Below are positions 1-64,000 of a stretch of 64,000 nt of DNA, piece after piece. Under the pieces are notes generated by a model that was not told the origin of the DNA, searched no databases, and worked only from the letters and a program-made list of their open reading frames with translations. This stretch comes from Escherichia phage VpaE1_ev035, in the sequence record LR699048; one strand, 5' to 3'. How positions within the stretch are numbered: the stretch's first letter is position 1; every line of letters begins with the position of its first letter. The position numbers and the translations under genes were made by a program.

Positions 1-7
1 GATTACA

Positions 8-2299
8 ATGACACCTGAAATGTTCAGCCTTTTGAGTTCTGGTGTATATACCTTTAAAGAAAGGGCAGTGATTCGTGAACTGTCATGTAACGCAGTAGAT
101 GCTCAGAAAGAGGCTGGAAAAGAGAACATCCCGTTCCATGTGCATTTACCTACTCGTTTTGAGCCTTACTTTGAAGTTCGTGATTTTGGAACTGGATTGA
201 CTCATGATAAAGTTATGAGTTTGTACCTAAACTATGGGGCTTCTACGAAGAATGACTCTAATGACTACATTGGTGCAATGGGTATCGGCTCAAAATCACC
301 ATTTGCAATTGCTCAGTCATTCACAGTGTCTAGCTATGTTGACGGTGTTGTTAATAAGTACTCTGTTTATCTTGAGAATGGTATCCCTCAAGTAACTAAG
401 CTAACCACTAACCCAACAAAAGAACCTAATGGTTTAGCTGTACGTGTAGCAGTTGCTGACCACCGTATTTCAAAGTTCTTTGAAGAGGCTGGTAATGTAT
501 ACTCATACTTTGCTGTAAAACCAGAGAGTAATGTGGAGTATAATGATATATTAGCAGATATGGATGTGATTGCTCGTGAAGAAGGTGTCTATGATGCCAT
601 GACTCATAAGCATAGCTGGCGTTCAAGCAGCAATAGAACAGAGTTTAACGTGGTTATGGGTAATATTGCCTACCCAGTTAATATGGAGGCATTACTTGGT
701 GATGATTTCTTCAAAGTATTACCAGAATTTTTCCGCAGGAGCATAGACCTTGTAAACATCTACATGCCTATTGGTTCAGTTGCTATTGCAGCTTCTCGTG
801 AAGCATTGCAGATGAATGACACGACAAAAAATGTTATCATCGAGGCTACTAAAAAGATAACTGAAGCAATTACAAAGGATGTTATCAAGAAAGTTAATAG
901 TCAACCTACACTCATGGATGCTGCACAGGCTTATGCTGAGTTACGCTTGAACTCACGAGAGATGTTTAATGTTGTGTGTCCAAAGCTAGAGTGGGGAGGT
1001 GTTAAGCTTGATTCTCTGGAAGAAGAATTACTAAACATTCGTCGTGGAATTATCTACGCAGAAGACGGCTCAGTCATTTACGAACGTGACGGTAAAGGCA
1101 ATATTAAGGTTGATAGGAACGGGAACAATATCCCTAAAGTAGATTATCTTTATGACCCAGTTGCTTATGTCAAGTTCAACTCTTTAGAGAGTAAGATTCG
1201 TGCAACATCGCTTTCCTACACTCAAGAGGCAAGTATGTTCAATATCTTTGGCGCAATGCGTAAAAGCCAAATTGAACAGTTTTTGTTTGTTATAAATGAC
1301 CGTCGCAATAAAAACGGTACTGAGAAGACTGTAGGACGCAATCAAATCTTGCGTGGTGCATGTCGAGACTATGCCAGTGAGTCGAGTCTGTTTCACAGAT
1401 ACAATGGTATTGTTTTTGTATTCTCGACTGAAAAAGAGCTAGACGACTTAATCAATCTGCACAAACTTGATAAAAGCTTGTTAAAGATTGTGAAGATGTC
1501 TGATAAGGAACACCATTATCAGCGTAAAGAAGCTGTAAGAGGCGTTGTAAAACTTTGGAAAGCTGTTCCAGCAGAAGGTGTAGCTTCCTATAAAGAGGTT
1601 TCAGAGGACTTTGATACAATTGAAGAACCTCAGCTTTACATTAAGGCAGTCGGTGACACAGTTGATGGTGAATGTTTTTGCTCATCTCCAGAAGATGTAG
1701 CTAAGTCAGTTGCTAATGTTACAGGTAAGACAGTCTATGTTTTCCGAAAAGCAAATTGGAAAAAGATACCAGAAGACTGGATTGAAGTAGATGAGAAACT
1801 CTTGAACGACAGCTTAACTGATGTTCATTGGATTAATCATAACAGGTATATGACACGTATCTATATGAATGGTGTCCTCGACCTTACAAGCAGTTGGATT
1901 ATTGCCAGAAACTTTACGTTCAATAACAGGAAGATTTCTCGTGGCTATTGTTATTCACGGGATACAAACAAAACTATCTTCTTAGAAGGTAATGAAGATG
2001 CTGTAGAGGCAATGTTTGGTAAAATCCAATACGTTGCTGCACCGTTTGCATATACTTACACTATTAGTAGGTTGCAAACTTTGAAAGACTGCCTTGACAA
2101 TGATACAAAGCTGTACAAGAAAATTAAGAAAGCTGGTGACCGCATGGTCATTAAGGTGACAAACTACCTTTCAAAAAGAAAACAAGAAAACTTCTTGCTT
2201 TCTCATTTAGATTGGGATAAAGTGTCACCCATCGAAGTGAGTAAGTTCTTAGGCTTTGATGTGAAGTGTGTTCCAGAAGGGACTACAATTTACGATTAA
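8..2299 (+). CDS. rIIA: rIIA-like protein with N-terminal GHKL (histidine-kinase-like) ATPase fold
   Basis: 763-aa ORF; N-terminal motifs ELSCNAVDA (N box), DFGTGLT (G1), GAMGIGSKS (G2) typical of GHKL ATPases as found in T4-type rIIA; size and position next to a second large ORF fit rIIA/rIIB pair. Confidence 0.5.
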   Translation: MTPEMFSLLSSGVYTFKERAVIRELSCNAVDAQKEAGKENIPFHVHLPTRFEPYFEVRDFGTGLTHDKVMSLYLNYGASTKNDSNDYIGAMGIGSKSPFAIAQSFTVSSYVDGVVNKYSVYLENGIPQVTKLTTNPTKEPNGLAVRVAVADHRISKFFEEAGNVYSYFAVKPESNVEYNDILADMDVIAREEGVYDAMTHKHSWRSSSNRTEFNVVMGNIAYPVNMEALLGDDFFKVLPEFFRRSIDLVNIYMPIGSVAIAASREALQMNDTTKNVIIEATKKITEAITKDVIKKVNSQPTLMDAAQAYAELRLNSREMFNVVCPKLEWGGVKLDSLEEELLNIRRGIIYAEDGSVIYERDGKGNIKVDRNGNNIPKVDYLYDPVAYVKFNSLESKIRATSLSYTQEASMFNIFGAMRKSQIEQFLFVINDRRNKNGTEKTVGRNQILRGACRDYASESSLFHRYNGIVFVFSTEKELDDLINLHKLDKSLLKIVKMSDKEHHYQRKEAVRGVVKLWKAVPAEGVASYKEVSEDFDTIEEPQLYIKAVGDTVDGECFCSSPEDVAKSVANVTGKTVYVFRKANWKKIPEDWIEVDEKLLNDSLTDVHWINHNRYMTRIYMNGVLDLTSSWIIARNFTFNNRKISRGYCYSRDTNKTIFLEGNEDAVEAMFGKIQYVAAPFAYTYTISRLQTLKDCLDNDTKLYKKIKKAGDRMVIKVTNYLSKRKQENFLLSHLDWDKVSPIEVSKFLGFDVKCVPEGTTIYD

Positions 2300-2305
2300 A
2301 GTGTT

Positions 2306-2335
2306 TGACAAGGGGCTTTGAAGCCCCTTAGAATA
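2306..2335 (+). promoter_or_regulatory. putative sigma70-like promoter with hairpin in spacer
   Basis: TTGACA, 18-nt spacer containing AGGGGCTTTGAAGCCCCT inverted repeat, TAGAAT. Confidence 0.35.
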
Positions 2336-2378
2336 GCCTTACAAAATGATTTATTAACTAACAAGAGAGAGTAATAAG

Positions 2379-3488
2379 ATGACTACTAAAACTAAAGCAC
2401 AGATTGACGCAGAAATTTACAAACTGGTTAAAGAAGGTAAGCTGACTAAAACAGCTATTGCACAGAAGTTCAATACTTCAACCCGTTCAGTTGGTCGTGC
2501 TGTAGAGCGTCATGAAGCAACCTTAAAAGGGAAGAAGAAGGCGACTTCTACACCAGCTACGAAGACTTTGAAGCAAGTTGCTAAGACTTTTAAAAAGAAA
2601 GCTGACAAACCAGTTGAAAAGATTGTTAAAGATGCTGTACAGAAAGCTCCAGTAAATAAACTGCACGAAGCTATGCAGAAAGATGACAAGATTGAGTACA
2701 TGATTACTGGTGACTCTGTAATTATGACTTACGGTTCAGAATCTGAAATTGTTGAGTCTACTCATCCGAACTATCAAGAGATTGTAGTTCATGTTGTGAA
2801 AGGTGAGTTCAAAAAAGCCTTTGAACTGATGAACATTCGTAAGTCTATCGAAAACTTCACTCAGGGCGCTATCACAATCAAAGGTGACAAGTTATTCTAC
2901 GGTGCTGTTGAGATGCGTTCTACTCTGGTTGACCGTATTCTTCACATGATGAAGACTGGAGATAAAGGTTTCGAACGCCTTGTGATGTTCTTCGAAAAAC
3001 TGATGGAAAACCCATCTAAAGATTCCGTAGAACAACTTTGGGGCTTCGTATCTCACCTTGATGTTGAAATTGATGAAGAAGGCTACATCATTGGTTGGAA
3101 GAAAGTCTCTACTCGTGAAGGCAAACTGGTTGACTCTCACACCTACAAAGTACCTAATGATTTGGGTAACATTGTAGAGATGCCACGTTGGATGGTTGAT
3201 AACAACCGTAACGTAACTTGCTCTCAAGGTCTTCATGTTGGTGCTTGGGATTATGTTCGTTGCTTCTCAGGTGATACCATCCTGAAGGTTCGTGTCCATC
3301 CACGAGATGTTGTATCTGTTCCAACTGATTACAACGATATGAAGATGCGCTCATCCCGTTATGAAGTTGCAGCAATCGTTGATAATCAGCGTAAAGTGCT
3401 GAAAGCGTGGGATGGTAAGACTGAAGCTTTGCATGTCATCGTTGGTACTGCTGGTGAACTTATCTCTCAACGTAAACGTGAAATCTAA
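2379..3488 (+). CDS. possible rIIB-like protein (positional inference only)
   Basis: 369-aa ORF immediately downstream of rIIA-like gene, ATG with upstream RBS, followed by intrinsic terminator; no diagnostic motif recognised. Confidence 0.35.
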   Translation: MTTKTKAQIDAEIYKLVKEGKLTKTAIAQKFNTSTRSVGRAVERHEATLKGKKKATSTPATKTLKQVAKTFKKKADKPVEKIVKDAVQKAPVNKLHEAMQKDDKIEYMITGDSVIMTYGSESEIVESTHPNYQEIVVHVVKGEFKKAFELMNIRKSIENFTQGAITIKGDKLFYGAVEMRSTLVDRILHMMKTGDKGFERLVMFFEKLMENPSKDSVEQLWGFVSHLDVEIDEEGYIIGWKKVSTREGKLVDSHTYKVPNDLGNIVEMPRWMVDNNRNVTCSQGLHVGAWDYVRCFSGDTILKVRVHPRDVVSVPTDYNDMKMRSSRYEVAAIVDNQRKVLKAWDGKTEALHVIVGTAGELISQRKREI

Positions 3489-3504
3489 TAAGTAATTTCT
3501 TAAA

Positions 3505-3529
3505 AGGCTGCTTAGGCGGCCTTTTTTAT
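3505..3529 (+). terminator. rho-independent terminator
   Basis: GC hairpin AGGCTGC-TTAG-GCGGCCT followed by T7 run. Confidence 0.65.
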
Positions 3530-3557
3530 TTGTATTTTGTGCAGAGTGCTGTATAAT
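3528..3557 (+). promoter_or_regulatory. putative promoter upstream of SLT gene
   Basis: TTGTAT ... TGTATAAT (TATAAT -10 with upstream TG). Confidence 0.3.
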
Positions 3558-3588
3558 TGTTGTCACGATAAACTAAACAGGAGAACCA

Positions 3589-4137
3589 ATGAAGAAATTG
3601 ATTCTAGGTTTGTGCTTAATGTTTACAGCACAATTAGCTTATGCAGTTGACTGCCCAGAGCTATCAATTAGCCAAAAAGTAAACATGTTAAAAGCTTACC
3701 AGTATGGTGAGAATAACATGGGCAAAGGTTGGGGTATCACTCTAGCTGCTATAGCCTTACAAGAGTCAGAGTTAGGTCTGAAGGTAGAGAATAAAAAGAC
3801 ACACGATTATGGTATTTTCCAGAATCACTTGAAGACTGTTGTAAAGCGTAACAAAATTAGCCCTAATGTGGCTAAAAAGAAACTCTTAAGAGACTTTGAT
3901 TATGCTGCAAAAGAAACACATAAAGAGCTTGAGTTTTGGACAAAGGTACATGGTCAACCAAAGTCAAAGAAGACTTTACAAAAAGTTTTAGCATCTTATA
4001 ATGCTGGGTATTCATACAAAATTCCTAAAGCTAAGAAATATTCTCAAGATGTCTATAACAATATGAAAGTGATTGCTCAATGTGAATTTGCAACAAACAT
4101 TTCTAAGGTAAACCATGAAAAAATTAAGAAAGTCTGA
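3589..4137 (+). CDS. secreted lytic transglycosylase (SLT domain) with N-terminal signal peptide
   Basis: Signal-like N-terminus MKKLILGLCLMFTAQLAYA; SLT family motifs in order: ES (LQESELG), GIFQ (GLMQ-like), AYNAG; AGGAG RBS before ATG. Confidence 0.6.
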   Translation: MKKLILGLCLMFTAQLAYAVDCPELSISQKVNMLKAYQYGENNMGKGWGITLAAIALQESELGLKVENKKTHDYGIFQNHLKTVVKRNKISPNVAKKKLLRDFDYAAKETHKELEFWTKVHGQPKSKKTLQKVLASYNAGYSYKIPKAKKYSQDVYNNMKVIAQCEFATNISKVNHEKIKKV

Positions 4138-4810
4138 TGAAGTACTGTGCCATGCTTACGACTTGCACCCTCATGAGTTAGGTCTTGATTCCTGTGTATG
4201 GACTCCAGAACAGTGCAGGGATTTTGAAGATACTGCAAGAGAAGTTGTATGTTCACTTGAAGAGTTCCACACATCAGAACCAATTGTGAGCGTTGTGGAC
4301 AAAGAGACTGGACAAACTGTAGGCGTAAGGCGTGACAGCTTAGTCATAGTCAATAAAGACCTTGTAGAAAAAGGTAACCTTATCTTAGCAGACATTGATG
4401 GTGTTCTTACAAATTTTAATCACGAAGATTACTCAACGGAATTGATTGATGGGTCATTTTCACAGTACACTAATTTGCTTGACTCTGTAAGTGCAAAGCC
4501 AACGTATGTTTTCAATATCATTGATGCAATTGCTAATCATGCTGCCATTGGACTCTTGACAGCTAGAGGTGAATCTCAGAGAATCCCTACTGAGATGTTT
4601 TTAAGGCATTACATAGAGCATGATTACATGCTTTTTATGCGTGGTTTTGGAACTAACTCTATAAATGCAGAAAGTTTGAAAGTGAGGATGATTCAGTCTT
4701 GCATTCTTCCTTACTTTAATATAGTATGCTTTATAGAAGATACAGAGAAGAATGTTCAGAAGGTAAACAGAATCCTTCCACACATTAAAACCATGTTAGT
4801 TAAACATTGA
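4115..4810 (+). CDS. HAD-superfamily hydrolase-like protein (possible nucleotidase/phosphatase)
   Basis: ORF track; motif ADIDGVLT resembles HAD motif I (DxDG[TV]), LLTARG motif II-like; start uncertain (overlaps upstream gene). Confidence 0.4.
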   Translation: MKKLRKSDEVLCHAYDLHPHELGLDSCVWTPEQCRDFEDTAREVVCSLEEFHTSEPIVSVVDKETGQTVGVRRDSLVIVNKDLVEKGNLILADIDGVLTNFNHEDYSTELIDGSFSQYTNLLDSVSAKPTYVFNIIDAIANHAAIGLLTARGESQRIPTEMFLRHYIEHDYMLFMRGFGTNSINAESLKVRMIQSCILPYFNIVCFIEDTEKNVQKVNRILPHIKTMLVKH

Positions 4811-4821
4811 GAGAAGAACTT

Positions 4822-5286
4822 ATGAACAATATCATTACGGTAGCACTGGACGATACGGCAAACAAATCTGAAGTAGTTCGTAAAATGATTCAAGGTAACT
4901 TTGAAGGTAAAATTTTCCGTGCTGTTAATGTAAAAGCTGATGGTAGCATTCGTGAATATCGTGCATTGTTGAACGTTAAGAAGCACGTAAAAGGTGTTGG
5001 TTCAACGACTGCACACAAAGAAAACCTGATGACTATCTATGATATGGGTAAGGCTTCAGAGTTAGGTGCTGAAGGTATCGTTAAAGAAGGTGCTCCGTAT
5101 CGCTCTTTCAATCTGGAAACTACTCTTATGCTTTCCTTTACAAGTGGTTCTAAAACAATCACTTATCTCTTTACTGATGCTGCAACGGTATCTGCTATTA
5201 AGGATAGCACTGTCAAAGCTGGCGTAGTTGCTGCTGCAAAAGCTTCTTCGATGGCTGCGAATATCCTTGCTAAAGTCCTCGGTTAA
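4822..5286 (+). CDS. hypothetical protein
   Basis: ORF track frame 4807..5286 (TTG); first ATG at 4822 preceded by GAGAGAAG RBS; followed by intrinsic terminator. Confidence 0.5.
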   Translation: MNNIITVALDDTANKSEVVRKMIQGNFEGKIFRAVNVKADGSIREYRALLNVKKHVKGVGSTTAHKENLMTIYDMGKASELGAEGIVKEGAPYRSFNLETTLMLSFTSGSKTITYLFTDAATVSAIKDSTVKAGVVAAAKASSMAANILAKVLG

Positions 5287-5296
5287 GGTTAAGATA

Positions 5297-5321
5297 CAGG
5301 CTCCTTCGGGAGCCTTTTTCA
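5297..5321 (+). terminator. rho-independent terminator
   Basis: CAGGCTCC-TTCG-GGAGCCT followed by TTTTTC. Confidence 0.7.
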
Positions 5322-5338
5322 TTTTAGGAGATTGTTAA

Positions 5339-5686
5339 ATGACATTTAAAGAGTTCTGTCAAGCTACTTTCATAATTGTTTTCTTAGTTGGTGCAGGTGT
5401 CTGGGGAGGATACTCTTACAGAGACTATCAAGTTGCTGAAACTGAGCTAAATAATGAGAAACTAATAAGTGTTGCTAAAGATGCTTATCAGGAAGGTTTA
5501 GCCACACTCAGCACCAATTACAAAAATGATTTGAAAGATGTGCTTGCTAAGAATAAGCATACAAAAGAGGTACTAACATATGAAAAAACTAAGCCAGAGT
5601 TTTATAATGTTTGTGTTACTGATAACTATGTCAGGGTGTTCAACGAACAAAGTGAGCAGTACATTCAAAAACTCCCAAGTAAGTGA
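5339..5686 (+). CDS. membrane protein with N-terminal TM helix; i-spanin candidate
   Basis: N-terminal hydrophobic segment FIIVFLVGAGVWGG then charged/coiled region; a lipoprotein gene starts inside its 3' end in another frame. Confidence 0.4.
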   Translation: MTFKEFCQATFIIVFLVGAGVWGGYSYRDYQVAETELNNEKLISVAKDAYQEGLATLSTNYKNDLKDVLAKNKHTKEVLTYEKTKPEFYNVCVTDNYVRVFNEQSEQYIQKLPSK

Positions 5687-5849
5687 GAGTGATAAGTACA
5701 CCCAAGAAGAATCACGGTATATCATCAAAGGCAACACAGGCAGTGATGTAGCAGCAGCCCTTGAGTTCTATCGTGACGGCTTTTACCAGTGCACAATCAA
5801 AGCTAACAACCTTATTGACATGATTTTATTAGGGAATAAGCAGCAATGA
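5580..5849 (+). CDS. lipoprotein; o-spanin candidate (overlapping partner of 5339-5686)
   Basis: Lipobox-like LITMSGC after signal sequence; start embedded out of frame in upstream TM-protein gene; AAGAGG RBS. Confidence 0.4.
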   Translation: MKKLSQSFIMFVLLITMSGCSTNKVSSTFKNSQVSESDKYTQEESRYIIKGNTGSDVAAALEFYRDGFYQCTIKANNLIDMILLGNKQQ

Positions 5850-6115
5850 CAGAGAATCAAGATACTTTTTACGTAGAAGGGTACTTACTGTTACCACGAC
5901 CAAAAGAAACTTATATGCGAATTGATTTCTTACCAACCATTATGGATAATGTGATGTGCCATATCTTTATGCAAGGTGTCACAGCACAACTTAAGCATGT
6001 TGGTAAAGAGTGCAAAATAAAGGTTGACACTCATCCAGAAATCAAAGAGAATCACTACACATGGTTCTTACCAGACTCTAAAGAAATCTTAGCAGTTCTT
6101 AAAACGAGGAAATGA
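5846..6115 (+). CDS. hypothetical protein
   Basis: ORF track; stop/start overlap with neighbours suggests operon. Confidence 0.45.
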   Translation: MTENQDTFYVEGYLLLPRPKETYMRIDFLPTIMDNVMCHIFMQGVTAQLKHVGKECKIKVDTHPEIKENHYTWFLPDSKEILAVLKTRK

Positions 6116-6426
6116 TTATGCAATTCCAGCCAACAAATCGTGGATTTTCTTATGCAGAATTTAAAGATGCTAAAGGGGAAATTTGTACTTTACAAGAGAG
6201 TTCATCATACGAACCATGTATCTGGTTAGGTGCTAAAGAGGTCTCTGTTCAGTACCTAGATAATGGCTGGAAAACACTTGATATCCCAGCATTAGTTGGT
6301 AAAGATTTTGTAGGTAATCAAAGAATGAAGCTCAATCAGGAACAGGTAAAAGAGTTGTTGCCGTACCTCCAATACTTTGCTGAAAATGGTGAATTACCAA
6401 CAGAGGAACTTACAAATGCAGATTAA
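6112..6426 (+). CDS. hypothetical protein
   Basis: ORF track; overlapping stop/start with upstream ORF. Confidence 0.45.
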   Translation: MIMQFQPTNRGFSYAEFKDAKGEICTLQESSSYEPCIWLGAKEVSVQYLDNGWKTLDIPALVGKDFVGNQRMKLNQEQVKELLPYLQYFAENGELPTEELTNAD

Positions 6427-6739
6427 TGGAAGAGACTTTGTAGCCGTTTACTACGAGAAGGATAAAGAGGTTGGTGTAGCACAAGTAACCTACGGCAACG
6501 GTAAGTGGTTATATGGAACAATAGCAGTAGTAGGAACAAGAAGTGATACAAAAACCTTTAAAGATTGTGTTGACCTTCTTGAAGAATCCATCCAGAATCA
6601 TTGGTGTCTGATATGGATGACTGACAACGAAGTGATGGAGCGTTTCAAAAAGATTGATATCAACATTGACAGTATTGAGCATGTTGATTTATATGAACTA
6701 ACCGAAAAGGTAAGCTATGAAAGCTCTAGAGGTAATTGA
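6416..6739 (+). CDS. hypothetical protein
   Basis: ORF track frame 6377..6739; internal ATG at 6416 has AGAGGA RBS and overlaps upstream stop, chosen as likelier start. Confidence 0.4.
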   Translation: MQINGRDFVAVYYEKDKEVGVAQVTYGNGKWLYGTIAVVGTRSDTKTFKDCVDLLEESIQNHWCLIWMTDNEVMERFKKIDINIDSIEHVDLYELTEKVSYESSRGN

Positions 6740-6944
6740 CAAAGATACTGGAGAAGTTACATCAGCATGTGTTTTCGTGAGCCACGACACAGTGATACCG
6801 TTTTACAATCTCGATAGTTTTAGTTTTACAGGGATAACTCCAGAAGAATACTTTGAAGACCTTACCTTTGCCAGAATTTCTATAGATACATTCTATAAAT
6901 GCTTCTATGATGAAGGTAAAGAATTACGAGAAACTGAACTATAA
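6717..6944 (+). CDS. hypothetical protein
   Basis: ORF track. Confidence 0.4.
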   Translation: MKALEVIDKDTGEVTSACVFVSHDTVIPFYNLDSFSFTGITPEEYFEDLTFARISIDTFYKCFYDEGKELRETEL

Positions 6945-6956
6945 GGTGTATATTAT

Positions 6957-7157
6957 ATGGCTGACTTCTGCAAAGACTGTTCTATCGAAATGTTTGGACG
7001 TGATACAGGTGACTTAAAAGGTCTTATCACTGAAGATGACTTTAAAGCTGGTTATGCAATGCCAGTAATCTGTGAAGGTTGTGGGTGCATCTGGGTAGAC
7101 CATGAAGGGCAACGTGTAAAACCTTCAGAAGATAAAGAATCTTGGGAGAGATGTTAA
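6957..7157 (+). CDS. small zinc-ribbon protein
   Basis: Two Cys pairs CKDC ... CEGCGC in 66 aa. Confidence 0.45.
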   Translation: MADFCKDCSIEMFGRDTGDLKGLITEDDFKAGYAMPVICEGCGCIWVDHEGQRVKPSEDKESWERC

Positions 7158-7937
7158 ATGGGTATTGTAAAAGTTGTGAAAGGTAATTTACTGGCTGCCT
7201 TCAAAAACACAGACATTGAACTAATTGCTCATGGTTGCAACTGTCGTAATCTCATGGGTGCTGGAATCGCTCAAAAAATTGCTAAGATTTTCCCAAAAGC
7301 AGAAGAAGCTGACCGGAAATTCCATAAGAAGTTTGGCTATAGTGCTCATGATATCGGATACCAGATGATTGGTGAAGTGTCACATGCTCGAACGGAGTAC
7401 GGTTACATTTTTAATCTATACACACAGTTGGATGTTGGGAAGTGCGCATCATACCGATACTTAGTAGAGGCACTGGAAAAACTCCGCAAGTTTTGCTGGA
7501 TGAACTCTATCCGTAAAATTGGATTACCTATGATTGGTGCAGGTATTGGGGGTTTAGATGCGGAGGCTGTAAAAAGCATCATTAATAGTGTCATGCACAA
7601 TGTTGATGTGTACCTTTACGTCTATGATAAAGAGATGGCAAGTGTAGTTACCCCTAAGTATGCTACCTCAGCACCACAATTCTATGATGGTGTCGTGCTA
7701 AGTGACGGGAAGACCAATCAAGTTACCCTCTATCAACTTGTTGAAGGTAAGGTCGAGGTTAGTTACCCTCTGGTTAGTGAGATGGGTATGTGCAACAGTG
7801 AAATGTTCCCAGTTGACCCGTTTGGAAGATATGAAGGTGTATTCTTTGATAACTACCCAGCAGCGTACATCTACACAACAAATCAGGATGAAGTTCACTA
7901 CTTGCTGTATTCTAAAAAGTTCAAATTCATAAGCTGA
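7158..7937 (+). CDS. macro-domain protein (ADP-ribose binding/processing)
   Basis: Motifs VVKGNL...IAHGCNCRNLMGAGIAQKI, IGLPMIGAGIGGLD and VYLYVYD align with canonical macro-domain motifs (VVxGDIT...NAAN..L.GGGGV.GAI, FPAIS.G.YG.P, VYFVCYD). Confidence 0.75.
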   Translation: MGIVKVVKGNLLAAFKNTDIELIAHGCNCRNLMGAGIAQKIAKIFPKAEEADRKFHKKFGYSAHDIGYQMIGEVSHARTEYGYIFNLYTQLDVGKCASYRYLVEALEKLRKFCWMNSIRKIGLPMIGAGIGGLDAEAVKSIINSVMHNVDVYLYVYDKEMASVVTPKYATSAPQFYDGVVLSDGKTNQVTLYQLVEGKVEVSYPLVSEMGMCNSEMFPVDPFGRYEGVFFDNYPAAYIYTTNQDEVHYLLYSKKFKFIS

Positions 7938-7969
7938 TTAGTACTTCACAGTATCTACAAATCATCTAA

Positions 7970-8018
7970 GAAGGCTGCCTAACCCATTGAGAAATTTAAG
8001 GTAAGGCGGCCTTTTTCA
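7970..8018 (+). terminator. putative terminator (long-loop hairpin + T run)
   Basis: AGGCTGCC ... GGCGGCCT TTTTTC, arms as in terminator 3505 but 25-nt loop. Confidence 0.35.
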
Positions 8019-8084
8019 TTTTCAATTTGTGCAGGTATCTGTAGGGGTCTGCACAGATATCCCAAAAAATCTCATCGCCGGATA

Positions 8085-8156
8085 GAAAAATCATTTTCAA
8101 AACGTGCAGACCCCGCTCAGGTCGGGCAAGAAAAATCATTTTAGAATCGTGCAGGT
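8085..8156 (+). repeat. two direct repeats AGAAAAATCATTTT(C/A)(A/G)AA(A/T)CGTGCAG
   Basis: Copies at ~8085-8110 and ~8130-8156 in the intergenic region preceding the cassette array. Confidence 0.5.
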
Positions 8157-8175
8157 AGGTTTTTATAGAGAGCCA

Positions 8176-8245
8176 GACCAACCCCTCTCCCCCTCTTACT
8201 CCCCCTGTCTCTAGAGACAGCTCTTACTCCCCCTCTCCCCAAAAG
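8176..8245 (+). other. polypyrimidine (C/T-rich) tract with embedded perfect palindrome TGTCTCTAGAGACA
   Basis: CCCCTCTCCCCCTCTTACTCCCCCTGTCTCTAGAGACAGCTCTTACTCCCCCTCTCCCC. Confidence 0.5.
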
Positions 8246-8361
8246 TCAAGAGAAAAATTTGTAGCGGATTGAAAAATAATTCTTGATTTGTGTTCTGTTT
8301 TGTGGTAGTCGTGCGCGCCCGTTTCATTACAGTTTTTCCAAAAATATTTTTAAAATTTTTC

Positions 8362-8453
8362 TTGACTCTTTGAACGGGGTTATCTAGTATTTGCATCAAC
8401 GGGAGGGAATGACCTTCCTACTAAATAAAACCCTTAAACTAGGAGATTCAAAA
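8362..8453 (+). promoter_or_regulatory. type-A leader cassette: sigma70-like promoter (TTGACT-N17-TAGTAT) + 5' stem-loop + RBS
   Basis: -35 at 8362-8367, 17-nt spacer, -10 at 8385-8390; stem-loop GGGAGGGAATGACCTTCC; leader CTAAATAAAACCCTTAAACTAGGAGATTCAAAA. Confidence 0.5.
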
Positions 8454-8834
8454 ATGGCATATCGCGCACCTAAATTCATCAATAAAGACAACTTTCGCAA
8501 CGCACTGGAGAAGTCACTTGATGAAAATTTTAAAGGTAACATTATCGTTGTTCACGCATTCAATTTTAAGTATGATGTAAACGGGAATAGAATCAACCAT
8601 TACACGGCAACCATGTTAGATGGTACACTATCAAGTGAAAAAGCCGTACTGAATGCACTAGCAGGACGCGGAAAAGTATTAGTAAGATGCGATAAGCGAC
8701 GTTATCAGGGTGGCGCATATGGTTATGATGATGCTGTTTATCATCTTGAAAATATGGGCTATAAAGTAGAAAAAACTGGGGTATCGCAAATCATCGGGAG
8801 CGATGGTTATGTAACAATCTTCAAAATTAACTGA
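8454..8834 (+). CDS. hypothetical small protein (cassette array ORF 1)
   Basis: ATG preceded by conserved leader ...CTTAAACTAGGAGATTCAAAA; ORF track frame 8391..8834. Confidence 0.55.
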   Translation: MAYRAPKFINKDNFRNALEKSLDENFKGNIIVVHAFNFKYDVNGNRINHYTATMLDGTLSSEKAVLNALAGRGKVLVRCDKRRYQGGAYGYDDAVYHLENMGYKVEKTGVSQIIGSDGYVTIFKIN

Positions 8835-8924
8835 TAAAGTACTTTACAAGGGGCTTATAGTTCGATAGAGTAAGCCCCAGATAAAGAGCTTTACCACTCA
8901 ATCCTAAATTGGAGAATCTGAAAA
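8835..8924 (+). promoter_or_regulatory. type-B leader cassette: GGGGCTTA/TAAGCCCC hairpin + conserved leader with RBS
   Basis: Hairpin GGGGCTTATAGTTCGATAGAGTAAGCCCC then AGATAAAGAGCTTTACCACTCAATCCTAAATTGGAGAATCTGAAAA. Confidence 0.45.
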
Positions 8925-9218
8925 ATGGCTATTATCAAAAACGTTGTAATTACTGCAAAAACTCGTGATGACGCTCGCGTTATGGCTAAAAAGTTATGCG
9001 GGAAAGTTGTTGACAATGGGAAAAAATCTGCTGTAAGATGGGGCGTAAAGGTTGATAAACAGTTGAAGTTAAAAAATTCACCGATAAATCTTTTTACATG
9101 TGTAAACACTATCGGGAAGACAAATGTATACACGAAAAAGGCATACATTAGACGCGTAGCATTAACATCCCCCATTCGTACAATGAGAAGTTATGCAAAG
9201 CTGAAAATTAACAAATAA
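8925..9218 (+). CDS. hypothetical small protein (cassette array ORF 2)
   Basis: Conserved type-B leader with RBS directly upstream. Confidence 0.55.
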   Translation: MAIIKNVVITAKTRDDARVMAKKLCGKVVDNGKKSAVRWGVKVDKQLKLKNSPINLFTCVNTIGKTNVYTKKAYIRRVALTSPIRTMRSYAKLKINK

Positions 9219-9303
9219 AGTACTTTACAGGGGGCTTAAAAGTTGATATCTTAAGCCCCAGATAAAGAGCTTTACCACTCAATCCTAAACTGGAGATTCT
9301 AAA
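9219..9303 (+). promoter_or_regulatory. type-B leader cassette
   Basis: Same stem (GGGGCTTAA/TTAAGCCCC) with a different loop, same downstream leader. Confidence 0.45.
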
Positions 9304-9816
9304 ATGAAAACTGTAGACGCTACCTTTGAAGTTGTAAAAGAAAAATTTTCCATCATCTACGAAGCGGTAAATTGCTACGAAGCAAGCCATAATCTTGATA
9401 ATTGGGAATTTACAGATGACCATCAAGGCGGTGTGACGATTAAAAATCCTAGCTGTCAGCGTAATGAATTTAAATATGCAATCCCTTTACATTACAGCCT
9501 TAAACAGCTTTCAAGTGACTATGCAAAACAAGGCCGGGAAAACCCATCAAAAGAGGCTTACATCAGCTTACAGAAAGAACTAGAAAGAGATTTAGAGGCT
9601 TCAGAGTACAACCTTGCCGCGAAAGTTGTGGATGCAAACGGTAACACGGTTTTAGAAAGTTTTTATCTTGGTTATGCTTTCGATTGGTGCTATCGTGACG
9701 GCGATGATTTAGAGGATAGACTAAAAGAAGAGGTGAACAATTCAGACGCAGAAACTGAAGTATTAGAACGTTTGGAATCATTGAAAGATTCAGTGATGAA
9801 TATCTTTAAGAACTAA
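9304..9816 (+). CDS. hypothetical protein (cassette array ORF 3)
   Basis: Conserved type-B leader with RBS directly upstream. Confidence 0.55.
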   Translation: MKTVDATFEVVKEKFSIIYEAVNCYEASHNLDNWEFTDDHQGGVTIKNPSCQRNEFKYAIPLHYSLKQLSSDYAKQGRENPSKEAYISLQKELERDLEASEYNLAAKVVDANGNTVLESFYLGYAFDWCYRDGDDLEDRLKEEVNNSDAETEVLERLESLKDSVMNIFKN

Positions 9817-9908
9817 ATAGATTTCTTTACACGGGGTTATCAAGCTGGTAGGATAGCCCCAGATAGAGAGATTTATCAAATAAAGCCCTTAAACTAGGAG
9901 ATTCTAAA
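9817..9908 (+). promoter_or_regulatory. type-B leader cassette (variant)
   Basis: Hairpin GGGGTTATC...GATAGCCCC (compensatory changes) followed by leader ending CTTAAACTAGGAGATTCTAAA. Confidence 0.4.
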
Positions 9909-10205
9909 ATGAAATTATCAAATCAAGTGCGTGAAAATCTGAGCAAATTACTCAACAAAATTGATTTCATTGAAACATCAAGGAATAGCCATGATGTTAT
10001 GGAATGGTTACACGGCAAAATAAAAGGTCGTCGTGTAGTGATTTGCTTATGGAACAGTTGCAGGGAGTATAAAAAACCTGTATTACAAGTCAATATCTAT
10101 GATGATACTTTTAAAAGTCCAGTAAAGTCTAAAAGCGATTTATTAGAATCTTATGAGATATCTGTAAATGGCAAAGTATCACGTAAAGAGGTAACACCAT
10201 GTTAA
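9909..10205 (+). CDS. hypothetical small protein (cassette array ORF 4)
   Basis: Conserved leader variant upstream. Confidence 0.55.
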   Translation: MKLSNQVRENLSKLLNKIDFIETSRNSHDVMEWLHGKIKGRRVVICLWNSCREYKKPVLQVNIYDDTFKSPVKSKSDLLESYEISVNGKVSRKEVTPC

Positions 10206-10531
10206 TGACTGGTATCACTGCAATCATTGCCATTTTCGCGCTATATAAGGCGTATATAGCCTATAATCTAGCAAATAAGGCAATCACACAGCAGGTTAGA
10301 AATAACCTTGTAGAGAGCTTTCTAGGGCGTCTCAGTGATGAGCAAATAAAGCGGCTAGAGATGAGCTTCAGATACAAAGCGAAAACCTATCAGATAAGTG
10401 ACATCTTCAAAGATGATTTTCAGTTAGTCGATGATTATAATTCACTAATAAATGCTTTAAATATCAGTGACTTAAAAGACTACTACGCTGTAATTGTTCA
10501 AGAATTGAGCAAACGAAAACAAAGTGTTTGA
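10199..10531 (+). CDS. hypothetical membrane-associated small protein (cassette array ORF 5)
   Basis: ATG overlaps stop of previous ORF (ATGTTAATGA), N-terminal hydrophobic segment. Confidence 0.5.
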   Translation: MLMTGITAIIAIFALYKAYIAYNLANKAITQQVRNNLVESFLGRLSDEQIKRLEMSFRYKAKTYQISDIFKDDFQLVDDYNSLINALNISDLKDYYAVIVQELSKRKQSV

Positions 10532-10620
10532 CACTGATTTTTAGATAGGCTAAATTACACATCAACGGGGAGGGAATGACCTTCCCCACTAAATAAAGTC
10601 CTAAACTGGAGATTCTGAAA
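10528..10620 (+). promoter_or_regulatory. type-A leader cassette: promoter (TTGACA-N17-TAAATT) + stem-loop + RBS
   Basis: -35 10528-10533, -10 10551-10556; stem-loop GGGGAGGGAATGACCTTCCCC; conserved leader. Confidence 0.5.
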
Positions 10621-10779
10621 ATGTTTTGTGCAGGTGATAAAGTTGTCTGGAATGATATAGATGACGGTTTATGTACGAAAGTTGTTGTTATCCTAGAAAT
10701 TGATTATATCACTGGTGTTGCAACTGTAGCAGATAATGATATAATCTTTGATGTCTTAATTAGTGAACTGTCAAAATAA
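10621..10779 (+). CDS. hypothetical 52-aa protein (cassette array ORF 6, below ORF-track cutoff)
   Basis: Manual translation MFCAGDKVVWNDIDDG...SELSK; preceded by full type-A cassette (promoter, stem-loop, RBS). Confidence 0.45.
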   Translation: MFCAGDKVVWNDIDDGLCTKVVVILEIDYITGVATVADNDIIFDVLISELSK

Positions 10780-10804
10780 AACCCTTAAACTAGGAGCTTT
10801 TAAA

Positions 10805-11077
10805 ATGTACACTACTAACAACGGTCGCACCTTAAACGTAACCCTACGCCACTATGTGAACGGTGTAATGCACTTCGAGGATTTACAAGCTGAACAGCAC
10901 ATTTTGGATTGGCAAGTTGCAGGACTCCAAAAAACTGCTACAGGATACGGGAAAAAGATTCCAACCAGTTGGAAAGTATACTACGAAGGACGTTTGCGCA
11001 GAATTTATCAAGATGTGCAAAGCAATAGCGCATCGAGTTACATTATAGTAAAAGGCAAAAAACTGCATTTAATGTAA
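10805..11077 (+). CDS. hypothetical small protein (cassette array ORF 7)
   Basis: ATG after conserved CTTAAACTAGGAGCTTTTAAA leader; ORF track frame 10763..11077. Confidence 0.5.
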   Translation: MYTTNNGRTLNVTLRHYVNGVMHFEDLQAEQHILDWQVAGLQKTATGYGKKIPTSWKVYYEGRLRRIYQDVQSNSASSYIIVKGKKLHLM

Positions 11078-11163
11078 AGTACTTTACAAGGGGCTTATAG
11101 TTCGATAAAGTAAGCCCCAGATAAAGAGCTTTACTACTCAATCCTAAATTGGAGAACTTAAAA
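11078..11163 (+). promoter_or_regulatory. type-B leader cassette
   Basis: Near-identical to 8835-8924. Confidence 0.45.
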
Positions 11164-11568
11164 ATGGCTATTAATAACCGTGAATTATCAATTTTAAAAG
11201 CACGTTTGACCGTCAACAGGATTAATGTTCTGACATCATCAGCGCCTGATGAAACATTGCACAACATTATCGGGAAGATTCAAAGTGTTATCTTAGACGT
11301 TGAAAATGTAAAAAGTTCATTGGCTGACGTTGCATCAGGTATCACGCTAGACGGCGCGCAATATGAAATGTCAGACATGTTAGGCAAATCTAAGGTAATG
11401 AATAAAGAGTTAGATTTGAAAATGTTCCGATTTGCTGTTAAAGTGTGGTTATCTGTCGAGTATGATGCTAACTTTGCAATCGCTGACTTTTTCGCCACTT
11501 GGTTGCAGCGTAATTTGTCAAATCACGATTTTCGTAATATCTGCGATGCAATTTATGCAGAACTCTAA
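11164..11568 (+). CDS. hypothetical protein (cassette array ORF 8)
   Basis: ATG after type-B leader; ORF track frame 11149..11568. Confidence 0.55.
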   Translation: MAINNRELSILKARLTVNRINVLTSSAPDETLHNIIGKIQSVILDVENVKSSLADVASGITLDGAQYEMSDMLGKSKVMNKELDLKMFRFAVKVWLSVEYDANFAIADFFATWLQRNLSNHDFRNICDAIYAEL

Positions 11569-11587
11569 AAAAATTGTTGACACTTAT

Positions 11588-11669
11588 TTTTAGATAGATT
11601 AAATTACACATCAACGGGGAGGGATTAACCTTCCCCACTAAATAAAGTCCTTAAACTAGGAGATTCAAA
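11588..11669 (+). promoter_or_regulatory. type-A leader cassette: promoter (TTGACA-N17-TAAATT) + stem-loop + RBS
   Basis: -35 11588-11593, -10 11611-11616; stem-loop GGGGAGGGATTAACCTTCCCC. Confidence 0.5.
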
Positions 11670-11918
11670 ATGATGAATTTTTTAAATATCCCTGATACTT
11701 GCCGACTGTTGACGCAACCAGAAAATTTAGGCAAACCTTTCCTGTACCATATGCCAGACAATACACCAAAAACATATAGCTACACAGTTAACCGCTTTAC
11801 GGGTTACGCTGCAAAAAACGGTTACAAGGTTACTACTCAAAAAGTAACACTATTTACAAATATCGAAGAGCTTCCAACAATCGCTGTAAAACTAATATTT
11901 ACGAAGAAGACGCAATAA
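11670..11918 (+). CDS. hypothetical small protein (cassette array ORF 9)
   Basis: Full type-A cassette upstream. Confidence 0.5.
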   Translation: MMNFLNIPDTCRLLTQPENLGKPFLYHMPDNTPKTYSYTVNRFTGYAAKNGYKVTTQKVTLFTNIEELPTIAVKLIFTKKTQ

Positions 11919-12003
11919 AGTACTTTACAAGGGGCTTAAAAGTTGATATCTTAAGCCCCAGATAAAGAACTTTACCACTAAATCCTAAACTGGAGATTCT
12001 AAA
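11919..12003 (+). promoter_or_regulatory. type-B leader cassette
   Basis: Near-identical to 9219-9303. Confidence 0.45.
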
Positions 12004-12546
12004 ATGAAATGTTTTCACGGTACTACTCAAGAAAATTTCCTCAACCTGATTAATAACGGTGATAAACCATCAGGCGCATGGAATTGTTCGGATATGGACG
12101 GCAATTTTTACGTGTATCCAGAAAATAAAATCTATGGCGACGATGAGGAAGAAATAGCATCAGAGGGCATTCAGCAAGCTCTAGGTAATGCCACTATCAC
12201 CGCAGCTTTTCAGATGAAGACTCAAAATATTGTTATCTTAGAACTCGATATTCCAGAGGATGAGCTAAACGATGATTATTCTTGTGATAATATGTCGAGT
12301 GTAGCAAGTTTTACAGAGTACTTTGATGTAAATTGGATTAAAAAGGTCTATACAACAGAGTTTAACGCTATGTATTCACCTTTTTGTCTTCCTTCATTGG
12401 ATAACCCAAATTTAAACTATCTTGATGAGTCTCTGGAGCTTCTTGCTAAAAGTGTTCAACAGTCGGACAGTATTCAGGTTTTTTGTGACATCATGGATAC
12501 ACTGACAGGAAACATTGCAGAAGAGGATTTAAAGAGCTTTTTCTAA
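12004..12546 (+). CDS. hypothetical acidic protein (cassette array ORF 10)
   Basis: Type-B leader upstream. Confidence 0.55.
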   Translation: MKCFHGTTQENFLNLINNGDKPSGAWNCSDMDGNFYVYPENKIYGDDEEEIASEGIQQALGNATITAAFQMKTQNIVILELDIPEDELNDDYSCDNMSSVASFTEYFDVNWIKKVYTTEFNAMYSPFCLPSLDNPNLNYLDESLELLAKSVQQSDSIQVFCDIMDTLTGNIAEEDLKSFF

Positions 12547-12577
12547 AAACCTATACAATCACCTTATAAACACTAAT

Positions 12578-12600
12578 CAGCCCCTTGTAGGGGCTTTTAG
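12578..12600 (+). terminator. hairpin/weak terminator
   Basis: CAGCCCCT-TGT-AGGGGCT followed by TTTAG. Confidence 0.35.
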
Positions 12601-12612
12601 GGGGCTTAAATC

Positions 12613-12846
12613 ATGCTTACAACCGTTTACCTTATCCTTTCTATTTGTAATGGCCATTCATGTGATTTTAAAGGGCTTGAGGAGTTCACAGGAAGTAAAG
12701 AAAATGCTATTCAAGTTTGCCAGATAGCAAGGCAAGACTATCCCGCAAGTGATGATATTCAGTGTTACTTTAAGACAGAAGATGACGACGGAATCTATTT
12801 CGATAGTGTTGATGGTCAGTATGAGATTATCATTGAAAAAGACTAG
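12613..12846 (+). CDS. hypothetical small protein (cassette array ORF 11)
   Basis: ORF track; preceded by hairpin 12578-12596. Confidence 0.45.
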   Translation: MLTTVYLILSICNGHSCDFKGLEEFTGSKENAIQVCQIARQDYPASDDIQCYFKTEDDDGIYFDSVDGQYEIIIEKD

Positions 12847-12937
12847 ACAAGCCTGATAAAAGTCTGTAAATTGTCAATCAACGGGGAGGAAATGACCTCC
12901 CCCACTAAATAAAGTCCTTAAACTAGGAGATTCAAAA
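12847..12937 (+). promoter_or_regulatory. type-A leader cassette (no clear -35)
   Basis: TAAATTGTCAATCAACGGGGAGGAAATGACCTCCCCC + conserved leader. Confidence 0.4.
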
Positions 12938-13279
12938 ATGGCTTATGTAACCGTAATTACCGATAAAGCTGGCGCATCTTGGTCAACTCAAGTAAGTGAT
13001 AAGATGTCACCTATGCAGTGCCTAAAATACTTTGAACAGTGGAACAAAGGCGAGGACACAAGCCCCTTTCAAGTGATGCAGATTATCCATGTAGATAACG
13101 AAGGGAATAAAACGGTTTTAAATAGTGAGTACTACGCAAGCCGTTTTGAAACGAGAAGTAAAACAATGAAGCTTTTACGTGAATCCGGTTATGCCCATAT
13201 CGCCGCGTTAATCTGGGATGACCTGCTAAAAAACCAACGTATCAGCTATGTAAAACCTGAAAAAATATTCATCAGTTAA
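12938..13279 (+). CDS. hypothetical protein (cassette array ORF 12)
   Basis: Type-A stem-loop and leader upstream. Confidence 0.55.
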   Translation: MAYVTVITDKAGASWSTQVSDKMSPMQCLKYFEQWNKGEDTSPFQVMQIIHVDNEGNKTVLNSEYYASRFETRSKTMKLLRESGYAHIAALIWDDLLKNQRISYVKPEKIFIS

Positions 13280-13429
13280 TCAATAACTTACAAAAAACTT
13301 TTAAAAAAGTGTTGACAATACCCCTTGACATTGGTAACTTTGTTCGAGGGGGTTTATCTAAAAGGGATTCACTTAAAAGATTCTTTATAGATAAACTTAA
13401 AAAATTGCTTGCAATCAGCTATCAAAACA

Positions 13430-13499
13430 AGTAAATTACTAATTAACGGAAGGGATGACCTCCCCACTAAACAAAGTCCTTAAACTAGGAGATTCTAAA
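13430..13499 (+). promoter_or_regulatory. type-A leader cassette
   Basis: TAAATTACTAATTAACGGAAGGGATGACCTCCCC + conserved leader; TTGACA boxes further upstream at ~13311 and ~13325. Confidence 0.4.
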
Positions 13500-14030
13500 A
13501 TGAACAAGTTTAAAGCTATCAACTATATTCGTTCAAATAGCGTAATGTCTAAGCCTGTTAAAGATACCTATGAATTTAGTTGTAATGGGGTACACTTTGC
13601 AACCATTACCAAATCAGAAAACGGGGCTTATTACATTCATCGCCGTAATGTTTCTACTGTTGTAGTCTCTCACTTTATGCAAGCTGTAGCGGAATTATTA
13701 CCGTTATTCTTAGAGATTTACTTAGATGAGTGTAAAAACGTTCACAACCACGTTAAAAACCTTTTAAATGGTTATAAAATGACTTATGAACGTTCTATTC
13801 ATAATTTGAACAAGTTCTATAAAGCCCCTGAAAATACTGTGTCAATAGCTTATGATGTAAGCGGTGAAATGGTCAACCTCTCCAATGTAGAACAAATTAA
13901 CCTTTATAATTTACGTCCTAGTGGTTACTCTAAGACTCTTGGTGAAGGTTTAACGTTCAATATCAAGAACTTAGAAAAAACTTTAAAAGATATTGAAAAA
14001 GATATTGACGAGACACTTAAAAGTCTGTAA
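13500..14030 (+). CDS. hypothetical protein (cassette array ORF 13)
   Basis: ATG after conserved leader; ORF track frame 13455..14030. Confidence 0.55.
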   Translation: MNKFKAINYIRSNSVMSKPVKDTYEFSCNGVHFATITKSENGAYYIHRRNVSTVVVSHFMQAVAELLPLFLEIYLDECKNVHNHVKNLLNGYKMTYERSIHNLNKFYKAPENTVSIAYDVSGEMVNLSNVEQINLYNLRPSGYSKTLGEGLTFNIKNLEKTLKDIEKDIDETLKSL

Positions 14031-14096
14031 ATTGTCAATCAACGGGGAGGGAATGACCTTCCCCACTAAATAAAGTCCTAAACTGGAGTTATCAAG
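14031..14096 (+). promoter_or_regulatory. type-A leader cassette
   Basis: TAAATTGTCAATCAACGGGGAGGGAATGACCTTCCCC + leader. Confidence 0.4.
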
Positions 14097-14360
14097 ATGG
14101 AAAACGTAGAATTAACCACACTTTTACAAATTGCAACTGACAAAGAAGATGTAGCATTATTTCACCGTATCGAAAGCGATTTGTTCAATGATGAAATCAT
14201 CAAAGAATCTTATGAAGTTGTCGGATTCAAAGATGGTAAAGCGTTTGGATTCTTTGACCTCGACAAAGGCAACGCTGTTACAAAGTATGATGTTTTGTCT
14301 TGTGAGATTCTTACAAAATACAACGAAAAAAGGCTTGCAACATACGCCAATATGCAGTAA
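14097..14360 (+). CDS. hypothetical small acidic protein (cassette array ORF 14)
   Basis: Type-A stem-loop and leader upstream. Confidence 0.5.
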   Translation: MENVELTTLLQIATDKEDVALFHRIESDLFNDEIIKESYEVVGFKDGKAFGFFDLDKGNAVTKYDVLSCEILTKYNEKRLATYANMQ

Positions 14361-14426
14361 ATTACTAATCAACGGGAGGCGATAACCTCCCCACTAAATA
14401 AAACCCTTAAACTAGGAGATTCAAAA
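14361..14426 (+). promoter_or_regulatory. type-A leader cassette
   Basis: TAAATTACTAATCAACGGGAGGCGATAACCTCCCC + leader (compensatory stem changes). Confidence 0.4.
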
Positions 14427-14675
14427 ATGGCAACTATCCGCGCTACTGTTAACGAGTTCGGTTTTTCCTCTCTGGATGTTAAATTTGACATTGCAGGCAC
14501 TGATAACGCCTTTGAAATGGTGAAAGGTCTTATCAGTCAGACCATCAAAGATTATAATCCTTCGGATGAGTTCTGGGAGGAAACAAAACAAGAAGTTCTC
14601 AAGGATGGTTATACTTATCACTATTGGGGAGAAAAAATCGTCTCCCTGTACTACAACAAACAAGATTATAACTAA
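14427..14675 (+). CDS. hypothetical small protein (cassette array ORF 15)
   Basis: Type-A stem-loop and leader upstream; followed by tandem hairpins/terminator. Confidence 0.5.
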   Translation: MATIRATVNEFGFSSLDVKFDIAGTDNAFEMVKGLISQTIKDYNPSDEFWEETKQEVLKDGYTYHYWGEKIVSLYYNKQDYN

Positions 14676-14683
14676 TCGACGCA

Positions 14684-14739
14684 GCGGGGCTAAATAGCCC
14701 CAGATACCTTTTACAGCCCCTCATAGGGGCTTTTTTACG
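14684..14739 (+). terminator. tandem hairpins ending in rho-independent terminator (end of + strand early block)
   Basis: GGGGCTA-AA-TAGCCCC then AGCCCCT-CAT-AGGGGCT + T6. Confidence 0.7.
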
Positions 14740-14744
14740 TCTAT

Positions 14745-16280
14745 CGAATCCTTATACAATCCCTTTCCAGAATCTTATCAGACCTTAAAAACAATAACTC
14801 TATAGTCTACTCTATAACCTTTTATCAAATCAACTTAAATAAAAGCCAATAACCCCAGAAAGGGGATGGCCCATTTAAACGCTCTATAAAGCTCTATAAC
14901 AGCCTTATCAACCTAACTTAAGGGATTGCATTAACCTATCTTAAAAAAGCTCTTTACAGGGCTTTATAGAGCCTTAAAAGAATCTTATAAGGGCGTAAGC
15001 TTTATCATCTCATTAGTATTCTTGTGAATAACTAAACAACCCCCTTGATAGTCACTAAAAAGTATGTTATAGGGGCTTTAAAGTTACTTTGAAGTAGCTT
15101 AAAAGTTACGTAAAAGAGGCTATAAAGTTACGTAAATGCTAGCCCCCTTAACATTTTCTTAACAATTTCTTAACAATCCCTACATAGTTATGCTTTTAAG
15201 GCACTTGTTAGCACCTTGTTAAATCTCTGTTAAGACCACGTAAAAGCCTTGTAAGAGTCTTTGACATAGCCTTAAAAGCTCCTGTAAAGCTCTATAAAGA
15301 GGTGTTTGTACAGTTGGGGGATAGATACTAGGAAGAGGCTTAAAAGAGCTTATAAAGAGCTATAGAGAGCTTTTAAAAGGTATGTTTAAGGAATCACTAA
15401 GAAAGGAAAGGGAACGATAAGAAAGAGATAGTGACCATGTTAATAGCTTGTTAAAAAGATTAAACACTTGTTAGAAACTTGTTAATTATCTTAACAAAAT
15501 AACTCTTAAAAATTAACTTGTTAGCTCTTGTTAGTCATCTGTTAAGCCTCTGTAAAGACTATTCAGCAACTGTTAAGAGACTGTTACAGCCTTGTTAGTT
15601 CTGTTAAGAATCTGTTAAGACCTTTGAAGAGTTGTTAAGAAGATGTGAGAACTGTTAAGAGATTGTTAAGGATATTTTAAAATTTTGCAAAGTACTTGTA
15701 AGGGAGTTGTTAAGGGCTACCAAGCAGATATACATCTTCTACAGATATTTTTCAGTTCCTTCAAAGACCCTAAAAAATGACTTGACAGTCCTATTTTATA
15801 AAAATTTTAAGATTCTGAATAATTACCTATACAGTCTTTTAAAAATACAGGTAGAAACAGGCTTATAAGATACCTTGTTAGTACCGTGTTAGACCTTGTG
15901 AGATAAGGTCTGTAAAGATATTCCTGTTAAGTTTGTTAAAACAGTCTATATAGAGGCTTAGTATTTCCTAGTGAACACCTATAGAGAGTATCATAGCTGA
16001 CATAGAGATTAAGAGGTGTATAGGAGCTTCTAAGAAGGTGTAGAGAGATGGTTAAGGTGATTGTATAGGTTGTTAAGAAGGCTTGTTAGAAGAGTGTTTA
16101 GATGGCTATTTAGAAGGGCTATACAGAGGGCTATTAAGACCACTAGATAGTTACTAAGATACTATATAGTACTATATAACTATATATAGAGAGTAAGATT
16201 AAGAAGGTTGTTAAGAAGGATAGATATTTTATTCACATATGATGGTGACCCAGAGGTTGGGACAACCGATAAAATTTTAT
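14745..16280. other. 1.5-kb gene-free convergent intergenic region, AT-rich, dense in short repeats
   Basis: No ORF of 60 aa or more in any frame; bounded by terminators of the converging + and - strand blocks; clusters of CT(N)TA(A/T)AAG and TGTTA(A/G) motifs. Confidence 0.7.
15438..15672 (+). repeat. phased iteron-like array: ~16 copies of (C)TGTTA(A/G)(G/A)
   Basis: TGTTA starts at 15438, 15449, 15469, 15480, 15519, 15529, 15540, 15571, 15582, 15593, 15602, 15613, 15633, 15653, 15664; spacings are multiples of ~10-11 bp. Confidence 0.7.
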
Positions 16281-16282
16281 AA

Positions 16283-16314
16283 AAATTAAAAAGCCCCCGA
16301 TTAAGGAGGCTCTT
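16283..16314 (-). terminator. rho-independent terminator for minus-strand block
   Basis: On minus strand GAGCCUCC-UUAAUC-GGGGGCUU followed by U-rich run; sits just past stop of 16323 gene. Confidence 0.5.
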
Positions 16315-16322
16315 AAGATATT

Positions 16323-16916
16323 TTAAATCAGTGTTTCCAGAACTGTTTTTAATGATGACTTGGTTGTCTGATAAAAATGAGTAAATCCATTGTTGTTATC
16401 AAATACCTGCATCATGATATCATCTCCCTTGATTGGGTACACTCGGATATCATAGTGAAAACCATTAAAGACACAAGAACCACTACAGAATGCTCTAAAG
16501 TCATCCACTGAGATGTACTCTTCATGACCTGTGATTTTTATACAAACACCTTTACTCGGTCTCTTAGGGTTGATATCTTCCATCACAGACATACTCTGTC
16601 CACCAAGAGATACCATAGTGACCACTTTACGGTTCTTCTGTTTAAAGTACATCTTAACTTTCTGCAAAGTGTCTTCATAGAACGGATAAGACCTTTCTAC
16701 AAAGATTCCTTCAAGTGGCTCTTTACCATTTTCAACTTCTCTGTTATGCCGTACTGCAAAGATAATTTGTTCGAACCAGTCAAGATTTTCTTCGGAGAGT
16801 GCTTCCCGAATATCACTCCAATCAAGAACTAGATAGTTACCTTCAACTTCTTTTAAGTTATCTTTTTCCATATCTATCACACCATTATCGTAAAACTTGG
16901 TAAGCTGGAACTGCAA
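16323..16916 (-). CDS. hypothetical protein
   Basis: ORF track, 197 aa. Confidence 0.5.
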   Translation of the reverse strand: MQFQLTKFYDNGVIDMEKDNLKEVEGNYLVLDWSDIREALSEENLDWFEQIIFAVRHNREVENGKEPLEGIFVERSYPFYEDTLQKVKMYFKQKNRKVVTMVSLGGQSMSVMEDINPKRPSKGVCIKITGHEEYISVDDFRAFCSGSCVFNGFHYDIRVYPIKGDDIMMQVFDNNNGFTHFYQTTKSSLKTVLETLI

Positions 16917-17349
16917 ACTTGTTGCCGTTGTTCTTAATGAGGTCTTCTTCTGTTACTAAGAATGTAATCCCACACAAGTGTGTGTATTGGCTATCATACT
17001 CAAATATTTTAAGTAAGTATTTACCATCGTGATAAACAGATTCTACTACACCTTTTGCAACAATCTTTCCAGTCTTGAAATCTTTAAGAGGGTATACATT
17101 ACCAACTTTAGGGACTGTTTTCATCTCAGGTTCTTTTAGTTTCTCACTAACTTCTACATCACCTAGTAAGTGAGAACTCTCAAACGCTACATATTGCATA
17201 TAAGCTTCTGAGCATTCCCAGATAAAACAATGTACAAGAATCTTAGCAGCATGTCTTGAGCAATTCAACTTATCACAAATTTCTTTGTACATTTCATCTT
17301 TAGTTGAGTTGTCAAGCATTGCTTTTCGAACTGTTTCTTTAACTTTCAT
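16885..17349 (-). CDS. hypothetical protein
   Basis: ORF track, 154 aa. Confidence 0.5.
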   Translation of the reverse strand: MKVKETVRKAMLDNSTKDEMYKEICDKLNCSRHAAKILVHCFIWECSEAYMQYVAFESSHLLGDVEVSEKLKEPEMKTVPKVGNVYPLKDFKTGKIVAKGVVESVYHDGKYLLKIFEYDSQYTHLCGITFLVTEEDLIKNNGNKFAVPAYQVLR

Positions 17350-17767
17350 AAGCTCTCCGAATAACCCTATTAAGCATCTCTAAAGTCAGCTTTCCAGATT
17401 CTAAATGTGGCATAACAAGCTTTAAAGCTTTTTCAACATCATGCACAACATCTATTATACCTTCCGCGTAGGCTTCTACAAGGATATCTTTTACATTTTG
17501 TGATTTACCTTTTTGTGGTATCACTAGACGCATATCAAACTCATTTGCTTGAGGATGGTTCTTACCACGCCAGAAACCGTCCTTATCAAAGCTTATAAAG
17601 TTATCCTCATTAAAATTAATACCACAAACCTTAAACTTATCTAAAACTATGCAGTTGAGAGGGTAATCATCACTTGCATCATTCATTCCAAGAAACTTAA
17701 CAGTAGCTATATACCTCTGTGTCTTTGAATCTACAATGTCAAGTTCTTTACCTACATGCTCTTTCAT
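17339..17767 (-). CDS. hypothetical protein
   Basis: ORF track, 142 aa. Confidence 0.5.
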   Translation of the reverse strand: MKEHVGKELDIVDSKTQRYIATVKFLGMNDASDDYPLNCIVLDKFKVCGINFNEDNFISFDKDGFWRGKNHPQANEFDMRLVIPQKGKSQNVKDILVEAYAEGIIDVVHDVEKALKLVMPHLESGKLTLEMLNRVIRRAYES

Positions 17768-17819
17768 TTCGCTACCTTCTAAGTTTCTACAAAGGGGCTA
17801 TCAAGTAACCCCTAAGTTA

Positions 17820-18044
17820 TTACTCAGACTTTTCAGTCTTCTTATCAGACTTCTTACTAGTCTTCTTCTCAGCTTTCTGTTCAGGTTCCTTCTCAGAAGT
17901 TGCCTTAATAACCATATCAAGAAGCTCTGATAAGTCACTCTTCAGCAAAGTAACAGGCTGCTCGTTGTAGAAGTTTTTGTCAAGATAAACTTTGAACTCT
18001 TCTATAGAAGGAAATCCAAAAATTGGTACAGGTGTCTTAATCAT
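17820..18044 (-). CDS. hypothetical small protein with Lys-rich C-terminus
   Basis: ORF track, 74 aa. Confidence 0.4.
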   Translation of the reverse strand: MIKTPVPIFGFPSIEEFKVYLDKNFYNEQPVTLLKSDLSELLDMVIKATSEKEPEQKAEKKTSKKSDKKTEKSE

Positions 18045-18120
18045 TGCTTAGTCTCTCCATAGGCATCTTTTAAGATTGCCTTGTTAATCATTTCAGCGAT
18101 TGCAAAACGAACACATACAG

Positions 18121-18654
18121 CTATAATTGTAGGTTGCATTCTTTACTTACCTCTTCAAGTTTAACCTCAGAATCCTTAAGCCGTTTCTTATGAACTCTGA
18201 ACCTCATTAGTGAGATGATGATACCAGCTAAAGGAACAACATACAAGTACCAGACATCATGCAACTTTGCAGTAATCTGTGTAATGGTCAAGTCTTGAGC
18301 TATGTAGCTGATTGCTGATACAGCTAGTAATGTTGCTAAGAAGAACGCCAGTACCATAACAATACTTAGGCAGCCTCTGGCATGGTGTTCATGCTTAATG
18401 CACTTATTCTTTTCGTCAACAACTCTGTTGTAGTCATTTGCAAAGTCTCTGTAGAAAGCTTTCAAGTATTCTTTATTGTAGCCTTCAAAGCAACCTGTAC
18501 CGTACCAATAATCACCACCAAAATGTGCTATGATACCGGTATCTCCATTCGGTTTGGTTACTCTTAAAGAAGTATGATGGCGAGTATCCTGAAAATCTAT
18601 CTTGTATCTTTCTTCGTAAATCATTTTCCAACCCCTCTCAATCGTTTGTTCCAC
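18121..18654 (-). CDS. hypothetical membrane protein
   Basis: Two long hydrophobic segments (LSIVMVLAFFLATLLAVSAISYI; YLYVVPLAGIIISLM). Confidence 0.5.
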   Translation of the reverse strand: MEQTIERGWKMIYEERYKIDFQDTRHHTSLRVTKPNGDTGIIAHFGGDYWYGTGCFEGYNKEYLKAFYRDFANDYNRVVDEKNKCIKHEHHARGCLSIVMVLAFFLATLLAVSAISYIAQDLTITQITAKLHDVWYLYVVPLAGIIISLMRFRVHKKRLKDSEVKLEEVSKECNLQL

Positions 18655-18971
18655 TCAAGGTCAACAAGCCTTTGCAGGACTTTCCCTCTAGGTGTTACAC
18701 CTTTTAAATCTGCATCATAGCAACGGTAAAAGTCACCTTCAGCGTGTTTACCATAGCATTTTCTGATATTCTGACTCCTACGATATTGTTCTAATAGAGA
18801 CAGCTTGTAGTAATCTTCAACTGTAGTTAGTTTTTTCATTCTTTCACCGTAGTGTTTCTCTAGAAACAAAAAGGGAACTACCTCTCGATAGCTCCCATCA
18901 TAATCAGTGTTGTATACTCGGTCAAGAGTATTTTTTAGGCAGCAATGCACTGCGCTTGTTACTCTCTTCAC
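18621..18971 (-). CDS. hypothetical protein
   Basis: ORF track, 116 aa. Confidence 0.45.
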   Translation of the reverse strand: MKRVTSAVHCCLKNTLDRVYNTDYDGSYREVVPFLFLEKHYGERMKKLTTVEDYYKLSLLEQYRRSQNIRKCYGKHAEGDFYRCYDADLKGVTPRGKVLQRLVDLEWNKRLRGVGK

Positions 18972-19503
18972 TCAATAGTGCAATGAAATCATCACTTTTA
19001 CCTTTCCACGGGCTGAATGAAGGGATATGTTCGCGGATAGCCTCAATCACTGTTTTAAGTGCTGTGTTCTTCATCCACCAATCAGAATCTGCTGATGCTA
19101 CCACGTAGTATCCACCGTCATCTGTGAAGATTGGCTCAGAGATACATGGTGAAATCATAGTGGTAATGATAGAACCATTATTCATGTAGTATGTTCTTTT
19201 TTCAACCTTATCAAGAAGCTTATGAAGGTCTGCAAAGAGACTCACCACCTCTTTATGGTCAATATCTTTTTCAAGATTTGCTCTATATTTCAATAGTGCA
19301 GCATCGACCTCTTTGTCATTGAATTTGAAGTATTGAACTTCTTCATTCACACATACACTGATGTTGTTGGTGTTTATCGTCAATTTGCACAGTTTGACTG
19401 GAGAGTTAATGTTGGTCTGAAAAAGTGCTACACAGCCTTCTACATTCCCGAAATGTTTGACTAATGTAACTTCTGGTTGGATGTGCTCATGTTCTTCTGA
19501 CAT
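18922..19503 (-). CDS. hypothetical protein
   Basis: ORF track, 193 aa. Confidence 0.5.
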   Translation of the reverse strand: MSEEHEHIQPEVTLVKHFGNVEGCVALFQTNINSPVKLCKLTINTNNISVCVNEEVQYFKFNDKEVDAALLKYRANLEKDIDHKEVVSLFADLHKLLDKVEKRTYYMNNGSIITTMISPCISEPIFTDDGGYYVVASADSDWWMKNTALKTVIEAIREHIPSFSPWKGKSDDFIALLSEESNKRSALLPKKYS

Positions 19504-19847
19504 TATAGTTTCCTCATTAAATACTTTTTAAGTTGTGTATTAGGTTTCTCAAAAACTTCTATAGAAGATATCTTGACAGACTCACCACGCATACCTGTAT
19601 GTTTAAATATGTAATACTCTAACATCCCTATGTACTTTGCTGGTAAGTCATGTTTGACATACACTGTTACAGAATCTTCAAATTCAACAACCTTTGTACC
19701 ATCCTTGTAGTTAAACTCTCTAGGGTGGTTGTAGTTATCAATGTCATACATTAAAAAGAGTCTTTTCCGTTGCATGTCAAGCTTATTGGTTAAAGACTCT
19801 TTAATATCTGAGAAGTTTTTGTACACTGTGACATGTAGCTTACTCAT
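19503..19847 (-). CDS. hypothetical protein
   Basis: ORF track, 114 aa; start overlaps upstream stop. Confidence 0.5.
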   Translation of the reverse strand: MSKLHVTVYKNFSDIKESLTNKLDMQRKRLFLMYDIDNYNHPREFNYKDGTKVVEFEDSVTVYVKHDLPAKYIGMLEYYIFKHTGMRGESVKISSIEVFEKPNTQLKKYLMRKL

Positions 19848-20133
19848 CGTTAAACTCTCTGACGAAGAAATAGTTGACTTTGTTATTACCTACCATAAGG
19901 TCAAAGCAGGTATTCTCAAAAGGTTTGTTGTAGGCATCATATGAAACATATGGGTCAGCTACTTGCTTAGTGCTTAACTTCTTACTTGATGGGTTTAAGA
20001 GGCCACCATACAGCTTCTTGATAGCCTCTTCTACAACAGACCAGATAATTTCGTCAGTAATTTCTTCGTACAGGTCAAGTTCACGCTCTAGTGAGAAGTC
20101 ACAAATAGGGAAAACAACCTGTACTTTACTCAT
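19840..20133 (-). CDS. hypothetical protein
   Basis: ORF track, 97 aa. Confidence 0.5.
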   Translation of the reverse strand: MSKVQVVFPICDFSLERELDLYEEITDEIIWSVVEEAIKKLYGGLLNPSSKKLSTKQVADPYVSYDAYNKPFENTCFDLMVGNNKVNYFFVREFNDE

Positions 20134-20528
20134 TAACGAATAACCTGTGAGACTTGAATTGCTTCAGTTACTGACAAATCACCCACTTTCTCTTCTTTGA
20201 TAAAAGTGAAGGTGAGTTCAACAGGCTCTTGTTCTTCTTGCTCAACTGGAACACCATTAAGCTCATCAAAGATTGATTGAGTTGTCCAGTCTTCTCCACC
20301 ATCTGGGTAGTGGATTGCGTAAAGAGGGAACTCTAAATTATACCAAGCAAAAACAGGACAACCATCTGCATCATCTCGACATCTGTGGAGATATGTGTTT
20401 GTACCTTCAAAATGCAAATGAAGATTACCATTCTTCTCAAAGAGAAGAGCATCTTGCAGGTCTAATTCTTCATTTTCACTGTAACGACTGACATCAACTT
20501 TAACGTGGATATGACTGCTATTATTCAT
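20133..20528 (-). CDS. hypothetical acidic protein
   Basis: ORF track, 131 aa. Confidence 0.5.
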   Translation of the reverse strand: MNNSSHIHVKVDVSRYSENEELDLQDALLFEKNGNLHLHFEGTNTYLHRCRDDADGCPVFAWYNLEFPLYAIHYPDGGEDWTTQSIFDELNGVPVEQEEQEPVELTFTFIKEEKVGDLSVTEAIQVSQVIR

Positions 20529-20919
20529 AAAAACCTCTCTCTGCTTGTTCGATTTTTGCTCTTAAAGCTTCGCAATGCTGTAGATGGTAGTTAGCTTCTT
20601 GTTCATGTGTTGCTAACTGCCTTTCCAGAACAGATTTATAGTAACCTGCAAGTTGCTCTTTTGTCAATGGGTGCTCTGAAATAATATCAAGTCCACTTTC
20701 ACCAAGAGGGTTGAATTGTCCATGTTCGTTGACATTGTAAGTCTCAAACTTGAACAGGCCATTGTTCACAGACTCAATAGGTGACAACTCAACAAGCTCT
20801 ACAGTAAACCGTGTATATACCTTGTCACCTCTTGAAACCACATTGTTCCCGACAATGCGTACAAGCGAGCCATTACGAGTGTACTTAAAAGTTCCAAAGT
20901 CACTAGCCCAAAGTTTCAT
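20521..20919 (-). CDS. hypothetical protein
   Basis: ORF track, 132 aa. Confidence 0.5.
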   Translation of the reverse strand: MKLWASDFGTFKYTRNGSLVRIVGNNVVSRGDKVYTRFTVELVELSPIESVNNGLFKFETYNVNEHGQFNPLGESGLDIISEHPLTKEQLAGYYKSVLERQLATHEQEANYHLQHCEALRAKIEQAERGFYE

Positions 20920-20933
20920 AGTTTTCTCCTTAG

Positions 20934-20960
20934 AAAATAAAAAAGGCTCCCGAAGGAGCC
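20934..20960 (-). terminator. rho-independent terminator downstream of lysozyme gene
   Basis: GGCTCC-CGAA-GGAGCC hairpin; on minus strand followed by U6. Confidence 0.65.
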
Positions 20961-20970
20961 TATGAAGATA

Positions 20971-21435
20971 TTACTTTGGGTATACACTGTCAAGATAAAT
21001 GTCAGCTTCCATTCTACGTCTGTTTTTCAGGCCGTTTGAAGTAACCTTCTTACCTTTGACTGTAACCTTGTTCCACCACTGCATAGCTTCTGCACAACCA
21101 ACCTTATTACCAGCATTGTGGCGCTTGATAAATGTAGAGTCCTGCATAGCCGTGATACCAATGTTGTATGTTTCACTTACAAGTGCGTCAAACTCATTCT
21201 GAGAAGTTGGAACCTTGACGGCTTTGTTAACTGCTGCAACGAACTTTTCAACATCTGCGAGAAGATACTGTTCAGCTTGTTCAGCGGTAATTTTCATACC
21301 CATCTTAACAGGTTTACCAGCAATACGGATAGTCCCATACCCAATTGTGGGGATTCCAGCAGAATCTTCGTAAGCCTCAAGCTTAAGACCTTCAAAGAAC
21401 TTAATAGCTTCTAAACCTTTTCTTGAGAGTTGCAT
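20971..21435 (-). CDS. endolysin, glycoside hydrolase family 24 lysozyme
   Basis: Motif LEAIKFFEGLKLEAYEDSAGIPTIGYGT (catalytic E ... TIGYG) typical of T4/lambda-type lysozymes. Confidence 0.85.
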   Translation of the reverse strand: MQLSRKGLEAIKFFEGLKLEAYEDSAGIPTIGYGTIRIAGKPVKMGMKITAEQAEQYLLADVEKFVAAVNKAVKVPTSQNEFDALVSETYNIGITAMQDSTFIKRHNAGNKVGCAEAMQWWNKVTVKGKKVTSNGLKNRRRMEADIYLDSVYPK

Positions 21436-22571
21436 TATGCCTCCCCTGCTGGGTTAACTGTAACTGTTGCCGCATTAGATGTTACAGAGCCACCTGCACC
21501 AGTAACTACACAAGTGTAGCTTCCTGAATCAGCAGCGGTTGCACCTTCTTTGGTGTAAGTTGCAGTAGTTGCATCGAGGATGTCTTCCTCACCTTTCTTC
21601 CACTGGTAACCTGTCGCACCTGTTGCCACAACATTCAGCGTTAAGGTCTCACCTTCATTGATTTCTTGATTGGTTGGTTGCTGAGTGATTACTGGAAGTG
21701 CATTCACAGTAACTGTTGCTGCATTGGATGTGACTGTTGTACCACCAGCACCAGTAACTACACAGGTGTATGAACCTGCATCTGCTGGCAGCGCACCAGA
21801 CTTGCTATAGGTAGCCTCTGTAGCCGAAGGAATGTCAGAGCCATCTTTCTTCCACTGGTAACCCGTTGCACCCGTTGCAGTCACTTCCAAGCTGATGTTT
21901 CCACCCTCATTGATGGTCTGGCTAGAAGGTTGCTGTGTAATCACAGGCAGTGCGTTGACAGTAACTGTTGCCGCATCTGAGGTAACACTTGTACCAGCCT
22001 CTCCAGACACAACACAAGTATAAGAACCAGCATCAGAAGGTGCTACAGACTGTTTTGTGTAGGTTGCAGATGTGGCGCTAGTGATATCCTCACCATCTTT
22101 TTTCCATTGATATCCAGTGGCATTAGTTGCAATAACGCTTAGGGTAAGTGTGCCACCTTCATTTACTGTTTGATTGGTTGGTTGCTGAGTGATTGATGGT
22201 GGCTTGATAGCATCCTTCAACTTAGCATTCAACATTGAGAACGGTTTAACTCTTGCCAGCCATTCACAATAAACTGTGTCAACGTCTTTACCATTGATAA
22301 TTGCATATTGTAAGTCCATGAAGAAGTCAGAAGTTCTCATTTGAGCACCGATGCTGTAAAGCAACTCATCACTAAATGGGACTTTATAGTCTGGTTTGTA
22401 GTCAAACTTCTCAACTTCTGCAATATCAGCTTCAGGCCAATATGAACTATATGTGAGTGGTAAAATAGCCTCTTGATATGTTCTAAAATCATATCTCTTA
22501 CCAGCCTTTACATTTGCAACGAAGCCCTTCACAAACTCTTTGAAGTCTGGGTAAGTCTTTGCTTTAATCAT
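21435..22571 (-). CDS. protein with N-terminal domain paralogous to neighbour and three C-terminal Ig-like domains
   Basis: Three ~85-aa repeats ...ITQQP(T/S)NQ.INEGG...TGYQWKK(D/G)...AGSYTCVV(S/T)G..G(T/S)..S.AATVTVN, Ig-like G.Y.C signature; N-terminus aligns with 22568-22939 product. Confidence 0.6.
   Translation of the reverse strand: MIKAKTYPDFKEFVKGFVANVKAGKRYDFRTYQEAILPLTYSSYWPEADIAEVEKFDYKPDYKVPFSDELLYSIGAQMRTSDFFMDLQYAIINGKDVDTVYCEWLARVKPFSMLNAKLKDAIKPPSITQQPTNQTVNEGGTLTLSVIATNATGYQWKKDGEDITSATSATYTKQSVAPSDAGSYTCVVSGEAGTSVTSDAATVTVNALPVITQQPSSQTINEGGNISLEVTATGATGYQWKKDGSDIPSATEATYSKSGALPADAGSYTCVVTGAGGTTVTSNAATVTVNALPVITQQPTNQEINEGETLTLNVVATGATGYQWKKGEEDILDATTATYTKEGATAADSGSYTCVVTGAGGSVTSNAATVTVNPAGEA
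21440..22200 (-). repeat. three tandem ~250-bp coding repeats (Ig-like domain triplication)
   Basis: Near-repeated DNA units visible within CDS 21435-22571. Confidence 0.6.
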
Positions 22572-22939
22572 TTCTTTTTAGCCTCTAAATGTGCGTTTAG
22601 TCTAAAATAACCTTTGTGATGCGGAGATACATCACCAACAACAATGCCTTTAACCTTATAACCTTTACCAATTACATACTGGATATCCATAAGGAATCTT
22701 CCAAGTCCAACAATATGGAACATTGGATATAATAGATTCTCAGAATCTGGAATATTGATTTCAGGTTTGTAGGTGCGTTGTTCGCTTGTTGGTGTAATAT
22801 CTTCTTCAGGCCATTTACTGAGTCTCCATGTCAAAGGTGTTGGGATGACATCATTAAGGTTGTACCTTTCACCATTTTGCACGGAATTGATATAGGATTG
22901 TAGGAAGCAATAAAAGTCTTTTGCACTCTTAGCTTTCAT
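22568..22939 (-). CDS. hypothetical protein, paralog of the N-terminal domain of 21435-22571
   Basis: Shared blocks MKAK..DF..F...YIN.V..G.RY, WPE.DI, YKP...P.S..LLY, FLMD(I/L)QY(V/A)I. Confidence 0.5.
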   Translation of the reverse strand: MKAKSAKDFYCFLQSYINSVQNGERYNLNDVIPTPLTWRLSKWPEEDITPTSEQRTYKPEINIPDSENLLYPMFHIVGLGRFLMDIQYVIGKGYKVKGIVVGDVSPHHKGYFRLNAHLEAKKK

Positions 22940-22986
22940 TAAATATCCTTATAAATAGTTAAAGGGGCATCAGCCCCTATTCACAC

Positions 22987-23577
22987 TTAAGCTTTGGTCT
23001 TAAGTAGGTTCTTAAGTTTTTTAAGATTCATACTCTCATCAAACTTAAAACCAAATCCATTGACATAATCAATGAACTCGGATTTCTTACTGAGTGACAA
23101 TGCGTAACTCATATCAAAGTTCTTACTTGTTTCTGCGTCTGGACTAGAGTTCACATCAAATGAAATTTCTGTAGGCTCTTGCTTACTTTTTCTCATATTA
23201 TCAACCAACAAACATGTATAGTTTGCTGGATAGAAGTTTACACTACCATCAACGTAGCTGTACTTATTATTATGGATAAGGTTTGAAAATACCTTAAGGA
23301 ATGTTTCTGAGTCGTGGCAAACAAGTTTGAATTGGCTGCTCTCTCCAAGCGCAACTAATGAGTACGGACTTTCACTATCAAAGTCATAATTTGGATTCGA
23401 TGCCGTTACTGTTACACGCATCAAGTTATTAGCAATAGTCTTCTGTTTAAAAGAATTTTGAACGTAGTGAAGACCTCTATCACACTGATTGACTAGCTCT
23501 TTAAGCAGGTCATTTGCATATGGTGAATTAATTGATACAGAGCCATCACTATTGTAATTAAAACTTACTGTTAACAT
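22987..23577 (-). CDS. hypothetical protein
   Basis: ORF track, 196 aa. Confidence 0.5.
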   Translation of the reverse strand: MLTVSFNYNSDGSVSINSPYANDLLKELVNQCDRGLHYVQNSFKQKTIANNLMRVTVTASNPNYDFDSESPYSLVALGESSQFKLVCHDSETFLKVFSNLIHNNKYSYVDGSVNFYPANYTCLLVDNMRKSKQEPTEISFDVNSSPDAETSKNFDMSYALSLSKKSEFIDYVNGFGFKFDESMNLKKLKNLLKTKA

Positions 23578-23804
23578 TTTTCAGTTCTCCTGCGATTTAT
23601 AATTTTGCTGCAATAGAGAAACGAAGTAAACTCACTGGAAGAAACCATCAAGTGTTGTTCACTAGATTGAGCCATTGCCCTGAAATACATTCCAGTCAAA
23701 GCATCATAGTGACTATTCTTTCCAATTGAGGTTATATAGCCATGACTCTTTGCAGTTTGATATAAATCTATAATATCTGCGATTTCTAATTGGGAACTAC
23801 ACAT
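23571..23804 (-). CDS. hypothetical small protein
   Basis: ORF track, 77 aa. Confidence 0.35.
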   Translation of the reverse strand: MCSSQLEIADIIDLYQTAKSHGYITSIGKNSHYDALTGMYFRAMAQSSEQHLMVSSSEFTSFLYCSKIINRRRTEKC

Positions 23805-24127
23805 AGATAATCCTCTTGTCTTCTGTAATTTTGAAAGAACAGGTACAGACCAATTTCAGAGGATGAATAGTAGATTAACTCTACCCTTTTTGATTCCTTA
23901 CAGCGATTGGTATTCTTACCTTTCTTCGGTTTATTTGATTTTCTCATTAAGTCTCCTTTGTAGAACAAGGCAGACCTACAGCTTTAAGTAAGATGGTACA
24001 GTAATCCATACAACAAGTCAAGAACTATTGCAAGTTAAAAAAGTTGTTGACAAAGTACTTGACAAGGTGTAGGCTTATAAATACTTAGAAGATAACTTAA
24101 AAGGTTCCTCTAAAAAGGCTATTTAAA

Positions 24128-24148
24128 CAGATATCTTTCTGGATATCT
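24128..24148. promoter_or_regulatory. palindromic operator-like site (AGATATC-N6-GATATCT) in divergent intergenic region
   Basis: Inverted repeat between the minus-strand block and + strand gene 24197; TTGACA boxes at ~24040 and ~24057 nearby. Confidence 0.25.
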
Positions 24149-24196
24149 ATCTTTTATCTTAAAAGCCTTTTAAGAGGTCTTATAAGAGGCATACCA

Positions 24197-24568
24197 ATGA
24201 AAAACAGAACAAACAAAGGCCAGTTTAAAAAAGGCCAATCTGGAAACCCATCTGGAAGACCAAAAGGCTCTCGTAACAAAAGCTCACTTGTAAAAGCTCA
24301 ACTGACCATTGATAATTCTGCTGAGTTTGCTGCAAAGTTGTTTGAGGCGATTGTTACAAGGGACGCTGCTAAGCTTGCAGAGTTCGGGTTAAACACAGAC
24401 GATGTAACCATCAAGAGTATGATTGAGGTCGGTAAAACTATCATGACTCACTCAGCAGGTGAGATGAAAGCCATTGCAGCAGACACTAAGAAGACTCCTG
24501 ATAACGGTGGTCAGTCTCAGACAGATAACAAACCAACGTTCTCTGCTGTTGCAACCCTCAAAAAATAA
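24197..24568 (+). CDS. hypothetical protein with basic N-terminal SGNPSGRPKG motif
   Basis: N-terminus KGQFKKGQSGNPSGRPKGSRNK, a Gly/Pro/basic motif seen in some phage DNA-binding proteins; family not assigned. Confidence 0.45.
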   Translation: MKNRTNKGQFKKGQSGNPSGRPKGSRNKSSLVKAQLTIDNSAEFAAKLFEAIVTRDAAKLAEFGLNTDDVTIKSMIEVGKTIMTHSAGEMKAIAADTKKTPDNGGQSQTDNKPTFSAVATLKK

Positions 24569-24649
24569 TTTTAAAAGATGTTGACAGACTCTATAAAGTT
24601 ACTCTAAAGTCTGTCACATCAAACAACAAATGAGAGAAGAGAGTAAAAT

Positions 24650-26065
24650 ATGAGCGAATTATTTAAACATGCGCACCTTCATGCAGGTCGAACTGAAAAT
24701 GGTGCTGTAAACCATACTTCATCAATGTCTGCTCTTGTAGACTTTTACAAAGCTGCTGGTTCTAGCCGTAGCAACGTAGAAATCTTACCAGACCTGTTCT
24801 ACAAAGCTTTGCGTGAGGATGTTGATGTTGCAGTTCGTATTTTGCTTCATATGCGAGATGTACGAGAAGGTATGGGTGAGCGTAAAGCCTTCAGAACTGT
24901 TTTGCTTCAAGCAATTGAAGATAAAGTTTTAGAGCCTACACAGGTTCTTCGCATTATGGATAAGATTGCAGAACTTGGTCGTTTTGATGACTTCAAAATC
25001 TTCGTAGGTACTCGTTTCGAGACAGATGCCTTCAAACATTTAGAAGCAGCATTACTAGACCCTGCAACAGCAGGTTTGGCAGCCAAGTGGCTACCACGAG
25101 TCAAACCACGTCATAAGCAGTTTGTAAAACGTTTCTGCAAGTTTGCCAACTTGAGTGAGAAAGAGTACCGCACACTGTTGTCTGCACTATCTGATACAGT
25201 TGAGCAAAAAATCTCTGCTAATGAGTTTGGTAAGATTGACTACAGTAAGATTCCTTCACTTGCTGCTGCACGTTACCAAAACCTGTTTAACCGTAAAGAT
25301 GGAGAGCGTTACAAAGCTTACATCGAGTCCTTATCAAAAGGTGAGACTAAGATTAACGCTGGTGCTGTTTACCCATACGATGTGATTAAATCTGTCAAGT
25401 ATGGTAATGCAGATGTTGCTAATGAGCAGTGGAAATCACTACCAAACTGGATGGCAGAAGGTGAAAACATCTTGTGTATGTCTGATGTATCAAGTTCAAT
25501 GTCTTGGGTGAATTTTGGCTCCATTACTGCTCTGGATATTGGTGTATCACTTGCCTTGTATGTAGCAGAACGCAATACAGGTTGCTTTAAGGATGAGTTG
25601 ATGGTTTATTCAACAAACCCTCACTTCATCGAACTGAGTGGTGATTTACGAAACCGTCATCGTCAGGTGATGCGACACGTTGAATATGGCTCAACCAACT
25701 TACAAGCAGCTTTTGACCGCATTCTTGAGATAGGTAAGAGAAACAACTTGACTCAGGAAGATATGCCAAGTAAGCTTATCATCTTCTCCGATATGGAGTT
25801 CAATCAGGTTGATGGAGCTAACGGTCGTACAAACTTTGAAGCAATTCAGAGCAAGTACAAGAAAGCTGGATATGAGATGCCACAACTGGTATTCTGGTAC
25901 TTAGCAAACCGTAATGGTACTTGCGAAGTGTCTGTTAAGGATAACGGTGTAGCAATGGTATCTGGTTTCTCTCCCGCCACTTTAAAAGCTCTGCTTGGTG
26001 GTGAGAAGTTTGACCCAATCAGCGTAATGCTCAAAGCAGTAATGATTGACCGTTATATCTGGTAA
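24650..26065 (+). CDS. vWA (MIDAS) domain protein with N-terminal helical domain; candidate Ro60/TROVE-like or DUF2828-like protein
   Basis: C-terminal half carries the vWA MIDAS signature in order: CMSDVSSSM (DxSxS), GSTNLQAAF (GxT), LIIFSDMEF (D); N-terminal ~250 aa predicted helical; TROVE assignment is an inference from architecture only. Confidence 0.55.
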   Translation: MSELFKHAHLHAGRTENGAVNHTSSMSALVDFYKAAGSSRSNVEILPDLFYKALREDVDVAVRILLHMRDVREGMGERKAFRTVLLQAIEDKVLEPTQVLRIMDKIAELGRFDDFKIFVGTRFETDAFKHLEAALLDPATAGLAAKWLPRVKPRHKQFVKRFCKFANLSEKEYRTLLSALSDTVEQKISANEFGKIDYSKIPSLAAARYQNLFNRKDGERYKAYIESLSKGETKINAGAVYPYDVIKSVKYGNADVANEQWKSLPNWMAEGENILCMSDVSSSMSWVNFGSITALDIGVSLALYVAERNTGCFKDELMVYSTNPHFIELSGDLRNRHRQVMRHVEYGSTNLQAAFDRILEIGKRNNLTQEDMPSKLIIFSDMEFNQVDGANGRTNFEAIQSKYKKAGYEMPQLVFWYLANRNGTCEVSVKDNGVAMVSGFSPATLKALLGGEKFDPISVMLKAVMIDRYIW

Positions 26066-26083
26066 AAAGTTTTAAAAAGGGTA

Positions 26084-26112
26084 TTGACAATGTGTTTAAT
26101 ACCCTTTAATAT
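26084..26112 (+). promoter_or_regulatory. sigma70-like promoter (TTGACA-N17-TAATAT) embedded in a palindrome, upstream of the tRNA array
   Basis: -35 26084-26089, -10 26107-26112; inverted repeat AGGGTAT/ATACCCT brackets the -35 and spacer. Confidence 0.5.
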
Positions 26113-26174
26113 GTTCTACATAGAAACGAAATGAGAGCTTTTCTAAGATACTGAAAAATATTTTAAAAAAGTTC

Positions 26175-26203
26175 TTGACAATCACTAAAAAATAATGTTA
26201 AAG
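26175..26203 (+). promoter_or_regulatory. possible second promoter (TTGACA-N17-TTAAAG, weak -10)
   Basis: Consensus -35 at 26175-26180, poor -10. Confidence 0.25.
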
Positions 26204-26230
26204 TGGTTACATAGAGTTTGAAAAGTTTAT

Positions 26231-26307
26231 CTCTGTTTAGCTCAGCTTGGTAGAGCGTTCCGTTTGGGGCGGTAAGGCCGGAGGTTCAAGTCCTCCAACA
26301 GAGACCA
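26231..26307 (+). tRNA. tRNA-Pro (anticodon UGG)
   Basis: Manual cloverleaf: acceptor CTCTGTT/AACAGAG (C1-G72), D-arm AGCTCAGCTTGGTAGAGC, loop UUUGGGG, T-arm GGAGG-TTCAAGT-CCTCC, encoded CCA. Confidence 0.75.
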
Positions 26308-26314
26308 AATTAAT

Positions 26315-26392
26315 GTTCCAGTGGACAAAATGGTAAAGTCACCACTCTTTCAAAGTGGATATTTGAGGGTTCAAATCCCTTCTGGAACGCCA
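26315..26392 (+). tRNA. tRNA-Glu (anticodon UUC)
   Basis: Acceptor GTTCCAG/CTGGAAC, anticodon stem CCACT/AGTGG with loop CUUUCAA, T-loop TTCAAAT, CCA. Confidence 0.75.
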
Positions 26393-26397
26393 GTTTT

Positions 26398-26475
26398 GAC
26401 AGAAGACCAATTACAGCAAGTTTAATCTTATTCATCTGAAGGTAAATCGGACAAAGAAGAGATTTGGTCTGGTCA
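26398..26475 (+). ncRNA. conserved structured tRNA-spacer element, copy 1
   Basis: 5' box GACAGAAGACCAATTACAGCAAG and 3' box TTTGGTCTGGTC fold as lower helix GAC/GUC, internal loop AGA opposite G, upper helix AGACCAA/UUGGUCU; ~43-nt apical region. Confidence 0.45.
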
Positions 26476-26483
26476 TTAAGAAT

Positions 26484-26560
26484 TGCGGGTATAGAGAAAT
26501 GGCGTCTCACATGTCTCATTAGCATGGTATCGGCAGGTTCGACTCCTGCACCCGCCTCCA
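26484..26560 (+). tRNA. tRNA-Met or Ile2 (anticodon CAU), non-canonical 1:72 pair
   Basis: Anticodon stem CATGT/GCATG, loop CUCAUUA; T-arm GCAGG-TTCGACT-CCTGC; acceptor pairs 6/7 with position 1 unpaired; CCA. Confidence 0.55.
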
Positions 26561-26564
26561 ATTT

Positions 26565-26629
26565 TGCAGAAGACCGTATTCAGCAACAAAATACTTTTTG
26601 CGGATAAAAGAAAAAACACGGTCTGGCAA
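26565..26629 (+). ncRNA. conserved structured tRNA-spacer element, copy 2
   Basis: 5' box TGCAGAAGACCGTATTCAGCAAC, 3' box ACACGGTCTGGCA; lower helix UGC/GCA (compensatory vs copy 1), same AGA/G internal loop, upper helix AGACCGU/ACGGUCU. Confidence 0.45.
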
Positions 26630-26637
26630 TGTATTAA

Positions 26638-26714
26638 GGTTAGGAAGCACATAAGGTATGTGCGGTCGCCTGTTAAGCGAATGGCACAGGGTTCGAATCC
26701 CTGACTAACCGCCA
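26638..26714 (+). tRNA. tRNA-Asn (anticodon GUU)
   Basis: Acceptor GGTTAGG/ACTAACC, D-stem GCAC/GTGC, loop CUGUUAA, T-arm CAGGG-TTCGAAT-CCCTG, CCA. Confidence 0.75.
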
Positions 26715-26783
26715 AATTTAGGAGAGAAGCGATTGCTCACCGATTTGTAAGGTGCAAGTCCTTAGCCTGAATAGAAATTAAAT

Positions 26784-26871
26784 GTGTCGTTATCCCGTAG
26801 ATGGTAGCGGTGGGGACTGTAAATCCCTTGTCATTGAGACTCGGTAGGTTCGACTCCTACACGGCACACCA
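26784..26871 (+). tRNA. tRNA-Tyr (anticodon GUA), long variable arm
   Basis: Acceptor GTGTCGT/ACGGCAC, anticodon stem GGGA/TCCC with loop CUGUAAA, ~16-nt variable arm, T-arm GTAGG-TTCGACT-CCTAC, CCA. Confidence 0.7.
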
Positions 26872-26876
26872 ATAAA

Positions 26877-26954
26877 GGTTATGTAGTTTAATTTGGTTAA
26901 AATACTCCCCTGTCACGGGAGATGATGAGGGTTCAAATCCCTTCGTAACCGCCA
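26877..26954 (+). tRNA. tRNA-Asp (anticodon GUC)
   Basis: Acceptor GGTTATG/CGTAACC, anticodon stem CTCCC/GGGAG with loop CUGUCAC, T-loop TTCAAAT, CCA. Confidence 0.75.
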
Positions 26955-27012
26955 ATTTTGAGAGGGCTATTTAGCCCCTCCCTTAAAGGGTTCTTACGAG
27001 TATCCTTTAAAG

Positions 27013-27092
27013 GAGCAGAAGACCAAATACAGCAAGTTACTTAAAATTTCAAGCCAATTTAATTTTGAAAAATTTAAAACTTGGTCTGGCTC
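27013..27092 (+). ncRNA. conserved structured tRNA-spacer element, copy 3
   Basis: 5' box GAGCAGAAGACCAAATACAGCAAG, 3' box CTTGGTCTGGCTC; lower helix GAGC/GCUC, AGA/G internal loop, upper helix AGACCAA/UUGGUCU. Confidence 0.45.
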
Positions 27093-27097
27093 AACAA

Positions 27098-27236
27098 ATT
27101 TACAGAAGACCGTTTACAGCAAAACTTAAACAATCTATTTCTCGGTAAAGAAAAGGCGAAGGTTCGATTCCTTCACTCGGCAGATGTCGAGTTGGTGTAA
27201 TGGTAGCACTTAAGATGATAAACAACGGTCTGGTAA
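27098..27236 (+). ncRNA. conserved structured tRNA-spacer element, copy 4, enclosing a circularly permuted tRNA-like module (Y RNA/YrlA-like architecture)
   Basis: 5' box TTTACAGAAGACCGTTTACAGCAA, 3' box AACGGTCTGGTAA (lower helix UUAC/GUAA, upper helix 8 bp); apical region 27158-27210 holds T-arm GAAGG-TTCGATT-CCTTC, then acceptor 3' strand ACTCGGC joined by a short loop to acceptor 5' strand GTCGAGT, then D-arm GTG-TAATGGTAG-CAC; no anticodon arm. Confidence 0.45.
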
Positions 27237-27382
27237 TTATCTTTGTAGATAAGTTATTAAGCTTACCTGTGAGTATGCGACCACAAAGGGTGAAAGGGTA
27301 AATTCTAGATTTAAACCCAAAAAGGCACATCGCTACAGACCTTAAGCAAGTCTGGGTAGCTTATCTACAAAGATAATTTAAT

Positions 27383-27458
27383 GGAAGTGTAGCAGAATGG
27401 TGATGCGGCAGACTTTTAATCTGACAGGCGATGGGTTCGAATCCCTCCACTTCTACCA
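27383..27458 (+). tRNA. tRNA-Lys (anticodon UUU)
   Basis: Acceptor GGAAGTG/CACTTCT, loop CUUUUAA, T-loop TTCGAAT, CCA; T-stem has mismatches. Confidence 0.6.
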
Positions 27459-27462
27459 ATAT

Positions 27463-27539
27463 GGTTCAGTCGCAGATAAGGTAATGCAAGGGTCTCGTAA
27501 GCCCTATGAATGTGGGTTCGAATCCCATCTGAACCTCCA
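27463..27539 (+). tRNA. tRNA-Thr (anticodon CGU)
   Basis: Acceptor GGTTCAG/CTGAACC, anticodon stem AGGGT/GCCCT with loop CUCGUAA, T-arm GTGGG-TTCGAAT-CCCAT, CCA. Confidence 0.7.
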
Positions 27540-27541
27540 AT

Positions 27542-27616
27542 TGTGGGTTAGCATAAATGGTAATGCAAACGGCTGATAACCGTTAGAAGAGGGTTCGATA
27601 CCCTCACCTACAACCA
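27542..27616 (+). tRNA. tRNA-Ile (anticodon GAU)
   Basis: Acceptor TGTGGGT/ACCTACA, anticodon stem AACGG/CCGTT with loop CUGAUAA, T-arm GAGGG-TTCGATA-CCCTC, CCA. Confidence 0.7.
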
Positions 27617-27631
27617 AGTTCAATAAAGTTG

Positions 27632-27660
27632 TTGACATTGAGATGTGACTACTTTATAGT
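27632..27660 (+). promoter_or_regulatory. sigma70-like promoter inside tRNA array (TTGACA-N17-TATAGT)
   Basis: -35 27632-27637, 17-nt spacer, -10 27655-27660. Confidence 0.5.
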
Positions 27661-27864
27661 AACCTTAGTTTTCGTTGCGTAGCGTCTATTTTGCAAATTT
27701 AAAATAAATGCAAACGACAATGTTTTTCTGGCAGTAGCTTGATAGGCTAAACACCAGTGAGGTCTTCCAATCCCTCATCAAAGAATTTGGCGTACTCGCC
27801 CACGGTATGATTAATAAGGTGGGCATCTTTAAGGGCTTTCTAAGAGAGTCTTTAAAGATAATTA

Positions 27865-27946
27865 CGGGGCGTATCTCAGCGGTCTTCTAAACCGCCGTTA
27901 ACCGAGTAAGTGGAGTATGCGGGTTCGAGTCCTGCCGCCTCGACCA
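27865..27946 (+). tRNA. tRNA-Arg-like (anticodon UCU) with aberrant D-arm and enlarged variable region
   Basis: Acceptor CGGGGCG/CGCCTCG, anticodon stem GCGGT/ACCGC with loop CUUCUAA, T-arm GCGGG-TTCGAGT-CCTGC, CCA; D-region does not fold canonically. Confidence 0.45.
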
Positions 27947-28089
27947 ATTTAGTTAGCAGATTACTTAGACGACCTAAGCGGGTCTTCCTGTAGGGAGGTG
28001 GTCTGTATCTCATGTTTTCCAGAACATGTAAATAATCTGAGAAGGGGCTTTACAGTGTTGAGATAATACGGTAAGCTTCGAATTATAGT

Positions 28090-28172
28090 ATGGGACGATG
28101 TTAAGACTCTAAGGCATGAGCAACGGCCTCCAAAACCGTTTCAAAGGGGTTCAACTCCTCCGTCCCATGCCA
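28090..28172 (+). tRNA. tRNA-Trp (anticodon CCA) with expanded D-region
   Basis: Perfect 7-bp acceptor ATGGGAC/GTCCCAT, anticodon loop CUCCAAA (as in E. coli tRNA-Trp), T-loop TTCAACT, CCA; ~6 extra nt before the anticodon stem. Confidence 0.5.
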
Positions 28173-28185
28173 AAGTCTTATTAGG

Positions 28186-28275
28186 GGTAGGTAGCGGCTA
28201 ATGGTAGCCAAACTGTCTTGAAAACAGTTGCCACTGTAGAGATACGGTGAGGGTTCGACTCCTTTACTTACCGCC
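28186..28275 (+). tRNA. tRNA-Ser (anticodon UGA), long variable arm, CCA apparently not encoded
   Basis: Acceptor GGTAGGT/ACTTACC, D-stem GGC/GCC, anticodon stem ACTGT/ACAGT with loop CUUGAAA, long variable arm, T-loop TTCGACT. Confidence 0.6.
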
Positions 28276-28531
28276 TAATAAGATTTAAAGCCAAGCTTCA
28301 TTCGGATGTTGCTTTGGTATCCCTCGTGTATTGTCGTACACGCACAGTAAAGCACCTAGTAGGTGTCACGGAGAAGAGATAATATCAAGCTCTCCAAAGG
28401 TTCTAGTCACCGGATTAAACAAGACTATGCAAAGACCAAATTAGGTCTTTTTAGAGGGCTTCTAAGGTTATTACAGCTTGTTGTGGAACCTTGTTGCTTA
28501 GGTTCTTAGAAGTTCTCTAAAAAGATTTAAT

Positions 28532-28609
28532 GGGAGATTGATGGTAATTGGTAAACCTATCTCGCTTAGAACGAGATGTTTGAGGGTTCGAATCCCTTGT
28601 CTCCTACCA
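28532..28609 (+). tRNA. tRNA with Leu anticodon UAG but short variable arm (type-I architecture)
   Basis: Acceptor GGGAGAT/GTCTCCT, anticodon stem TCTCG/CGAGA with loop CUUAGAA, 5-nt variable loop, T-arm GAGGG-TTCGAAT-CCCTT, A73, CCA. Confidence 0.55.
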
Positions 28610-28616
28610 AATTAAT

Positions 28617-28692
28617 GCAGGTGTAGCAAAATGGTTATGCGGCTGACTCTTAATCAGTAAGACGATGGGTTCAATTCCCTCCACCTGTACCA
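28617..28692 (+). tRNA. tRNA-Lys (anticodon CUU)
   Basis: Acceptor GCAGGTG/CACCTGT, anticodon stem GCTGA/TCAGT with loop CUCUUAA, T-loop TTCAATT, CCA. Confidence 0.55.
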
Positions 28693-28698
28693 AAAAAT

Positions 28699-28774
28699 GG
28701 GGTCATAGTTTATATGGTTAAAATTCGAGTTTTGCAAACTTGGGAACTGAGTTCAATTCTCAGTGACTCCACCA
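28699..28774 (+). tRNA. tRNA-Ala (anticodon UGC)
   Basis: Acceptor GGGGTCA/TGACTCC, loop UUUGCAA, T-arm CTGAG-TTCAATT-CTCAG, CCA. Confidence 0.7.
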
Positions 28775-28780
28775 ATTAGT

Positions 28781-28855
28781 GCATCCATAGTTTAAACGGG
28801 AAAATTACAGTCTTCCAAACTGAGGTTGAGGGTTCGATTCCCTCTGGATGCTCCA
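28781..28855 (+). tRNA. tRNA-Gly (anticodon UCC)
   Basis: Perfect acceptor GCATCCA/TGGATGC, loop CUUCCAA, T-arm GAGGG-TTCGATT-CCCTC, CCA. Confidence 0.75.
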
Positions 28856-28861
28856 AATAAT

Positions 28862-28937
28862 GCTCCTATCGTATAATTGGCTATTACGGTTGCCTTGTAA
28901 GCAACTTATCAGGGTTCGAATCCTTGTGGGAGCACCA
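28862..28937 (+). tRNA. tRNA-Thr (anticodon UGU)
   Basis: Acceptor GCTCCTA/TGGGAGC, anticodon stem GTTGC/GCAAC with loop CUUGUAA, T-arm CAGGG-TTCGAAT-CCTTG, CCA. Confidence 0.75.
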
Positions 28938-29032
28938 ATTCAGAGGTCAAGTGAAAGACCGCTGGTGTCAACTGAAGACCGTAACAAATTCCACGGAGTT
29001 GAGTTAGCGGCACAACTTCAGACCTCTTTCAC
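28938..29032 (+). ncRNA. candidate structured RNA between tRNA-Thr(UGU) and tRNA-Val
   Basis: Multiple complementary segments (GAGGTC/GACCTC, GTGAAAG/CTTTCAC, CTGAAG/CTTCAG); contains a GAAGACCG box related to the spacer elements; no tRNA fold. Confidence 0.3.
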
Positions 29033-29107
29033 ACTCGCTTAGTTTATATGGTAAAACATCACCCTTACAAGATGAAGAAAAAGGTTCAAGTCCTTTAGTG
29101 AGTACCA
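29033..29107 (+). tRNA. tRNA-Val (anticodon UAC)
   Basis: Acceptor ACTCGCT/AGTGAGT, loop CUUACAA, T-arm AAAGG-TTCAAGT-CCTTT, CCA. Confidence 0.65.
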
Positions 29108-29108
29108 T

Positions 29109-29186
29109 GTTCCAGTATCCCAATTGGCAGAGGATGCAAGCTCAAACCTTGTACTAGTGACGGTTCGAATCCGTCTTGGAACACCA
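29109..29186 (+). tRNA. tRNA with Leu anticodon CAA but short variable arm (type-I architecture)
   Basis: Acceptor GTTCCAG/TTGGAAC, anticodon stem GCAAG/CTTGT with loop CUCAAAC, T-arm GACGG-TTCGAAT-CCGTC, A73, CCA. Confidence 0.55.
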
Positions 29187-29191
29187 ATTTT

Positions 29192-29267
29192 GCAGGATTA
29201 GTTCAAATGGATAGAGCAACAGTCTACGAAGCTGTTAATAGGGGTTCGAATCCCTTATCCTGCACCA
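29192..29267 (+). tRNA. tRNA-Arg (anticodon ACG)
   Basis: Perfect acceptor GCAGGAT/ATCCTGC, D-arm GTTCAAATGGATAGAGC, loop CUACGAA, T-arm AGGGG-TTCGAAT-CCCTT, CCA. Confidence 0.8.
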
Positions 29268-29285
29268 GATAAGCAAGAGGAATTT

Positions 29286-29528
29286 ATGCAAACATTAATC
29301 GTCGTTGAACATGAAAATTCCAATAGTATTGAGTTTGTAAGGGTTCCCACTATAGATACCCACATTTTCTTAAAAGTCGGATGGGAATGCGACCCAATAA
29401 AAGTAGAAAGATTTATTGGTCATTGCTTTGGTGGAAGACAACTTAAAAGTGTCAATTTTGAGACAATGTTACCAGAAAGCTCAGAAACAAGTAATAATGC
29501 TTACCTCCTTACGAGGGTTAGACAATGA
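29286..29528 (+). CDS. hypothetical protein (inside tRNA array)
   Basis: ORF track, ATG with AGAGG RBS. Confidence 0.4.
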   Translation: MQTLIVVEHENSNSIEFVRVPTIDTHIFLKVGWECDPIKVERFIGHCFGGRQLKSVNFETMLPESSETSNNAYLLTRVRQ

Positions 29529-30082
29529 GATACTTAAAATATGCTTCATGGATTTTCTTAGCTTTGCTAGAACCACTTGCAGCAATACTAGCAGTTATCT
29601 TAGCACCTTTCGTAGTTCCATTCTACAGTGAGAAGAAAGGACATCTACCTTTTGGATTCAGATGGATGGAGACCTATGACAACCCAATTGATGGTGATGA
29701 AGGTCACGTTAAAAGATGGGCTAATATTAGATGGATTGGTAAACTAGGTGTCTACATGCAAAGAGTTGGATGGCTCTGGAGAAACAAAGCTTATAACTTC
29801 TCTTACCATGTGTTAGGAAGAGATGTAAAAGATGTTACTAAGTGGAAAGGTAATATCAACGTAAGTTCTAACCCTGAAGATAATCAGACTGGTTATCTCC
29901 TAATGTGGAACAGGAATGCTTGGGGATTATTCGCTTTTATCCCATCAATTAAAATCTTTGGTAAACAATTTTACTGGAGAATTTATATTGGATGGAAACT
30001 AAAAAGTGTTGTCCCAGAAGAAAGAGCATTCTCAAGGGAAAGAGTTATGTTGGCATTCTTTATTCATCCACTGAGAAAGTAA
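29525..30082 (+). CDS. hypothetical membrane protein (inside tRNA array)
   Basis: N-terminal hydrophobic segment IFLALLEPLAAILAVILAPFVV; Trp-rich. Confidence 0.45.
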   Translation: MRYLKYASWIFLALLEPLAAILAVILAPFVVPFYSEKKGHLPFGFRWMETYDNPIDGDEGHVKRWANIRWIGKLGVYMQRVGWLWRNKAYNFSYHVLGRDVKDVTKWKGNINVSSNPEDNQTGYLLMWNRNAWGLFAFIPSIKIFGKQFYWRIYIGWKLKSVVPEERAFSRERVMLAFFIHPLRK

Positions 30083-30090
30083 AGATTTAA

Positions 30091-30166
30091 AGGGGATTAG
30101 TTTACAAGGTTAAAACCTCGGTCTTTGAAATCGAAGAAGTTGGTTCAATTCCAACATCCCCCGCCA
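30091..30166 (+). tRNA. tRNA-Gln (anticodon UUG)
   Basis: Acceptor AGGGGAT/ATCCCCC (1:72 unpaired), anticodon stem TCGGT/ATCGA with loop CUUUGAA, T-arm GTTGG-TTCAATT-CCAAC, CCA. Confidence 0.65.
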
Positions 30167-30168
30167 AT

Positions 30169-30247
30169 GCTCCATTACTCCAATTGGCAGAGAGGCCAGA
30201 CTTAAAATCTGTGTTATGTATCGGTTCGAATCCGATATGGAGTACCA
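30169..30247 (+). tRNA. tRNA with Leu anticodon UAA but short variable arm (type-I architecture)
   Basis: Acceptor GCTCCAT/ATGGAGT, anticodon stem CCAGA/TCTGT with loop CUUAAAA, T-arm ATCGG-TTCGAAT-CCGAT, A73, CCA. Confidence 0.55.
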
Positions 30248-30252
30248 AATTT

Positions 30253-30328
30253 AGCGGTATAGCATAACTGGCAATGCAGCAGTCTCTGAAGCTGTCTTAT
30301 TAAGGTTCAAATCCTTATGCCGCTGCCA
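30253..30328 (+). tRNA. tRNA-Gln (anticodon CUG)
   Basis: Acceptor AGCGGTA/TGCCGCT, anticodon stem GCAGT/GCTGT (two G-U pairs) with loop CUCUGAA, T-arm TAAGG-TTCAAAT-CCTTA, CCA. Confidence 0.6.
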
Positions 30329-30359
30329 CTTCTAAGGGTTCTTACGAGAGTCCTTAAAT

Positions 30360-30435
30360 GTGGCCTTATCATAAATGGTAATGACCCATGCTGTGAACAT
30401 GGTCTATACGGGTTCAAATCCCGTAGGTCACCCCA
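30360..30435 (+). tRNA. tRNA-His (anticodon GUG)
   Basis: Acceptor GTGGCCT/AGGTCAC, perfect anticodon stem CCATG/CATGG with loop CUGUGAA, T-arm ACGGG-TTCAAAT-CCCGT, discriminator C73, CCA. Confidence 0.75.
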
Positions 30436-30440
30436 ATTTA

Positions 30441-30517
30441 TAGTCCAAGTAGCTTATATGGTTAAAGCGCGTGTCTGAAAAACATGAGAAGAGGGTTCAA
30501 ATCCCACTGGACTACCA
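30441..30517 (+). tRNA. tRNA-Phe (anticodon GAA)
   Basis: Acceptor TAGTCCA/TGGACTA, anticodon stem CGTGT/ACATG with loop CUGAAAA, T-loop TTCAAAT; exact ends uncertain. Confidence 0.6.
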
Positions 30518-30533
30518 ATTTCAAAGGTGCTTA

Positions 30534-31268
30534 ATGAAAGAGATGACAGAACAAGGTAAGGAGATTTTTAATCTCTTAAAAACTGGTAAAGGGTTCTCTA
30601 ATCCCCTTATTACTGGTGCAGCAGTTCTCGGTGGAACCGTAGCTGCCTCTATATCACTTGTAAGCTCTATTAGCTCTGTAACAGACCCTACAATAAAAGA
30701 TAAACTTGTTGCTGCTGGACTTACAACAGTTCTGCTTAACAGCTTTACAACGAGTCTGACAAGCACTACATCAACTACCAAAACGCTAACGGATTATGGT
30801 CAAAAATCCATTGATGAGTTTTCATCACGTATGCAGGTAGCAAAAGGTTATTCTAATGTTATGGGTGCAGCAGGGGAGCAAGTTGGTTGTACACCGTTTA
30901 GTGGTATTATGGGCGTTGCTACAGAATATGGTCAAAAAGCTATTGACACAATTAACAGTGCACTAGATGGCGTTAATGATGTGTTAAGTGACTTACAAGA
31001 TGCTATTGATAATGGTCTTGATACTGTTTCTGATTTAGCTAACCAAGCTGTCAGTAAGATTAATGAAGGTATCTCAAAGATTACAGCTTATGCAGATGAA
31101 GTTGTGCAGATGATTGAAGAAGAGGCTGCCCTTATTGCAGAGTACCTTAAAACGAATATCAATGGGTTCTTAGCAGGTATCTTACCAGACTGGTTTGATG
31201 ATGCCTGTAAAACTGGTGTAATTGACACTATTGCAACACCAGAAATGAAGAGCGCATTACAGAAATAA
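30534..31268 (+). CDS. hypothetical protein (inside tRNA array)
   Basis: ORF track frame 30471..31268 starts inside tRNA-Phe; first ATG after the tRNA at 30534; Ser/Thr/Ala-rich with helical C-terminus. Confidence 0.5.
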   Translation: MKEMTEQGKEIFNLLKTGKGFSNPLITGAAVLGGTVAASISLVSSISSVTDPTIKDKLVAAGLTTVLLNSFTTSLTSTTSTTKTLTDYGQKSIDEFSSRMQVAKGYSNVMGAAGEQVGCTPFSGIMGVATEYGQKAIDTINSALDGVNDVLSDLQDAIDNGLDTVSDLANQAVSKINEGISKITAYADEVVQMIEEEAALIAEYLKTNINGFLAGILPDWFDDACKTGVIDTIATPEMKSALQK

Positions 31269-31269
31269 T

Positions 31270-31360
31270 GGAAGATTAACCCTAAAAGGTAAGGGAGCAG
31301 TTTGCTAAACTGCCAGTAGCTGAGAAATCGGTGTACCAGTTCAAGTCTGGTATCTTCCTC
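31270..31360 (+). tRNA. tRNA-Ser (anticodon GCU), long variable arm
   Basis: Perfect acceptor GGAAGAT/ATCTTCC, D-stem CCC/GGG, perfect anticodon stem GCAGT/ACTGC with loop UUGCUAA, ~20-nt variable arm, T-arm ACCAG-TTCAAGT-CTGGT, CCA. Confidence 0.8.
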
Positions 31361-31367
31361 CAATTTT

Positions 31368-31443
31368 GAATCCGTGACAGAAATGGATATGTGCCTGTCT
31401 GCAAAACAGGTTTATAAGGGTTCAAGTCCCTTCGGATTCTCCA
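31368..31443 (+). tRNA. tRNA-Cys (anticodon GCA)
   Basis: Perfect acceptor GAATCCG/CGGATTC, perfect anticodon stem CCTGT/ACAGG with loop CUGCAAA, T-arm AAGGG-TTCAAGT-CCCTT, CCA. Confidence 0.8.
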
Positions 31444-31480
31444 AGTTATTTTACTCTCTCTCAATTAAAATAATAATAAT

Positions 31481-31541
31481 GCCCTGCTATAAGTATTCTT
31501 CCTTTCGCTACCGAAGAGTATTTTTAGACAGGGCTTTTTTA
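31481..31541 (+). terminator. terminator at end of tRNA array (long hairpin + T6)
   Basis: GCCCTG ... CAGGGC stem enclosing a ~40-nt loop, then TTTTTT. Confidence 0.5.
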
Positions 31542-31665
31542 CAGAGTTATACTTTATAGGAAGACTTATACAGTATGTCTCTGACGTACATTGTGGTTTC
31601 TCCTTGACGGTCTCTGTGCCGTCTTTTTTAAGGGGAAACAAGATTAATTATTTGGAGAAAACATA

Positions 31666-31866
31666 ATGAGCGAGAACGTTTATAAAGAACTTTATGAAGC
31701 TAACAAGAAGTTAGAGTTTATGCAGAATACTATCATGGCAATTGCAGATAGATTATCTGTAGCAACAGGTATTGATATTCAAGAAGCGTCTATGGATGCA
31801 CTTCTTGATGCTGTTGATGCAAAGTTCGAAGTTAAGAAAGAAGAGACTGCTACAGACTCTGAATAA
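31666..31866 (+). CDS. hypothetical small acidic protein upstream of terminase
   Basis: ORF track, 66 aa. Confidence 0.4.
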   Translation: MSENVYKELYEANKKLEFMQNTIMAIADRLSVATGIDIQEASMDALLDAVDAKFEVKKEETATDSE

Positions 31867-31887
31867 TTCTATTTGCGGAGGTGCTTA

Positions 31888-33489
31888 ATGGACTTAAATG
31901 CTGTTAAGCAGAAGCGAGTGGAAGATGTTAGGAAAGTCCTAGCTGGAGAGTTGGGGCTTTCTGATGAAGTAAAAGAAATTATCAAATCATTCGGTAAAGA
32001 CCCCTCTAAATTCCTTCCAACTCAAATTCTGACTTTATTAAGATACACACCAGACCAAGTTAGACTTATCTTCAAATTGATGACTGATAAGAACTATGTA
32101 GCCCCTCAGCCGGGTTCTCAAGAGGTCTTTTTAAATACTAATGCTGACTTGGTTCTCTATGGTGGTGCTGCTGGTGCTGGTAAGACTGCCGCATTGTTAA
32201 TGGACTCTTTAAGATTTATTGAAGACCCTAACTATAATGCTGTATATTTCCGTCGAAATACAACACAGTTACAAGGTGGTTTATGGCCTGCTGCAAAGAA
32301 ACTATTTGGTAAGTTTGGTGGGATTCCTCACGAGCAGAAAATGACTATCACATTCCCTTCTGGGGCAACTATCAAGTTTACCTACCTAGAACTTGAAAAG
32401 CACGCTGAAGGTCATCAGGGTATTGAATACTCAGCTATTTACTTTGACGAAGGTACGCACTTCTCTGCTTCACAGATTTCATACCTACAAACCCGTCTAC
32501 GTTCTGGTGCTGAAGGTGATTCATACATGAAGATTTCCATGAACCCAGACAGAGACCATTTTATTTATGATTGGGTAGAACCATTCTTAGATGAAGAAGG
32601 TTATCCAGACCCTGAAAAGTGTGGTCGTATTCGTTGGTATGTAATGAACGATGGTGTGATGGTTTCTGATTGGGAGAGAGACAAGATTCTTGAAATGTTC
32701 CCTCTTGAGATTCCTCAAACATACACCTTCATCTCTGGTACGATTGATGATAACCCAATTCTTGACTTCTTAGAACCAAAGTATCGCGGTAAGCTTGAAA
32801 ACAACACTCCTGTAAACGTTGCAAGACTTCGTTTCGGTAACTGGAAGGCTCGTGCAGAAGGTTCAAACTATTGGCAAAGACAATGGTGTGAAATTGTTGA
32901 TTCACTCCCAGAAGATGTATTTGATGTTAGAGCATGGGACTTAGCAGCAACTTTACCATCTGAGATTAACCCTAATCCAGACTGGACAGCAGGTGTTAAG
33001 ATGGGTAAATCTAAAAAAGACGGTTGCTATTATATCATTGATGTAGTAAGATTTAGAGATAGACCCTCTGGAGTCGAAACACAAATTAATTTGACTGCTG
33101 AAAGTGACGGTAAGCGAACTGGTATTTTTATCCCTCAAGACCCAGGCGCTGCTGGTAAATCCTACGCAACATCCCTCATCAGGAAACTTGCCGAGAAAGG
33201 CTATCGTGCAAGAGCTAAACCAACAAATAAAGATAAAGTTACCCGCTTTGCGGGATTTTCTGCTGCTTCTGAAGCTGGACTTGTAAAAGTCTTGAGAGGT
33301 AGTTGGAATGAAGCTTACTTTCAAGAGCTTGAAGGTTTTTGTGGTGATGGTAAAACTAAAGATGACCAAGTGGATGCTACCAGTGATGCTTTCAACAGTC
33401 TTAACGAAGTTAAATTATTCAAGCCACCATCAATGGGTGCTCACACAGATTTAGTGAGAGGAAACCCATATGAGGGGCTTAGACGTTGA
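31888..33489 (+). CDS. terminase large subunit
   Basis: Walker A LYGGAAGAGKT, Walker B-like IYFDEG, C-terminal nuclease-like region; ATG 31888 with GGAGG RBS (ORF track frame begins at TTG 31873). Confidence 0.9.
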   Translation: MDLNAVKQKRVEDVRKVLAGELGLSDEVKEIIKSFGKDPSKFLPTQILTLLRYTPDQVRLIFKLMTDKNYVAPQPGSQEVFLNTNADLVLYGGAAGAGKTAALLMDSLRFIEDPNYNAVYFRRNTTQLQGGLWPAAKKLFGKFGGIPHEQKMTITFPSGATIKFTYLELEKHAEGHQGIEYSAIYFDEGTHFSASQISYLQTRLRSGAEGDSYMKISMNPDRDHFIYDWVEPFLDEEGYPDPEKCGRIRWYVMNDGVMVSDWERDKILEMFPLEIPQTYTFISGTIDDNPILDFLEPKYRGKLENNTPVNVARLRFGNWKARAEGSNYWQRQWCEIVDSLPEDVFDVRAWDLAATLPSEINPNPDWTAGVKMGKSKKDGCYYIIDVVRFRDRPSGVETQINLTAESDGKRTGIFIPQDPGAAGKSYATSLIRKLAEKGYRARAKPTNKDKVTRFAGFSAASEAGLVKVLRGSWNEAYFQELEGFCGDGKTKDDQVDATSDAFNSLNEVKLFKPPSMGAHTDLVRGNPYEGLRR

Positions 33490-33505
33490 TAGCTAGGTGA
33501 GAAGA

Positions 33506-34972
33506 ATGGCAGATATTACAGAAACACAAGAAAGCTTACCACCATTTAGAATGGGTGAAGTAGGTTCTTTGGGTCTGAAGGTTAAGAATGGAAGAATCTA
33601 TGAAGAACCTCGTCAGGCACTAAGGTTCCCTGAAAGTATTAAAACTTTCCAATTAATGATGCGTGACCCTGCTGTAGCAGCATCTGTAAATATTATTAAG
33701 ATGTTTGTCAGAAAAGTCAACTGGAGATTCGTACCTCCAAAGGGAAAAGAGCAAGACCCTAAAATGCTTGAAAGAGCAGACTTCTTTAATTCTTTAATGG
33801 ATGACATGGAGCATGATTGGGCAGATTTTATTAACTCTGTAATGTCATTCTGCACTTATGGGTTCTGTGTTAATGAGAAGGTTTATAAGAAACGTCAGGG
33901 TAAAAAAGGAAAGTACCAGTCTAAATTTGATGACGGTTTAATTGGGTGGGCTAAATTACCAATCAGAAACCAGTCAACACTTGATAAGTGGTATTTTGAT
34001 GAAGACTTTAGAAAAGTTACTGGTGTCAGACAGAATCTGAGAAATGTTTCACATATTGCTGGAGCAATTAATCTTGGAGAAAGACCACTAACAAGAAAAC
34101 TTCCACGAGCTAAATTCATGCTGTTTAAGTATGATGATGAATATGGAAACCCAGAAGGTCGTTCACCATTACTTAATGCCTATGTACCGTGGAAGTATAA
34201 AGTTCGGATTGAAGAGTACGAAGCGGTTGGTGTTTCAAGAGACTTGGTAGGTATGCCAAAGATTGGTTTACCACCAGATTATCTGGATGAAAATGCAGAA
34301 CCTGAAAAGAAAGCTTTCGTACAATACTGCAAAACTGTTGTCAATGACATGATTGCTAATGACAGAGCAGGTTTAATCTGGCCTAGATATATCGACCCAG
34401 ATACTAAAGAGGATATTTTTGAGTTCTCATTAGTTTCTAGACAGGGTGCTAAAGCATACGATACAGGTTCTATTATTGACAGATATTCCAAGCAGATTAT
34501 GATGGCATTTATGTCAGATGTTCTTGCTATGGGTCAGTCAAAATATGGTTCATTCTCTCTTGCAGATTCTAAGACAAGCTTACTAGCAATGTCAGTAGAT
34601 ATTCTGCTGAAGCAAATTAAGAACGTAATTAACCGTGATTTAGTTGCACAGACTTATGCTCTTAATATGTGGGACGATGAAGAACATGTACAAATCACTT
34701 ACGATGATATCGAAACTCCAGACCTTGAAGCAATTGGTTCTTATATCCAGAAGACTGTTGCAGTAGGTGCTTTGGAAGTTGACAAAGAGCTATCTAACAA
34801 GCTTAGAGAGCATATTGGTCTTCCTCCTGCTGATGAGTCTCAGCCAGTATCTGAAAAGCTTTCTCCAAATAGCCAAAGTCGTTCAGGAGATGGTTATAAG
34901 ACCGCTGGAGAAGGTACTGCAAAGACACCTTCAGCGAAAGACCCAAGCACAGCAAATAAGGCAAATAAATAA
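33506..34972 (+). CDS. portal protein
   Basis: ~490-aa ORF immediately downstream of terminase large subunit with acidic Gly-rich tail; ATG 33506 with RBS (track frame begins at GTG 33497). Confidence 0.7.
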   Translation: MADITETQESLPPFRMGEVGSLGLKVKNGRIYEEPRQALRFPESIKTFQLMMRDPAVAASVNIIKMFVRKVNWRFVPPKGKEQDPKMLERADFFNSLMDDMEHDWADFINSVMSFCTYGFCVNEKVYKKRQGKKGKYQSKFDDGLIGWAKLPIRNQSTLDKWYFDEDFRKVTGVRQNLRNVSHIAGAINLGERPLTRKLPRAKFMLFKYDDEYGNPEGRSPLLNAYVPWKYKVRIEEYEAVGVSRDLVGMPKIGLPPDYLDENAEPEKKAFVQYCKTVVNDMIANDRAGLIWPRYIDPDTKEDIFEFSLVSRQGAKAYDTGSIIDRYSKQIMMAFMSDVLAMGQSKYGSFSLADSKTSLLAMSVDILLKQIKNVINRDLVAQTYALNMWDDEEHVQITYDDIETPDLEAIGSYIQKTVAVGALEVDKELSNKLREHIGLPPADESQPVSEKLSPNSQSRSGDGYKTAGEGTAKTPSAKDPSTANKANK

Positions 34973-35472
34973 TGGCTGAAGTTATCTCTATTTCAAATGC
35001 TACACGAGTGCATTCGTATAGAGGTGTTCTTATTATCACTGACAAATTATCTGTAGAGGCTGGCTCAAGGGTCAGCCTTTCAGGTTATGTAAGTGATGGT
35101 GGAACCTCTGACGTTTTCACTATTTGTAGGTTACTTGATGCACCAATGAGTGGAAAACCGTTTATTTCAGGAAATTGTAGTGAAATTGTTAAAATTCCAT
35201 TTGACAGTTCATGCCTTTTGGGTGTAAAGTTATATAACTGCGAGAATAAACGTATCAATGTTAATAGCATTGAAGCCGCTTTCATTACCCTCGACACTGC
35301 ATTTCAATCTCCAATGACAGTTAATAAAGAAACAAACAGACTTGAATACATTTTTTCACAAAATGATTACAAAGTACTTGTCAAAGGTAAAGTATATGAT
35401 ATGATTGTAAATGTGGTAGATGAATCTGGTAACCATTCAACAGTCCTTAAACAAAAAGTAAGGTTTAATTAA
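34972..35472 (+). CDS. hypothetical head-module protein
   Basis: ORF track; between portal and protease. Confidence 0.45.
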   Translation: MAEVISISNATRVHSYRGVLIITDKLSVEAGSRVSLSGYVSDGGTSDVFTICRLLDAPMSGKPFISGNCSEIVKIPFDSSCLLGVKLYNCENKRINVNSIEAAFITLDTAFQSPMTVNKETNRLEYIFSQNDYKVLVKGKVYDMIVNVVDESGNHSTVLKQKVRFN

Positions 35473-35804
35473 TGGGAACATTAACTATTGATGGTAAGAA
35501 TAAAATCCTCGCCACGCTAACCCCAACGACTATTATTTTACACAATGTAGACCCAACGGCAGACCCTACAGCAAATAAGGTTACTCAGCCAGTGGCTATT
35601 TATTTTTCTGAACCGGATAATGGCTTAATTGCCTCAGAAGACACAGTTAACATTACTGTCCCAGCTTCTGCAACGGTCTCACACTATAGCTTGTGGGATG
35701 CTAACGATAAATGCGTGGCAACTGGTGCTCTTAGCAAACCTCAATTCTTTGCTGAAGAAGGTATCTATGTTATCTCTTCAGTCTCTGTAGATTTAAACAA
35801 ATAG
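35472..35804 (+). CDS. hypothetical head-module protein
   Basis: ORF track. Confidence 0.45.
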   Translation: MGTLTIDGKNKILATLTPTTIILHNVDPTADPTANKVTQPVAIYFSEPDNGLIASEDTVNITVPASATVSHYSLWDANDKCVATGALSKPQFFAEEGIYVISSVSVDLNK

Positions 35805-35815
35805 GGTGAGTAAAA

Positions 35816-37162
35816 ATGAGTTCGAATATCTTCAGACTTGCTGATAGATTATTCAACCAACCTTTACTAGCCACTGAATCATTAGCTCACTCAGCAGCAA
35901 CTTATGTGAATAACAGATTGCTGGGTGATGTCCAAGCAGCAGTAAACTTTGATAAACCCAAAGGTGAAGCAAGAAGTCTTTTAAAAGTAAAAGATGACAT
36001 TGCTATTATCCCTATTATGGGTGGTTTAACCCATCGTATGACATTCATTGATGCAATGTGTACAGGTGGATTAAGCTCTTATGAAGGTTTGCGTAGAGGC
36101 TTTGACGAAGCTTTAGCAGATGAGTCAATTAAGACTATTGTTCTGCACATTGATTCTGGTGGTGGTGAAGCTTCAGGTTGCTTTGAATTAGCACGTCACA
36201 TTATGGCTTCAAGAGGCCAAAAGAAAATTATTGCCTATGTAGATGAGTTCGCTTGTTCCGCTGCATATGCTCTTGCATCTTCTGCTGAAGAAATTATTGC
36301 ATCACCAGATGCAGATGTTGGTTCTATTGGTGTAATTATGGTTCATCAGGAATTAACTAAGGCATTTGAAAAGAATGGCGTAACAATTAACGTCATCAAA
36401 GCTGGTGAGTTTAAAGGTATGGGTTCACCATTCCAAGCACTCTCAGAAGAAAGCAAAGAAAGACTTCAAAAGAGAATTAATGATACCTACGCAACCTTTA
36501 CAGGTTTTGTAGCCGAATCTCGTAATCTCTCTGAAGAAGCTGTAAAGAATACTGAGGCGAATGTTTATTCTGCTCAGGAAGCTCTTGAACTTGGTTTAAT
36601 TAACTCAATCATGTCTCAAGATGATTTCTTAAATTACTTACAAGGTTCTGAAGAGGCTCCTGTAAGTTTAAACGTTAACAATTCAGGTGAAGAAATGACT
36701 GAACAAGAAAAGCAAGAACTAGAAGCTTTGCGTCTTCAGGTTGCTCAAATGAAAGCTAAAGAACAGGAAGCTGCTTTGTCAGATTTGACTAATAAGATTT
36801 CTGCTTCTGCTGAAGCTTTTGGATTTGATGCAAAAGAAGCTGCAACGACTATTTTAGGTGCTGGTCTTGATAACCCTCTGAGTGTTCTGTTTATGAATGC
36901 TATGGAAGGTGCTAACCAGAAACTTAATGAAACTATCGCGTCCCATGCTTCTGCAATGGAAGAAAAAGAATCAGAAATTACCAAGCTGAAAGAAACTGCT
37001 GGTGCTGTTCTTGAACATTCCAACGCTATGGAAGAAATGGGTAATGACGGCGAAGCTGATTTGGTTGAAGAAGAAAAAGAACCAGCTAAGAATGCTTCCG
37101 AAGACACCGCTGAACAACGCAAACTGGCTCTCCAGAATGCTCTAAAATCTCTTATCAAATAA
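35816..37162 (+). CDS. prohead protease (S49/ClpP-like serine peptidase) fused to scaffold-like coiled-coil domain
   Basis: S49-like blocks IAIIPIMGGL, IVLHIDSGGGEASG, AYVDEFACSAAYALAS, SIGVIM; C-terminal half coiled-coil/acidic. Confidence 0.8.
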   Translation: MSSNIFRLADRLFNQPLLATESLAHSAATYVNNRLLGDVQAAVNFDKPKGEARSLLKVKDDIAIIPIMGGLTHRMTFIDAMCTGGLSSYEGLRRGFDEALADESIKTIVLHIDSGGGEASGCFELARHIMASRGQKKIIAYVDEFACSAAYALASSAEEIIASPDADVGSIGVIMVHQELTKAFEKNGVTINVIKAGEFKGMGSPFQALSEESKERLQKRINDTYATFTGFVAESRNLSEEAVKNTEANVYSAQEALELGLINSIMSQDDFLNYLQGSEEAPVSLNVNNSGEEMTEQEKQELEALRLQVAQMKAKEQEAALSDLTNKISASAEAFGFDAKEAATTILGAGLDNPLSVLFMNAMEGANQKLNETIASHASAMEEKESEITKLKETAGAVLEHSNAMEEMGNDGEADLVEEEKEPAKNASEDTAEQRKLALQNALKSLIK

Positions 37163-37173
37163 GGAACACAATA

Positions 37174-37551
37174 ATGGCATATCAAGGTTTTACTAAGTTA
37201 GGTAAAAGAGAACCTCTGAATGATATCATTCTTTGGGAACAGGTTACCCCAACAGGCCACTCTCGTAAAGAGTACACTCCACAGGCATCTACAGAATATC
37301 GTGTAGGTGAAGTTCTGAAGGAAGACGGTACTAAAGTCGCAGCAGGGGAAGAAGCTCAGGCTGATTCTGTATGTATCGTTAACTTTTATTCAGACCTGCA
37401 ACTGTCTTACCACGGTCAGTTGAAAGTTGTTGGTATTTACCGTGACGCAGAACTGAAAGACATGCTTACTCTTGAGTCTGGTGTTAATGCTGAGAACGTC
37501 AAGAAAGCTCTGGCTGCTAAAGGTATTGATTTCGTACCAACTGGCCTGTAA
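37174..37551 (+). CDS. head protein (possible decoration or scaffold-associated protein)
   Basis: 125-aa ORF between protease and major capsid with highly biased codon usage like the capsid gene. Confidence 0.45.
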   Translation: MAYQGFTKLGKREPLNDIILWEQVTPTGHSRKEYTPQASTEYRVGEVLKEDGTKVAAGEEAQADSVCIVNFYSDLQLSYHGQLKVVGIYRDAELKDMLTLESGVNAENVKKALAAKGIDFVPTGL

Positions 37552-37584
37552 TAACAATAATAAGACATTCTGGAGAATTTTACA

Positions 37585-38694
37585 ATGTTGACTAATTCTG
37601 AAAAAAGCAGATTTTTCCTTGCTGACCTGACTGGTGAAGTCCAGTCTATCCCAAATACTTATGGGTATATTTCCAACTTAGGTCTGTTCCGTTCAGCACC
37701 AATCACCCAAACTACTTTCCTTATGGACTTGACTGATTGGGATGTTAGCTTGCTTGATGCGGTAGACCGTGATAGCCGTAAAGCAGAGACTAGCGCACCT
37801 GAGCGTGTTCGTCAAATCAGCTTCCCAATGATGTACTTCAAAGAAGTTGAAAGCATCACTCCTGATGAAATTCAGGGTGTACGTCAGCCAGGCACTGCAA
37901 ACGAACTGACTACTGAAGCTGTAGTACGTGCTAAGAAGCTGATGAAGATTCGTACCAAGTTCGATATTACTCGTGAGTTCCTGTTTATGCAAGCTCTGAA
38001 GGGTAAAGTTGTTGATGCTCGTGGTACTCTGTATGCTGACCTGTACAAGCAGTTCGACGTTGAGAAGAAAACTGTTTACTTCGACCTTGACAACCCTAAT
38101 GCTGACATCGACGCTTCTATTGAAGAACTGCGTATGCACATGGAAGACGAAGCTAAGACTGGCACTGTAATCAACGGTGAAGAAATTCACGTAGTTGTTG
38201 ACCGTGTATTCTTCAGCAAACTGGTTAAGCATCCTAAGATTCGTGACGCTTATCTTGCACAGCAGACTCCGCTGGCTTGGCAACAGATTACTGGTTCTCT
38301 GAGAACTGGTGGTACTGACGGCGTTCAGGCTCACATGAACACCTTCTACTACGGTGGTGTTAAGTTTGTCCAGTACAACGGTAAGTTCAAAGACAAGCGT
38401 GGTAAGGTTCATACTCTGGTTAGTATTGATGGTGTTACTCAGGATGGAACTGTAGGTGTAGGTCATGCTTTCCCTAACGTTTCTATGCTGGGTGAAGCAA
38501 ACAACATCTTCGAAGTGGCATATGGCCCATGTCCTAAGATGGGTTATGCAAATACTCTGGGTCAGGAACTGTACGTATTCGAATACGAAAAAGACCGTGA
38601 CGAAGGTATTGACTTTGAAGCTCACTCTTACATGCTGCCATACTGCACACGTCCTCAGTTGCTGGTAGATGTTCGTTCTGACGCTCAAGAATAA
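37585..38694 (+). CDS. major capsid protein
   Basis: 369-aa ORF directly after protease/scaffold; strongly biased codon usage consistent with very high expression; fold family not determined. Confidence 0.75.
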   Translation: MLTNSEKSRFFLADLTGEVQSIPNTYGYISNLGLFRSAPITQTTFLMDLTDWDVSLLDAVDRDSRKAETSAPERVRQISFPMMYFKEVESITPDEIQGVRQPGTANELTTEAVVRAKKLMKIRTKFDITREFLFMQALKGKVVDARGTLYADLYKQFDVEKKTVYFDLDNPNADIDASIEELRMHMEDEAKTGTVINGEEIHVVVDRVFFSKLVKHPKIRDAYLAQQTPLAWQQITGSLRTGGTDGVQAHMNTFYYGGVKFVQYNGKFKDKRGKVHTLVSIDGVTQDGTVGVGHAFPNVSMLGEANNIFEVAYGPCPKMGYANTLGQELYVFEYEKDRDEGIDFEAHSYMLPYCTRPQLLVDVRSDAQE

Positions 38695-38715
38695 TATTCT
38701 TAAGGAGGGTTATGA

Positions 38716-39165
38716 ATGTGTTATACAGGCGACCCAGCCAATAACCCTCTTGATAGAGTAAGAATCCTCTGCACAGACACCAATAATGATGAAATTCTTA
38801 TTGAGCAGTCTGTGCTAGAGTGGTTCTATCTAGAATCTGGAAAGGATGAAAAGAAAGCAGCCATCAAAGCTCTTAAATATTTACTCTTTCAAGTAGCCAA
38901 GATGGGAGATGAGAAGGTTGGTGGTGTTTATTTACGTAACTCTTCCAGATTCAAATCTCTGAAAGCTGTTTATGACGACCTTGTTAAAAGCTCTGTTTCA
39001 GGACTACCCTATGCAGGTGGTATTAATCAGTGTGATATTGACATGCGTCGTCAGAATCCTTGCTCTGTCAAGAAATACACAGAATATGGTGATGCTGCCA
39101 GATACGAAGGCAGAGATTACTGCAACCGTGTTAATGGCGTATTTATTATCGAGCGAGATGAATAA
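38716..39165 (+). CDS. head-tail joining/neck protein candidate
   Basis: Position after capsid gene. Confidence 0.45.
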   Translation: MCYTGDPANNPLDRVRILCTDTNNDEILIEQSVLEWFYLESGKDEKKAAIKALKYLLFQVAKMGDEKVGGVYLRNSSRFKSLKAVYDDLVKSSVSGLPYAGGINQCDIDMRRQNPCSVKKYTEYGDAARYEGRDYCNRVNGVFIIERDE

Positions 39166-39647
39166 TGGTTAAAAGGGTTATTCACCCCGCGAGAGCAAAA
39201 TTAGTCGGGGCTATGAAGAACTTGCAAACGGCTAATGCTCAAGTTGGGTATTTTCAAGAACAAGGTCAACATAGCTCTGGTTTTTCTTATCCTGCTTTAA
39301 TGTATTTACAAGAAGTTATTGGGGTTCCTTCAGCTTCTGGTAAAGTATATCGTAGGTTGTTTGAAATCACTATGATGCTAAACAAACAGACCTTGTTAGA
39401 GCAGACTAAGAAGAATCTATATAAGCAACTTAGCAGTCTCAACACAGACCCTTCAAATACCTTAGAAGCATTTGCAAAGAATGCTCAAAAGGCAATTAAA
39501 AGAGGTTTTGGTAATTCTGCTATCCTCCCTCCTAACGCACCTTCCACAGTCAAGAAAAAAGGCTTTAACGCACCTCTTGTTGAGACAGGTGACTTAAGAG
39601 ATAACCTTGCTTATAAAATTTCTACTAAGAAGGGTATTAAGAAATGA
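39165..39647 (+). CDS. head completion/neck protein candidate
   Basis: Position; overlapping start/stop. Confidence 0.45.
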   Translation: MVKRVIHPARAKLVGAMKNLQTANAQVGYFQEQGQHSSGFSYPALMYLQEVIGVPSASGKVYRRLFEITMMLNKQTLLEQTKKNLYKQLSSLNTDPSNTLEAFAKNAQKAIKRGFGNSAILPPNAPSTVKKKGFNAPLVETGDLRDNLAYKISTKKGIKK

Positions 39648-40045
39648 GACTCTTAAACAGACACAGCTTTGTAGTAAAGCGTAAAGTCTCTGAAGACGGT
39701 TATTATAATGATGATGGTGATTGGGTAGCTTCACAAGATATTGTAGAGGTTAACTGCAAAGGTAATATCCAGCCATATATCAAAGGTTCTGTAAAGAACG
39801 GTACACAGATTGCTTTACCGGAAGGTATTAGACTAACCGATACAAGAATCCTGTATACTACATATAAACTTAGAACTTCAGATGATGTAGAGTGGAATGA
39901 GTCTGATATTGTTATGATTGATGGTCATGAGTATGAAGTATTTATGACTATGGATTGGTCACAGCAATTAGCCCATACATCCCATTATGAATATATCATT
40001 ATTAGAAGGGATAAAATGAATGCAGTTAGAAACAGCAGAACTTGA
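39644..40045 (+). CDS. tail completion/neck protein candidate
   Basis: Position; overlapping start/stop. Confidence 0.45.
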   Translation: MRLLNRHSFVVKRKVSEDGYYNDDGDWVASQDIVEVNCKGNIQPYIKGSVKNGTQIALPEGIRLTDTRILYTTYKLRTSDDVEWNESDIVMIDGHEYEVFMTMDWSQQLAHTSHYEYIIIRRDKMNAVRNSRT

Positions 40046-40619
40046 AAAAGGTCTAGTTAGAACCTTAGTGGATGTTATTGGTCACAGATTAGCTCGTGAT
40101 AAAAATAATAGACCAAACGTAATTAGAGCTTACCCTTCTGATAACTCAAATGACAAAGGTTTAAAACCTGACCAGCCATTTATTACCGTATATTGTCAAG
40201 ATGCTGCAACACCTTATGGTTGGGTTCTTGATAAGTTTGTTGAAGATGATGTAGTTTGTTACAGAATCGCTTTTCAGATTCCTGTATTGATTACGGTAAA
40301 TGGTAAAGGTGCTCACAGTATTATGCTTGAGCTTAAACAAAGATTAGAGATGAGTTCAGTCAGAGATTTAATCCTTGAAGAAACAGGAGCTACAGTATTA
40401 GACACTGGAGCAATCCCTAACGATTACACTTATCTCAATACAGATTTCGAAAATTCTGCGCCTCTTGTTGTAACTCTTGTAAAAAACTCAGTCCTGAAAG
40501 ATGAACGTGGAAGTATTATTGAGCGTGTCATTGTTGATGGTGAGTTGGTTTATGAAGAAGGGCAAGAGCCACCAGAATATACTATCCATCTAGATGTAGA
40601 CTCCAAAGGGGTAAAATAA
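40020..40619 (+). CDS. tail completion/neck protein candidate
   Basis: Position; stop overlaps sheath start. Confidence 0.45.
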   Translation: MQLETAELEKGLVRTLVDVIGHRLARDKNNRPNVIRAYPSDNSNDKGLKPDQPFITVYCQDAATPYGWVLDKFVEDDVVCYRIAFQIPVLITVNGKGAHSIMLELKQRLEMSSVRDLILEETGATVLDTGAIPNDYTYLNTDFENSAPLVVTLVKNSVLKDERGSIIERVIVDGELVYEEGQEPPEYTIHLDVDSKGVK

Positions 40620-41972
40620 ATGTGGAATCCAATTGTTAATGTAGATATTACATTGAACACCGCAGGAACTACAAGAGAAGGTTTTGGTTTGCCACTATTC
40701 TTAGCTTCAACAGATAACTTTGAAGAAAGAGTGCGTGGTTATACTTCCTTAACTGAAGTTGCTGAAGATTTCGATGAGAATACTGCTGCATATAAGGCTG
40801 CTAAACAACTTTGGAGTCAGACTCCTAAAGTAACTCAGCTTTATATTGGTAGACGCGCTATGCAGTACACTGTATCAATTCCTGATGAGGTTACTGAGAG
40901 CACGGACTACTCAATTACTGTAGCTGTCGGTGGGGGAATGTCACAACCATTCCAGTACACCTCACAAGGTGAAGATACTGCCGAGAATGTATTACAACAG
41001 TTTAAAACACAGATTGAAGCTGACCAATCAATTAAAGATAAAGTTTCAGTCAATGTTACTGGTAGCAACGGTTCTGCCACAATGGTCATCTCCAAAGCTG
41101 GTGACAATGATTTCGTGAAGGTAACCACTACAGCACAAACTGTGTCTATTGCAAGCACAACTGCTGATACAGCGTCAACTGCTCTGGCAGCTATTGAAGC
41201 TTATTCTACCGACTGGTATTTCATTGCAGCAGAAGACAGAACTCAACAGTTTGTTTTGGCAATGGCTTCTGAGATTCAGGCTCGTAAGAAAATCTTCTTC
41301 ACAGCTAACTCTGATGTAGCAGCACTGCAAGGTACAGAATTAAATAGTGCAAATGATGTTCCAGCACAGCTTGCTAAGAGTATGTATACTCGCACAGTTT
41401 GCTTGTGGCATCACACAGCGGCAGAAGATTATCCAGAGATGGCATATATTGCTTATGGCGCTCCATACGATGCAGGGTCAATTGCTTGGGGTAATGCTCA
41501 GTTGACTGGTGTAGCTGCTTCTTTACAGCCAGCTAATAAGAGACCTCTGACAAGCATTCAGAAGTCAGCTTTAGATGTACGTCACTGTAACTTTATCGAC
41601 CTTGATGGTGGTGTTCCAGTGGTTCGTAGAGGGATTACTTCTGGTGGGGAATGGATTGATATCGTCCGTGGTGTTGACTGGTTAGAATCAGACCTGAAAA
41701 CTTCTCTGAGAGACTTGCTAATTAACCAGAAGGGTGGTAAGATTACTTATGATGATACTGGTATTACCCGTATTCGTCAAGTCATTGAAACCTCTCTACA
41801 AAGAGCAGTCAACAGAAACTTCCTGTCATCTTACACAGTTAATGTTCCTAAAGCCTCTCAAGTTGCTTTGGCAGACAAGAAAGCTCGTATCCTGAAAGAT
41901 GTTACCTTCGCAGGTATCTTAGCAGGGGCTATCTTGGATGTTGACTTGAAAGGTACAGTGGCTTACGAATAA
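40620..41972 (+). CDS. tail sheath protein
   Basis: 450-aa ORF immediately upstream of a 148-aa tube-sized ORF, chaperone pair and tape measure (myovirus order). Confidence 0.55.
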   Translation: MWNPIVNVDITLNTAGTTREGFGLPLFLASTDNFEERVRGYTSLTEVAEDFDENTAAYKAAKQLWSQTPKVTQLYIGRRAMQYTVSIPDEVTESTDYSITVAVGGGMSQPFQYTSQGEDTAENVLQQFKTQIEADQSIKDKVSVNVTGSNGSATMVISKAGDNDFVKVTTTAQTVSIASTTADTASTALAAIEAYSTDWYFIAAEDRTQQFVLAMASEIQARKKIFFTANSDVAALQGTELNSANDVPAQLAKSMYTRTVCLWHHTAAEDYPEMAYIAYGAPYDAGSIAWGNAQLTGVAASLQPANKRPLTSIQKSALDVRHCNFIDLDGGVPVVRRGITSGGEWIDIVRGVDWLESDLKTSLRDLLINQKGGKITYDDTGITRIRQVIETSLQRAVNRNFLSSYTVNVPKASQVALADKKARILKDVTFAGILAGAILDVDLKGTVAYE

Positions 41973-41987
41973 TAGAGGTAAATTGGA

Positions 41988-42434
41988 ATGGCTATGTATC
42001 AGCAATATTCCCCTAAAGACGTTGTATGTAGCTGGAATGGTATTGCCATTGAAGGCTTTGCCCCAGACTCATTTTTACGTCTACAGAGAACATCACCACT
42101 TATCACACCAGTTGTAGGTGCAGGTGGTCAGGTTGCTCTGACAAGAAATGCAGACAAGACAGGTACTATTGAGATTGAGCTAATGCAGACTTCTCTCTCT
42201 AACCAGATGCTTTCTGCAATTCAAGCTAAACAAGACAACATGGAACTTGAAGAAGATATCTCTTCTAACTTCGTAATCTACGACCCATCAGGCTCTGTTC
42301 TGGCAACTGGTATTAATGCTTGGTTGCAGGAATTACCACAGATTGAACTTGGGCGTGACCAGAACTCTAAAACTTGGATTTTTGGTTGTGAGAAGCTAGA
42401 CTACACTTCTACAATTCCAGCGTCAAGTGTTTAA
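41988..42434 (+). CDS. tail tube protein
   Basis: Size and position after sheath; followed by strong terminator. Confidence 0.5.
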   Translation: MAMYQQYSPKDVVCSWNGIAIEGFAPDSFLRLQRTSPLITPVVGAGGQVALTRNADKTGTIEIELMQTSLSNQMLSAIQAKQDNMELEEDISSNFVIYDPSGSVLATGINAWLQELPQIELGRDQNSKTWIFGCEKLDYTSTIPASSV

Positions 42435-42445
42435 TAAATCCTATA

Positions 42446-42480
42446 AGGGGGAGACTTTAAAAGGTCTTCCCCTTTTTTGT
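42446..42480 (+). terminator. rho-independent terminator after tail tube gene
   Basis: GGGGGAGAC-TTTAAAA-GGTCTTCCCC then TTTTTTG. Confidence 0.7.
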
Positions 42481-42507
42481 TTCTTTTAAAAGTATTAAGG
42501 AATCACA

Positions 42508-42906
42508 ATGAAAACAGAATCTAAAGTAATTAATGGTAAGAAAGTAAATATCGTTCTGCTTGGGGCAAGAGATGGGATTAAGATGTCTATGAAGCTGGGT
42601 AAAATTGTTGTTCCAACATTTGCACAGATGCTATCAAGTCTGACTGATAAAGATAAGAAAGAAGCTCCAATGGTTCCATTTAAAGACCTTGTTGAAGCTT
42701 GTTTTGACAGAATTGAAGAAATTAACCTTGAAGAAATGGCTACCCTGTTATTTCAAGGGGCAACTGTTGATGACTTCCCACTCAATATTGATACATACTT
42801 CCAAGCAAACTACGGTGAGTTTATTGATTACTTAGCATTTGCGCTGGAGGCAAACTTCGGAAGTTTTTTCGAAGCAAGCATTTTCAAAAGCCTAACTTCT
42901 CAGTAA
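42508..42906 (+). CDS. tail assembly chaperone candidate
   Basis: Position between tube and tape measure. Confidence 0.45.
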   Translation: MKTESKVINGKKVNIVLLGARDGIKMSMKLGKIVVPTFAQMLSSLTDKDKKEAPMVPFKDLVEACFDRIEEINLEEMATLLFQGATVDDFPLNIDTYFQANYGEFIDYLAFALEANFGSFFEASIFKSLTSQ

Positions 42907-42908
42907 AC

Positions 42909-43147
42909 ATGGGTAATACTCTACAGACACCACTAACTGATGCTGCTGTAGAGGCAACCTATGAAGAAGCAGACGAGATGAAATTTGTGCTTGCTATTTA
43001 TGGTATGGAAGGGTGTAAAGAAACACTTGACCAACTCTTTGCTATGACATTCTCTGATTTATTATCATTGAGACAATTTCTTGAAATTCAGAGGTCGTAT
43101 AAAGAGGAAATTGCTTACAACGAACTTAGAAGAGCAGGAAAAATGTA

Positions 43148-43148
<1 letters not shown>
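42909..43148 (+). CDS. tail assembly chaperone candidate (second ORF of pair)
   Basis: Position; stop overlaps tape measure start. Confidence 0.4.
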
Positions 43149-51164
<8,016 letters not shown>

Positions 51165-51166
51165 TA

Positions 51167-52339
51167 ATGGCAGTAGGTGAAATTCAAATTAGTGCCTTGC
51201 CTCAAGCATCCTTACCAATTGACCTTAGTGATATCTTCCATCTTAAGCAGGGTATTGAGGATAAGAGGTGTACTCTTGAGCAATTACTTGCTCCACACGC
51301 AAGCCTAAGAAATAACCCTCATGGTGTTACTAAAACACAAATTGGTTTAGATAATGTTATTAATGCTCTTCAGTTAGTCGCTGCAAATAACTTATCAGAT
51401 ATTGTTAATGTAGCTGAGGCAAGAGCAAATCTACAGATTATGTCTTCAGAAGAGGTTAATAACCTTGTCCAGCAACATATCAAGGACAAGAGTAACCCAC
51501 ACAATACAACTAAGGCACAGGTTGGTTTAAGTAATGTTCAGAACTGGACAACATCTAATCTGTATAACGAAGATGCAGATAAGTATGCTACAGCAAGAGC
51601 AGTAAATAACTTGTACAAGGCTGTTCAGGCTTCTTATCCAGTAGGTACTATCCATCTTTCTATGAACTCTGCAAACCCTTCCACATACTTAATTTGTGGA
51701 GGTACTTGGGAGTTAGTTTCAAAAGGCAGGGCATTGGTTGGCTATGACTCTGATACAAGACCAGCAGGTTCTGTATTTGGCGCTTCAACTGTCACTTTGT
51801 CAGTTAATAACATGCCTCAGCACTCCCACTCTGTGTCTCTTAGCGGTGGTGGTCACACTCATAATGCAACTGTGTCAATTTCAGCTTTTGATTATGGGAC
51901 TAAGACTACAAACTCTTTTGACTATGGGACAAAAGCTACTAACACAACTGGTAACCATACACACAGTGTGTCAGGTAACACTAGCACCAATGGTACTCAC
52001 AACCATGATGTGTATCCTAGAGAAAATGATGGCACTGGTAATGCTGTAGCTGACTCTGATGGTGGTGGTGCAAGAAGAACATCAAGGACTTCTAGTGACG
52101 GTGCGCACTCACACAGCTTTAACGTCACATCTGGTGCATCAGGTGACCACAGCCACACGGTTGGTATTGGTGCTCACAGCCATACAGTTGGTATTGGTTC
52201 ACACACGCACAGTGGCACTGTAACAGTTTCTTCTTCTGAACATACACATAGTGGCAATACAAATAGCGTTGGTGGAGGTCAGGCAGTTAATATTGAGCAG
52301 CCATCCTTCGTACTGTATGTATGGCAGAGAACAGCTTAA
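51167..52339 (+). CDS. tail fiber protein with His-rich (HxH) repeat tip
   Basis: Repeats HSHSVS, GHTHNATVS, FDYGTK.TN (x2), NHTHSVSG, AHSHS, DHSHTVGIGAHSHTVGIGSHTHSG; C-terminus W.RTA shared with 52386-54740. Confidence 0.7.
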   Translation: MAVGEIQISALPQASLPIDLSDIFHLKQGIEDKRCTLEQLLAPHASLRNNPHGVTKTQIGLDNVINALQLVAANNLSDIVNVAEARANLQIMSSEEVNNLVQQHIKDKSNPHNTTKAQVGLSNVQNWTTSNLYNEDADKYATARAVNNLYKAVQASYPVGTIHLSMNSANPSTYLICGGTWELVSKGRALVGYDSDTRPAGSVFGASTVTLSVNNMPQHSHSVSLSGGGHTHNATVSISAFDYGTKTTNSFDYGTKATNTTGNHTHSVSGNTSTNGTHNHDVYPRENDGTGNAVADSDGGGARRTSRTSSDGAHSHSFNVTSGASGDHSHTVGIGAHSHTVGIGSHTHSGTVTVSSSEHTHSGNTNSVGGGQAVNIEQPSFVLYVWQRTA

Positions 52340-52349
52340 TTTCTTTACA

Positions 52350-52371
52350 GGGGCTTTATAGCCCCTTTTTA
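52350..52371 (+). terminator. rho-independent terminator between tail fiber genes
   Basis: GGGGCT-TTAT-AGCCCC then TTTTT. Confidence 0.75.
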
Positions 52372-52385
52372 GAGGAAAATTTATA

Positions 52386-54740
52386 ATGGCAGACTACAAG
52401 TTGAGTGAATTAAACTCAATCGACACAATTCGTTCAGACGACCTTCTTCATGTCAGGGTTAAAAAGAGACCTGAAATGCTGGGTGATGAAGACCGTCGAA
52501 TGACCTATCAAGACTTCTTAGCATCTTTTAAACTAGAAAGATTTGTTCAGATTGCTGGTAGCACTATGACGGGTGACTTAGGGATTGTTAAGTTACTTTA
52601 TGGTGGTAAGGCAGTATTTGACCCAACAGGCTCTTCTGAGATTAGTATTGGGGATGTTTTAAAGACTCTTAAAATCAACGCAAACGGCCTTAAACTAACT
52701 ATTGCAGACGCTTCAAGGTCGGCAACTGTTTATCATACTTTGAATAAGCCAAGCCCTAATGAACTTGGGATGAGAACTAATGAAGAGAATGACGCAAGGT
52801 ATGCAAGACTAGCCGTGAATAATACCTTTAGAGGTACTCAAGCTATCCTCTCTGACAATGAAGCGCTCATTATTAAAAATATCACTCAAGGTGCTCCACT
52901 CTATCTTCGTGGTCAAGATGCAGATGGTACTAACAGATGGTATCTAGGTAATGATAATAGGGGTACAAATAATCTTGTATTGAAGAATGTAAAATCTGAC
53001 GTTTCAATTGCTATTTTAGAAAATTTGGTGACAGTCAACAGAACTCTTCAAATTGCTGGTCAAGTTCAGCCTTCAAGTTTTGCTAACTTAGATGCTAGAT
53101 ATTTTACCCAGACAGCAGCTAATCAAAGATTTGCACAGTTAACTGCGAATAACACTTTTACTGGCACTAACACTTTCGCTAATTTTGTTGCTAAGAAGAA
53201 TGCTGAAGCCATCACTCTTCAGAATGTGGACACTGCTCCCTCTTTATATATCCGAGCAAGAAAGTCAGATGGGAATTATAAGTGGTACATTGGTAATGAC
53301 GGTGATGAGAGTATTTTAAAAATCTATAATTATCTAACAAAAACACAAGTCTCACTAGGTAACACCATTACCATGAGCAAAACAGTTCAAATTGATGGTC
53401 AAGTACAACCTTCTGATTGGACTAATATTGACTCTAGATATATTCCAGCAGGAACTTTGGGCAACCTCCCTAAACTTAATGTGTCTAATACTTTCACAAA
53501 TGTGCAAACTATTGTATCTAACAACGAAGGTTTGGTATTAAGAAACTTGACACAGGGGAAGCCACTATATATCCGTGGTGTTGATACTGAGAATGTTTCT
53601 AGATGGTGGTTAGGTGTAGGTGGTTCAAACTCTAATGTGGTAACACTTAACAACAACTATTCTGGCACTAAAATCTCACTTGGTGGCTCATCAGTAATGA
53701 CTAATAAGAGCTTAGCTATTACTGGTCAAGTACAACCTTCTGACTTCTCTAACTTAGATGCTAGATACTATACCCAAGCTGCCGCAAACGCAAGATATAT
53801 GCTTGCAAGCATCACTGGTTCGGCTTCTGAAGCAGATGGTGGTGATGGTGTTGCATGGGATGCAAAAACAGGTCTTTATAAGGTTACTAACACCACTGGA
53901 CAGTCTTCTTCACTTGTATATCACATGTTTTTAGGGACTAGTTCTACACCATCTGCACAATTAAAGTTTTCGTTTAAAAATGGTGGGATGTGGTATAGAA
54001 CATCAAGAGATGCCTATGGCTTCGAAGTTAATTGGTCTAAAGTTTACACGGAAGCACAAAAACCAACCCCTTCAGAGATTGGTGCATACACTAAAGCTGA
54101 AACTGACCGGAAAATTGCAACAGCAATTAGTGACTCTACAGACCTTAACAAAATCTATCCAGTTGGTATTGTAACGTGGTTTAACAGTAATGTTGACCCT
54201 AATACAGCACTTCCTGGGTTAACTTGGACGTACCTGAACAATGGTGTTGGTAGAACTATCAGAGTCGCAGCAGCAAACGGTTCGGATGTTGCTACAACTG
54301 GTGGTTCAGACTCTGTAACGTTGTCTGTTGGTAACTTGCCATCACACACTCATCGTTTCTCTGCTACCACTTCATCTTTTGATTATGGTACGAAGAACAC
54401 TAATAGTACTGGCGCTCACACCCACTCAGTTAGTGGTACTGCTGCATCTGCTGGGCAACACGCACACAGAATTTCACAGGGTGACAACGCTAACGTTCCA
54501 TCAGGTAGAGTTGCATCTTCGAACTCTGCTCAGACCCATGTTGGTTGGACTGAAAATGATGGTGCTCACACCCACTCAGTTAGTGGTACTGCTGCATCTG
54601 CTGGTGGACATGCTCATTCTGTAGGTATTGGTGCTCACAGTCACACAGTTAGTGGTAAAACTGGTGGTACAGGTTCTGGTTCAGCATTTAGTGTTACTAA
54701 CCAGTTCTACAAGTTAATGGCTTGGGTAAGAACTGCTTAA
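52386..54740 (+). CDS. long tail fiber protein with internal repeats and His-rich (HxH) tip
   Basis: Three ~100-aa internal repeats (PLY(L/I)RG...W(Y/W)LG...QI(A/D)GQVQPS(D/S)(F/W)(S/A/T)N(L/I)D(A/S)RY); C-terminal SFDYGTKNTNSTGAHTHSVSGTAASAG.HAH repeats homologous to the tip of 51167-52339. Confidence 0.75.
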   Translation: MADYKLSELNSIDTIRSDDLLHVRVKKRPEMLGDEDRRMTYQDFLASFKLERFVQIAGSTMTGDLGIVKLLYGGKAVFDPTGSSEISIGDVLKTLKINANGLKLTIADASRSATVYHTLNKPSPNELGMRTNEENDARYARLAVNNTFRGTQAILSDNEALIIKNITQGAPLYLRGQDADGTNRWYLGNDNRGTNNLVLKNVKSDVSIAILENLVTVNRTLQIAGQVQPSSFANLDARYFTQTAANQRFAQLTANNTFTGTNTFANFVAKKNAEAITLQNVDTAPSLYIRARKSDGNYKWYIGNDGDESILKIYNYLTKTQVSLGNTITMSKTVQIDGQVQPSDWTNIDSRYIPAGTLGNLPKLNVSNTFTNVQTIVSNNEGLVLRNLTQGKPLYIRGVDTENVSRWWLGVGGSNSNVVTLNNNYSGTKISLGGSSVMTNKSLAITGQVQPSDFSNLDARYYTQAAANARYMLASITGSASEADGGDGVAWDAKTGLYKVTNTTGQSSSLVYHMFLGTSSTPSAQLKFSFKNGGMWYRTSRDAYGFEVNWSKVYTEAQKPTPSEIGAYTKAETDRKIATAISDSTDLNKIYPVGIVTWFNSNVDPNTALPGLTWTYLNNGVGRTIRVAAANGSDVATTGGSDSVTLSVGNLPSHTHRFSATTSSFDYGTKNTNSTGAHTHSVSGTAASAGQHAHRISQGDNANVPSGRVASSNSAQTHVGWTENDGAHTHSVSGTAASAGGHAHSVGIGAHSHTVSGKTGGTGSGSAFSVTNQFYKLMAWVRTA

Positions 54741-54819
54741 TCCCTTGTTGACTGATTGTTAAGATGGTGTTAATATTCTTTATGGGTATTCTCACCATCT
54801 TGGCTGATGAGGTGATTAA

Positions 54820-55017
54820 ATGCCTACAATCCTAGCAATTCTTCTAAAAAATCTAGGCAGCTTCTTCTGGAAACTCATTTTATCCCTTCTAAGTGAATAC
54901 ATGATTGAGAAAGTGTTCTTTAAGCTTGCAAGATACCTTGCGAGTAAAACAGACACACCTATTGATGATGAGTTCGTAGATAACTTAGAAAAAGCTTTTA
55001 AGGGGGAGAATAAATGA
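54820..55017 (+). CDS. small hydrophobic protein (holin-like candidate)
   Basis: 65 aa, hydrophobic N-terminal segment ILAILLKNLGSFFWKLILSLL. Confidence 0.3.
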   Translation: MPTILAILLKNLGSFFWKLILSLLSEYMIEKVFFKLARYLASKTDTPIDDEFVDNLEKAFKGENK

Positions 55018-55385
55018 AGTGGCTAGAGGAAGCTTTTAAAAATAATATTGGTGCAATTGTAGTTGGTATTTTTAGTGTTATTGGGATGTATACCACGATG
55101 CAAGTTTCAAGTGGTAAACAAGAAGTGTCTGTCACAACAAAGTTACAGCAGCTAGATAATTATTCCAAAAGTAACTATTCAGCTATTCGTGATTTACAGT
55201 CTGACATGAGACTGATTCAGCTAGGGATGGAGAACCAGAAAGTTCAGTTAGAGAATGTTAAGGGTGAAAACGCAAAACTTACCAAAACTCTTGATAAATT
55301 CTCTGACAGTGTGAACAATCTGGCTCAATCAGTATCAGCCTTGCAAGCTATTACTGAGAAGAACACAAAGAATACTGAAAAATAA
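55014..55385 (+). CDS. membrane-anchored coiled-coil protein
   Basis: N-terminal TM IGAIVVGIFSVIGMY followed by coiled-coil; start overlaps upstream stop. Confidence 0.4.
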   Translation: MKWLEEAFKNNIGAIVVGIFSVIGMYTTMQVSSGKQEVSVTTKLQQLDNYSKSNYSAIRDLQSDMRLIQLGMENQKVQLENVKGENAKLTKTLDKFSDSVNNLAQSVSALQAITEKNTKNTEK

Positions 55386-55391
55386 AATTTT

Positions 55392-55421
55392 AAGGCTCCT
55401 TTTTACGGGAGCCTTTTTTGT
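55392..55421 (+). terminator. rho-independent terminator at end of late (+) module
   Basis: AAGGCTCC-TTTTTAC-GGGAGCCTT then TTTTTG; convergent with thymidylate synthase gene. Confidence 0.75.
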
Positions 55422-55422
55422 T

Positions 55423-56322
55423 TTACTTGCCTACTGACAGAGGTGCTTCAATCTTCCCTGCATGTTGGTAGTTGTTAATACCACCAATAAAGTCACTTGC
55501 AGTAAGGTGTTTTAGGTCACTTAGTGTGTTAAGCTGCACACCAATCTCAAAAGTAGGTGCATGGAACTCTTTATTGTTCATCAGTTCATAAACCTGCTTC
55601 ATATGATTCTGATAAATCTGAGTGTCTCCAAAGACACCTATCAAGTATCGTGGAGTGTATCCAGTCATCTTACAAAGAACTTCTAAGATGAAGCCATAAG
55701 ACGCAATATTAAACGGAAGCCCTAAAAAGGTGTCTACAGAACGTTGATACCATTGCAAATCCACTTCACCTTCGTTAGTGATATAAATCTGAAACAGTAC
55801 ATGACAAGGTGCTAAAGCCATCGAATTAGCTGCAATATCTGCTGCATTCCAAGCATTAACAAGCATGTAGCGGTCTGTGATATCACCTTTCATCTTCGTT
55901 ACTAAGGTTTCTAACTGGTCTACAACACAACCATTATGACCTTCAAAGTTTCTCCACTGAACCCCGTAGATTCTCCCACCTGCATCTTCTAACCAGTCTT
56001 GTTCAGAAGAATAGTTAGAGCTTAACCAGCGTTTAAAATCATCTGACCAGATAGTCCAGCGTTCCCCATCATTTTCACCCCAAGTACGGTAACGGAGTTC
56101 ACCAAGTTTATTCTCACCGTTCAGGAACCATAAAGCTTCCCCAATAACTTGCCGTGTAAACACCTGTTTAGATGTTAAGAGTGGGAAACCAGTTCTCATA
56201 TCAAAACGAAATTGTGGTGGAGCAAATGCAGAGATAACGTCTCCAGTTCGTGTAGTACGCAGTTCACCAACGGATAGAACATGGTTCAGAATATTTTTGT
56301 AACTTGAATCTGCTTGTGACAT
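55423..56322 (-). CDS. thyA: thymidylate synthase
   Basis: Conserved blocks including active-site ALAPCH and LGLPFNIASYGFIL. Confidence 0.93.
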   Translation of the reverse strand: MSQADSSYKNILNHVLSVGELRTTRTGDVISAFAPPQFRFDMRTGFPLLTSKQVFTRQVIGEALWFLNGENKLGELRYRTWGENDGERWTIWSDDFKRWLSSNYSSEQDWLEDAGGRIYGVQWRNFEGHNGCVVDQLETLVTKMKGDITDRYMLVNAWNAADIAANSMALAPCHVLFQIYITNEGEVDLQWYQRSVDTFLGLPFNIASYGFILEVLCKMTGYTPRYLIGVFGDTQIYQNHMKQVYELMNNKEFHAPTFEIGVQLNTLSDLKHLTASDFIGGINNYQHAGKIEAPLSVGK

Positions 56323-56323
56323 A

Positions 56324-56869
56324 TCAAAAGTGTCCTTTTACTTGTGGAACATAAATTTCAAAGGTTGCTTTACCATCATCTGAGGGTCTTGACTGCACCT
56401 TTGCAAATACACGGCTATCATACAATTTATCGAAGAAGTTTTCAAAAGGTAAATACACAGTGGCCTCTTCAGTGACTTTATGGAAAACTGTATGGAAAAC
56501 CACACCAGCATACGGCAAAGCATCGACAAGAACACCTGCACCACCAATTACAAAGACATCTTCATCAATAGAGCTGTCAAGATACTTCAAAAATGCTCCA
56601 AAGGATTCTTTACTAGCCTTAGCATACATTACATCGTCTTTGTCAAAGTCTATACCCAAATATGGAACAGAGTTCGTTAAGACGAGGTTTGTACGTTCTG
56701 GTAATGGTTTGCTACCCAGAGTCTTAAAAGTTTCATTACCCATGACTACTAAGTTATCTTTAGTGAGTCTCTTAAACTCTTGCATATCCTGTTTATGTCG
56801 AGGCCACGGCATACCAGTTGGAGTACCAAACTCCCCATTTTCACCACTTGCAAAGATTAATTTAATCAT
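56324..56869 (-). CDS. folA: dihydrofolate reductase
   Basis: N-terminal IKLIFASGENGEFG, GMPWP motif, VVMG...F; adjacent to thymidylate synthase. Confidence 0.88.
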   Translation of the reverse strand: MIKLIFASGENGEFGTPTGMPWPRHKQDMQEFKRLTKDNLVVMGNETFKTLGSKPLPERTNLVLTNSVPYLGIDFDKDDVMYAKASKESFGAFLKYLDSSIDEDVFVIGGAGVLVDALPYAGVVFHTVFHKVTEEATVYLPFENFFDKLYDSRVFAKVQSRPSDDGKATFEIYVPQVKGHF

Positions 56870-57126
56870 TTTGTAAATCCTTTCTTAATGAACCAGTTGA
56901 TAACACTCTTCACAGCTTTATTGCTATGGTAGATTAAGTGTGGTGTAGGTTGGTATGAACCATAAGCCCAGAAAGCAATGATTTCATTACATCCTGTACA
57001 CCTTGTACTCTCTTCAGCAATATGACCGTTGACTATTTCACTTACCTCGCCTTGTAAGTCTGTACACCCACAATGTGGACATCGGATAGGTGTTCCATCA
57101 GACTCATAGCAGTGTTCAATTTTCAT
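56866..57126 (-). CDS. small zinc-ribbon protein
   Basis: CPHCGC ... CTGCNE Cys pairs. Confidence 0.45.
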   Translation of the reverse strand: MKIEHCYESDGTPIRCPHCGCTDLQGEVSEIVNGHIAEESTRCTGCNEIIAFWAYGSYQPTPHLIYHSNKAVKSVINWFIKKGFTK

Positions 57127-57642
57127 CTATTTAACCTCAAAAACTGGCTCAAGAACCAATATAAAGTCTACACAGTCATCTTCTTCATCCAGAATACCAT
57201 CAAAGTTCTTAGGAACGAAGTCGAAGAGGCTCATAACAAAACAGTCAGAAGTGACCTTAATAGTTCCTCCCATGTTCTCTACAGTTAACACTGTACGACT
57301 TTCTTTTACCTCCCTCAGAAGATTACCCACAAAGTCATCTAAGAAATACTTCATCAGTGACTTGAAACCTTTAGGGTAATCTGTACCAGAGTATGTTTCA
57401 ATCTGAGGAACAAGTTTAACATTTATACTCGTCTTTGTTAAGAACGTGCTAGAGAACATACTATCAGGTAACTTACAAACAGTCTTTCCAGTACCTTCAT
57501 GCTCAATCTCAACAAAACCAGCTTCATCGCCACATGTAACTATTTTAAAAGATGCTTCATTCTCATACTGTGAAGCCATAAACTTTTTAAGCATCTCTTT
57601 AAGGAAATCTGCATGAGCATCTTGTAAGTAGATATCAATCAT
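57127..57642 (-). CDS. hypothetical protein
   Basis: ORF track, 171 aa. Confidence 0.5.
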   Translation of the reverse strand: MIDIYLQDAHADFLKEMLKKFMASQYENEASFKIVTCGDEAGFVEIEHEGTGKTVCKLPDSMFSSTFLTKTSINVKLVPQIETYSGTDYPKGFKSLMKYFLDDFVGNLLREVKESRTVLTVENMGGTIKVTSDCFVMSLFDFVPKNFDGILDEEDDCVDFILVLEPVFEVK

Positions 57643-57655
57643 AGTTAATCACCTA

Positions 57656-58015
57656 TTATGGGAACAGACACTTAATGTCATCGTTTTTGAAAACGAAGCT
57701 TGTGTAGTTGTGACCATCAACATCCAACCAAACAGCCTGAACATCTACACCATCAAGATTCTGGTAAAGCTCTTTGATGAAGTGGTCTTTCACAATCTGA
57801 CTGCTAGTTGTTTCCAGCTTAATGTTCGAGATTGCTGAACCTACAGCCATATAGCCCATGACACGTTTCTTCTCAGTATGCTTAATCTTACCATCTTTGT
57901 AAGCCATAATGAGATTGGAGAGAATCTTCACACCATAATACTTTTCAAGGTGAGTTGGTACGCCATAAAAGCCTAATGCGAAGTTTTCAGAGTGGATAAT
58001 GTTTTCACGTTTCAT
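57656..58015 (-). CDS. hypothetical protein
   Basis: ORF track, 119 aa. Confidence 0.5.
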   Translation of the reverse strand: MKRENIIHSENFALGFYGVPTHLEKYYGVKILSNLIMAYKDGKIKHTEKKRVMGYMAVGSAISNIKLETTSSQIVKDHFIKELYQNLDGVDVQAVWLDVDGHNYTSFVFKNDDIKCLFP

Positions 58016-58016
58016 A

Positions 58017-58346
58017 TTAATCTGCCAACCTTAAATTGAAATTAACACCAAATTTTTCACATACTTCCAACATATACTCAAGGGAGACGTTACCAGTGAG
58101 ATGGATTATGTTGGATACACGAGCCTGAGAGATACCACAAATTTTAGCAACTTGCTCTTGAGAAAGACCTCTGGATTTAATCTCTCTCTTAAAACGATGT
58201 GCAACGAAGTCTCTCATTTCGTCTACATCCATTGGACAAATATAACTCTCCATTTCAGCCTCTCTATCAGCCTCCCAATCATCTTGTGGGGCATAAGGGT
58301 CAAAAACCTCATTCATCTTTCTTCTTCCGTTTGCGTGAAGTGTCAA
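58017..58346 (-). CDS. helix-turn-helix DNA-binding protein
   Basis: HTH-like segment LSQEQVAKICGISQARVSNIIH. Confidence 0.55.
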   Translation of the reverse strand: MTLHANGRRKMNEVFDPYAPQDDWEADREAEMESYICPMDVDEMRDFVAHRFKREIKSRGLSQEQVAKICGISQARVSNIIHLTGNVSLEYMLEVCEKFGVNFNLRLAD

Positions 58347-58521
58347 TCAATGAATCTATGTTTGTAGCCCTAACCTTTTCACGTTCATCATTAAGATAAT
58401 CATCAAGAGCCTTTTCAATCTGTGAATCATCTTGACAGATAACTGTAAAGACTGTAAATCCGTCTGTATCGTCAATTATCTTACCATAACCGCTTCTGGG
58501 ATGTAACTTTTTAAGAGCCAT
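58309..58521 (-). CDS. hypothetical small protein
   Basis: ORF track, 70 aa. Confidence 0.35.
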   Translation of the reverse strand: MALKKLHPRSGYGKIIDDTDGFTVFTVICQDDSQIEKALDDYLNDEREKVRATNIDSLIDTSRKRKKKDE

Positions 58522-58522
58522 A

Positions 58523-58906
58523 TCAAATACCTGTGCAGCTTCTGTTTTCTAAGAAATACTCCACACCATACATAGCTTTTTGCATTAAATCTTCTTTAAA
58601 CTGGATACGATGATTGAGCATAGCCTGTACATCAATATCATCAGGGTGCTTCTCTTTAATGTTTGCAGATTGCAGGAAGTACTCTGCAAGAACGCGATAC
58701 TGGTAGTCAGTCACCTTATCAGTCATCTCTGTCAAAGACTCTTCAGAGATGGGTTTAAGTAACTCACCATTAGCTAGAGCAACACCTTTTACAATCTGGC
58801 AAGTGTCTTCTGGAACACCTGATAAGTCCACATTTGGAAGTTCTGTTGCATTGACTGGTAAATTCATTGCCATAACCATTGCAGCAGCTAATAAAATCTT
58901 TTTCAT
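58523..58906 (-). CDS. secreted/periplasmic protein with signal peptide
   Basis: N-terminus MKKILLAAAMVMAMNLPVNA. Confidence 0.5.
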   Translation of the reverse strand: MKKILLAAAMVMAMNLPVNATELPNVDLSGVPEDTCQIVKGVALANGELLKPISEESLTEMTDKVTDYQYRVLAEYFLQSANIKEKHPDDIDVQAMLNHRIQFKEDLMQKAMYGVEYFLENRSCTGI

Positions 58907-59127
58907 AATGACCTCAAAGTTATATTAAATTTTGTATTACATTGAGTATAAAAATAAGCTATAACACCTGACTTGTCAACAGATTTTATAGCTTATTTGG
59001 CAGATTTTTTATAAGGCTACTGCCATCCTTCCATACCAAACCTCACCTGACCTCGCCTAACCCTACCTTACTCCACCATACAGCACCTTATTAAAACACC
59101 CTGTTTAAAGACCTTTTAAAAAGGTAA

Positions 59128-59165
59128 GTCTCATTTTAATGTAGCTGAGACTAACTACCCATACC
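59128..59165. repeat. hairpin element copy 1 (GTCTC-ATTTTAATGTAGCT-GAGAC + AACTACCCATACC)
   Basis: Inverted repeat with conserved 14-nt loop. Confidence 0.55.
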
Positions 59166-59258
59166 TCACCCTACCAGACCCTACCAGACCAGACCTTACC
59201 CTACCAGACCCTACCGAACATCACTTAAAAACCCTCTTAGAAGACTCTTAAGTGATGT

Positions 59259-59297
59259 AATCGAATTTTAATGTAGCTCCGATTAACTACCCATACC
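59259..59297. repeat. hairpin element copy 2 (AATCG-AATTTTAATGTAGCTC-CGATT + AACTACCCATACC)
   Basis: Same loop and tail as copy 1 but stem arms changed in a compensatory way. Confidence 0.55.
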
Positions 59298-59375
59298 TCA
59301 CCTCACCCAACCATACCATGCCTTGCCAGACCGCACCTTACCTCATTAAAAGACCCTCTTAAAAGACCTTTTAAA

Positions 59376-59396
59376 AAGGAGCCTCCGAAGAGGCTA
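59376..59396 (-). terminator. rho-independent terminator (minus strand)
   Basis: GAGCCTC-CGAA-GAGGCT hairpin; on minus strand followed by U5. Confidence 0.55.
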
Positions 59397-59405
59397 CTAG
59401 TCAAC

Positions 59406-59846
59406 TTAGAAAGGTTTTCTACGTTGCTTGTTAATGTTAGCTTTCATAGCAGCTAAATGGTTTTGCTGTTCAATCAGTCGTGAACGTTCTTGATGACTAA
59501 GCGCCATAGTGTTCACATTCTCAATTGCTTGAGTGGCTTGCTTTAAAGCTCGACCAATCTTACCAGACATTTTGCGTTTTGCAATAGTTGCTTGATGCTT
59601 AGGTTCAACCACACGATAACCAACACCCATTGAAGCAACCAGATAAATCTTCTCTTCTTTAAGAAGCTTTTCAATAAACTTCTCAAGTCGGTTTAGACGT
59701 GTAAGTGCATAAGCCTTCATTTCATCTTCGTACTTAACAATGTCACCTTGATAAGTTGGCTTCACAATACCTAAGAAGGTGTCCATCTCGGAATGTGATA
59801 CAGTGTCGCCGTAACTAAACTTTGCTGCTAATGCTTTTGTATTCAT
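59406..59846 (-). CDS. hypothetical protein (first gene of repeat-flanked two-gene module)
   Basis: ORF track, 146 aa, basic C-terminus. Confidence 0.5.
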   Translation of the reverse strand: MNTKALAAKFSYGDTVSHSEMDTFLGIVKPTYQGDIVKYEDEMKAYALTRLNRLEKFIEKLLKEEKIYLVASMGVGYRVVEPKHQATIAKRKMSGKIGRALKQATQAIENVNTMALSHQERSRLIEQQNHLAAMKANINKQRRKPF

Positions 59847-59848
59847 AA

Positions 59849-60454
<606 letters not shown>

Positions 60455-60499
60455 TTAGTTGATTGTTAAGTTGTTTGTAAAGAACCCTCAACAGAAGAC

Positions 60500-60850
60500 T
60501 CTTTAGAAACTTGGTAGATTTTTAACGTGGCTACTACCATCCACCCATACCTCACATCACCATACCATACCATACCATACCTGACCGGACCTAACCAAAC
60601 TCCACAGCACCATACATCACATCACACAACCTTATTAAAAGACCCTGTTTAAAGACCCTTTAAAAAGGTAAGTCTCATTTTAATGTAGCTGAGACTAACT
60701 ACCCATACCAAACAGCACCGCACTATGCCTTACCCCACCTCACCGAGCCTCGCCCCACATCACTTAAAAACCCTTTTCAAAGACTCTTAAGGGATGTTGG
60801 TGAGTACCCGTTGGTTTATGCTGCTCAGTATACTCACCAAATTTTCTATG
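60500..60850. repeat. intergenic repeat region B (direct repeat of region A), with (CCATA)n microsatellite
   Basis: CCATACCATACCATACCATACC; same conserved blocks and hairpin element as region A. Confidence 0.65.
60672..60708. repeat. hairpin element copy 3 (identical to copy 1)
   Basis: GTCTCATTTTAATGTAGCTGAGACTAACTACCCATACC. Confidence 0.55.
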
Positions 60851-60861
60851 TCAACAACTTT

Positions 60862-61962
60862 TTACTCATAATCCCTAATAACTAACCCAACAGGGAACTG
60901 TAAAGACCCCTTACGAGTCATCTTCTGGAACTGAACCGTTAAAGGCTTCCCGATAAACTCTTCAGGATGCTCAGCCAGATACTGCTTTTTCTCATGAGTG
61001 GTTTTCCATGAGACATCTACAAAGACGTTAGGAAGAGTCTCTACAACGAACTTACCATGACCACGTTTATCAGTCTTTACACCAGTTACTTTAAACTCTT
61101 CAGTGTGCATCTTCTTGTGCTTAATCAAGAAGTATGAACGGTGACAACACTCATAGAAGGAGTCTTCAGAGATTGAACGGTACATTGCACCTTCAAACTT
61201 AGCTTCAACCCACTTATCATGAGCTTCATCAAATTCTTCCCAAGAATTTACACGGATAGTCTGCACAGGAACAACTCTACAGGTATCCCCAAGCTCAACA
61301 ATAGGTGAGTTATCAATAACTTCACGACGCTCAGGCCAAGATTTTGAATTGTCACAGATATCATACCAGTAGAATTTAAGAAGGTGACGGTCTGGATTGT
61401 CAGCATTCTTAATCATAGACACAATATCTTCTAAGTCCCAACCATGAGCATAAATCTCTCCATCAAAGTCTTCAACTTGCGGATGTAATTTAAGCAACAA
61501 AAGTAAGTCTGGTATTAGTTCTGCTGGAACGTTGTAAACAGTATTCTCACGAGAATAAGCTGTGAAACCGACTGAATCAGCATCTCTTGAAATTCTACAA
61601 CGTACACCATCCAGTTTCGGTTGAGCATCAGCAGGGAACTTCAGATACTTTGCATGACTAACCTTTGCAGCATCATGAGCAAGCTGTACACCTACCTTCT
61701 CAGTATTCTGTGCAGACTCTTTTGTGTAAGCATACCCTTTACGGTCAACTTGCTTTTTATACTTAGCAGCAACTTCAAAGAGAGCTTGCTGTTCAGCATT
61801 ACGCTCATTCTTTTTACCGATGTTTTTAGGTTCTGCTGTATACTCTTCAAACATCATCTTGCCATTTTCTTTGCCATAGGTTGTAATAACCTTGTCACCT
61901 ACAGCAGTACATGACCAGATGTTAAAAGAGCCATCTTTATTTTGTTTGTACAGTATTGTCAT
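60862..61962 (-). CDS. ATP-dependent DNA ligase
   Basis: Motif I PKLDGVRC (KxDG), motif III FDGEIY, motif V EGAMYR; ATG at 61960-61962 with AGAGGA RBS (track frame starts at 61998). Confidence 0.85.
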   Translation of the reverse strand: MTILYKQNKDGSFNIWSCTAVGDKVITTYGKENGKMMFEEYTAEPKNIGKKNERNAEQQALFEVAAKYKKQVDRKGYAYTKESAQNTEKVGVQLAHDAAKVSHAKYLKFPADAQPKLDGVRCRISRDADSVGFTAYSRENTVYNVPAELIPDLLLLLKLHPQVEDFDGEIYAHGWDLEDIVSMIKNADNPDRHLLKFYWYDICDNSKSWPERREVIDNSPIVELGDTCRVVPVQTIRVNSWEEFDEAHDKWVEAKFEGAMYRSISEDSFYECCHRSYFLIKHKKMHTEEFKVTGVKTDKRGHGKFVVETLPNVFVDVSWKTTHEKKQYLAEHPEEFIGKPLTVQFQKMTRKGSLQFPVGLVIRDYE

Positions 61963-61963
61963 T

Positions 61964-62155
61964 TTATTCCTCTGAGTGATACCAAGTATTGCAAGCATTA
62001 CATGCGTAAAGCTCTAAATCATTTTTATCTGGTTTATGAAAACAGTTTGCTCCGCAGTGGCAACGAAACGGTTTTCCACCAACTGTCAGGATGAAGGATT
62101 GAACCTTTCCATCAGGAGTTCGTACAGCATTTTTATGCTTATCTTCTTTGTTCAT
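61964..62155 (-). CDS. small zinc-finger protein
   Basis: CHCGANC ... CNAC Cys clusters. Confidence 0.4.
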   Translation of the reverse strand: MNKEDKHKNAVRTPDGKVQSFILTVGGKPFRCHCGANCFHKPDKNDLELYACNACNTWYHSEE

Positions 62156-62457
62156 TTTCTCTTACCACCAATCTCTACGTCAATCACTTGAACATCACCA
62201 GCAACATCGAACTTATGAATGATGCTTTCCACAGTGTAAGTCCAACCCTCGATTCGAACCAACTCACCTTCTCGTGGAACTATTGGATTACGTTGAGCTA
62301 CGGTTGTAGTGGAGTGAACAACATCATAACAGTAGATATAGTTTACTAGGACTTCCATCTTGAGCACCTCACTCAATAACAGTAGTGTGTGATTGACCAT
62401 TTTTGCCATAGCTATAAGATGTTGTTGTTTGAGAGTTTGGACACCTGACAACAACAA
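62152..62457 (-). CDS. hypothetical protein
   Basis: ORF track, 101 aa. Confidence 0.4.
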   Translation of the reverse strand: MLLSGVQTLKQQHLIAMAKMVNHTLLLLSEVLKMEVLVNYIYCYDVVHSTTTVAQRNPIVPREGELVRIEGWTYTVESIIHKFDVAGDVQVIDVEIGGKRK

Positions 62458-62626
62458 TGTCTCTGCTTATGGCATCACCATGTAACTTATAGACTCTGCA
62501 ATCTTGCATCTCTGGTGGGAGGCTATAAGAAGCGTTTTTGTCCTCGTAAGAGGGATTACAGCCAGATAGAAAAATTACTCCAAGTGCAACCATTGCTTTC
62601 ACACAACTCTCAACCTTATTGTTCAC
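62369..62626 (-). CDS. putative lipoprotein
   Basis: Signal + lipobox FLSGC; overlaps 62152-62457 in another frame so one of the two may be spurious. Confidence 0.35.
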   Translation of the reverse strand: MNNKVESCVKAMVALGVIFLSGCNPSYEDKNASYSLPPEMQDCRVYKLHGDAISRDIVVVRCPNSQTTTSYSYGKNGQSHTTVIE

Positions 62627-62758
62627 GATAGTCTACCTCTCTGTATGTTTTTAAATAGTGAGTGATGAGTTCTGGTAATTCACTACGTTTAACGTTTGAA
62701 CGAAGAAGTGTCCAGTCAAAACCTTTACCAACCCTTCCCCAGAGACTGTACATTTTCT

Positions 62759-62992
62759 TCATAGCAACTCCAGAATATCAATACGTTCACCTTTGAGTAC
62801 TCCAGTACGGTCTTTTGCAATCTTACCTTCAACAATAAGAATGTGTGCAGACCTTAAAGTGTCACTGTTAAAGGCTTTTACGAACTTGCTAGGCATCACT
62901 ACAATACACATCTCCTGAATCAACTCTGGAGTATAGCAATTGTCGTGAAGTTGCTGAATAACGTCTGCAAGTGTCATTTTTGATGTCTCCAA
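62759..62992 (-). CDS. hypothetical small protein, paralog of 63180-63398
   Basis: Shared C-terminal block I(V/A)(E/G)GKIAKD(R/K)TG(V/Y)LKGER(I/V)(D/N)I(L/E)(E/S)LL. Confidence 0.45.
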   Translation of the reverse strand: METSKMTLADVIQQLHDNCYTPELIQEMCIVVMPSKFVKAFNSDTLRSAHILIVEGKIAKDRTGVLKGERIDILELL

Positions 62993-63183
62993 TACTCAAT
63001 ATCAATAAGTTCTTGTGCAATGCTTTTCAGATTGCCTTTCAAGAAAACCTTCTCAGAACCTGAAAGAGATGAATTGTCAATTAACCTGTTCATTCTCTCA
63101 AACAACTTCTGCTTACGATTCTTGATAGTTTCCTTTGAAGCACCTTTCATCATCGCTGCATGGGTTCTTCCACGGTGGCTCAT
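62974..63183 (-). CDS. hypothetical basic small protein
   Basis: ORF track, 69 aa. Confidence 0.4.
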   Translation of the reverse strand: MSHRGRTHAAMMKGASKETIKNRKQKLFERMNRLIDNSSLSGSEKVFLKGNLKSIAQELIDIEYWRHQK

Positions 63184-63398
63184 AGTAAACTCTCAATATT
63201 TACACGCTCACCTTTCAAGTATCCTGTCTTATCTTTTGCGATTTTGCCTCCAGCGATAAAGATATCTACTCTACGTAGAACTTCAGGGTTTACCTTCAAA
63301 TTCCTACAGCTACTGCAAAGAACAATAAACAGCCCTTCAATCTCTTTTTGAGAGTAACCAGCACATTGCAACTGGACTTCAATTTCTGAAAGTGTCAT
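63180..63398 (-). CDS. hypothetical small protein, paralog of 62759-62992
   Basis: Shared C-terminal block (see 62759-62992). Confidence 0.45.
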   Translation of the reverse strand: MTLSEIEVQLQCAGYSQKEIEGLFIVLCSSCRNLKVNPEVLRRVDIFIAGGKIAKDKTGYLKGERVNIESLL

Positions 63399-63459
63399 GT
63401 GACCTCCTATACAAGATACAGTATAAGGTACTCTTCCATGAGCACCTTGTCAATACTAA

Positions 63460-63921
63460 TTAGTGTACTTCAAGCCAGCTTTTACCAACCTTACCAGTAC
63501 CTGTAACAAGCGTTTCTTTCTTAAGGCCTAAGTTCTTAGAAGCTTGTCCATAATACCAGTCAGTAACTGCTTTCACTTCTGCCGTCATACTTTCTGGGCA
63601 TTCCCAACTCGTCTCATCGTGATATGCGCAGAGTAAGCGAGCACCAATAGCTGGTTGACGACCATTCAACTTCATCAAACCTTCGTCAATCATACGACGA
63701 CAAGCAAGGTTAATTGCCTCATTTTGAATCTGAGCCTCTGAACCCATCAAAAGATAGTTCAATAATTTGTGTGGAGATTTACACCACAACCAAGCTCCAG
63801 CAACCTTTACAAAGCCCCCTTTAGAAATTGCAGCAGTCTTACCAAACACCTCTTCAAGAGCCTTTTTAGTTGCTTTGTAGTCAGCTTCCAAGTCATCTAG
63901 TAGCTTCTTAATTTTAGGCAA
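63460..63921 (-). CDS. hypothetical protein (start uncertain; may extend toward window edge)
   Basis: ORF track, 153 aa; apparent TTG start. Confidence 0.4.
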   Translation of the reverse strand: MPKIKKLLDDLEADYKATKKALEEVFGKTAAISKGGFVKVAGAWLWCKSPHKLLNYLLMGSEAQIQNEAINLACRRMIDEGLMKLNGRQPAIGARLLCAYHDETSWECPESMTAEVKAVTDWYYGQASKNLGLKKETLVTGTGKVGKSWLEVH

Positions 63922-64000
63922 ACGGATAAAGTAAGTCTGTTTAGTCAGCGCACCTTCCTGAGTAGTCGCAGCTTTAATCGTCTTAGCAAACTTCTCATCA

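Follow-up and report, generated by a model that had tools for sequence, protein, structure and literature searches.

The gene at positions 7158–7937 of the window, the whole 64,000-nucleotide stretch of Escherichia phage VpaE1_ev035 DNA analyzed here (LR699048), encodes a two-domain protein whose N-terminal domain is a genuine macro domain with a TARG1/DarG-type fold. Its likeliest function, to which we give about an even chance, would be the removal of DarT2-type thymidine-linked ADP-ribose from phage DNA. The macro assignment was already known from public annotations: more than 250 phage records label the product as a macro-domain protein or a phosphatase. Its functional class, too, has precedents in T4 and PhiKZ. 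The macro part is unremarkable, which leaves the fused C-terminal domain as the only piece of the protein without an explanation. The features of the locus are collected in Table 1.

Table 1 Features of the macro-domain gene, its product, and its immediate surroundings in the window.
Feature	Position	Strand	Basis
Terminator-like hairpin, upstream of the macro gene	5298–5315		
Shine-Dalgarno sequence, GGGAGAG	7144–7150	+	Read from the sequence; 7 nt before the ATG
Gene of the two-domain macro protein, complete	7158–7937	+	ORF list; ATG start, 259 codons and a TGA stop
Macro domain, residues 1–160, TARG1/DarG/Tk.4 class	7158–7637	+	Pfam, PADLOC DarG, Foldseek, identity to Tk.4
Codon of Asn28, invariant asparagine of the catalytic loop	7239–7241	+	Alignments; invariant in 21 sequences
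Codon of Gln90, invariant NLYTQ motif	7425–7427	+	Joint alignment and pairwise BLAST
Diphosphate-binding loop GAGIGG, codons of Gly127–Gly132	7536–7553	+	G127, G129, and G132 invariant; joint alignment
Orphan C-terminal domain, residues about 172–259	7671–7934	+	Six β-strands and two short helices (predicted)
Terminator-like hairpin followed by a U-rich tract	7968–8016	+	RNA fold −23.1 kcal/mol, z = −4.4

The source of the window is a FelixO1-like myovirus of the genus Felixounavirus: over a 3-kb stretch around the gene, the DNA is 92–95% identical to many Escherichia and Salmonella Felixounavirus genomes, which bears out the original prediction of a phage-encoded protein. The open reading frame is exactly as described there, and the N-terminus of its product, MGIVK, is kept in all homologs. 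The dN/dS of the whole gene is 0.04–0.13, and both domains are under purifying selection. The TAA stop codon (7155–7157) of a 66-residue upstream ORF abuts the ATG, which suggests that the macro gene may be translationally coupled to that ORF. On the downstream side, the folding energy of the 7968–8016 hairpin is equaled by none of 200 shuffled sequences, and its U-rich tail resembles that of the 5298–5315 terminator. The two hairpins would thus delimit a transcription unit that begins with the spanin genes and of which the macro gene is the last. rIIA, rIIB, and a gene annotated as polynucleotide kinase in relatives all lie upstream of it, and a PNKP-like gene, located about 2.4 kb upstream, is syntenic even in distant relatives. 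The gene lies in the rII/early-gene part of the genome and would presumably be expressed early. The flanking ORFs are small phage proteins; a Pfam search of ten neighboring ORFs gave no match and no toxin, DarT, or ADP-ribosyltransferase domain, and Rfam returned no family match in the 9 kb surrounding the gene.

The macro domain, which had been proposed from sequence motifs, is recognized by the Pfam Macro profile (PF01661), with residues 25–141 aligned to profile positions 2–117 of 118 (E = 3.1e-7) and a score of 30.8 bits for the 259-residue product, above the gathering cut-off of 22 bits. DarG is the only match among the 5027 defense-system models of PADLOC (58 bits, E = 2.3e-16), and this match is limited to the macro half, with residues 4–165 on profile positions 2–152 of 329. 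A sequence search of the PDB retrieves TARG1/OARD1 (6e-9) and the Thermus aquaticus DarG macro domain (8e-7), followed by the M. tuberculosis DarG macro domain, Poa1p (E about 1e-4), and SCO6735 (E = 1e-3). An AlphaFold2 model of the full protein, built from 21 family sequences, has a mean pLDDT of 85 and a pTM of 0.85. Its top Foldseek matches are TARG1 and T. aquaticus DarG, with a probability of 1.00 and a target-normalized TM-score of 0.73–0.78, and viral macro domains are likewise matched with a probability of 1.00; the modeled domain thus has the three-layer α/β macro fold, of the TARG1/DarG type. The glycine-rich ADP-ribose-binding loops, G34-A35-G36 and G127-A-G129-I-G-G132, are invariant, the first of these being modeled with low confidence.

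The residues lining the predicted active site are informative as to its chemistry. None of His25, Gly26, Asn28, Gln90, and Gly127/129 varies among 21 family members, and these positions match the key residues of SCO6735, for which His24, the backbone of Val25, Asn27, Gln85, and Gly126/128 have been shown to matter (PMC9411070). This residue correspondence is transitive and passes through the DarG/TARG1 alignment and the equivalences stated in PMC9411070. The spacing of His25-Gly26-Cys27-Asn28 is the same as that of His24-Val25-x-Asn27 in SCO6735, and Asn28 is equivalent to Asn27 of the latter. It also aligns with the loop-1 asparagine N22 of DarG, whose number was obtained by offset from the DarG chain and agrees with the published K80/W83 positions, and with N23 of PhiKZ AdfM, whose mutation lowers activity (PMC13309987). 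Gln90 sits on the catalytic lysine of DarG (K80) and of TARG1 (K84), and the same glutamine is carried by T2 Tk.4. The Gly127–Gly132 loop aligns with PPLGAGNGGL of DarG and PRIGCGLD of TARG1, placing Asp125 of TARG1 opposite Gly131, where DarG likewise has a glycine. Trp83 of DarG, which stacks on thymine (PMC9967889), is not conserved, the aligned residue being Val93. The loop that follows Gln90, LDVGKCA, contains one lysine (K95); the extended mobile loop of SCO6735 has two, Lys89 and Lys94, for DNA binding. Residues 29–35 of the catalytic loop have a pLDDT below 50 in the AlphaFold2 model.

On DNA, SCO6735 splits ADP-ribose off thymidine, and it gives protection against the toxicity of DarT (PMC9411070). 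In this enzyme, Gln85 is essential, the Q85A substitution abolishing all activity; Asn27 keeps Gln85 in place, catalysis is proposed to begin with a water molecule bound by the backbone of Val25, and Gly128 is also important (PMC9411070). Because this Gln-type enzyme is active with a glutamine at the position of interest, the absence of the lysine is no sign of a dead enzyme, and the active site of the 7158–7937 macro domain, judged from its residues, does not appear to be dead.

The closest characterized relative is Tk.4 of T4/T2, with 34% identity over 156 residues (E = 9e-24 for T2 Tk.4); for comparison, T. aquaticus DarG is 29% identical (E = 1e-13) and PhiKZ gp104 23% (E = 4e-4). Both the window protein, over its full length, and T2 Tk.4 fall in PHROG 335 (E = 2e-86 and 1.3e-65, respectively). 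In a transposon screen on DarTG2 hosts, tk.4 was the single significant T4 hit, and a clean knockout of tk.4 makes T4 DarTG2-sensitive, whereupon the gene was renamed adfM, for 'anti-DarT factor macrodomain'; this evidence is genetic and comes from a preprint without biochemistry (10.1101/2025.11.20.689424). T4 devoid of adfA and adfN had been found in earlier work to be still resistant to DarTG2. In vitro, PhiKZ gp104, for which the name AdfM is used as well, strips a TNTC oligonucleotide of the ADP-ribose that DarT2 has attached (PMC13309987). From their motifs, the two proteins named AdfM belong to different sub-clades, YTQ for Tk.4, as in the window protein, versus PTK for gp104. The suggestion in the original prediction that the phage copy could reverse host ADP-ribosylation defenses thus has a precedent in a homolog, Tk.4, that is required for DarTG2 resistance, and by analogy the window protein may act in the same way. 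Our literature search found no experiment pairing any Felixounavirus (or Bas63) with DarTG2. 'AdfN-Bas60' was considered as a Felixounavirus case with an anti-DarTG1 NADAR protein and was rejected, Bas60–62 being Vequintavirinae.

We propose that the gene product acts as an orphan, phage-borne ADP-ribosylglycohydrolase of the Tk.4/AdfM type. A DarT2-type toxin of the host would put ADP-ribose on thymidine in single-stranded phage DNA, where the macro domain probably binds, and the macro domain would hydrolyze the base–ribose bond. Removal of ADP-ribose would restore replication and defeat the DarTG2-type abortive defense; both this substrate and this phenotype are what we infer from the homologs and the active-site pattern. 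Catalysis would be of the Gln type, as in SCO6735, with Gln90, held by Asn28, positioning the distal ribose and a backbone-held water molecule acting on the bond, and the lysine chemistry of DarG and TARG1 would be unused. The C-terminal module could possibly contact the toxin or the phage replication machinery.

Some observations speak against a role in DNA repair. Identity to Tk.4 is only 34%, the thymine-stacking tryptophan of DarG is not conserved, and the substrate specificity of macro domains shifts easily. According to a comparative-genomics survey, the substrates of most phage macro domains would be small ADP-ribose derivatives rather than macromolecular adducts (PMC9503650). The protein might, as the original prediction also allowed, be a metabolic enzyme, an ADP-ribose-1''-phosphate phosphatase (Poa1p-like) or an O-acetyl-ADP-ribose deacetylase, which would clear by-products of RNA repair or NAD turnover alongside the phage NAD-salvage and PNKP-like genes. 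Public records do carry the names 'phosphatase', 'Poa1p-like', or 'O-acetyl-ADP-ribose deacetylase', Prs, Nampt, and 'NAD synthetase' are present in the same genome, the syntenic PNKP-like gene is near, and Poa1p structures are matched. We nevertheless consider such a function unlikely. The names were apparently transferred from those of domains, the 'phosphatase/Poa1p' label, which we reject, among them; the match to Poa1p (E about 1e-4) covers only residues 1–61 and is far weaker than those to TARG1, DarG, and Tk.4. In addition, the vicinity of the macro gene showed no Tpt1/KptA or sirtuin gene as a source of these substrates, and the whole region is syntenic, so that linkage to the PNKP-like gene carries little information. 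The protein could also destroy or sequester immune signals derived from ADP-ribose, such as the gcADPR or His-ADPR of Thoeris, thereby blocking a signaling defense with no DNA repair involved. The binding of His-ADPR by macro domains in ThsA of type II Thoeris (10.64898/2026.06.04.730250) and the prediction of the survey that the chief targets of phage macro domains are ADP-ribose signals of low molecular weight (PMC9503650) are consistent with this idea. It strikes us as improbable, however: neither by sequence nor by fold does any ThsA-type macro domain match above DarG/TARG1, and the nearest characterized homolog, Tk.4, scored specifically against DarTG2.

We likewise attach a low probability to the reversal of ADP-ribosylation on RNA or protein, and not on DNA, with CmdT-/DarT-type RNA base modification or host or phage protein-acting ADP-ribosyltransferases as possible sources. 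SCO6735 also accepts a protein substrate with an Asp/Glu linkage (PMC9411070), and phage defense includes systems that ADP-ribosylate RNA, such as CmdTAC (PMC11833690). On the other hand, SCO6735 is inactive on 2'-OH RNA ADP-ribosylation, macro-domain hydrolases are inactive on guanosine-linked RNA ADP-ribosylation, and the approximately 45 kb of annotation inspected contain no phage ADP-ribosyltransferase gene. The absence of the canonical catalytic lysine of DarG/TARG1, and the label 'high-affinity ADP-ribose binding module' in one record, might point to a non-catalytic reader or sponge of ADP-ribose, the real function of the protein then residing in the C-terminal domain. That SCO6735 achieves catalysis with its Gln-type site, that all the residues required by the Gln mechanism are invariant in the family, and that Tk.4, with the same motif, gives a resistance phenotype make this very hard to believe.

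The C-terminal extension of about 100 residues (about 160–259) reported in the original prediction as being of unknown function is conserved in position in 20 homologs, and neither fold, profile, nor exhaustive sequence searches assign it a function. Its domain is modeled confidently both within the full protein and when folded alone (pLDDT 87, pTM 0.80). Pfam, NCBIfam, and PHROGs gave no match to it beyond its own family, and a structure search of BFVD found only the SUSP2 ortholog. A profile search of 1.84 billion representative proteins matched only family members, truncated copies, and repeat proteins; the last of these (PQQ-type propeller blades and a low-complexity repeat) were judged to be motif-level noise. 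Within alleles, the dN/dS of the C-terminal domain is 0.07–0.13, a sign of purifying selection from which we conclude that the domain is functional. Across the family, it is 9–29% identical versus 42–55% for the macro domain, ranges that leave out the same-allele copy P0001 (95% and 98% identical). The only conserved motif, P173-x-x-(F/Y)-D-G178, stands at the start of the domain, and homologs differ in the net charge of the domain, which lies between −5 and +4. A conserved nucleic-acid-binding or DNA-mimic surface was considered and is unsupported, such a surface being unlikely in view of the variable charge and the single conserved motif at the domain start. It is plausible instead, we infer, that the domain carries a variable partner-binding surface. 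Its rapid divergence, its variable charge, and its exchange as a separate module suggest a lineage-specific accessory module with a role in specificity or partner binding. A more specific proposal is that it is a toxin-binding/specificity module, independent in origin from the DarT-binding domain of DarG, which would make the protein a two-pronged antitoxin mimic. This we think rather doubtful. If true, the protein would erase the DNA mark and contact the ADP-ribosyltransferase or another host factor, and both the swapped divergent alleles and the recombination at the domain junction would be traces of an arms race against different DarT2 variants or against other toxins. We found no description in the literature of this lineage-specific orphan domain or of its modular, fast evolution.

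The two-domain architecture is confined to Ounavirinae-type phages of approximately 85–90 kb, namely Felixounavirus, Mooglevirus, and Hafnia and Erwinia relatives, and the order rIIA, rIIB, PNKP-like gene, small ORFs, and macro gene is kept even in the most distant members. About 250 phage records match the protein over 80% of its length or more. The allele of the window is found in only 12 phage records at 90% identity or above, and the records without it match at about 41%; its protein cluster has 96 members versus 1060 for the common allele. The comparison with phage JN01 localizes the exchange. The flank is 95% identical in DNA to position 6723, similarity is lost over 7302–8090, and it is back at 8091, the macro proteins of JN01 and the window being 41% identical. 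At this syntenic locus, a minority allele has thus taken the place of the common one. Exchange also takes place within the gene: relative to phage Si3, which like EcoM2 has the same allele, there are 46 nucleotide differences in gene positions 1–477 and one in positions 478–780, which locates a breakpoint at the domain junction. Such allele replacement and intragenic mosaicism are as expected of a counter-defense gene.

Orphan antitoxin-like enzymes such as AdfN and AdfM are an emerging class of phage counter-defense proteins, and Ounavirinae are widely used in the biocontrol and typing of Salmonella and E. coli. If our prediction is true, the Tk.4-type AdfM family would extend to the Ounavirinae, and the range of DarTG2-carrying hosts open to these phages would become easier to predict. 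Since database annotations already name the macro domain, the practical benefit is modest. The family also constitutes a natural panel of Gln-type macro domains with which to study the lysine-independent cleavage of thymidine-linked ADP-ribose, and it offers a small, confidently folded C-terminal domain that has no known relatives and evolves rapidly, a pattern indicative of a partner-specific interaction.

The known systems differ in how closely they resemble the window protein. Tk.4 shares most with it, being an orphan phage macro domain with the FNLYTQ and P-x-IGAGIG motifs, a glutamine at the position of the catalytic lysine, and a place among the early/accessory genes of a virulent enterobacterial myovirus. 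It is, however, a single domain of 155 residues; the window protein has 259 and an extra folded domain of about 90. The latter also scores higher against the DarG model of PADLOC (58 versus 36 bits). PhiKZ gp104 is an orphan phage macro domain with the conserved catalytic-site asparagine as well, but it belongs to the DarG-like, Lys-type macro domains: its motif is PTK, and the DarG model gives it 133 bits versus 58 for the window protein. It is also a single domain, and it is imported into the phage nucleus.

With DarG of T. aquaticus and M. tuberculosis (PDB 5M31, 5M3E, 5M3I), the protein shares the macro fold (Foldseek target-normalized TM-score 0.73–0.76), the loop-1 asparagine, and the glycine-rich loop. 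Unlike DarG, it has Gln90 in place of the catalytic Lys80 and lacks Trp83. The DarT-binding half of DarG finds no counterpart in the C-terminal domain of the window protein (only profile positions 2–152 of 329 are aligned), and no darT gene, the operon partner of darG, adjoins the macro gene. We accordingly rejected orthology to DarG on the grounds of the glutamine, the absence of both a DarT-binding half and a darT neighbor, and a score far below the equivalog cut-off (56.5 bits versus 250 for NCBIfam NF048014). Human TARG1/OARD1 (PDB 4J5R, 4J5S) is the best PDB match by both sequence and fold, but is a eukaryotic single-domain protein with a Lys84/Asp125 pair where the window protein has Gln90/Gly131. 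The chemistry is best compared with that of S. coelicolor SCO6735 (PDB 5E3B), likewise an orphan enzyme unpaired with DarT, whose Gln-type site (His24/Val25/Asn27/Gln85/Gly128) finds its counterpart in His25/Gly26/Asn28/Gln90/Gly129. SCO6735 differs in being a bacterial, DNA-damage-induced, single-domain protein that is weakly matched in sequence and has a longer, lysine-bearing mobile loop.

Comparison of the macro gene (7158-7937) with its counterpart in Salmonella phage Si3 (L001:5001-5780), which carries the same allele, reveals 46 nucleotide differences at gene positions 1-477 and only one at positions 478-780. The gene is an intragenic mosaic, with the recombination breakpoint located at the junction of the macro and C-terminal domains.

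The exchange of the allele extends beyond the coding sequence. The 3' intergenic region (7938-8390), unusually long at approximately 450 bp, was exchanged along with the macro allele, and 7302-8090 has no DNA similarity to phage JN01, which carries the other allele. A 39-nt direct repeat lies inside this region (copies at 8071-8109 and 8116-8154), for which no Rfam match was found. On the 5' side, the 75-aa ORF lacks DNA similarity in JN01 (gap 6724-6951) and therefore constitutes a second variable cassette. It is followed by a 66-aa ORF, whose stop codon runs directly into the ATG of the macro gene and whose DNA is ~85% identical in phages with the other macro allele. By eye, its cysteine pattern appears zinc-ribbon-like, and a functional link between this small protein and the macro protein is possible. 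No Pfam match was found for either ORF.

Features near the macro gene, elsewhere in the window and in the close relative EcoM2 (L005)
Feature	Location	Strand	Remark
231-aa ORF	window 4115-4810		synteny with relatives' genes annotated 'polynucleotide kinase'
75-aa ORF	window 6717-6944		variable cassette just upstream of macro gene
66-aa ORF	window 6957-7157		paired cysteines CxxC ... CxxCxC
25 tRNA genes, clustered	window 26231-31443	+
'NAD synthetase'	L005:11966-12463 (Escherichia phage EcoM2)		annotation in close relatives
Ribose-phosphate pyrophosphokinase and nicotinamide phosphoribosyltransferase	L005:23195-25905 (EcoM2)		annotation in close relatives

Downstream, 8390-13000 holds a series of small ORFs, each preceded on its 5' side by a repeated cassette in which a TTGACA-type promoter is combined with a GGGGAGGG...CCTTCCCC hairpin and with the conserved leader AAATAAAGTCCTTAAACTAGGAGATTCAAAAATG. 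The repeat families D1-D3 comprise 3-5 copies each, and the arrangement suggests a module for early-gene expression that has been reiterated. As for the syntenic 231-aa ORF, PNKP-type HAD matches in distant relatives are weak or faint, and the window copy gave no Pfam match at E ≤ 0.01.

The relatives' 'NAD synthetase', ribose-phosphate pyrophosphokinase and nicotinamide phosphoribosyltransferase form a NAD-salvage set, which may act jointly with the macro protein against NAD-targeting defences. Both EcoM2 loci are placed upstream of the window start.

The C-terminal domain of the macro protein begins with SAPQFYDGVVLSDGKTNQVTLYQL (residues 171-195; window 7668-7742), a segment similar to the PQQ-type repeat (SSPAVxDGxVYVGSxDGxVYAL) that forms one blade of a beta-propeller. 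The resemblance explains the multi-stretch matches to propeller proteins obtained in the exhaustive profile search with this domain, and it probably reflects motif-level similarity of a beta-hairpin rather than homology to the propellers.

What the first reader, a model, noticed from the sequence alone, without database searches (positions are those of the whole stretch)
8362..14740. Hyperplastic array of 15 small ORFs, each preceded by one of two conserved modular leader cassettes
About 6.4 kb encodes 15 unrelated small proteins (52-180 aa). Each is preceded by a type-A cassette (promoter, 5' stem-loop GGGGAGGGAATGACCTTCCCC, leader with AGGAG) or a type-B cassette (hairpin GGGGCTTA...TAAGCCCC plus an almost identical leader). 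Stems vary with compensatory changes while loops differ, so the hairpin structure is conserved. This resembles the promoter-early-stem-loop modules described in T4-type hyperplastic regions. Such payloads are often host-takeover or anti-defence genes.
Basis: partly seen in the sequence, partly recalled or inferred. Interest (0 to 1): 0.7.

Follow-up and report, generated by a model that had tools for sequence, protein, structure and literature searches.

The report
Promoter-hairpin cassettes shuffling phage genes
In this Felix O1-type phage genome, 15 small genes of unknown function are separated by repeated 60-100-base promoter/stem-loop/ribosome-site cassettes, and related phages differ by whole genes gained or lost exactly at these cassettes; this is the design known as PeSL from T4-type phages, here found in a different phage family.

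Summary
The window is a Felixounavirus (Felix O1-like) genome. The array is real: 15 plus-strand genes (52-180 aa) lie at 8454-14675. No two are detectably related, none has a Pfam match, and the PHROG matches all read 'unknown function'. Twelve genes, not all fifteen, have a full cassette: 7 type A, 4 type B and 1 B/A hybrid. One gene has only the leader and two have nothing. Type A is a sigma-70 promoter (17-nt spacer, -10 TAAATT), then exactly 10 nt, a G-run/C-run hairpin and a shared leader. Type B was under-described. It also holds a promoter (TTTACA-17-TAnnnT in all 51 copies examined), and it sits inside a 59-nt, 20-bp three-helix structure with covariation across four genera. The cassettes occur nowhere else in the 64 kb. 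None of 255 related phage records matches the array end to end, whereas 210-246 records do so for control segments. Eleven of 12 kinds of gene-loss junction keep exactly one cassette, and loss of one gene shows two different crossover points. This meets every sequence-testable criterion of T4-type PeSLs. PeSLs have not been described for Ounavirinae in the searchable literature. Hairpin function and payload function remain inferred. Verdict: a new member of a known kind, of moderate interest.

The parts
8362..14737 (+). Whole array: 15 small genes, 13 cassette-type intergenic elements, one internal and one terminal terminator
8362..8453 (+). Type A cassette 1. -35 TTGACT 8362-8367, -10 TAGTAT 8385-8390, hairpin 8401-8418, SD AGGAG 8441-8445. 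AT-rich UP-like tract lies just upstream.
8454..8834 (+). Gene 1, 126 aa, PHROG 4495, unknown function
8835..8924 (+). Type B cassette. Three-helix structure 8835-8893, -35 TTTACA 8843-8848, upper hairpin 8850-8878, -10 TAGAGT 8866-8871, SD 8910-8914.
8925..9218 (+). Gene 2, 97 aa, unknown function
9216..9303 (+). Type B cassette. Structure 9216-9274, -35 9224-9229, hairpin 9231-9259, -10 TATCTT 9247-9252 with TG upstream, SD 9291-9295.
9304..9816 (+). Gene 3, 170 aa, unknown function
9818..9908 (+). Hybrid cassette: the B 5' half (stem variant GGGGTTATC/GATAGCCCC, -10 TAGGAT 9849-9854) joined to an A-type leader (AAATAAAGCCCTTAAACTAGGAG)
9909..10205 (+). Gene 4, 98 aa, unknown function
10199..10531 (+). 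Gene 5, 110 aa. Overlaps gene 4 by 7 nt and has no cassette (translationally coupled).
10528..10620 (+). Type A cassette. -35 TTGACA 10528-10533 overlaps the stop codon of gene 5. -10 TAAATT 10551-10556, hairpin 10567-10587, SD 10607-10611.
10621..10779 (+). Gene 6, 52 aa, no family. Present in 6 of 11 arrays.
10780..10804 (+). Leader-only element (AACCCTTAAACTAGGAGCTTTTAAA). The stop codon of gene 6 lies inside the leader motif AAATAAA.
10805..11077 (+). Gene 7, 90 aa, unknown function
11075..11163 (+). Type B cassette. Structure 11075-11133, -35 11083-11088, hairpin 11090-11118, -10 TAAAGT 11106-11111.
11164..11568 (+). Gene 8, 134 aa, unknown function
11577..11669 (+). Type A cassette. -35 TTGACA 11577-11582, -10 TAAATT 11600-11605, hairpin 11616-11636.
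11670..11918 (+). Gene 9, 82 aa, unknown function. Present in 4 of 11 arrays.
11916..12003 (+). Type B cassette. Structure 11916-11974, -35 11924-11929, hairpin 11931-11959, -10 TATCTT 11947-11952.
12004..12546 (+). Gene 10, 180 aa. Invariant H5-G-T, Y36/Y38 and E80. Weak ADP-ribosyltransferase-fold hint.
12578..12598 (+). Internal terminator-like hairpin CAGCCCCTTGTAGGGGCTTTT. It replaces a cassette in front of gene 11.
   Evidence: (D16)
12613..12846 (+). Gene 11, 77 aa, unknown function
12844..12937 (+). Type A cassette. -35 TAGACA 12844-12849 contains the stop codon of gene 11. -10 TAAATT 12867-12872, hairpin 12883-12903.
12938..13279 (+). Gene 12, 113 aa, unknown function
13409..13499 (+). 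Type A cassette. -35 TTGCAA 13409-13414, -10 TAAATT 13432-13437, weakened hairpin 13448-13465.
13500..14030 (+). Gene 13, 176 aa, unknown function
14005..14096 (+). Type A cassette. -35 TTGACG lies inside the coding end of gene 13. -10 TAAATT 14028-14033 contains that gene's stop codon. Hairpin 14044-14064.
14097..14360 (+). Gene 14, 87 aa, unknown function. Absent from Felix O1 and fBSPA4.
14335..14426 (+). Type A cassette. -35 TTGCAA lies inside gene 14. -10 TAAATT 14358-14363 contains that gene's stop codon. Hairpin 14374-14392 (stem variant GGGAGG/CCTCCC).
14427..14675 (+). Gene 15, 82 aa, unknown function
14686..14706 (+). Degenerate half of a type B cassette (GGGGCTAAATAGCCCC + AGATA), with no promoter and no loop
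14715..14737 (+). Canonical intrinsic terminator AGCCCCTCATAGGGGCT followed by TTTTTT, closing the array

Best explanation
The segment is the early-gene 'hyperplastic region' of a Felix O1-like phage. It is built from composite regulatory cassettes of the PeSL kind.

Shown from sequence:
- Each cassette supplies a host-type (sigma-70) promoter, a stable G-run/C-run stem-loop, and a shared 5' leader with a GGAG ribosome-binding site for the next gene.
- In type A the hairpin starts exactly 10 nt after the -10 box. It therefore sits about 2-3 nt from the predicted 5' end of the cassette's own transcript.
- In type B the promoter (TTTACA-17-TAnnnT) is embedded in a 59-nt, 20-bp interrupted hairpin. 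That hairpin begins at the stop codon of the upstream gene, so it can form only on RNA read through from upstream.
- Relatives differ by whole genes, with a single cassette left at nearly every junction.

Inferred:
- The type A hairpin acts as a 5'-terminal stabiliser of the mRNA.
- The type B structure attenuates or processes read-through RNA and caps the 3' end of the upstream message. Every gene then gets roughly its own transcription unit at early times.
- Because about 60-90 bp of near-identical sequence recurs every 250-600 bp in direct orientation, homologous recombination between cassettes (within a genome or between co-infecting relatives) deletes, inserts and swaps single genes while always restoring a working promoter, leader and ribosome site.
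For: Promoters:
- All 7 type A copies have a 17-nt spacer and -10 TAAATT or TAGTAT. The distance from the -10 box to the hairpin is invariant at 10 nt.
- All 51 type B copies from 11 genomes have TAnnnT placed 17 nt (49 copies) or 16 nt (2 copies) after TTTACA, although the surrounding loop sequence differs.
- The consensus scan independently lists 6 of the 7 type A sites and all 5 type B sites.

Structure:
- All 38 distinct type A variants fold, with dG from -5.4 to -16.6 kcal/mol.
- For the B upper stem, 98.7% of 387 cells are paired and 5 of 9 pairs change on both sides across four genera.
- For the full three-helix B structure, 97.7% of 1380 cells are paired, 7 pairs change on both sides, and slid controls reach at most 56%.

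Confinement: cassettes occur only at 8387-14429 of the 64 kb.

Hyperplasticity: 0 of 255 related records cover at least 80% of the array in one place. For same-size control segments the figures are 246 of 299 and 210 of 277.

Recombination:
- Gene order is collinear and the differences are presence or absence of genes.
- 11 of 12 kinds of gene-skipping junction retain exactly one normal cassette.
- Loss of gene 14 has two different crossover points: before the hairpin in Felix O1 and after it in fBSPA4.
- Leader-duplication scars and hybrid A/B cassettes occur.
- The junction upstream of gene 8 carries five different hairpin/loop variants in different phages.

Early expression: Felix O1 RT-PCR puts the homologues of genes 3, 8, 12 and 13 at maximum 5 min after infection (PMC3185647).

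Match to the PeSL definition.
Against: - No transcription start, termination, processing or recombination was measured for this phage.
- Neither hairpin is followed by a U-run, so classical intrinsic termination is unlikely.
- Total promoter-like matches in the region are not enriched over shuffles (30 against 22.1 +/- 4.5). The case therefore rests on position and conservation, not on count.
- The antisense strand of the B element folds equally well (-22.8 against -22.6 kcal/mol), so a DNA-level role for the dyad is not excluded.
- Many of the covarying cells descend from a few stem lineages, so they do not represent many independent events.
- Survivorship could favour junctions that keep a working promoter and ribosome site without cassette-guided recombination. 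One deletion (gene 4 lost in GEP101 and fBSPA4) is not cassette-mediated.
- Felix O1 RT-PCR puts the homologues of genes 4, 7 and 15 at maximum 25 min, not 5 min.
- Within-genome identity of B cassettes barely exceeds between-genus identity (82.8% against 79%), so concerted evolution is weak.
Confidence: 0.75

Rival explanations
1. The type B element is chiefly an RNA-processing site of the T7 early-region kind. Read-through RNA folds into the 20-bp interrupted helix. A double-strand-specific nuclease (RNase III) cuts in the 3x3 internal loop. The upstream mRNA is left capped by the upper hairpin, and the downstream mRNA gets nearly the same 5' end (AGAUAAAG...) as transcripts started at the embedded promoter. 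This can coexist with the best explanation; it replaces only the 'attenuator' role.
For: All 69 distinct copies fold into lower (6 bp), middle (5 bp) and upper (9 bp) helices with 1x1 and 3x3 internal loops, at about -22 kcal/mol. Pairing is conserved, with both-side changes in the lower and upper helices. There is no U-run for intrinsic termination. The predicted start of the B promoter falls on the 3' side of the internal loop. The size and geometry resemble T7 RNase III sites, but this comparison rests on my own knowledge and was not tested.
Against: No cleavage data exist. The middle helix CTTTA/TAAAG is nearly invariant and overlaps the -35 box, so its conservation may be promoter-driven rather than structural. 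RNase III determinants and antideterminants were not evaluated. The PeSL stem-loop that was tested experimentally in RB49/phi1 behaved as a terminator, not as a processing site.
Confidence: 0.3
2. The hairpins are ordinary rho-independent terminators and the promoters are ordinary promoters. This is how the GenBank record of phage ASO1A annotates type A ('promoter' followed by 'rho-independent terminator'). On this view the repeats have no role in gene shuffling.
For: ASO1A annotation. A PeSL stem-loop reduced reporter expression as strongly as rrnB T1.
Against: Neither hairpin has a T-run: ACTAAATA follows type A and AGATAAAG follows type B. The terminator scan finds only 14715-14731 on the plus strand. 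A terminator 2-3 nt after its own transcription start would act on every transcript of that promoter. Junction analysis shows that cassettes are the crossover points.
Confidence: 0.1
3. The dyad-symmetric elements are DNA operators for a phage or host regulator. An example would be a dimeric repressor that shuts off early promoters. The apparent RNA structure would then be a by-product of palindromic binding sites.
For: The B element has extended dyad symmetry flanking the promoter: TAAAGTACTTTA over the -35 box and TAAAGAGCTTTA at +3. It gives reverse-strand profile hits. The antisense strand folds equally well. Related short motifs (YTGTWAR) are massively repeated in the adjacent ORF-free 14,740-16,290.
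Against: Stem bases change while pairing is kept (G-C to U-A, U-A to A-U). This is unexpected for sequence-specific protein contacts. Wobble pairs (U.G in 60 of 69 copies at one lower-helix pair and 25 of 69 at one upper-helix pair) are mismatches in a duplex palindrome. The type A stem sequence is replaced outright in other genera while its position is kept. No regulator was identified.
Confidence: 0.1
4. The repeats are only relics of an ancient tandem amplification of one gene-plus-promoter unit whose coding parts diverged beyond recognition. Selection for expression signals keeps them similar. Presence/absence differences arise by ordinary illegitimate deletion filtered by selection.
For: Gene order is collinear in four genera. 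Cassette identity between genera (about 79%) is close to that within a genome (about 83%), so there is little sign of ongoing homogenisation. One deletion is not cassette-mediated.
Against: The 19 pan-array protein families show no similarity. The same junction carries different hairpin and leader variants in different phages. Hybrid A/B cassettes occur. Two distinct crossover points explain the same gene loss, and junctions are precise with exactly one cassette left. All of these require exchange between cassettes.
Confidence: 0.1
5. The cassettes are autonomous mobile elements (MITE-like or homing elements) that insert between genes.
For: They are short and repeated, they have dyad symmetry, and they are intergenic.
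Against: There are no terminal inverted repeats beyond the hairpin, no target-site duplications and no associated nuclease or transposase. All copies have one orientation and sit in one 6-kb segment. Copies are absent from the other 58 kb. They are found only in Ounavirinae phages among 50,697 phage records, apart from one Staphylococcus- and one Campylobacter-labelled record that I did not inspect.
Confidence: 0.03

Closest known systems
PeSLs (promoter-early stem-loops) of T4-type phages RB49/phi1, T4/PST and KVP40/nt-1 (Arbiol et al. 2010, PMC2839356; Comeau et al. 2014, PMC4122927)
   Same: [quoted passage not shown] Both have an AT-rich tract, a sigma-70-like promoter, a stem-loop rich in G-runs then C-runs (with G.T pairs), and an SD plus ATG. 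Type B places the stem-loop between and over the -35 and -10 boxes, which is the commonest PeSL subclass. Type A places it just downstream of the -10 box, another listed subclass. Both cluster among ORFans in a hypervariable region. Indels between relatives are bounded by the elements. Degraded 'half' copies exist. The type B -35 TTTACA equals the T4/PST PeSL -35 consensus TTTACW.
   Different: The host family differs (Ounavirinae, not T4-like) and there is no sequence homology. Only two cassette types occur, and they share one long conserved leader. Type B is a 20-bp three-helix structure rather than a simple hairpin. In three type A copies the -35 box and spacer lie inside the upstream coding sequence and the -10 box contains its stop codon. 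Gene order is strictly collinear across genera. Promoter activity, terminator activity and mini-circles have not been tested here.
RNase III processing sites between the early genes of phage T7 (own knowledge, not tested here)
   Same: Both are intercistronic, roughly 60-nt interrupted hairpins with an internal loop, lying in a host-RNA-polymerase-transcribed early region of small non-essential genes. Such a site could leave a 3' hairpin on the upstream message.
   Different: T7 sites carry no embedded promoter and are not recombination repeats. No cleavage evidence exists here.
5'-terminal stem-loop mRNA stabilisers such as the ompA 5' UTR hairpin (own knowledge)
   Same: The type A hairpin is predicted to start 2-3 nt from the transcript 5' end. 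This is the geometry that protects against 5'-end-dependent decay.
   Different: The transcription start is predicted, not mapped. Half-lives are unknown.
Integron gene-cassette arrays with attC sites
   Same: Both are arrays of unrelated small ORFs in one orientation, separated by structured imperfect-palindrome repeats at which cassettes are gained and lost.
   Different: There is no integrase and no attI. Each gene here has its own promoter. Exchange is presumably by general homologous recombination. The analogy is functional only.
Direct repeats already annotated in Felix O1 and wV8
   Same: These are the same sequences. The Felix O1 paper lists the 57-bp (type B) and 39-bp (type A promoter) repeats. 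The wV8 GenBank record marks DR_1 to DR_9. ASO1A marks 'promoter' and 'terminator'.
   Different: None of these sources interprets them as composite cassettes, notes the embedded type B promoter or the three-helix structure, or links them to gene gain and loss. The Felix O1 paper states that temporal regulation is unknown.

Membership tests
PeSL (promoter-early stem-loop cassette) | [quoted passage not shown] | tested here: met
   Twelve cassettes fill intergenic regions of 66-101 nt (the cassette before gene 13 occupies the last 91 nt of a 220-nt region). Three type A copies reach into the upstream coding end.
PeSL (promoter-early stem-loop cassette) | Sigma-70-like -35/-10 promoter with an AT-rich upstream tract | tested here: met
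   Type A: TTGACA-like, 17-nt spacer, TAAATT. Type B: TTTACA, 17-nt spacer, TAnnnT in 51 of 51 copies. A/T-rich sequence lies upstream. This is sequence evidence only.
PeSL (promoter-early stem-loop cassette) | Stable stem-loop with a G-tract then a C-tract, at a fixed position relative to the promoter | tested here: met
   All 38 type A variants and all 24 Felixounavirus type B variants (upper hairpin) fold, and all 69 extended type B copies from four genera fold. The type A hairpin lies 10 nt after the -10 box. The type B hairpin spans the spacer and the -10 box.
PeSL (promoter-early stem-loop cassette) | Shine-Dalgarno sequence and start codon at the 3' end | tested here: met
   A/TGGAG lies 8-10 nt before the ATG in all 13 elements.
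PeSL (promoter-early stem-loop cassette) | Concentrated in a hyperplastic region of ORFans | tested here: met
   Cassettes occur only at 8.4-14.4 kb. 0 of 255 relatives cover the array, against 210-246 for control segments. All 15 genes are of unknown function.
PeSL (promoter-early stem-loop cassette) | Insertions, deletions and replacements between close relatives are bounded by the elements | tested here: met
   11 of 12 junction kinds keep a single cassette. Two different crossover points are seen for one gene loss. Hybrids and scars occur.
PeSL (promoter-early stem-loop cassette) | Measured promoter activity and terminator/attenuator activity | not testable with these tools
   Needs reporter fusions or transcript mapping.
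PeSL (promoter-early stem-loop cassette) | Excision of cassette-flanked genes as mini-circles | not testable with these tools
   Needs inverse PCR on infected cells or virion DNA.
PeSL (promoter-early stem-loop cassette) | Occurs in T4-like phages (the group in which the family was defined) | tested here: not met
   The host genome is a Felixounavirus, subfamily Ounavirinae. This concerns taxonomic scope, not mechanism.
Rho-independent (intrinsic) terminator | GC-rich hairpin immediately followed by a U-run | tested here: not met
   No T-run follows the type A or type B hairpins. Only 14715-14737 qualifies on the plus strand.
RNase III processing site (T7 early type) | About 20 bp of interrupted double helix with an internal loop | tested here: met
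   6 + 5 + 9 bp with 1x1 and 3x3 internal loops, conserved in 69 copies.
RNase III processing site (T7 early type) | Cleavage by RNase III | not testable with these tools
   Needs rnc mutants or an in-vitro cleavage assay.
Rfam RNA families | Match to any curated covariance model | tested here: not met
   There is no match in 8362-14740 at E <= 1. The only hit in the searched range 7900-16600 is a chance-level match at 7969-8023.
Integron cassette array | Tyrosine-recombinase integrase and an attI site next to the array | tested here: not met
   The upstream neighbour is a Macro-domain protein. The annotated neighbourhood in relatives holds rII, polynucleotide kinase and spanin genes, and no integrase is annotated.

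The most novel reading that the evidence does not exclude
The type B element may be a dual-use device. One 59-nt stretch would be, as DNA, a sigma-70 promoter. As RNA read through from upstream, it would be an RNase III-type processing and 3'-capping structure whose cut site coincides with the promoter's start site. Primary and processed transcripts of each gene would then share one 5' leader. Together with type A, these cassettes would act across the whole subfamily Ounavirinae as integrase-free 'attC-like' exchange points for a conserved-order menu of early genes.
Probability: 0.2. Interest if true: 0.6.

Novelty: new member of a known kind. Interest (0 to 1): 0.4.

Why it matters
It extends the PeSL principle (regulatory cassettes that double as recombination sites) from T4-like phages to an unrelated group of phage-therapy and typing phages: Felix O1, wV8, the Bas63-type phages, Mooglevirus, Suspvirus and Erwinia phages. 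This suggests a convergent, general way for virulent phages to keep an exchangeable tool-kit of early genes.

Practically, it does four things:
- It gives a rational map of where the 15-19 accessory early genes can be removed or replaced without breaking expression.
- It explains why no two sequenced relatives share the same array.
- It offers strong, compact promoter/leader modules.
- It proposes early promoters for a phage whose transcription programme was described as unknown.

It also corrects database annotation, where the elements appear as 'direct repeats' or as 'terminators'.

Tried and rejected
- Rfam, gathering thresholds on the whole window and E <= 1 on 7900-16600: no family for the cassettes.
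- Pfam and PHROGs on all 15 proteins: nothing informative.
- Paralogy among array proteins by BLASTP and phmmer: none found.
- Type A loop ATG (GGAGGGAATGACC...TAA) as a leader peptide: rejected. The codon is ATA in about 30% of copies and the reading frame is not conserved.
- Strand assignment of the structures from folding energy: inconclusive. Sense and antisense are equal for type B, and type A differs by only 1.5 kcal/mol.
- Concerted evolution of cassettes within genomes: only a weak signal (82.8% against 79%), so not claimed.
- MAFFT alignment of type B hairpins mis-registered the 1-nt-shorter stem variant. I re-registered it by padding the loop and spacer with N. The N pads touch no paired column.
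- Literature: nothing on Felixounavirus transcriptomes or on PeSLs outside T4-like phages was found. The wV8 paper text does not mention the repeats.
- Physical genome ends near 8.2 kb: not resolved.

Full report
**What the window is.** Megablast of 8300-14800 finds 255 phage records. Nearly all are Escherichia, Salmonella, Shigella or Citrobacter phages of the genus Felixounavirus and its relatives in the subfamily Ounavirinae. The window also carries the 24-gene tRNA cluster typical of these phages. The finding lies directly downstream of a Macro-domain gene (7158-7937) and its terminator. It lies upstream of a 1.55-kb ORF-free stretch.

**Checking the observation.** Fifteen plus-strand genes lie between 8454 and 14675. 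Their sizes are 126, 97, 170, 98, 110, 52, 90, 134, 82, 180, 77, 113, 176, 87 and 82 aa.
- None has a Pfam match. Fourteen fall in PHROG families labelled 'unknown function', and the 52-aa gene falls in none.
- The 19 families of the pan-array show no similarity to one another: best BLASTP E = 0.65 and no phmmer hit.
- The repeats are real. The repeat finder returns the A, B, promoter and leader families.
- The leader core occurs 7 times against 0.03 expected. The A hairpin and the B core each occur 4 times against 0 expected.
- Profile HMMs built from 56 type A and 46 type B copies find full-length matches only between 8387 and 14429 in the 64 kb.

The statement that each ORF has a cassette is too strong.
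- Seven genes have type A cassettes and four have type B.
- The gene at 9909 has a hybrid: the B 5' half joined to an A-type leader.
- The gene at 10805 has only the 25-nt leader.
- The gene at 10199 overlaps its neighbour by 7 nt and has no cassette.
- The gene at 12613 follows a terminator-like hairpin and has a different ribosome-binding site.

**Anatomy of type A.**
- All seven copies have a -35 box (TTGACA, TTGACT, TTGACG, TTGCAA or TAGACA), exactly 17 nt of spacer, and -10 TAAATT (TAGTAT in the first copy).
- Exactly 10 nt (...ATCAAC) then separate the -10 box from a 6-8-bp G-run/C-run hairpin.
- The leader follows: ACTAAATAAAGTCCTTAAACTAGGAGATTCAAAA-ATG.
- A start 7-9 nt after the -10 box would put the hairpin 2-3 nt from the 5' end. 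This is an inference; no start site has been mapped.
- All 38 distinct type A variants collected from 11 genomes fold at that place (dG -5.4 to -16.6 kcal/mol). They include 21 G.U pairs with G always in the 5' arm.
- In other genera the stem sequence is replaced while its position is kept. Examples are GGGGAGG-GAAA-CTTCCCC, GGGGC...GCCCC and GGGA...TCCC in Mordin, GGGC...GCCC and GGGGAAG...CTTCCCC in SUSP2, and GGTTGA...TCAACC in an Erwinia phage.
- In the copies at 12844, 14005 and 14335 the promoter is interlocked with the upstream gene. In the last two the -35 box and spacer are coding sequence and -10 TAAATT contains the stop codon. In the first the -35 box contains the stop codon.

**Anatomy of type B.** Two things were missed.
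- Type B has a promoter. Every one of 51 copies has TTTACA followed 17 nt later (49 copies) or 16 nt later (2 copies) by TAnnnT (TAAAGT, TATCTT, TAAGAT, TAGGAT, TACCTT, TAGAGT, TACAGT or TATGAT). The loop in which this hexamer lies differs otherwise. The consensus scan lists all five window copies. The hairpin therefore lies between and over the -35 and -10 boxes, the position Arbiol et al. call the commonest for PeSLs.
- The hairpin is only the top of a larger structure. From the stop codon onward, TAAAGT-A-CTTTA-CAA-GGGGCTTAN...NTAAGCCCC-AGA-TAAAG-A-GCTTTA folds into three helices of 6, 5 and 9 bp with 1x1 and 3x3 internal loops. Its energy is about -22 kcal/mol in all 69 distinct copies from four genera.
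- On a structure-registered alignment, 97.7% of 1380 cells are paired and seven pairs change on both sides. Sliding the partner by one column drops pairing to 51-56%.
- The upper helix alone gives 98.7% paired, with five of nine pairs changing on both sides. Within Felixounavirus it gives 99.1% paired and three pairs.
- Caveats apply. The covarying cells descend from a few stem lineages. The middle helix is nearly invariant and overlaps the -35 box. The antisense strand folds equally well.
- Because the predicted start of the B promoter lies 3' of the upper hairpin, the whole structure can exist only on RNA read through from upstream.

**Neither hairpin is a classical terminator.** No T-run follows either one. 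The scan finds just one plus-strand intrinsic terminator in the region, at 14715-14737, which closes the array. A degenerate half of a type B cassette lies just before it at 14686-14706.

**Comparative evidence.** I fetched the same region from ten other Felixounavirus genomes and from wV8. I also fetched it from Citrobacter phage Mordin (Mooglevirus), SUSP2 (Suspvirus) and Erwinia phage Coenus.
- Gene order is collinear everywhere. Arrays differ by presence or absence of single genes or blocks.
- None of 255 records covers at least 80% of the array in one place. Same-size control segments are covered in 246 of 299 records (structural genes) and 210 of 277 records (the adjacent rII side).
- Among the 11 Felixounavirus arrays compared there are 12 kinds of junction that skip pan-array genes. 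Eleven keep exactly one cassette of normal length.
- Loss of gene 14 occurred at least twice. In Felix O1 the crossover lies between the stop/-10 and the hairpin. In fBSPA4 it lies between the hairpin and the leader.
- BPS17L1 and VpaE1_ev78 carry leaders with a duplicated 3' module, which are recombination scars.
- The 52-aa gene 6 and TH10's unique gene are joined to the next gene by a leader-only element, as expected for exchange inside the leader.
- Whether a junction is type A or type B follows the upstream gene. The leader variant (CCTTAAACTAGGAG or CCTAAACTGGAG) varies at the same junction. The 9->10 junction (family numbers; window genes 7->8) carries five different hairpin/loop variants in different phages.
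- One deletion is not cassette-mediated: gene 4 is lost in GEP101 and fBSPA4.
- Both cassette types occur in Mooglevirus and Suspvirus. Erwinia phages have a B-like element (stem GGTG...CACC, a compensated change) with their own leader.

**Most likely mechanism.**
- Shown from sequence: the cassettes have the parts and the spacing of host-type promoters, conserved stem-loops and a common ribosome-binding leader. They are also the places where relatives differ.
- Inferred: host RNA polymerase starts at every cassette early in infection.
- Inferred: the type A hairpin protects the 5' end of the transcript.
- Inferred: the type B structure acts on read-through RNA. It could attenuate, as was measured for a PeSL stem-loop. 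Alternatively it could be a processing and 3'-capping site whose cut would coincide with the B promoter's start.
- Inferred: recombination between the direct repeats deletes, inserts and swaps genes while regenerating a functional cassette.
- Experimental support is indirect. Felix O1 RT-PCR shows the homologues of genes 3, 8, 12 and 13 peaking at 5 min, but those of genes 4, 7 and 15 peaking at 25 min.
- The PhageMaP preprint on Bas63 describes this part of a Felixounavirus genome as small hypothetical genes of varying essentiality.

**Comparison with what is known.** The closest match is the PeSL family of T4-type phages.
- All sequence-testable PeSL criteria are met. Even the type B -35 box (TTTACA) equals the T4/PST PeSL consensus TTTACW.
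- There are five differences. The phage family is different. Two cassette types share one long leader. The type B structure has three helices. Some type A promoters are interlocked with upstream coding ends. Gene order is strictly conserved.
- Promoter activity, terminator activity and mini-circles could not be tested.
- The sequences themselves were already noticed, but only as 'direct repeats' in the Felix O1 paper, as DR features in wV8, and as promoter/terminator features in ASO1A.
- The Felix O1 paper says it is not known how transcription is regulated.
- In the searchable literature PeSLs are discussed only for T4-like phages.
- I therefore rate this a new member of a known kind, of moderate interest.

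**Payloads.** Nothing supports or refutes the idea of host-takeover or anti-defence functions.
- The one lead is gene 10 (12004-12546). Its family is confined to Ounavirinae.
- It has invariant H5-G-T, Y36/Y38 and E80.
- This is a weak hint of an ADP-ribosyltransferase fold. It is notable because a Macro-domain gene lies about 400 nt upstream of the array.

Noticed in passing
window 14740-16290: This 1.55-kb ORF-free stretch, conserved as a gap in all relatives, is packed with a short iteron YTGTWAR (TGTTAAG, CTTGTTA, CTGTAAAG). There are 28 plus-strand copies against 2.6 expected, most often 11 bp apart or multiples of 11 bp. It is a candidate origin or protein-binding array. The reverse complement of the motif resembles the type B -35 region (CTTTACA).
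   Followed up: partly
window 13280-13499: This 220-nt intergenic region inside the array is conserved in Mooglevirus and Suspvirus. It has its own promoter-like site (TTGACA-17-TAACTT at 13312) and then a 49-nt long hairpin at 13350-13398 (dG -20 kcal/mol, z = -2.96). It may be a small RNA or a regulatory leader. The 41-aa ORF called there is probably spurious.
   Followed up: partly
[not shown]
   Followed up: partly
window 8000-8360: The non-coding lead-in to the array has repeated motifs (AAAAATCATTTT..GTGCAG twice; a GTGCAGG...CTGCAC dyad) and a C-rich tract CCCTCTCCCCCTCTTACTCCCCCT. Several GenBank relatives start their linear records here (TH10 position 1 corresponds to about window 8219). 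It may lie near a physical genome end; this was not resolved.
   Followed up: no
window 8410-8431, 10576-10596 and other type A loops: The type A loop often reads GGAGGGAATGACC. This gives an SD-like GGAGG plus an ATG that opens a mini-ORF (MTFPTK*) or runs in frame into the gene (ORF listing starts at 8391 and 13455). It is not conserved: the codon is ATA in about 30% of copies and the frames differ.
   Followed up: yes
L012 (Citrobacter phage Mordin) 2645-2780: Two type B cassettes lie in tandem with no gene between them (143-nt intergenic region). This is an 'empty' cassette pair, consistent with loss of the intervening ORF.
   Followed up: no
window leaders, e.g. 8432-8445 and 10598-10611: Both leader variants keep a 3-bp mini-hairpin that pairs part of the SD (CCT-TAAACT-AGG or TCC-TAAACT-GGA). 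The probability that the SD is unpaired is 0.02-0.55 in predicted 5' UTRs. Five of the 15 genes start ATGGC(T/A) and three start ATGAAA.
   Followed up: partly
window 26231-31440: A cluster of 24 tRNA genes lies on the plus strand (Rfam RF00005, 31.7-65.2 bits).
   Followed up: no
window 14686-14706: A degenerate half of a type B cassette (GGGGCTAAATAGCCCC-AGATA, with no -35 box and no loop) lies immediately before the terminal terminator. It is comparable to the 'half PeSLs' described for T4-type phages.
   Followed up: partly

What the first reader, a model, noticed from the sequence alone, without database searches (positions are those of the whole stretch)
14745..16280. 1.5-kb gene-free convergent region with a helically phased iteron-like array
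No ORF of 60 codons or more in any frame. The region sits between the terminators of the converging + and - strand blocks. About 16 copies of TGTTA(A/G) between 15438 and 15672 start at spacings that are multiples of ~10-11 bp, which puts them on one face of the helix. A second family of CT(N)TA(A/T)AAG 8-mers clusters at 14760-15400. This looks like a protein-binding array such as a replication origin, partition site or packaging site.
Basis: seen in the sequence. Interest (0 to 1): 0.7.

Follow-up and report, generated by a model that had tools for sequence, protein, structure and literature searches.

The report
Phage genome-end (terminal repeat) region
The gene-free 1.5 kb is where the linear genome of this Felix O1-like phage begins and ends: it holds the ~580-bp direct terminal repeat, which is built from helically phased TGTTAAG units, so it is an end-formation and packaging region of a known kind, not a replication origin or partition site.

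Summary
The region has no ORF of 60 codons or more. It lies between two convergent terminators. TGTTA(A/G) occurs 25 times against about 2 expected, with spacings locked to a ~10.25-bp period. The second motif family exists only after correcting the pattern to the palindromic CTNTANAG.

The window is a Felixounavirus genome opened at rIIA. In relatives the virion ends have been mapped. The annotated 581-bp direct terminal repeat (DTR) of phage Pr103Blw aligns end to end with window 15142-15721. Three other independent records begin or end at the same two bases. A 608-bp DTR was shown experimentally for UAB_Phi87.

- Motif bases are 98.5% conserved against 90% for the bases between them.
- The longest invariant stretch of the spacer straddles the right DTR boundary.
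- The same layout (reverse TTAACA x3 at the left edge, a forward array running to the right edge) recurs in Suspvirus, Mooglevirus and Erwinia Kolesnikvirus.
- DTR length varies in roughly 11-bp steps.

Best reading: these are cis-acting sites for terminase-linked end cutting and DTR duplication, as in T7. The binding protein is unidentified. The kind is known and the interest modest.

The parts
14715..14740 (+). Rho-independent terminator that closes the + strand early-gene block
   Evidence: A stem of 7 pairs followed by a T run. The homologous site is annotated as a terminator in ASO1A.
14745..15141 (.). Left flank of the concatemer junction. This is unique DNA that precedes the right-end DTR copy in the virion. 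It consists of ~11-bp units of the CTNTANAG / YTNTAAAG type, including a 22-bp tandem repeat at 15074-15136.
   Evidence: CTNTANAG sites at 14798, 14884, 14952, 14962, 15076 and 15120. TRF reports period 22 x 2.9 copies. Relatives differ here by indels of 11, 88, 99 and 120 bp. Conservation is 85%.
15124..15158 (+). Left DTR boundary element AAGTTACGTAAATGCTA|GCCCCCTTAACA. The inferred end lies between 15141 and 15142.
   Evidence: The records of Pr103Blw, SeKF_63 and NBSal004 all start at GCCCCCTTAACATTTTC. The element is nearly invariant in 24 Felixounavirus sequences, is conserved in SUSP2 and Moogle, and is recognisable in Erwinia phage M7. It is unique in the window.
15142..15721 (+). Homologue of the direct terminal repeat (580 bp). 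It is present once in this collapsed assembly and is expected at both ends of the virion DNA.
   Evidence: The annotated 581-bp DTR of Pr103Blw aligns 1-581 to 15142-15721 at 92% identity. SeKF_63 has an exact 613-bp DTR and NBSal004 an exact 694-bp DTR with the same boundaries. PhageTerm reports 581 bp (PMC8303462) and 613 bp (PMC6454146). Bal31 digestion plus run-off sequencing gives 608 bp in UAB_Phi87 (PMC4837284), where the boundary-to-boundary distance is 614 bp.
15148..15176 (-). Three TGTTAAG units in reverse orientation (CTTAACA) at 11-bp spacing, starting 6 nt inside the left DTR boundary
   Evidence: Positions 15148, 15159 and 15170. TRF reports period 11 at 95% match. The same triplet is present in SUSP2 and Moogle, and M7 has reverse-orientation copies near its left edge.
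15206..15233 (+). Three forward TGTTAR units at 11-bp spacing. Relatives have 3 to 5.
15438..15714 (+). Main forward array of yTGTTA(A/G)ga units, 15 exact copies, helically phased. It ends 7 nt before the right DTR boundary.
   Evidence: Positions and consensus. Periodicity test. Motif bases are 98.5% conserved against 90% for the other DTR bases. The spacing pattern ...9, 11, 20, 20, 11, 44 is conserved across genera.
15708..15734 (+). Right DTR boundary element TGTTAAGGGCTACC|AAGCAGATATACA. The inferred end lies between 15721 and 15722.
   Evidence: This is the longest invariant run (27 nt) of the whole spacer in 24 sequences. The DTRs of Pr103Blw, SeKF_63 and NBSal004 end at ...GGGCTACC, and the pEP20 record is opened exactly there. 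The only stretch of the spacer that still aligns with Erwinia phages (window ~15608-15734) includes this element. It is unique in the window.
15722..16270 (.). Right flank of the junction. This is unique DNA that follows the left-end DTR copy. It is strongly conserved non-coding DNA with more TGTTAR pairs and CTNTANAG units.
   Evidence: It is 95.2% conserved, as high as codon positions 1-2 of the flanking genes. TGTTAR sites at 15876, 15887, 15925, 15934, 16071, 16084 and 16209. No codon-phase signal and no Rfam match.
16289..16314 (-). Rho-independent terminator that closes the - strand block
   Evidence: A stem of 10 pairs followed by a T run. Annotated as a terminator in ASO1A.

Best explanation
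The spacer is the concatemer-junction (genome-end) region of a Felixounavirus. Window 15142-15721 is the single assembled copy of a ~580-bp exact direct terminal repeat (DTR). Its outer bases are the physical left and right ends of the packaged chromosome.

Proposed mechanism. Replication yields head-to-tail concatemers with one DTR per junction. A phage protein or proteins occupy one face of the DNA along the 10-11-bp-phased TGTTAAG units. The likely candidate is the terminase, whose recognition subunit is not yet identified. These units are arranged as inward-pointing arrays at both edges of the DTR. Reading inward from either physical end, the sequence is a 6-8-nt G/C-rich stretch followed by phased TTAACA units. 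The nuclease then cuts at the two invariant boundary elements, GCTA|GCCCCC and GGGCTACC|AAGC, on opposite strands about 580 bp apart. Strand-displacement synthesis duplicates the DTR, so each packaged genome carries it at both ends, as in the T7 scheme. The convergent terminators keep transcription out of the junction.

Shown: the region, its arrays and their phasing; the homology to mapped DTRs; and the conservation of motifs, boundaries and layout across four genera.

Inferred: that the arrays bind protein, that this protein is the terminase, and the staggered-nick duplication step.

My probabilities: about 0.9 that the termini and DTR lie here, and about 0.5 that the arrays serve end cutting or packaging specifically.
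For: - The window is a Felixounavirus. 255 phage records match the region, and 185 of them cover at least 80% of it.
- The annotated DTR of Pr103Blw aligns end to end with 15142-15721.
- SeKF_63 (613-bp exact DTR), NBSal004 (694 bp) and pEP20 were sequenced independently and have ends at the same homologous bases. Several further records start at query position ~443-463, which is window ~15142-15162.
- Published end mapping: Bal31 plus run-off sequencing gives 608 bp in UAB_Phi87 (PMC4837284). PhageTerm gives 581 bp (PMC8303462) and 613 bp (PMC6454146). The UAB_Phi87 boundary-to-boundary distance is 614 bp.
- Erwinia phage M7 has an exact 444-bp DTR with the same layout.
- Motif bases are more conserved than the bases between them (98.5% against 90%, Mann-Whitney p about 1e-9). 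Third codon positions of the flanking genes are 77-90% conserved.
- The longest invariant run spans the right boundary, and both boundaries are conserved across genera.
- Phasing is significant in the window and in every relative tested.
- DTR length changes in ~11-bp steps.
- T7 likewise has short one-directional repeats inside and immediately beside its 160-bp DTR.
Against: - The termini of this particular phage were not measured. The window holds one DTR copy and no reads.
- No protein is known to bind TGTTAAG. No small terminase is recognisable. The 66-aa ORF upstream of TerL is only a helical hairpin of unknown function. The flanking genes have no assignable function either.
- Multiples of 11 bp among indels are what slippage of tandem units would give without any selection.
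- The sequences compared are closely related, so the conservation statistics overstate independence.
- The boundary calls for M7 differ by 2-3 nt from those in Felixounavirus, so the exact cut positions are uncertain.
- The cut positions are not symmetric about the inverted TAGCCC..TTAACA element. They are offset by about 4 nt.
Confidence: 0.75

Rival explanations
1. The arrays are a replication origin. Iteron-like repeats bind a phage initiator, and the adjacent AT-rich DNA is melted. This function could exist in addition to the DTR role.
For: Phased direct repeats next to the most AT-rich kilobase of the window, with GC 0.325 for 15001-16000 and 100-bp bins as low as 0.28-0.29. The origin of Felix O1-like phages is unmapped in every paper I read.
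Against: The units have 7-bp cores on an 11-bp period, unlike 17-22-bp iterons. No initiator or helicase-loader gene is recognisable beside the region. DnaA boxes and IHF sites are at background level. The turning point in GC skew at 16-17 kb coincides with the switch in gene orientation and so carries no independent information. The best-conserved parts are the two end-cutting boundaries, not an unwinding element.
Confidence: 0.1
2. The arrays act after injection rather than in packaging. Because they lie in the DTR, they sit at both ends of the incoming DNA. There they could bind a phage or virion protein that shields the ends from RecBCD, or that pairs the two DTRs for recombination into circles or concatemers.
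For: Both physical ends read the same way inward: a 6-8-nt G/C-rich stretch, then phased TTAACA units. The related phage Bas63 is reported to lack a RecBCD inhibitor (bioRxiv 10.1101/2024.10.10.617714). The layout is conserved across genera.
Against: No candidate protein exists and there are no data. TGTTAR pairs also occur in the unique right flank outside the DTR. The conservation peak lies at the cut site itself.
Confidence: 0.1
3. The repeats have no sequence-specific function. They are slippage-generated tandem filler in a spacer whose only functional parts are the two cut sites.
For: Copy number varies freely. DTR-homologue length is 569-658 bp across the 24 Felixounavirus loci and 694 bp in NBSal004. 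Indels are unit multiples, as slippage predicts.
Against: Motif bases are 98.5% conserved against 90% for spacer bases. The motif, its orientation pattern and its spacing persist in Erwinia phages, where the rest of the spacer no longer aligns.
Confidence: 0.05

Closest known systems
Phage T7 terminal repeat with its flanking short-repeat arrays (SRL/SRR), processed at the concatemer junction by terminase gp18/gp19
   Same: Both have a short exact DTR with fixed ends and a non-coding junction. Both carry one-directional short repeats inside and directly beside the DTR. In T7 I verified a 160-bp DTR with 3 ACCTAAAG copies inside it and 12 NTAAAG copies just to the right of the left copy. The TAAAG-type cores resemble the CTNTAAAG units found here. 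Published terminase phylogeny places the Felix O1 group among DTR packagers (PMC4837284).
   Different: The DTR here is 3.6 times longer. The T7 units are mostly 13 bp apart, not 10-11 bp. Here there are two motif families, and inverted arrays mark the two DTR edges. No T7-like RNA polymerase promoters or pause site are present. No homologue of gp18 is recognisable. The function of the T7 arrays is itself unclear (my own knowledge).
pac sites with phased short repeats bound by the small terminase (P1 pac hexamers, SPP1 pacL/pacR boxes)
   Same: Several copies of a 6-7-bp motif flank the cut site, spaced so that they face one side of the helix. This supports the idea of a wrapped recognition complex (my own knowledge, not tested here).
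   Different: Those phages package by the headful and have permuted ends. Relatives of this phage have exact, non-permuted DTRs.
Iteron-type replication origins (plasmids, lambda ori)
   Same: Direct repeats in phase with the helix, next to AT-rich DNA.
   Different: The unit size differs, no adjacent initiator gene is present, DnaA and IHF sites are not enriched, and the repeats coincide with mapped genome ends.

Membership tests
Short exact direct terminal repeat (T7-type DTR) genome ends | The same sequence is present at both ends of the virion DNA | not testable with these tools
   The window has one collapsed copy and no reads. The feature is met in relatives: Pr103Blw 581 bp, SeKF_63 613 bp, NBSal004 694 bp and M7 444 bp each have an exact prefix that equals the suffix.
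Short exact direct terminal repeat (T7-type DTR) genome ends | The ends are fixed and sequence-specific (not permuted), and are the same in independent isolates | tested here: met
   Four independently deposited records share both boundary sequences. Those sequences are present, unique and conserved in the window at 15142 and 15721. Bal31 and run-off evidence for UAB_Phi87 is in PMC4837284.
Short exact direct terminal repeat (T7-type DTR) genome ends | The large terminase clusters with DTR-type terminases | not tested
   Reported for the Felix O1 group in PMC4837284. TerL lies at window 31873-33489, but I built no tree.
T7-like arrays of short repeats associated with the DTR | One-directional short repeats inside and immediately flanking the DTR | tested here: met
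   Window map. T7 checked directly.
Iteron replication origin | Iterons of about 17-22 bp, with a cognate initiator gene adjacent or overlapping | tested here: not met
   7-bp cores on an 11-bp period. The flanking proteins fall in PHROG families of unknown function and have no Pfam domain.
Iteron replication origin | Host-factor sites (DnaA boxes, IHF) and an unwinding element | tested here: inconclusive
   Two one-mismatch DnaA boxes and no IHF site, which is background level. AT-rich stretches exist but are not specific to origins.
Partition site (parS or centromere repeats) | Adjacent parA/parB-type genes and a plasmid or prophage lifestyle | tested here: not met
   No such domains in the neighbouring genes. 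The genus is virulent with linear DTR genomes.
Headful pac site | Circularly permuted, terminally redundant ends produced from one initiating cut | tested here: not met
   Relatives have exact, non-permuted DTRs (PMC4837284).

The most novel reading that the evidence does not exclude
The phased TGTTAAG arrays are the recognition scaffold of a terminase that has no conventional small subunit. A still unknown protein, or TerL itself, polymerises along one face of the DNA from inverted arrays at the two DTR edges. This sets both cut sites, so DTR length can drift in 11-bp quanta while the boundaries stay fixed. That would be a distinct, array-measured way of defining short terminal repeats, shared by the whole Ounavirinae subfamily.
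Probability: 0.2. Interest if true: 0.5.

Novelty: new member of a known kind. Interest (0 to 1): 0.3.

Why it matters
It replaces a speculative 'iteron origin' with a concrete identity: the genome ends and terminal repeat of a Felix O1-like phage.

This has practical uses. It shows where such assemblies should be opened. It explains why many GenBank records break inside this spacer. It also shows which DNA must be kept intact when engineering these therapeutic and diagnostic phages.

The conserved phased TGTTAAG arrays and the two invariant boundary elements give a defined substrate for finding the unknown DNA-recognition component of the Felix O1 terminase. How short DTRs are cut and duplicated outside the T7 group is poorly understood.

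Tried and rejected
- Rfam at permissive E-value found nothing relevant. The only match was a sub-threshold Phe_leader hit on the terminator.
- The sigma-70 promoter scan found 9 sites against 7.9 expected, so there is no enrichment.
- The small ORFs (53, 37 and 35 aa) show no codon-phase substitution bias, so I rejected them as genes.
- DnaA and IHF motifs are at background level.
- GC skew follows gene orientation and says nothing about an origin.
- PHROGs and Pfam on five flanking proteins and on the 66-aa ORF upstream of TerL gave only families of unknown function. A PDB sequence search for that ORF was empty. Its AlphaFold model is a plain helical hairpin, so I ran no fold search on it.
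- The Felix O1 genome paper, the Danish coliphage paper and the Bas63 PhageMaP essentiality study do not address this spacer. PhageMaP targeted genes only in Bas63.
- My first Python attempts at dinucleotide shuffling and fuzzy matching timed out. I replaced them with Markov-1 simulations and the repeat finder.

Full report
**What is in the sequence.** Window 14745-16280 has no ORF of 60 codons or more. The longest are 53, 37, 35 and 31 aa, and none shows a codon-phase substitution pattern in relatives. The region lies between a + strand terminator (14715-14731 plus a T run) and a - strand terminator (16314-16289).

TGTTA(A/G) occurs 25 times on the + strand in the region, against 1.9 +/- 1.5 expected from Markov-1 simulations. 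That is 16.3 per kb against 0.99 per kb in the rest of the window. The extended form YTGTTAR clusters nowhere else in the 64 kb.

Between 15438 and 15672 there are 14 exact copies. Their spacings are 11, 20, 11, 39, 10, 11, 31, 22, 9, 11, 20, 20 and 11. The phase concentration is R = 0.91 at 10.25 bp, and none of 5000 random placements reached it. The four 500-bp bins with the strongest 10-11.5-bp periodicity in the window all lie in this region.

The unit consensus is (c)(t/c)TGTTA(A/G)(g)(a) on an 11-bp repeat. The real family is the palindromic CTNTANAG, with 16 copies against 1.3 expected, spread over 14798-16162.

**What the window is.** The region matches 255 phage records, 185 of them over at least 80% of its length, at 80-95% identity. 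All of the listed matches belong to Felixounavirus; Felix O1 itself matches at 12330-13925. In most of the listed records the region is unannotated or carries only terminator or repeat_region features or short hypothetical CDSs. The window is such a genome opened at rIIA.

**The decisive lead.** In the sensitive search, many records start or end inside the spacer. Six of them (ECOH1, ECP2307, GE_vB_7A, SeKF_63, REP10, NBSal004) break at query position 443-463, which is window 15142-15162. One record, pEP20, starts at query position 1022, which is window 15721.

Phage Pr103Blw was reported to have 581-bp direct terminal repeats by PhageTerm (PMC8303462). Its record annotates them at 1-581 and 87841-88421, beside the homologues of the two genes that flank our spacer. 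That DTR aligns from its first to its last base with window 15142-15721 at 92% identity.

SeKF_63 carries an exact 613-bp DTR and NBSal004 an exact 694-bp DTR, with the same first bases (GCCCCCTTAACATTTTC) and the same last bases (GTTAAGGGCTACC). The pEP20 record is opened exactly at the right boundary.

The published evidence agrees:
- Bal31 digestion plus run-off sequencing showed a 608-bp DTR in the Felixounavirus UAB_Phi87 (PMC4837284). The two boundary sequences lie 614 bp apart in that genome (locus L024).
- PhageTerm gave 613 bp for Ro111lw (PMC6454146).

So the termini of this phage group map inside the finding.

**Anatomy.** Five parts can be distinguished.
1. A left flank, 14745-15141, is built of ~11-bp CTNTANAG / YTNTAAAG units. 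It includes a 22-bp tandem repeat next to the boundary. Relatives differ there by 11, 88, 99 or 120 bp.
2. The left boundary is ...AAGTTACGTAAATGCTA|GCCCCC. Six nucleotides further in, three units in reverse orientation (CTTAACA) follow at 11-bp spacing (15148-15176). Three forward units lie at 15206-15233.
3. A middle stretch carries CTNTANAG units.
4. The main forward array runs from 15438 to 15714 and ends 7 nt before the right boundary, ...TGTTAAGGGCTACC|AAGCAGATATACA.
5. A right flank, 15722-16270, has further TGTTAR pairs.

Reading inward from either physical end gives the same picture: a 6-8-nt G/C-rich stretch, then phased TTAACA units. The two DTR edges therefore form an imperfect inverted repeat (I1). 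Both boundary sequences are unique in the window.

**Evidence of constraint.** I compared 24 distinct Felixounavirus sequences.
- TGTTAR bases inside the DTR are 98.5% conserved, against 90.0% for the other DTR bases (Mann-Whitney p about 1e-9).
- Third codon positions of the two flanking genes are 77-90% conserved.
- The right flank is 95.2% conserved, as high as first and second codon positions.
- The longest invariant run of the whole spacer, 15708-15734, straddles the right boundary. The left boundary is nearly invariant too.
- The only stretch of the spacer that still aligns with Erwinia (Kolesnikvirus) phages (window ~15608-15734) includes the right boundary.

Erwinia phage M7 has an exact 444-bp DTR with the same layout: reverse TTAACA units at the left, a forward TGTTAAG array running to the right edge, and recognisable boundary homologues. 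SUSP2 (Suspvirus) and Moogle (Mooglevirus) have the same layout as well.

The spacing pattern of the units is significantly locked to multiples of ~10.5 bp in every one of seven DTRs tested. It is almost identical from genus to genus.

The boundary-to-boundary length takes the values 569, 580, 591, 601-603, 613-614, 623, 633-638 and 658 bp in the aligned loci, and 694 bp in NBSal004. These are steps of about 11 bp. Indels inside the DTR are 10, 11, 22 or 33 bp, with few exceptions. These comparisons involve related genomes, so the statistics overstate independence. Unit-sized indels are also what slippage alone would produce.

**Mechanism.** What follows from established knowledge of short-DTR phages such as T7 is this. 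Replication gives concatemers with one DTR per junction, and terminase cuts at fixed sites. The repeat is duplicated in conjunction with packaging (PMC6454146, citing Casjens and Gilcrease 2009). The scheme of staggered nicks at the two DTR edges followed by strand-displacement synthesis is my recollection of the T7 literature.

I propose the same for this region. The invariant boundary elements would be the cut sites. The phased, inward-pointing TGTTAAG arrays would be the binding platform that positions the nuclease at both edges.

That step is inferred. No binding protein is known. Only a large terminase has been recognised in this group (PMC4837284). The 66-aa ORF just upstream of TerL belongs to a PHROG family of unknown function and has no Pfam domain, no PDB relative and a plain helical-hairpin model. 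The genes flanking the spacer are equally uninformative.

**Rivals.**
- A replication origin cannot be excluded, but nothing specific supports it. The unit size is wrong for iterons, there is no adjacent initiator, DnaA and IHF sites are at background, and GC skew merely follows gene orientation.
- A post-injection role is conceivable because the arrays sit at both virion ends. They could serve end protection or pairing of the two DTRs. There are no data for this.
- Pure slippage filler is contradicted by the motif-specific conservation and by its persistence in Erwinia phages.
- Promoter and RNA readings are not supported.

**Comparison with known systems.** The closest known case is T7. I checked its record directly. 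It has a 160-bp DTR with three ACCTAAAG copies inside, and twelve NTAAAG copies, mostly 13 bp apart, immediately to the right of the left DTR copy. A few more copies lie to the left of the right DTR copy.

The present region shares the short exact DTR, the non-coding junction and the one-directional short repeats with TAAAG-like cores. It differs in several ways:
- The DTR is longer.
- The period is helical (10-11 bp).
- There are two motif families.
- Inverted arrays mark the two DTR edges.
- T7-type promoters are absent.

It fails the defining tests for an iteron origin, a partition site and a headful pac site.

**Novelty and verdict.** The existence, size and position of the DTR in Felixounavirus are already on record, in GenBank annotation and in three papers. 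None of the papers I could read describes the phased TGTTAAG architecture, the inverted arrangement at the two edges, the invariant boundary elements or the 11-bp quantisation. Even so, these describe a new member of a known kind (short-DTR junctions with repeat arrays), not a new kind of element. Interest is modest. The main value lies in correcting the interpretation and in defining a substrate for finding the missing DNA-recognition partner of this terminase.

Noticed in passing
window 1-64000; also loci L004 (45 kb of ASO1A), L001, L002, L028-L031: The tetranucleotide GATC is completely absent from the 64-kb window: 0 sites against 183 +/- 12 expected from shuffles. It is also absent from every relative fragment checked, including Suspvirus, Mooglevirus and Erwinia phage M7. 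CCGG (0.38 of expected) and GGCC (0.53) are depleted too, but far less. This looks like total avoidance of the Dam / MboI / DpnII / MutH site.
   Followed up: partly
window 8395-14432 (copies at 8395, 9850, 10562, 11612, 12879, 13441, 14039, 14368): The early + strand block carries at least 8 copies of a 65-90-nt intergenic cassette. It consists of TTGACA...TAAATT (promoter-like), a GGGGAGGG...CCTTCCCC hairpin, the conserved leader ACTAAATAAAGTCCTTAAACTAGGAGATTC, and ATG. This resembles the promoter-stem-loop modules that separate early genes in T4-like phages. The Felix O1 paper lists parts of these only as 39-bp and 57-bp direct repeats.
   Followed up: partly
window 15722-16270: The unique DNA to the right of the DTR is 95% conserved across Felixounavirus, higher than the non-motif DTR bases and equal to codon positions 1-2 of neighbouring genes. 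It shows no coding signal, no Rfam match and no convincing promoter. Invariant runs lie at 15791-15810, 15856-15880 and 16161-16180. Its function is unexplained; it may be part of the packaging signal.
   Followed up: partly
GenBank records ekra MN850644, BPS17W1 MG646669, BPS17L1 NC_042096; IMG/VR contig behind L013: Several deposited genomes and one metagenomic contig break inside the spacer at positions other than the two DTR boundaries (window ~16116, ~16047, ~15361, ~15157). These are probably assembly breaks caused by the collapsed DTR and its internal repeats. Such records are likely opened at artefactual positions.
   Followed up: no
window 31666-31866 (+): A 66-aa ORF lies directly upstream of the large terminase gene. 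It belongs to PHROG 4397 (unknown function) and is predicted to be a two-helix hairpin (pLDDT 83). By position and size it is a candidate for the unrecognised small terminase or DNA-recognition subunit of Felix O1-like phages.
   Followed up: partly

Follow-up and report, generated by a model that had tools for sequence, protein, structure and literature searches.

Hoc-like capsid decoration protein with three Ig domains and a conserved capsid-binding-domain paralog beside the endolysin gene of a Felix O1-like phage

A three-gene block that ends with the endolysin gene

We analysed a 64,000-nucleotide stretch of the genome of Escherichia phage VpaE1_ev035 (sequence record LR699048; hereafter the window), a Felixounavirus (Felix O1-like myophage) with 95–97% nucleotide identity to Felixounavirus genomes. 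The minus strand carries a block of three genes that encode a 123-aa protein (22568–22939; pI 9.1; phrog_4463; hereafter the paralog), a 378-aa Hoc-like capsid decoration protein of the hexamer centres (Hex-Dec; 21435–22571; phrog_3995, E = 1e-212) and, last in the block, an endolysin of the T4-lysozyme type (20971–21435; PF00959, E = 4e-41; phrog_7). The paralog and Hex-Dec open reading frames (ORFs) share an ATGA overlap (22568–22571), and base 21435 is common to the Hex-Dec stop codon and the endolysin ATG. The gene order, with the endolysin last, was the same at every Ounavirinae locus examined. The Hex-Dec binding partner, the major capsid protein (MCP), is encoded on the plus strand (37585–38694; 9ncf_A, E = 1e-244; 9c2d_A, E = 9e-235). 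Another ORF of 378 aa (60862–61998) was considered as a third copy and rejected, as it encodes a DNA ligase with a KxDG motif.

A strong terminator-like hairpin followed by a T-run lies directly 3′ of the endolysin gene (20944–20961, minus strand) and was found by the terminator scan; the wV8 annotation also places a terminator there. A GC-rich hairpin (AGGGGC-TGAT-GCCCCT; 22963–22978, minus strand), conserved in alignments, separates the upstream 196-aa gene from the paralog; it is annotated as a rho-independent terminator in wV8 and was not called by a simple terminator scan. The paralog is probably translationally coupled to Hex-Dec, with no apparent terminator between the paralog, Hex-Dec and endolysin genes. 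A promoter search returned no sigma-70-like promoter upstream of the paralog or the block, and the intergenic motif CTATTTATAAGG showed no informative sharing with other gene starts. A literature search found no paper on a Felixounavirus transcriptome.

Identity and capsid location of the 378-aa protein

The 378-aa protein matched two structurally resolved capsid proteins over its full length, from residue 1 (phmmer; PDB 9ncf_S, E = 1.3e-299; 9c2d_S, E = 4.2e-168). On the basis of these matches, we identify it as the orthologue of Hex-Dec of Bas63 (Escherichia phage JohannRWettstein; 9NCF chain S)—the same gene in a phage of the same genus with an almost identical MCP—and of gp20 of the Shigella phage Sf14 (a Mooglevirus; 9C2D and 9C3A, chain S), which has the same neighbourhood (gp22, gp21 (the paralog), gp20 and gp19 (the lysin)). 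In cryo-electron microscopy (cryo-EM) structures, both proteins display Ig domains and plug, as monomers, the centre of each hexamer that adjoins a pentamer in the T=9 capsid; they occupy 60 of the 80 hexamers, and the 20 three-fold hexamers stay empty (PMC12609058, PMC11821841). With one Hex-Dec copy per asymmetric unit, about 60 copies are expected per virion. Mass spectrometry of Felix O1 virions detected gp36 (14 peptides, 44% coverage). Together with the near-identical orthologues on hexamer centres (9NCF, 9C2D), this bears out the proposal, made earlier from the sequence, of a Hoc-like virion decoration protein.

[quoted passage not shown] In Sf14 gp20, Arg79 and Arg107 form salt bridges to MCP Asp221 at a hexamer centre lined with Asp (PMC11821841); both arginines are kept in the window, and MCP residue 221 is Asp in the window, 9ncf_A and 9c2d_A. 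Hex-Dec of VpaE1_ev035 would therefore be anchored through Arg79 and Arg107 to Asp221, and its CapBD of approximately 120 aa probably occupies, as a monomer, the acidic middle of pentamer-adjacent hexamers, the location being carried over from the orthologues.

Hex-Dec resembles T4 Hoc in being an acidic, non-essential, hexamer-centre monomer with a string of three Ig-like domains. Membership of the Hoc family itself would agree with the matches to the 'Hoc-like head decoration' PHROGs 2973, 4069 and 3945, with the 33–35% identity to T4-like hoc genes over the Ig region (tblastn) and with the shared capsid position and Ig-domain number, but it is highly improbable: the likeness is limited to the Ig units, Hoc has its capsid-binding domain at the C terminus rather than at the N terminus as here, the top PDB sequence matches of CapBD include no Hoc chain, and CapBD is larger, with a distinct topology, pseudo-C2 symmetry and minimal sequence shared with Hoc (PMC12609058). 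T4 Hoc is an analogue of Hex-Dec, not a member of its family. The least tenable reading is the one given in most GenBank records, a tail protein or a major subunit of the tail ('HK97 major tail subunit' in Felix O1). It draws on matches to the PHROG major-tail families 158, 853 and 3575, all confined to residues ~96–296 (the Ig units), and to T5 and Vibrio phage major tail proteins that bear Ig domains. It is effectively refuted already: the N-terminal domain matches capsid-bound chains and no tail-tube fold, two cryo-EM structures show this domain on capsid hexamers, and the gene and the tail module are on opposite strands, approximately 9 kb apart. In the Bas63 paper, 'tail protein' is explicitly described as a mis-annotation (PMC12609058).

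Other relatives share one part of Hex-Dec or the other. The T5 decoration protein pb10 (5LXK, 8ZVI) has a single Ig domain that is detectably homologous (E = 7e-12); the aligned region, 8zvi_a residues 80–159, is confined to the Ig part, and no CapBD similarity was detected. In Kolesnikvirus, the orthologue (the 206-aa 'structural protein' of Erwinia phage Hena2) is likewise encoded immediately before the endolysin gene and has a homologous CapBD (36–39% identity) that keeps the R79 equivalent; it carries one Big_2 domain instead of I-set units, and no CapBD-only paralog lies upstream.

Three I-set Ig units with a 252-bp period

The 122-aa N-terminal domain is followed by three 84-aa I-set Ig units encoded with a period of 252 bp: unit 1 (residues 125–208; 21948–22199), unit 2 (residues 209–292; 21696–21947) and unit 3 together with the C-terminal tail PAGEA (residues 293–378; 21438–21695), all on the minus strand and 95% identical to Bas63 units 1, 2 and 4, respectively. 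Bas63 Hex-Dec has four units; the window lacks an equivalent of its unit 3, which shares only 60–69% identity with the other units. Sf14 gp20 has CapBD and three I-set units, as here, although these units are only 54–69% identical, compared with the far closer CapBD. Pfam Ig_3 (E = 5e-34), I-set (E = 1e-25) and Ig_2 (E = 2e-24) each matched three stretches of the protein. The earlier note had named Big_2 and I-set as families to look for; I-set was matched (as was Ig_3), whereas the Pfam search of the 378-aa protein gave no Big_2 match. AlphaFold2 (AF2) modelled the Ig region with a pLDDT of 89–97, and the top Foldseek matches of this model were multi-Ig chains of titin, Robo and LRIG1. Profile search and structure prediction both uphold the Ig fold, and the claim of three tandem Ig-like domains encoded by ~250-bp DNA repeats stands, with three units at a 252-bp period.

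The units are ~71% identical in protein and 67–71% identical in DNA (gapped), and self-similarity peaks exactly at offsets of 252 and 504. Without gaps and in register, their DNA identity is 59–64%, compared with 26.3 ± 2.9% (maximum, 38.5%) for about 20,000 random pairs of 252 nt from the window. Exact runs common to the units reach only 14–25 nt, and third-codon identity between units is only 33–46%. Tandem Repeats Finder missed the 252-bp units; this program and a generic repeat finder detected only the conserved 37-nt unit ends. The Ig units are not crisp DNA repeats.

The three I-set domains would extend away from the capsid as an acidic (pI ~4.1), flexible string. Drawing on the analogy with T4 Hoc, we suggest that this string may bind weakly to glycans, mucus or cell surfaces, or mediate contacts between virions; from the same analogy, we do not infer a role in capsid stabilization.

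Variation in Ig number and hybrid units

Relatives carry 1–4 Ig units, so the repeat copy number does vary among related phages, a comparison that the earlier note had suggested. Hex-Dec matches in the protein homologue search were nearly all of the one-Ig type (~210 aa), and we used a megablast sample of 60 genomes spread across 220 for the distribution: about 24 had three units, 22 had two and 9 had one. The variants contain hybrid units. Nucleotides 1–103 of Felix O1 unit 2 equal wV8 unit 2 with zero mismatches and the sequence beyond is that of unit 3, with the crossover falling within 29 nt over which the two units do not differ. Units 1, 2 and 3 all contribute to the single, mosaic Ig unit of vB_CECAV_041, and other one-Ig alleles (P0009, P0027 and P0028) have different breakpoints.

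As the hybrid units are joined at short identical stretches, in-register recombination describes the variants better than slippage; moreover, being old, with synonymous sites that have diverged, the units are poor substrates for slippage. The earlier expectation that the repeats make domain number prone to slippage held for the variation in number and calls for correction on the mechanism. Judging from these alleles, Ig number probably changes by in-register unequal homologous recombination at short identical runs, for which GGTTACCAGTGGAAGAAAG and the unit-end stretches are candidate breakpoint sites.

A CapBD-only paralog under purifying selection

The two genes upstream of the endolysin gene share an N-terminal domain, as had been claimed. 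The paralog is 36% identical to the N-terminal domain of Hex-Dec over 101 aa (BLASTP, E = 7e-17), the PHROG families of the two proteins cross-match each other, and both proteins match the same PDB chains over residues ~1–118 (for the paralog, 9ncf_S residues 3–117, E = 1e-11). The AF2 model of the paralog is of moderate confidence (pLDDT 66.6), and its only significant Foldseek matches were 9ncf_S and 9c2d_S (TM 0.61); a Pfam search of the paralog gave no match. The family, which includes wV8 gp42, Sf14 gp21 and Felix O1 ORF81, is 122–124 aa long throughout, ending after CapBD without an Ig domain. At the position of R79 it has an invariant Gly and at that of R107 a His or Gln, and the pI is 9.1 compared with 5.5 for CapBD. 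The paralog would thus be a tandem duplicate of CapBD alone that lost both anchoring arginines and turned basic. Its net positive charge would suit the acidic hexamer pore.

Homologue searches with CapBD, the paralog and a CapBD-only alignment returned Ounavirinae-type proteins only. A profile search of 1.84 billion representatives was uninformative on CapBD, as the profile (211 positions) included Ig columns and the 59,926 matches were swamped by giant multi-Ig proteins. A near-full-length CapBD is carried by 254 phage records, and the paralog ORF is intact in 232 of the 252 records with any match to the paralog query. The paralog occurs across Felixounavirus, Mooglevirus and Suspvirus, and was absent from Kolesnikvirus and one Hafnia phage among the loci examined. 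Its dN/dS is 0.05–0.19 with dS of up to ~1.2; between genera, it changes nonsynonymously at about twice the rate of CapBD, and within the family the C-terminal half is nearly invariant. Purifying selection indicates that the paralog is functional.

The gene can nevertheless be lost. One decayed remnant (ATG to ATA, a deletion of ~219 nt and further indels) is common to four phages from Spain, China, the USA and India, and REP7, Z31, fBSPA4 and vB_CECAV_041 are natural paralog-null phages. Since at least four viable phages carry it only in pseudogene form, the paralog is dispensable. Recombination between the paralog and CapBD at a 21-nt near-repeat was considered as the origin of the paralog-less phages and rejected, given that both paralog ends and an intact, non-chimeric CapBD are kept.

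The paralog and the virion

The published virion data weakly suggest that the paralog is not a detectable virion component. It is missing from the Felix O1 virion protein list, which has a cut-off of 25% coverage for what is here a small, basic protein of 14 kDa, and the three additional virion proteins given in the accessible part of the VpaE1 text do not appear to resemble it. Sf14 encodes gp21, yet neither the asymmetric unit nor Table 1 of that study includes it (PMC11821841). The Bas63 capsid showed no density on the other hexamers (PMC12609058), which bears on the paralog if Bas63 carries its gene. Separately, binding at low occupancy or at a unique site would be masked by icosahedral averaging.

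Our best guess, held with low confidence, is that the paralog is a non-virion accessory protein, co-expressed with Hex-Dec, that contacts capsomers or Hex-Dec transiently or has taken on a new role. A more specific proposal, which we consider unlikely, is that of a morphogenetic or regulatory partner that resides transiently at hexamer centres (in procapsids or at the 20 three-fold hexamers) or binds Hex-Dec, and thereby sets the 60/80 occupancy; if so, Hex-Dec occupancy should be altered in the four natural null phages. Somewhat less probable still is a second, Ig-less decoration protein on capsid sites without Hex-Dec (the 20 three-fold hexamers, the hexamers of procapsids or a unique vertex), or a competitor of Hex-Dec that sets its occupancy. 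The shared CapBD fold, the basic charge facing an Asp-lined hexamer centre, the translational coupling to Hex-Dec, the purifying selection and the unexplained emptiness of the three-fold hexamers would all fit such a protein; however, both anchoring arginines are replaced, the pseudogene phages are viable, no density or model corresponds to it in Bas63 or Sf14, and it is missing from the Felix O1 list and apparently has no lookalike among the three extra proteins in the accessible VpaE1 text. A decaying, functionless duplicate could account for the pseudogenes and for the faster nonsynonymous change between genera, but is very unlikely given the intact ORF in most records of three genera, the low dN/dS at appreciable dS and the almost invariant C-terminal half.

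The explanation as a whole—Hex-Dec identity and capsid site, change of Ig number by recombination, and a selected, dispensable paralog—is one that we hold with high confidence, the guess on the role of the paralog apart.

Implications for Felix O1-like phages

The identity of the Hex-Dec gene, the location of its product and the variation between one and four Ig units were already published in 2025 (Sf14, Commun Biol; Bas63, Sci Adv). The sole undescribed element is the paralog, a selected, conserved and dispensable copy of CapBD that is not discussed in the published papers on these phages that we reached. Most of the ~250 related genomes mislabel the product as a 'tail protein'. Alleles with one, two, three or four Ig units on nearly isogenic capsids form a natural series that could be used to address the role of Ig display in therapeutic Felix O1-like phages, and the paralog is an inexpensive experimental way into the question of why Hex-Dec picks only one class of hexamer.

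A capsid decoration protein with three Ig-like domains

The gene at 21435–22571 (−; 378 aa) encodes a Hoc-like capsid decoration protein that is already published and structurally solved in its orthologues. Its PDB matches are chain S of 9NCF ('Immunoglobulin-like domain protein', 460 aa; E = 1.3e-299), from the capsid reconstruction of phage Bas63 (Sci Adv 2025, PMC12609058), where the protein is named Hex-Dec, and chain S of 9C2D/9C3A (372 aa; E = 4.2e-168), from that of Shigella phage Sf14 (Commun Biol 2025, PMC11821841), where it is gp20. Hex-Dec/gp20 binds as a monomer at the hexamer centre of a T=9 capsid through its N-terminal ~118–122 residues, is limited to the hexamers that adjoin pentamers along the facet edges (one copy per asymmetric unit) and carries Ig domains too mobile to be resolved in the maps; the customary 'tail protein' label is wrong (PMC12609058, PMC11821841). 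In Sf14, Arg79 and Arg107 are salt-bridged to Asp221 in three major capsid protein (MCP) subunits (PMC11821841). Both arginines are present in the Hex-Dec of the window, and D221 is conserved in its MCP (37585–38694), an orthologue of chain A of both 9NCF and 9C2D. The two-Ig orthologue of Felix O1 (gp36, 31.6 kDa) was detected in purified virions (14 peptides, 44% coverage), and the 2010 work on Felix O1 remarked on it as a 'tail protein' gene distant from the morphogenesis genes.

Given the capsid location of the orthologues, the retained R79/R107/D221 and the Ig fold, the decoration function proposed in the earlier note is correct, and its refuting condition, the absence of an Ig fold by profile or structure prediction, does not hold. 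Hex-Dec is not a member of the Hoc family. T4 Hoc works alike, but its sequence similarity to Hex-Dec is confined to the Ig units, and its capsid-binding domain lies at the opposite end with a distinct topology (PMC12609058). T5 pb10 has the domain order of Hex-Dec and a homologous Ig domain (5LXK, E = 7e-12), although its capsid-binding part has no detectable similarity. Another window ORF of identical length (378 aa; 60862–61998, −) is unrelated to Hex-Dec; its KxDG motif (QPKLDGVR) is of the nucleotidyl-transferase kind typical for DNA ligases.

Past residue 124, Hex-Dec is built of three units (84, 84 and 86 aa; 21948–22199, 21696–21947 and 21438–21695, respectively; all −), the tandem Ig-like domains on ~250-bp repeats that had been read from the sequence. 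Pfam searches matched Ig_3 (E = 5e-34 overall), I-set (1e-25) and Ig_2 (2e-24), each in three stretches, with no match to Big_2. Structure prediction gave a beta-sandwich for each unit (pLDDT 89–97 over the three), and the best Foldseek matches were multi-Ig chains (LRIG1, Robo1/2 and titin I67–I69 at TM 0.65). DNA self-similarity is highest at offsets of precisely 252 and 504. The units share ~71% protein and 67–71% DNA identity (gapped); ungapped in register, DNA identity is 59–64% against 26.3 ± 2.9% (maximum 38.5%) for ~20,000 random 252-nt window pairs, so the three-unit repeat is real and far beyond chance. The units are not fresh DNA repeats but old duplications kept together by protein-level selection, since they escape Tandem Repeats Finder, their longest common exact runs are 14–25 nt, and between-unit identity is 33–46% at third codon positions (65–80% at positions 1 and 2). 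In a profile search of a representative protein library, the I-set-type unit matched ~60,000 representatives of clusters (E ≤ 0.001), including giants of 2,000–7,400 aa in which as many as 70 repeats matched; the Hex-Dec Ig unit is thus part of a very large pool of multi-Ig proteins, presumably of bacterial surfaces.

Recombination and the number of Ig units

Felixounavirus genes are reported to encode one to four Ig domains (PMC12609058, PMC11821841). Among 60 genomes spread over the 220 matching phage genomes and classed by match span, ~24 carried three units (1134 nt), 22 two (~885 nt), 9 one (~633 nt) and none four; the three-unit allele of the window is therefore the commonest form. Units 1, 2 and 4 of Bas63 correspond to units 1, 2 and 3 of the window (95% identity each), and Bas63 unit 3 has no counterpart there.

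Hybrid units occur in the shorter alleles. In Felix O1, unit 2 equals wV8 unit 2 over nt 1–103 (zero mismatches) and matches wV8 unit 3 from nt ~75 on; the two matches overlap, and so place the crossover, in a 29-nt stretch identical in wV8 units 2 and 3 (GGTGCGACAGGTTACCAGTGGAAGAAAG, encoding GATGYQWKK). The sole Ig unit of vB_CECAV_041 is a mosaic of units 1, 2 and 3, and metagenomic one-Ig alleles pass from unit 1 sequence into that of the final unit after GYQWKK (P0027), TYTK (P0028) or SYTCVV (P0009). Because the switches fall at differing places, the variants arose by several independent in-register unequal recombination events. The Sf14 paper left undecided whether host-gene capture or loss causes the variation (PMC11821841); the hybrid units favour intragenic recombination. 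The labile copy number foreseen in the earlier note thus stands, while the slippage invoked for it does not: the sequences argue for homologous recombination at short identity islands rather than replication slippage on near-identical repeats. In Shigella phage Z31, the annotation splits Hex-Dec into two ORFs of 405 and 168 nt (1501–2073 of the locus), which suggests a frameshift or sequencing error within a one-Ig allele.

The Kolesnikvirus orthologue (Erwinia phage Hena2, 2441–3061 of the locus) bears one Big_2 domain (PF02368, E = 3e-20) and no I-set units on the conserved capsid-binding domain, and in the 321-aa orthologue of Hafnia phage SarahDanielle (2501–3466 of the locus) Pfam recognises nothing in the C-terminal ~200 aa. 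Display modules have thus been exchanged on a constant capsid anchor.

Gene block and context

Hex-Dec lies between a paralog consisting of the capsid-binding domain (CapBD) only (22568–22939, −; 123 aa) and a T4-lysozyme-type endolysin (20971–21435, −; 154 aa; PF00959, E = 4e-41; phrog_7). The paralog and Hex-Dec ORFs overlap by 4 nt (ATGA), and the Hex-Dec stop codon shares one base with the endolysin ATG. A conserved GC hairpin (22963–22978; a terminator in the wV8 annotation) precedes the paralog, a strong hairpin with a T-run (20944–20961) follows the endolysin, and the span between the two hairpins has no terminator. Given these overlaps and this uninterrupted span, the three genes look like one transcription unit, presumably a late one, given that two of the proteins it encodes function late. 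A promoter and upstream-motif search identified no promoter for the block, and we found no transcriptome for these phages in the literature.

The order 196-aa ORF, paralog, Ig protein, endolysin is common to wV8, Felix O1, SUT_S920, Moogle, SUSP2 and Sf14, and the Hex-Dec region has 95–97% DNA identity with many Felixounavirus genomes (LF82P2, wV8, finno and others). The 196-aa ORF (22987–23577, −; phrog_4034, no Pfam match), directly upstream, adjoins the block in every Ounavirinae locus examined, paralog-less loci included, and is strongly constrained (dN/dS 0.04–0.14). Elsewhere in the window, a TROVE/Ro-like 'RNA-binding protein' (24650–26065, +; DUF2828, DUF7788 and a weak vWA; phrog_850) directly precedes a 25-gene tRNA array (26231–31443, +), and Rfam, scanned at the gathering threshold, reports an extra tRNA-like element at 27865–27943 (31.7 bits) that ARAGORN does not call.

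The CapBD-only paralog

The paralog and Hex-Dec are homologous over their N-terminal ~120 residues, as first proposed (BLASTP E = 7e-17, with 36% identity across 101 aa); the paralog matches phrog_4463 (E = 3e-80) and the Hex-Dec family phrog_3995 (E = 6e-15), and Hex-Dec matches phrog_4463 reciprocally. Over its whole length the paralog aligns with 9NCF chain S (residues 3–117, E = 1e-11) and 9C2D chain S (E = 5e-11). These chains are also the sole significant Foldseek matches in the PDB (E = 6e-4 and 7e-4, TM ~0.6; next match, E = 0.9) of its AF2 model, which is of moderate confidence (pLDDT 66.6, pTM 0.67). Hydrophobic-core positions are common to both proteins (F10, F13, W45, Y58, Y72, Q88/Y89 and LN114–115); the anchoring arginines of CapBD are replaced in the paralog by an invariant Gly and His/Gln, and its pI is 9.1 (CapBD, 5.5). 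Judged from the accessible literature, the paralog is the part without coverage: the words 'paralog' and 'gp21' are absent from both structure papers (PMC12609058, PMC11821841).

The paralog is intact in 232 phage records (any match to it in 252; near-full-length CapBD in 254), across Felixounavirus, Mooglevirus and Suspvirus (73–100% identity). It is absent from the examined loci of Kolesnikvirus (Erwinia phages, SeKF_13) and one Hafnia phage, in which the 196-aa-type gene and the Hex-Dec orthologue are immediate neighbours, in that order. Bit scores (paralog versus Felix-type CapBD, 53–68; paralog versus Kolesnik CapBD, 32–42; Felix-type versus Kolesnik CapBD, 57–65) fit, but do not prove, a duplication in the common ancestor of Felixounavirus, Mooglevirus and Suspvirus with rapid divergence thereafter. 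The paralog is under purifying selection (dN/dS 0.05–0.19, dS up to ~1.2), and between genera its dN is roughly double the CapBD value. A Felix O1-like paralog/Hex-Dec/lysin block (~88–99% identity) also occurs in the 147-kb GU169904.1 'Staphylococcus phage SA1', probably a mixed or chimeric assembly.

The published Felix O1 virion protein list does not include the paralog. Three virion proteins beyond those of Felix O1 (gp54, gp58 and gp68) are named in the VpaE1 text; going by that text rather than the protein table, none appears to be the paralog. Sf14 encodes it as gp21, and the Sf14 asymmetric unit comprises gp34, gp33 and gp20 only (PMC11821841); in Bas63 there is no density on the remaining hexamers (PMC12609058). 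Four phages from four countries (vB_CECAV_041, Z31, REP7 and fBSPA4) carry, beside an intact CapBD, only the same decayed remnant (ATG to ATA, a ~219-nt internal deletion, then different small indels), so the paralog is dispensable for a viable phage. Taken together, it is a functional yet accessory protein and probably not a stoichiometric virion component. A capsid-associated role is improbable; transient capsomer contact, modulation of Hex-Dec placement and a new role are candidate functions. Beyond what is published on these capsids, the analysis adds recombinant units as evidence of the way Ig number varies and a description of the CapBD-only paralog.
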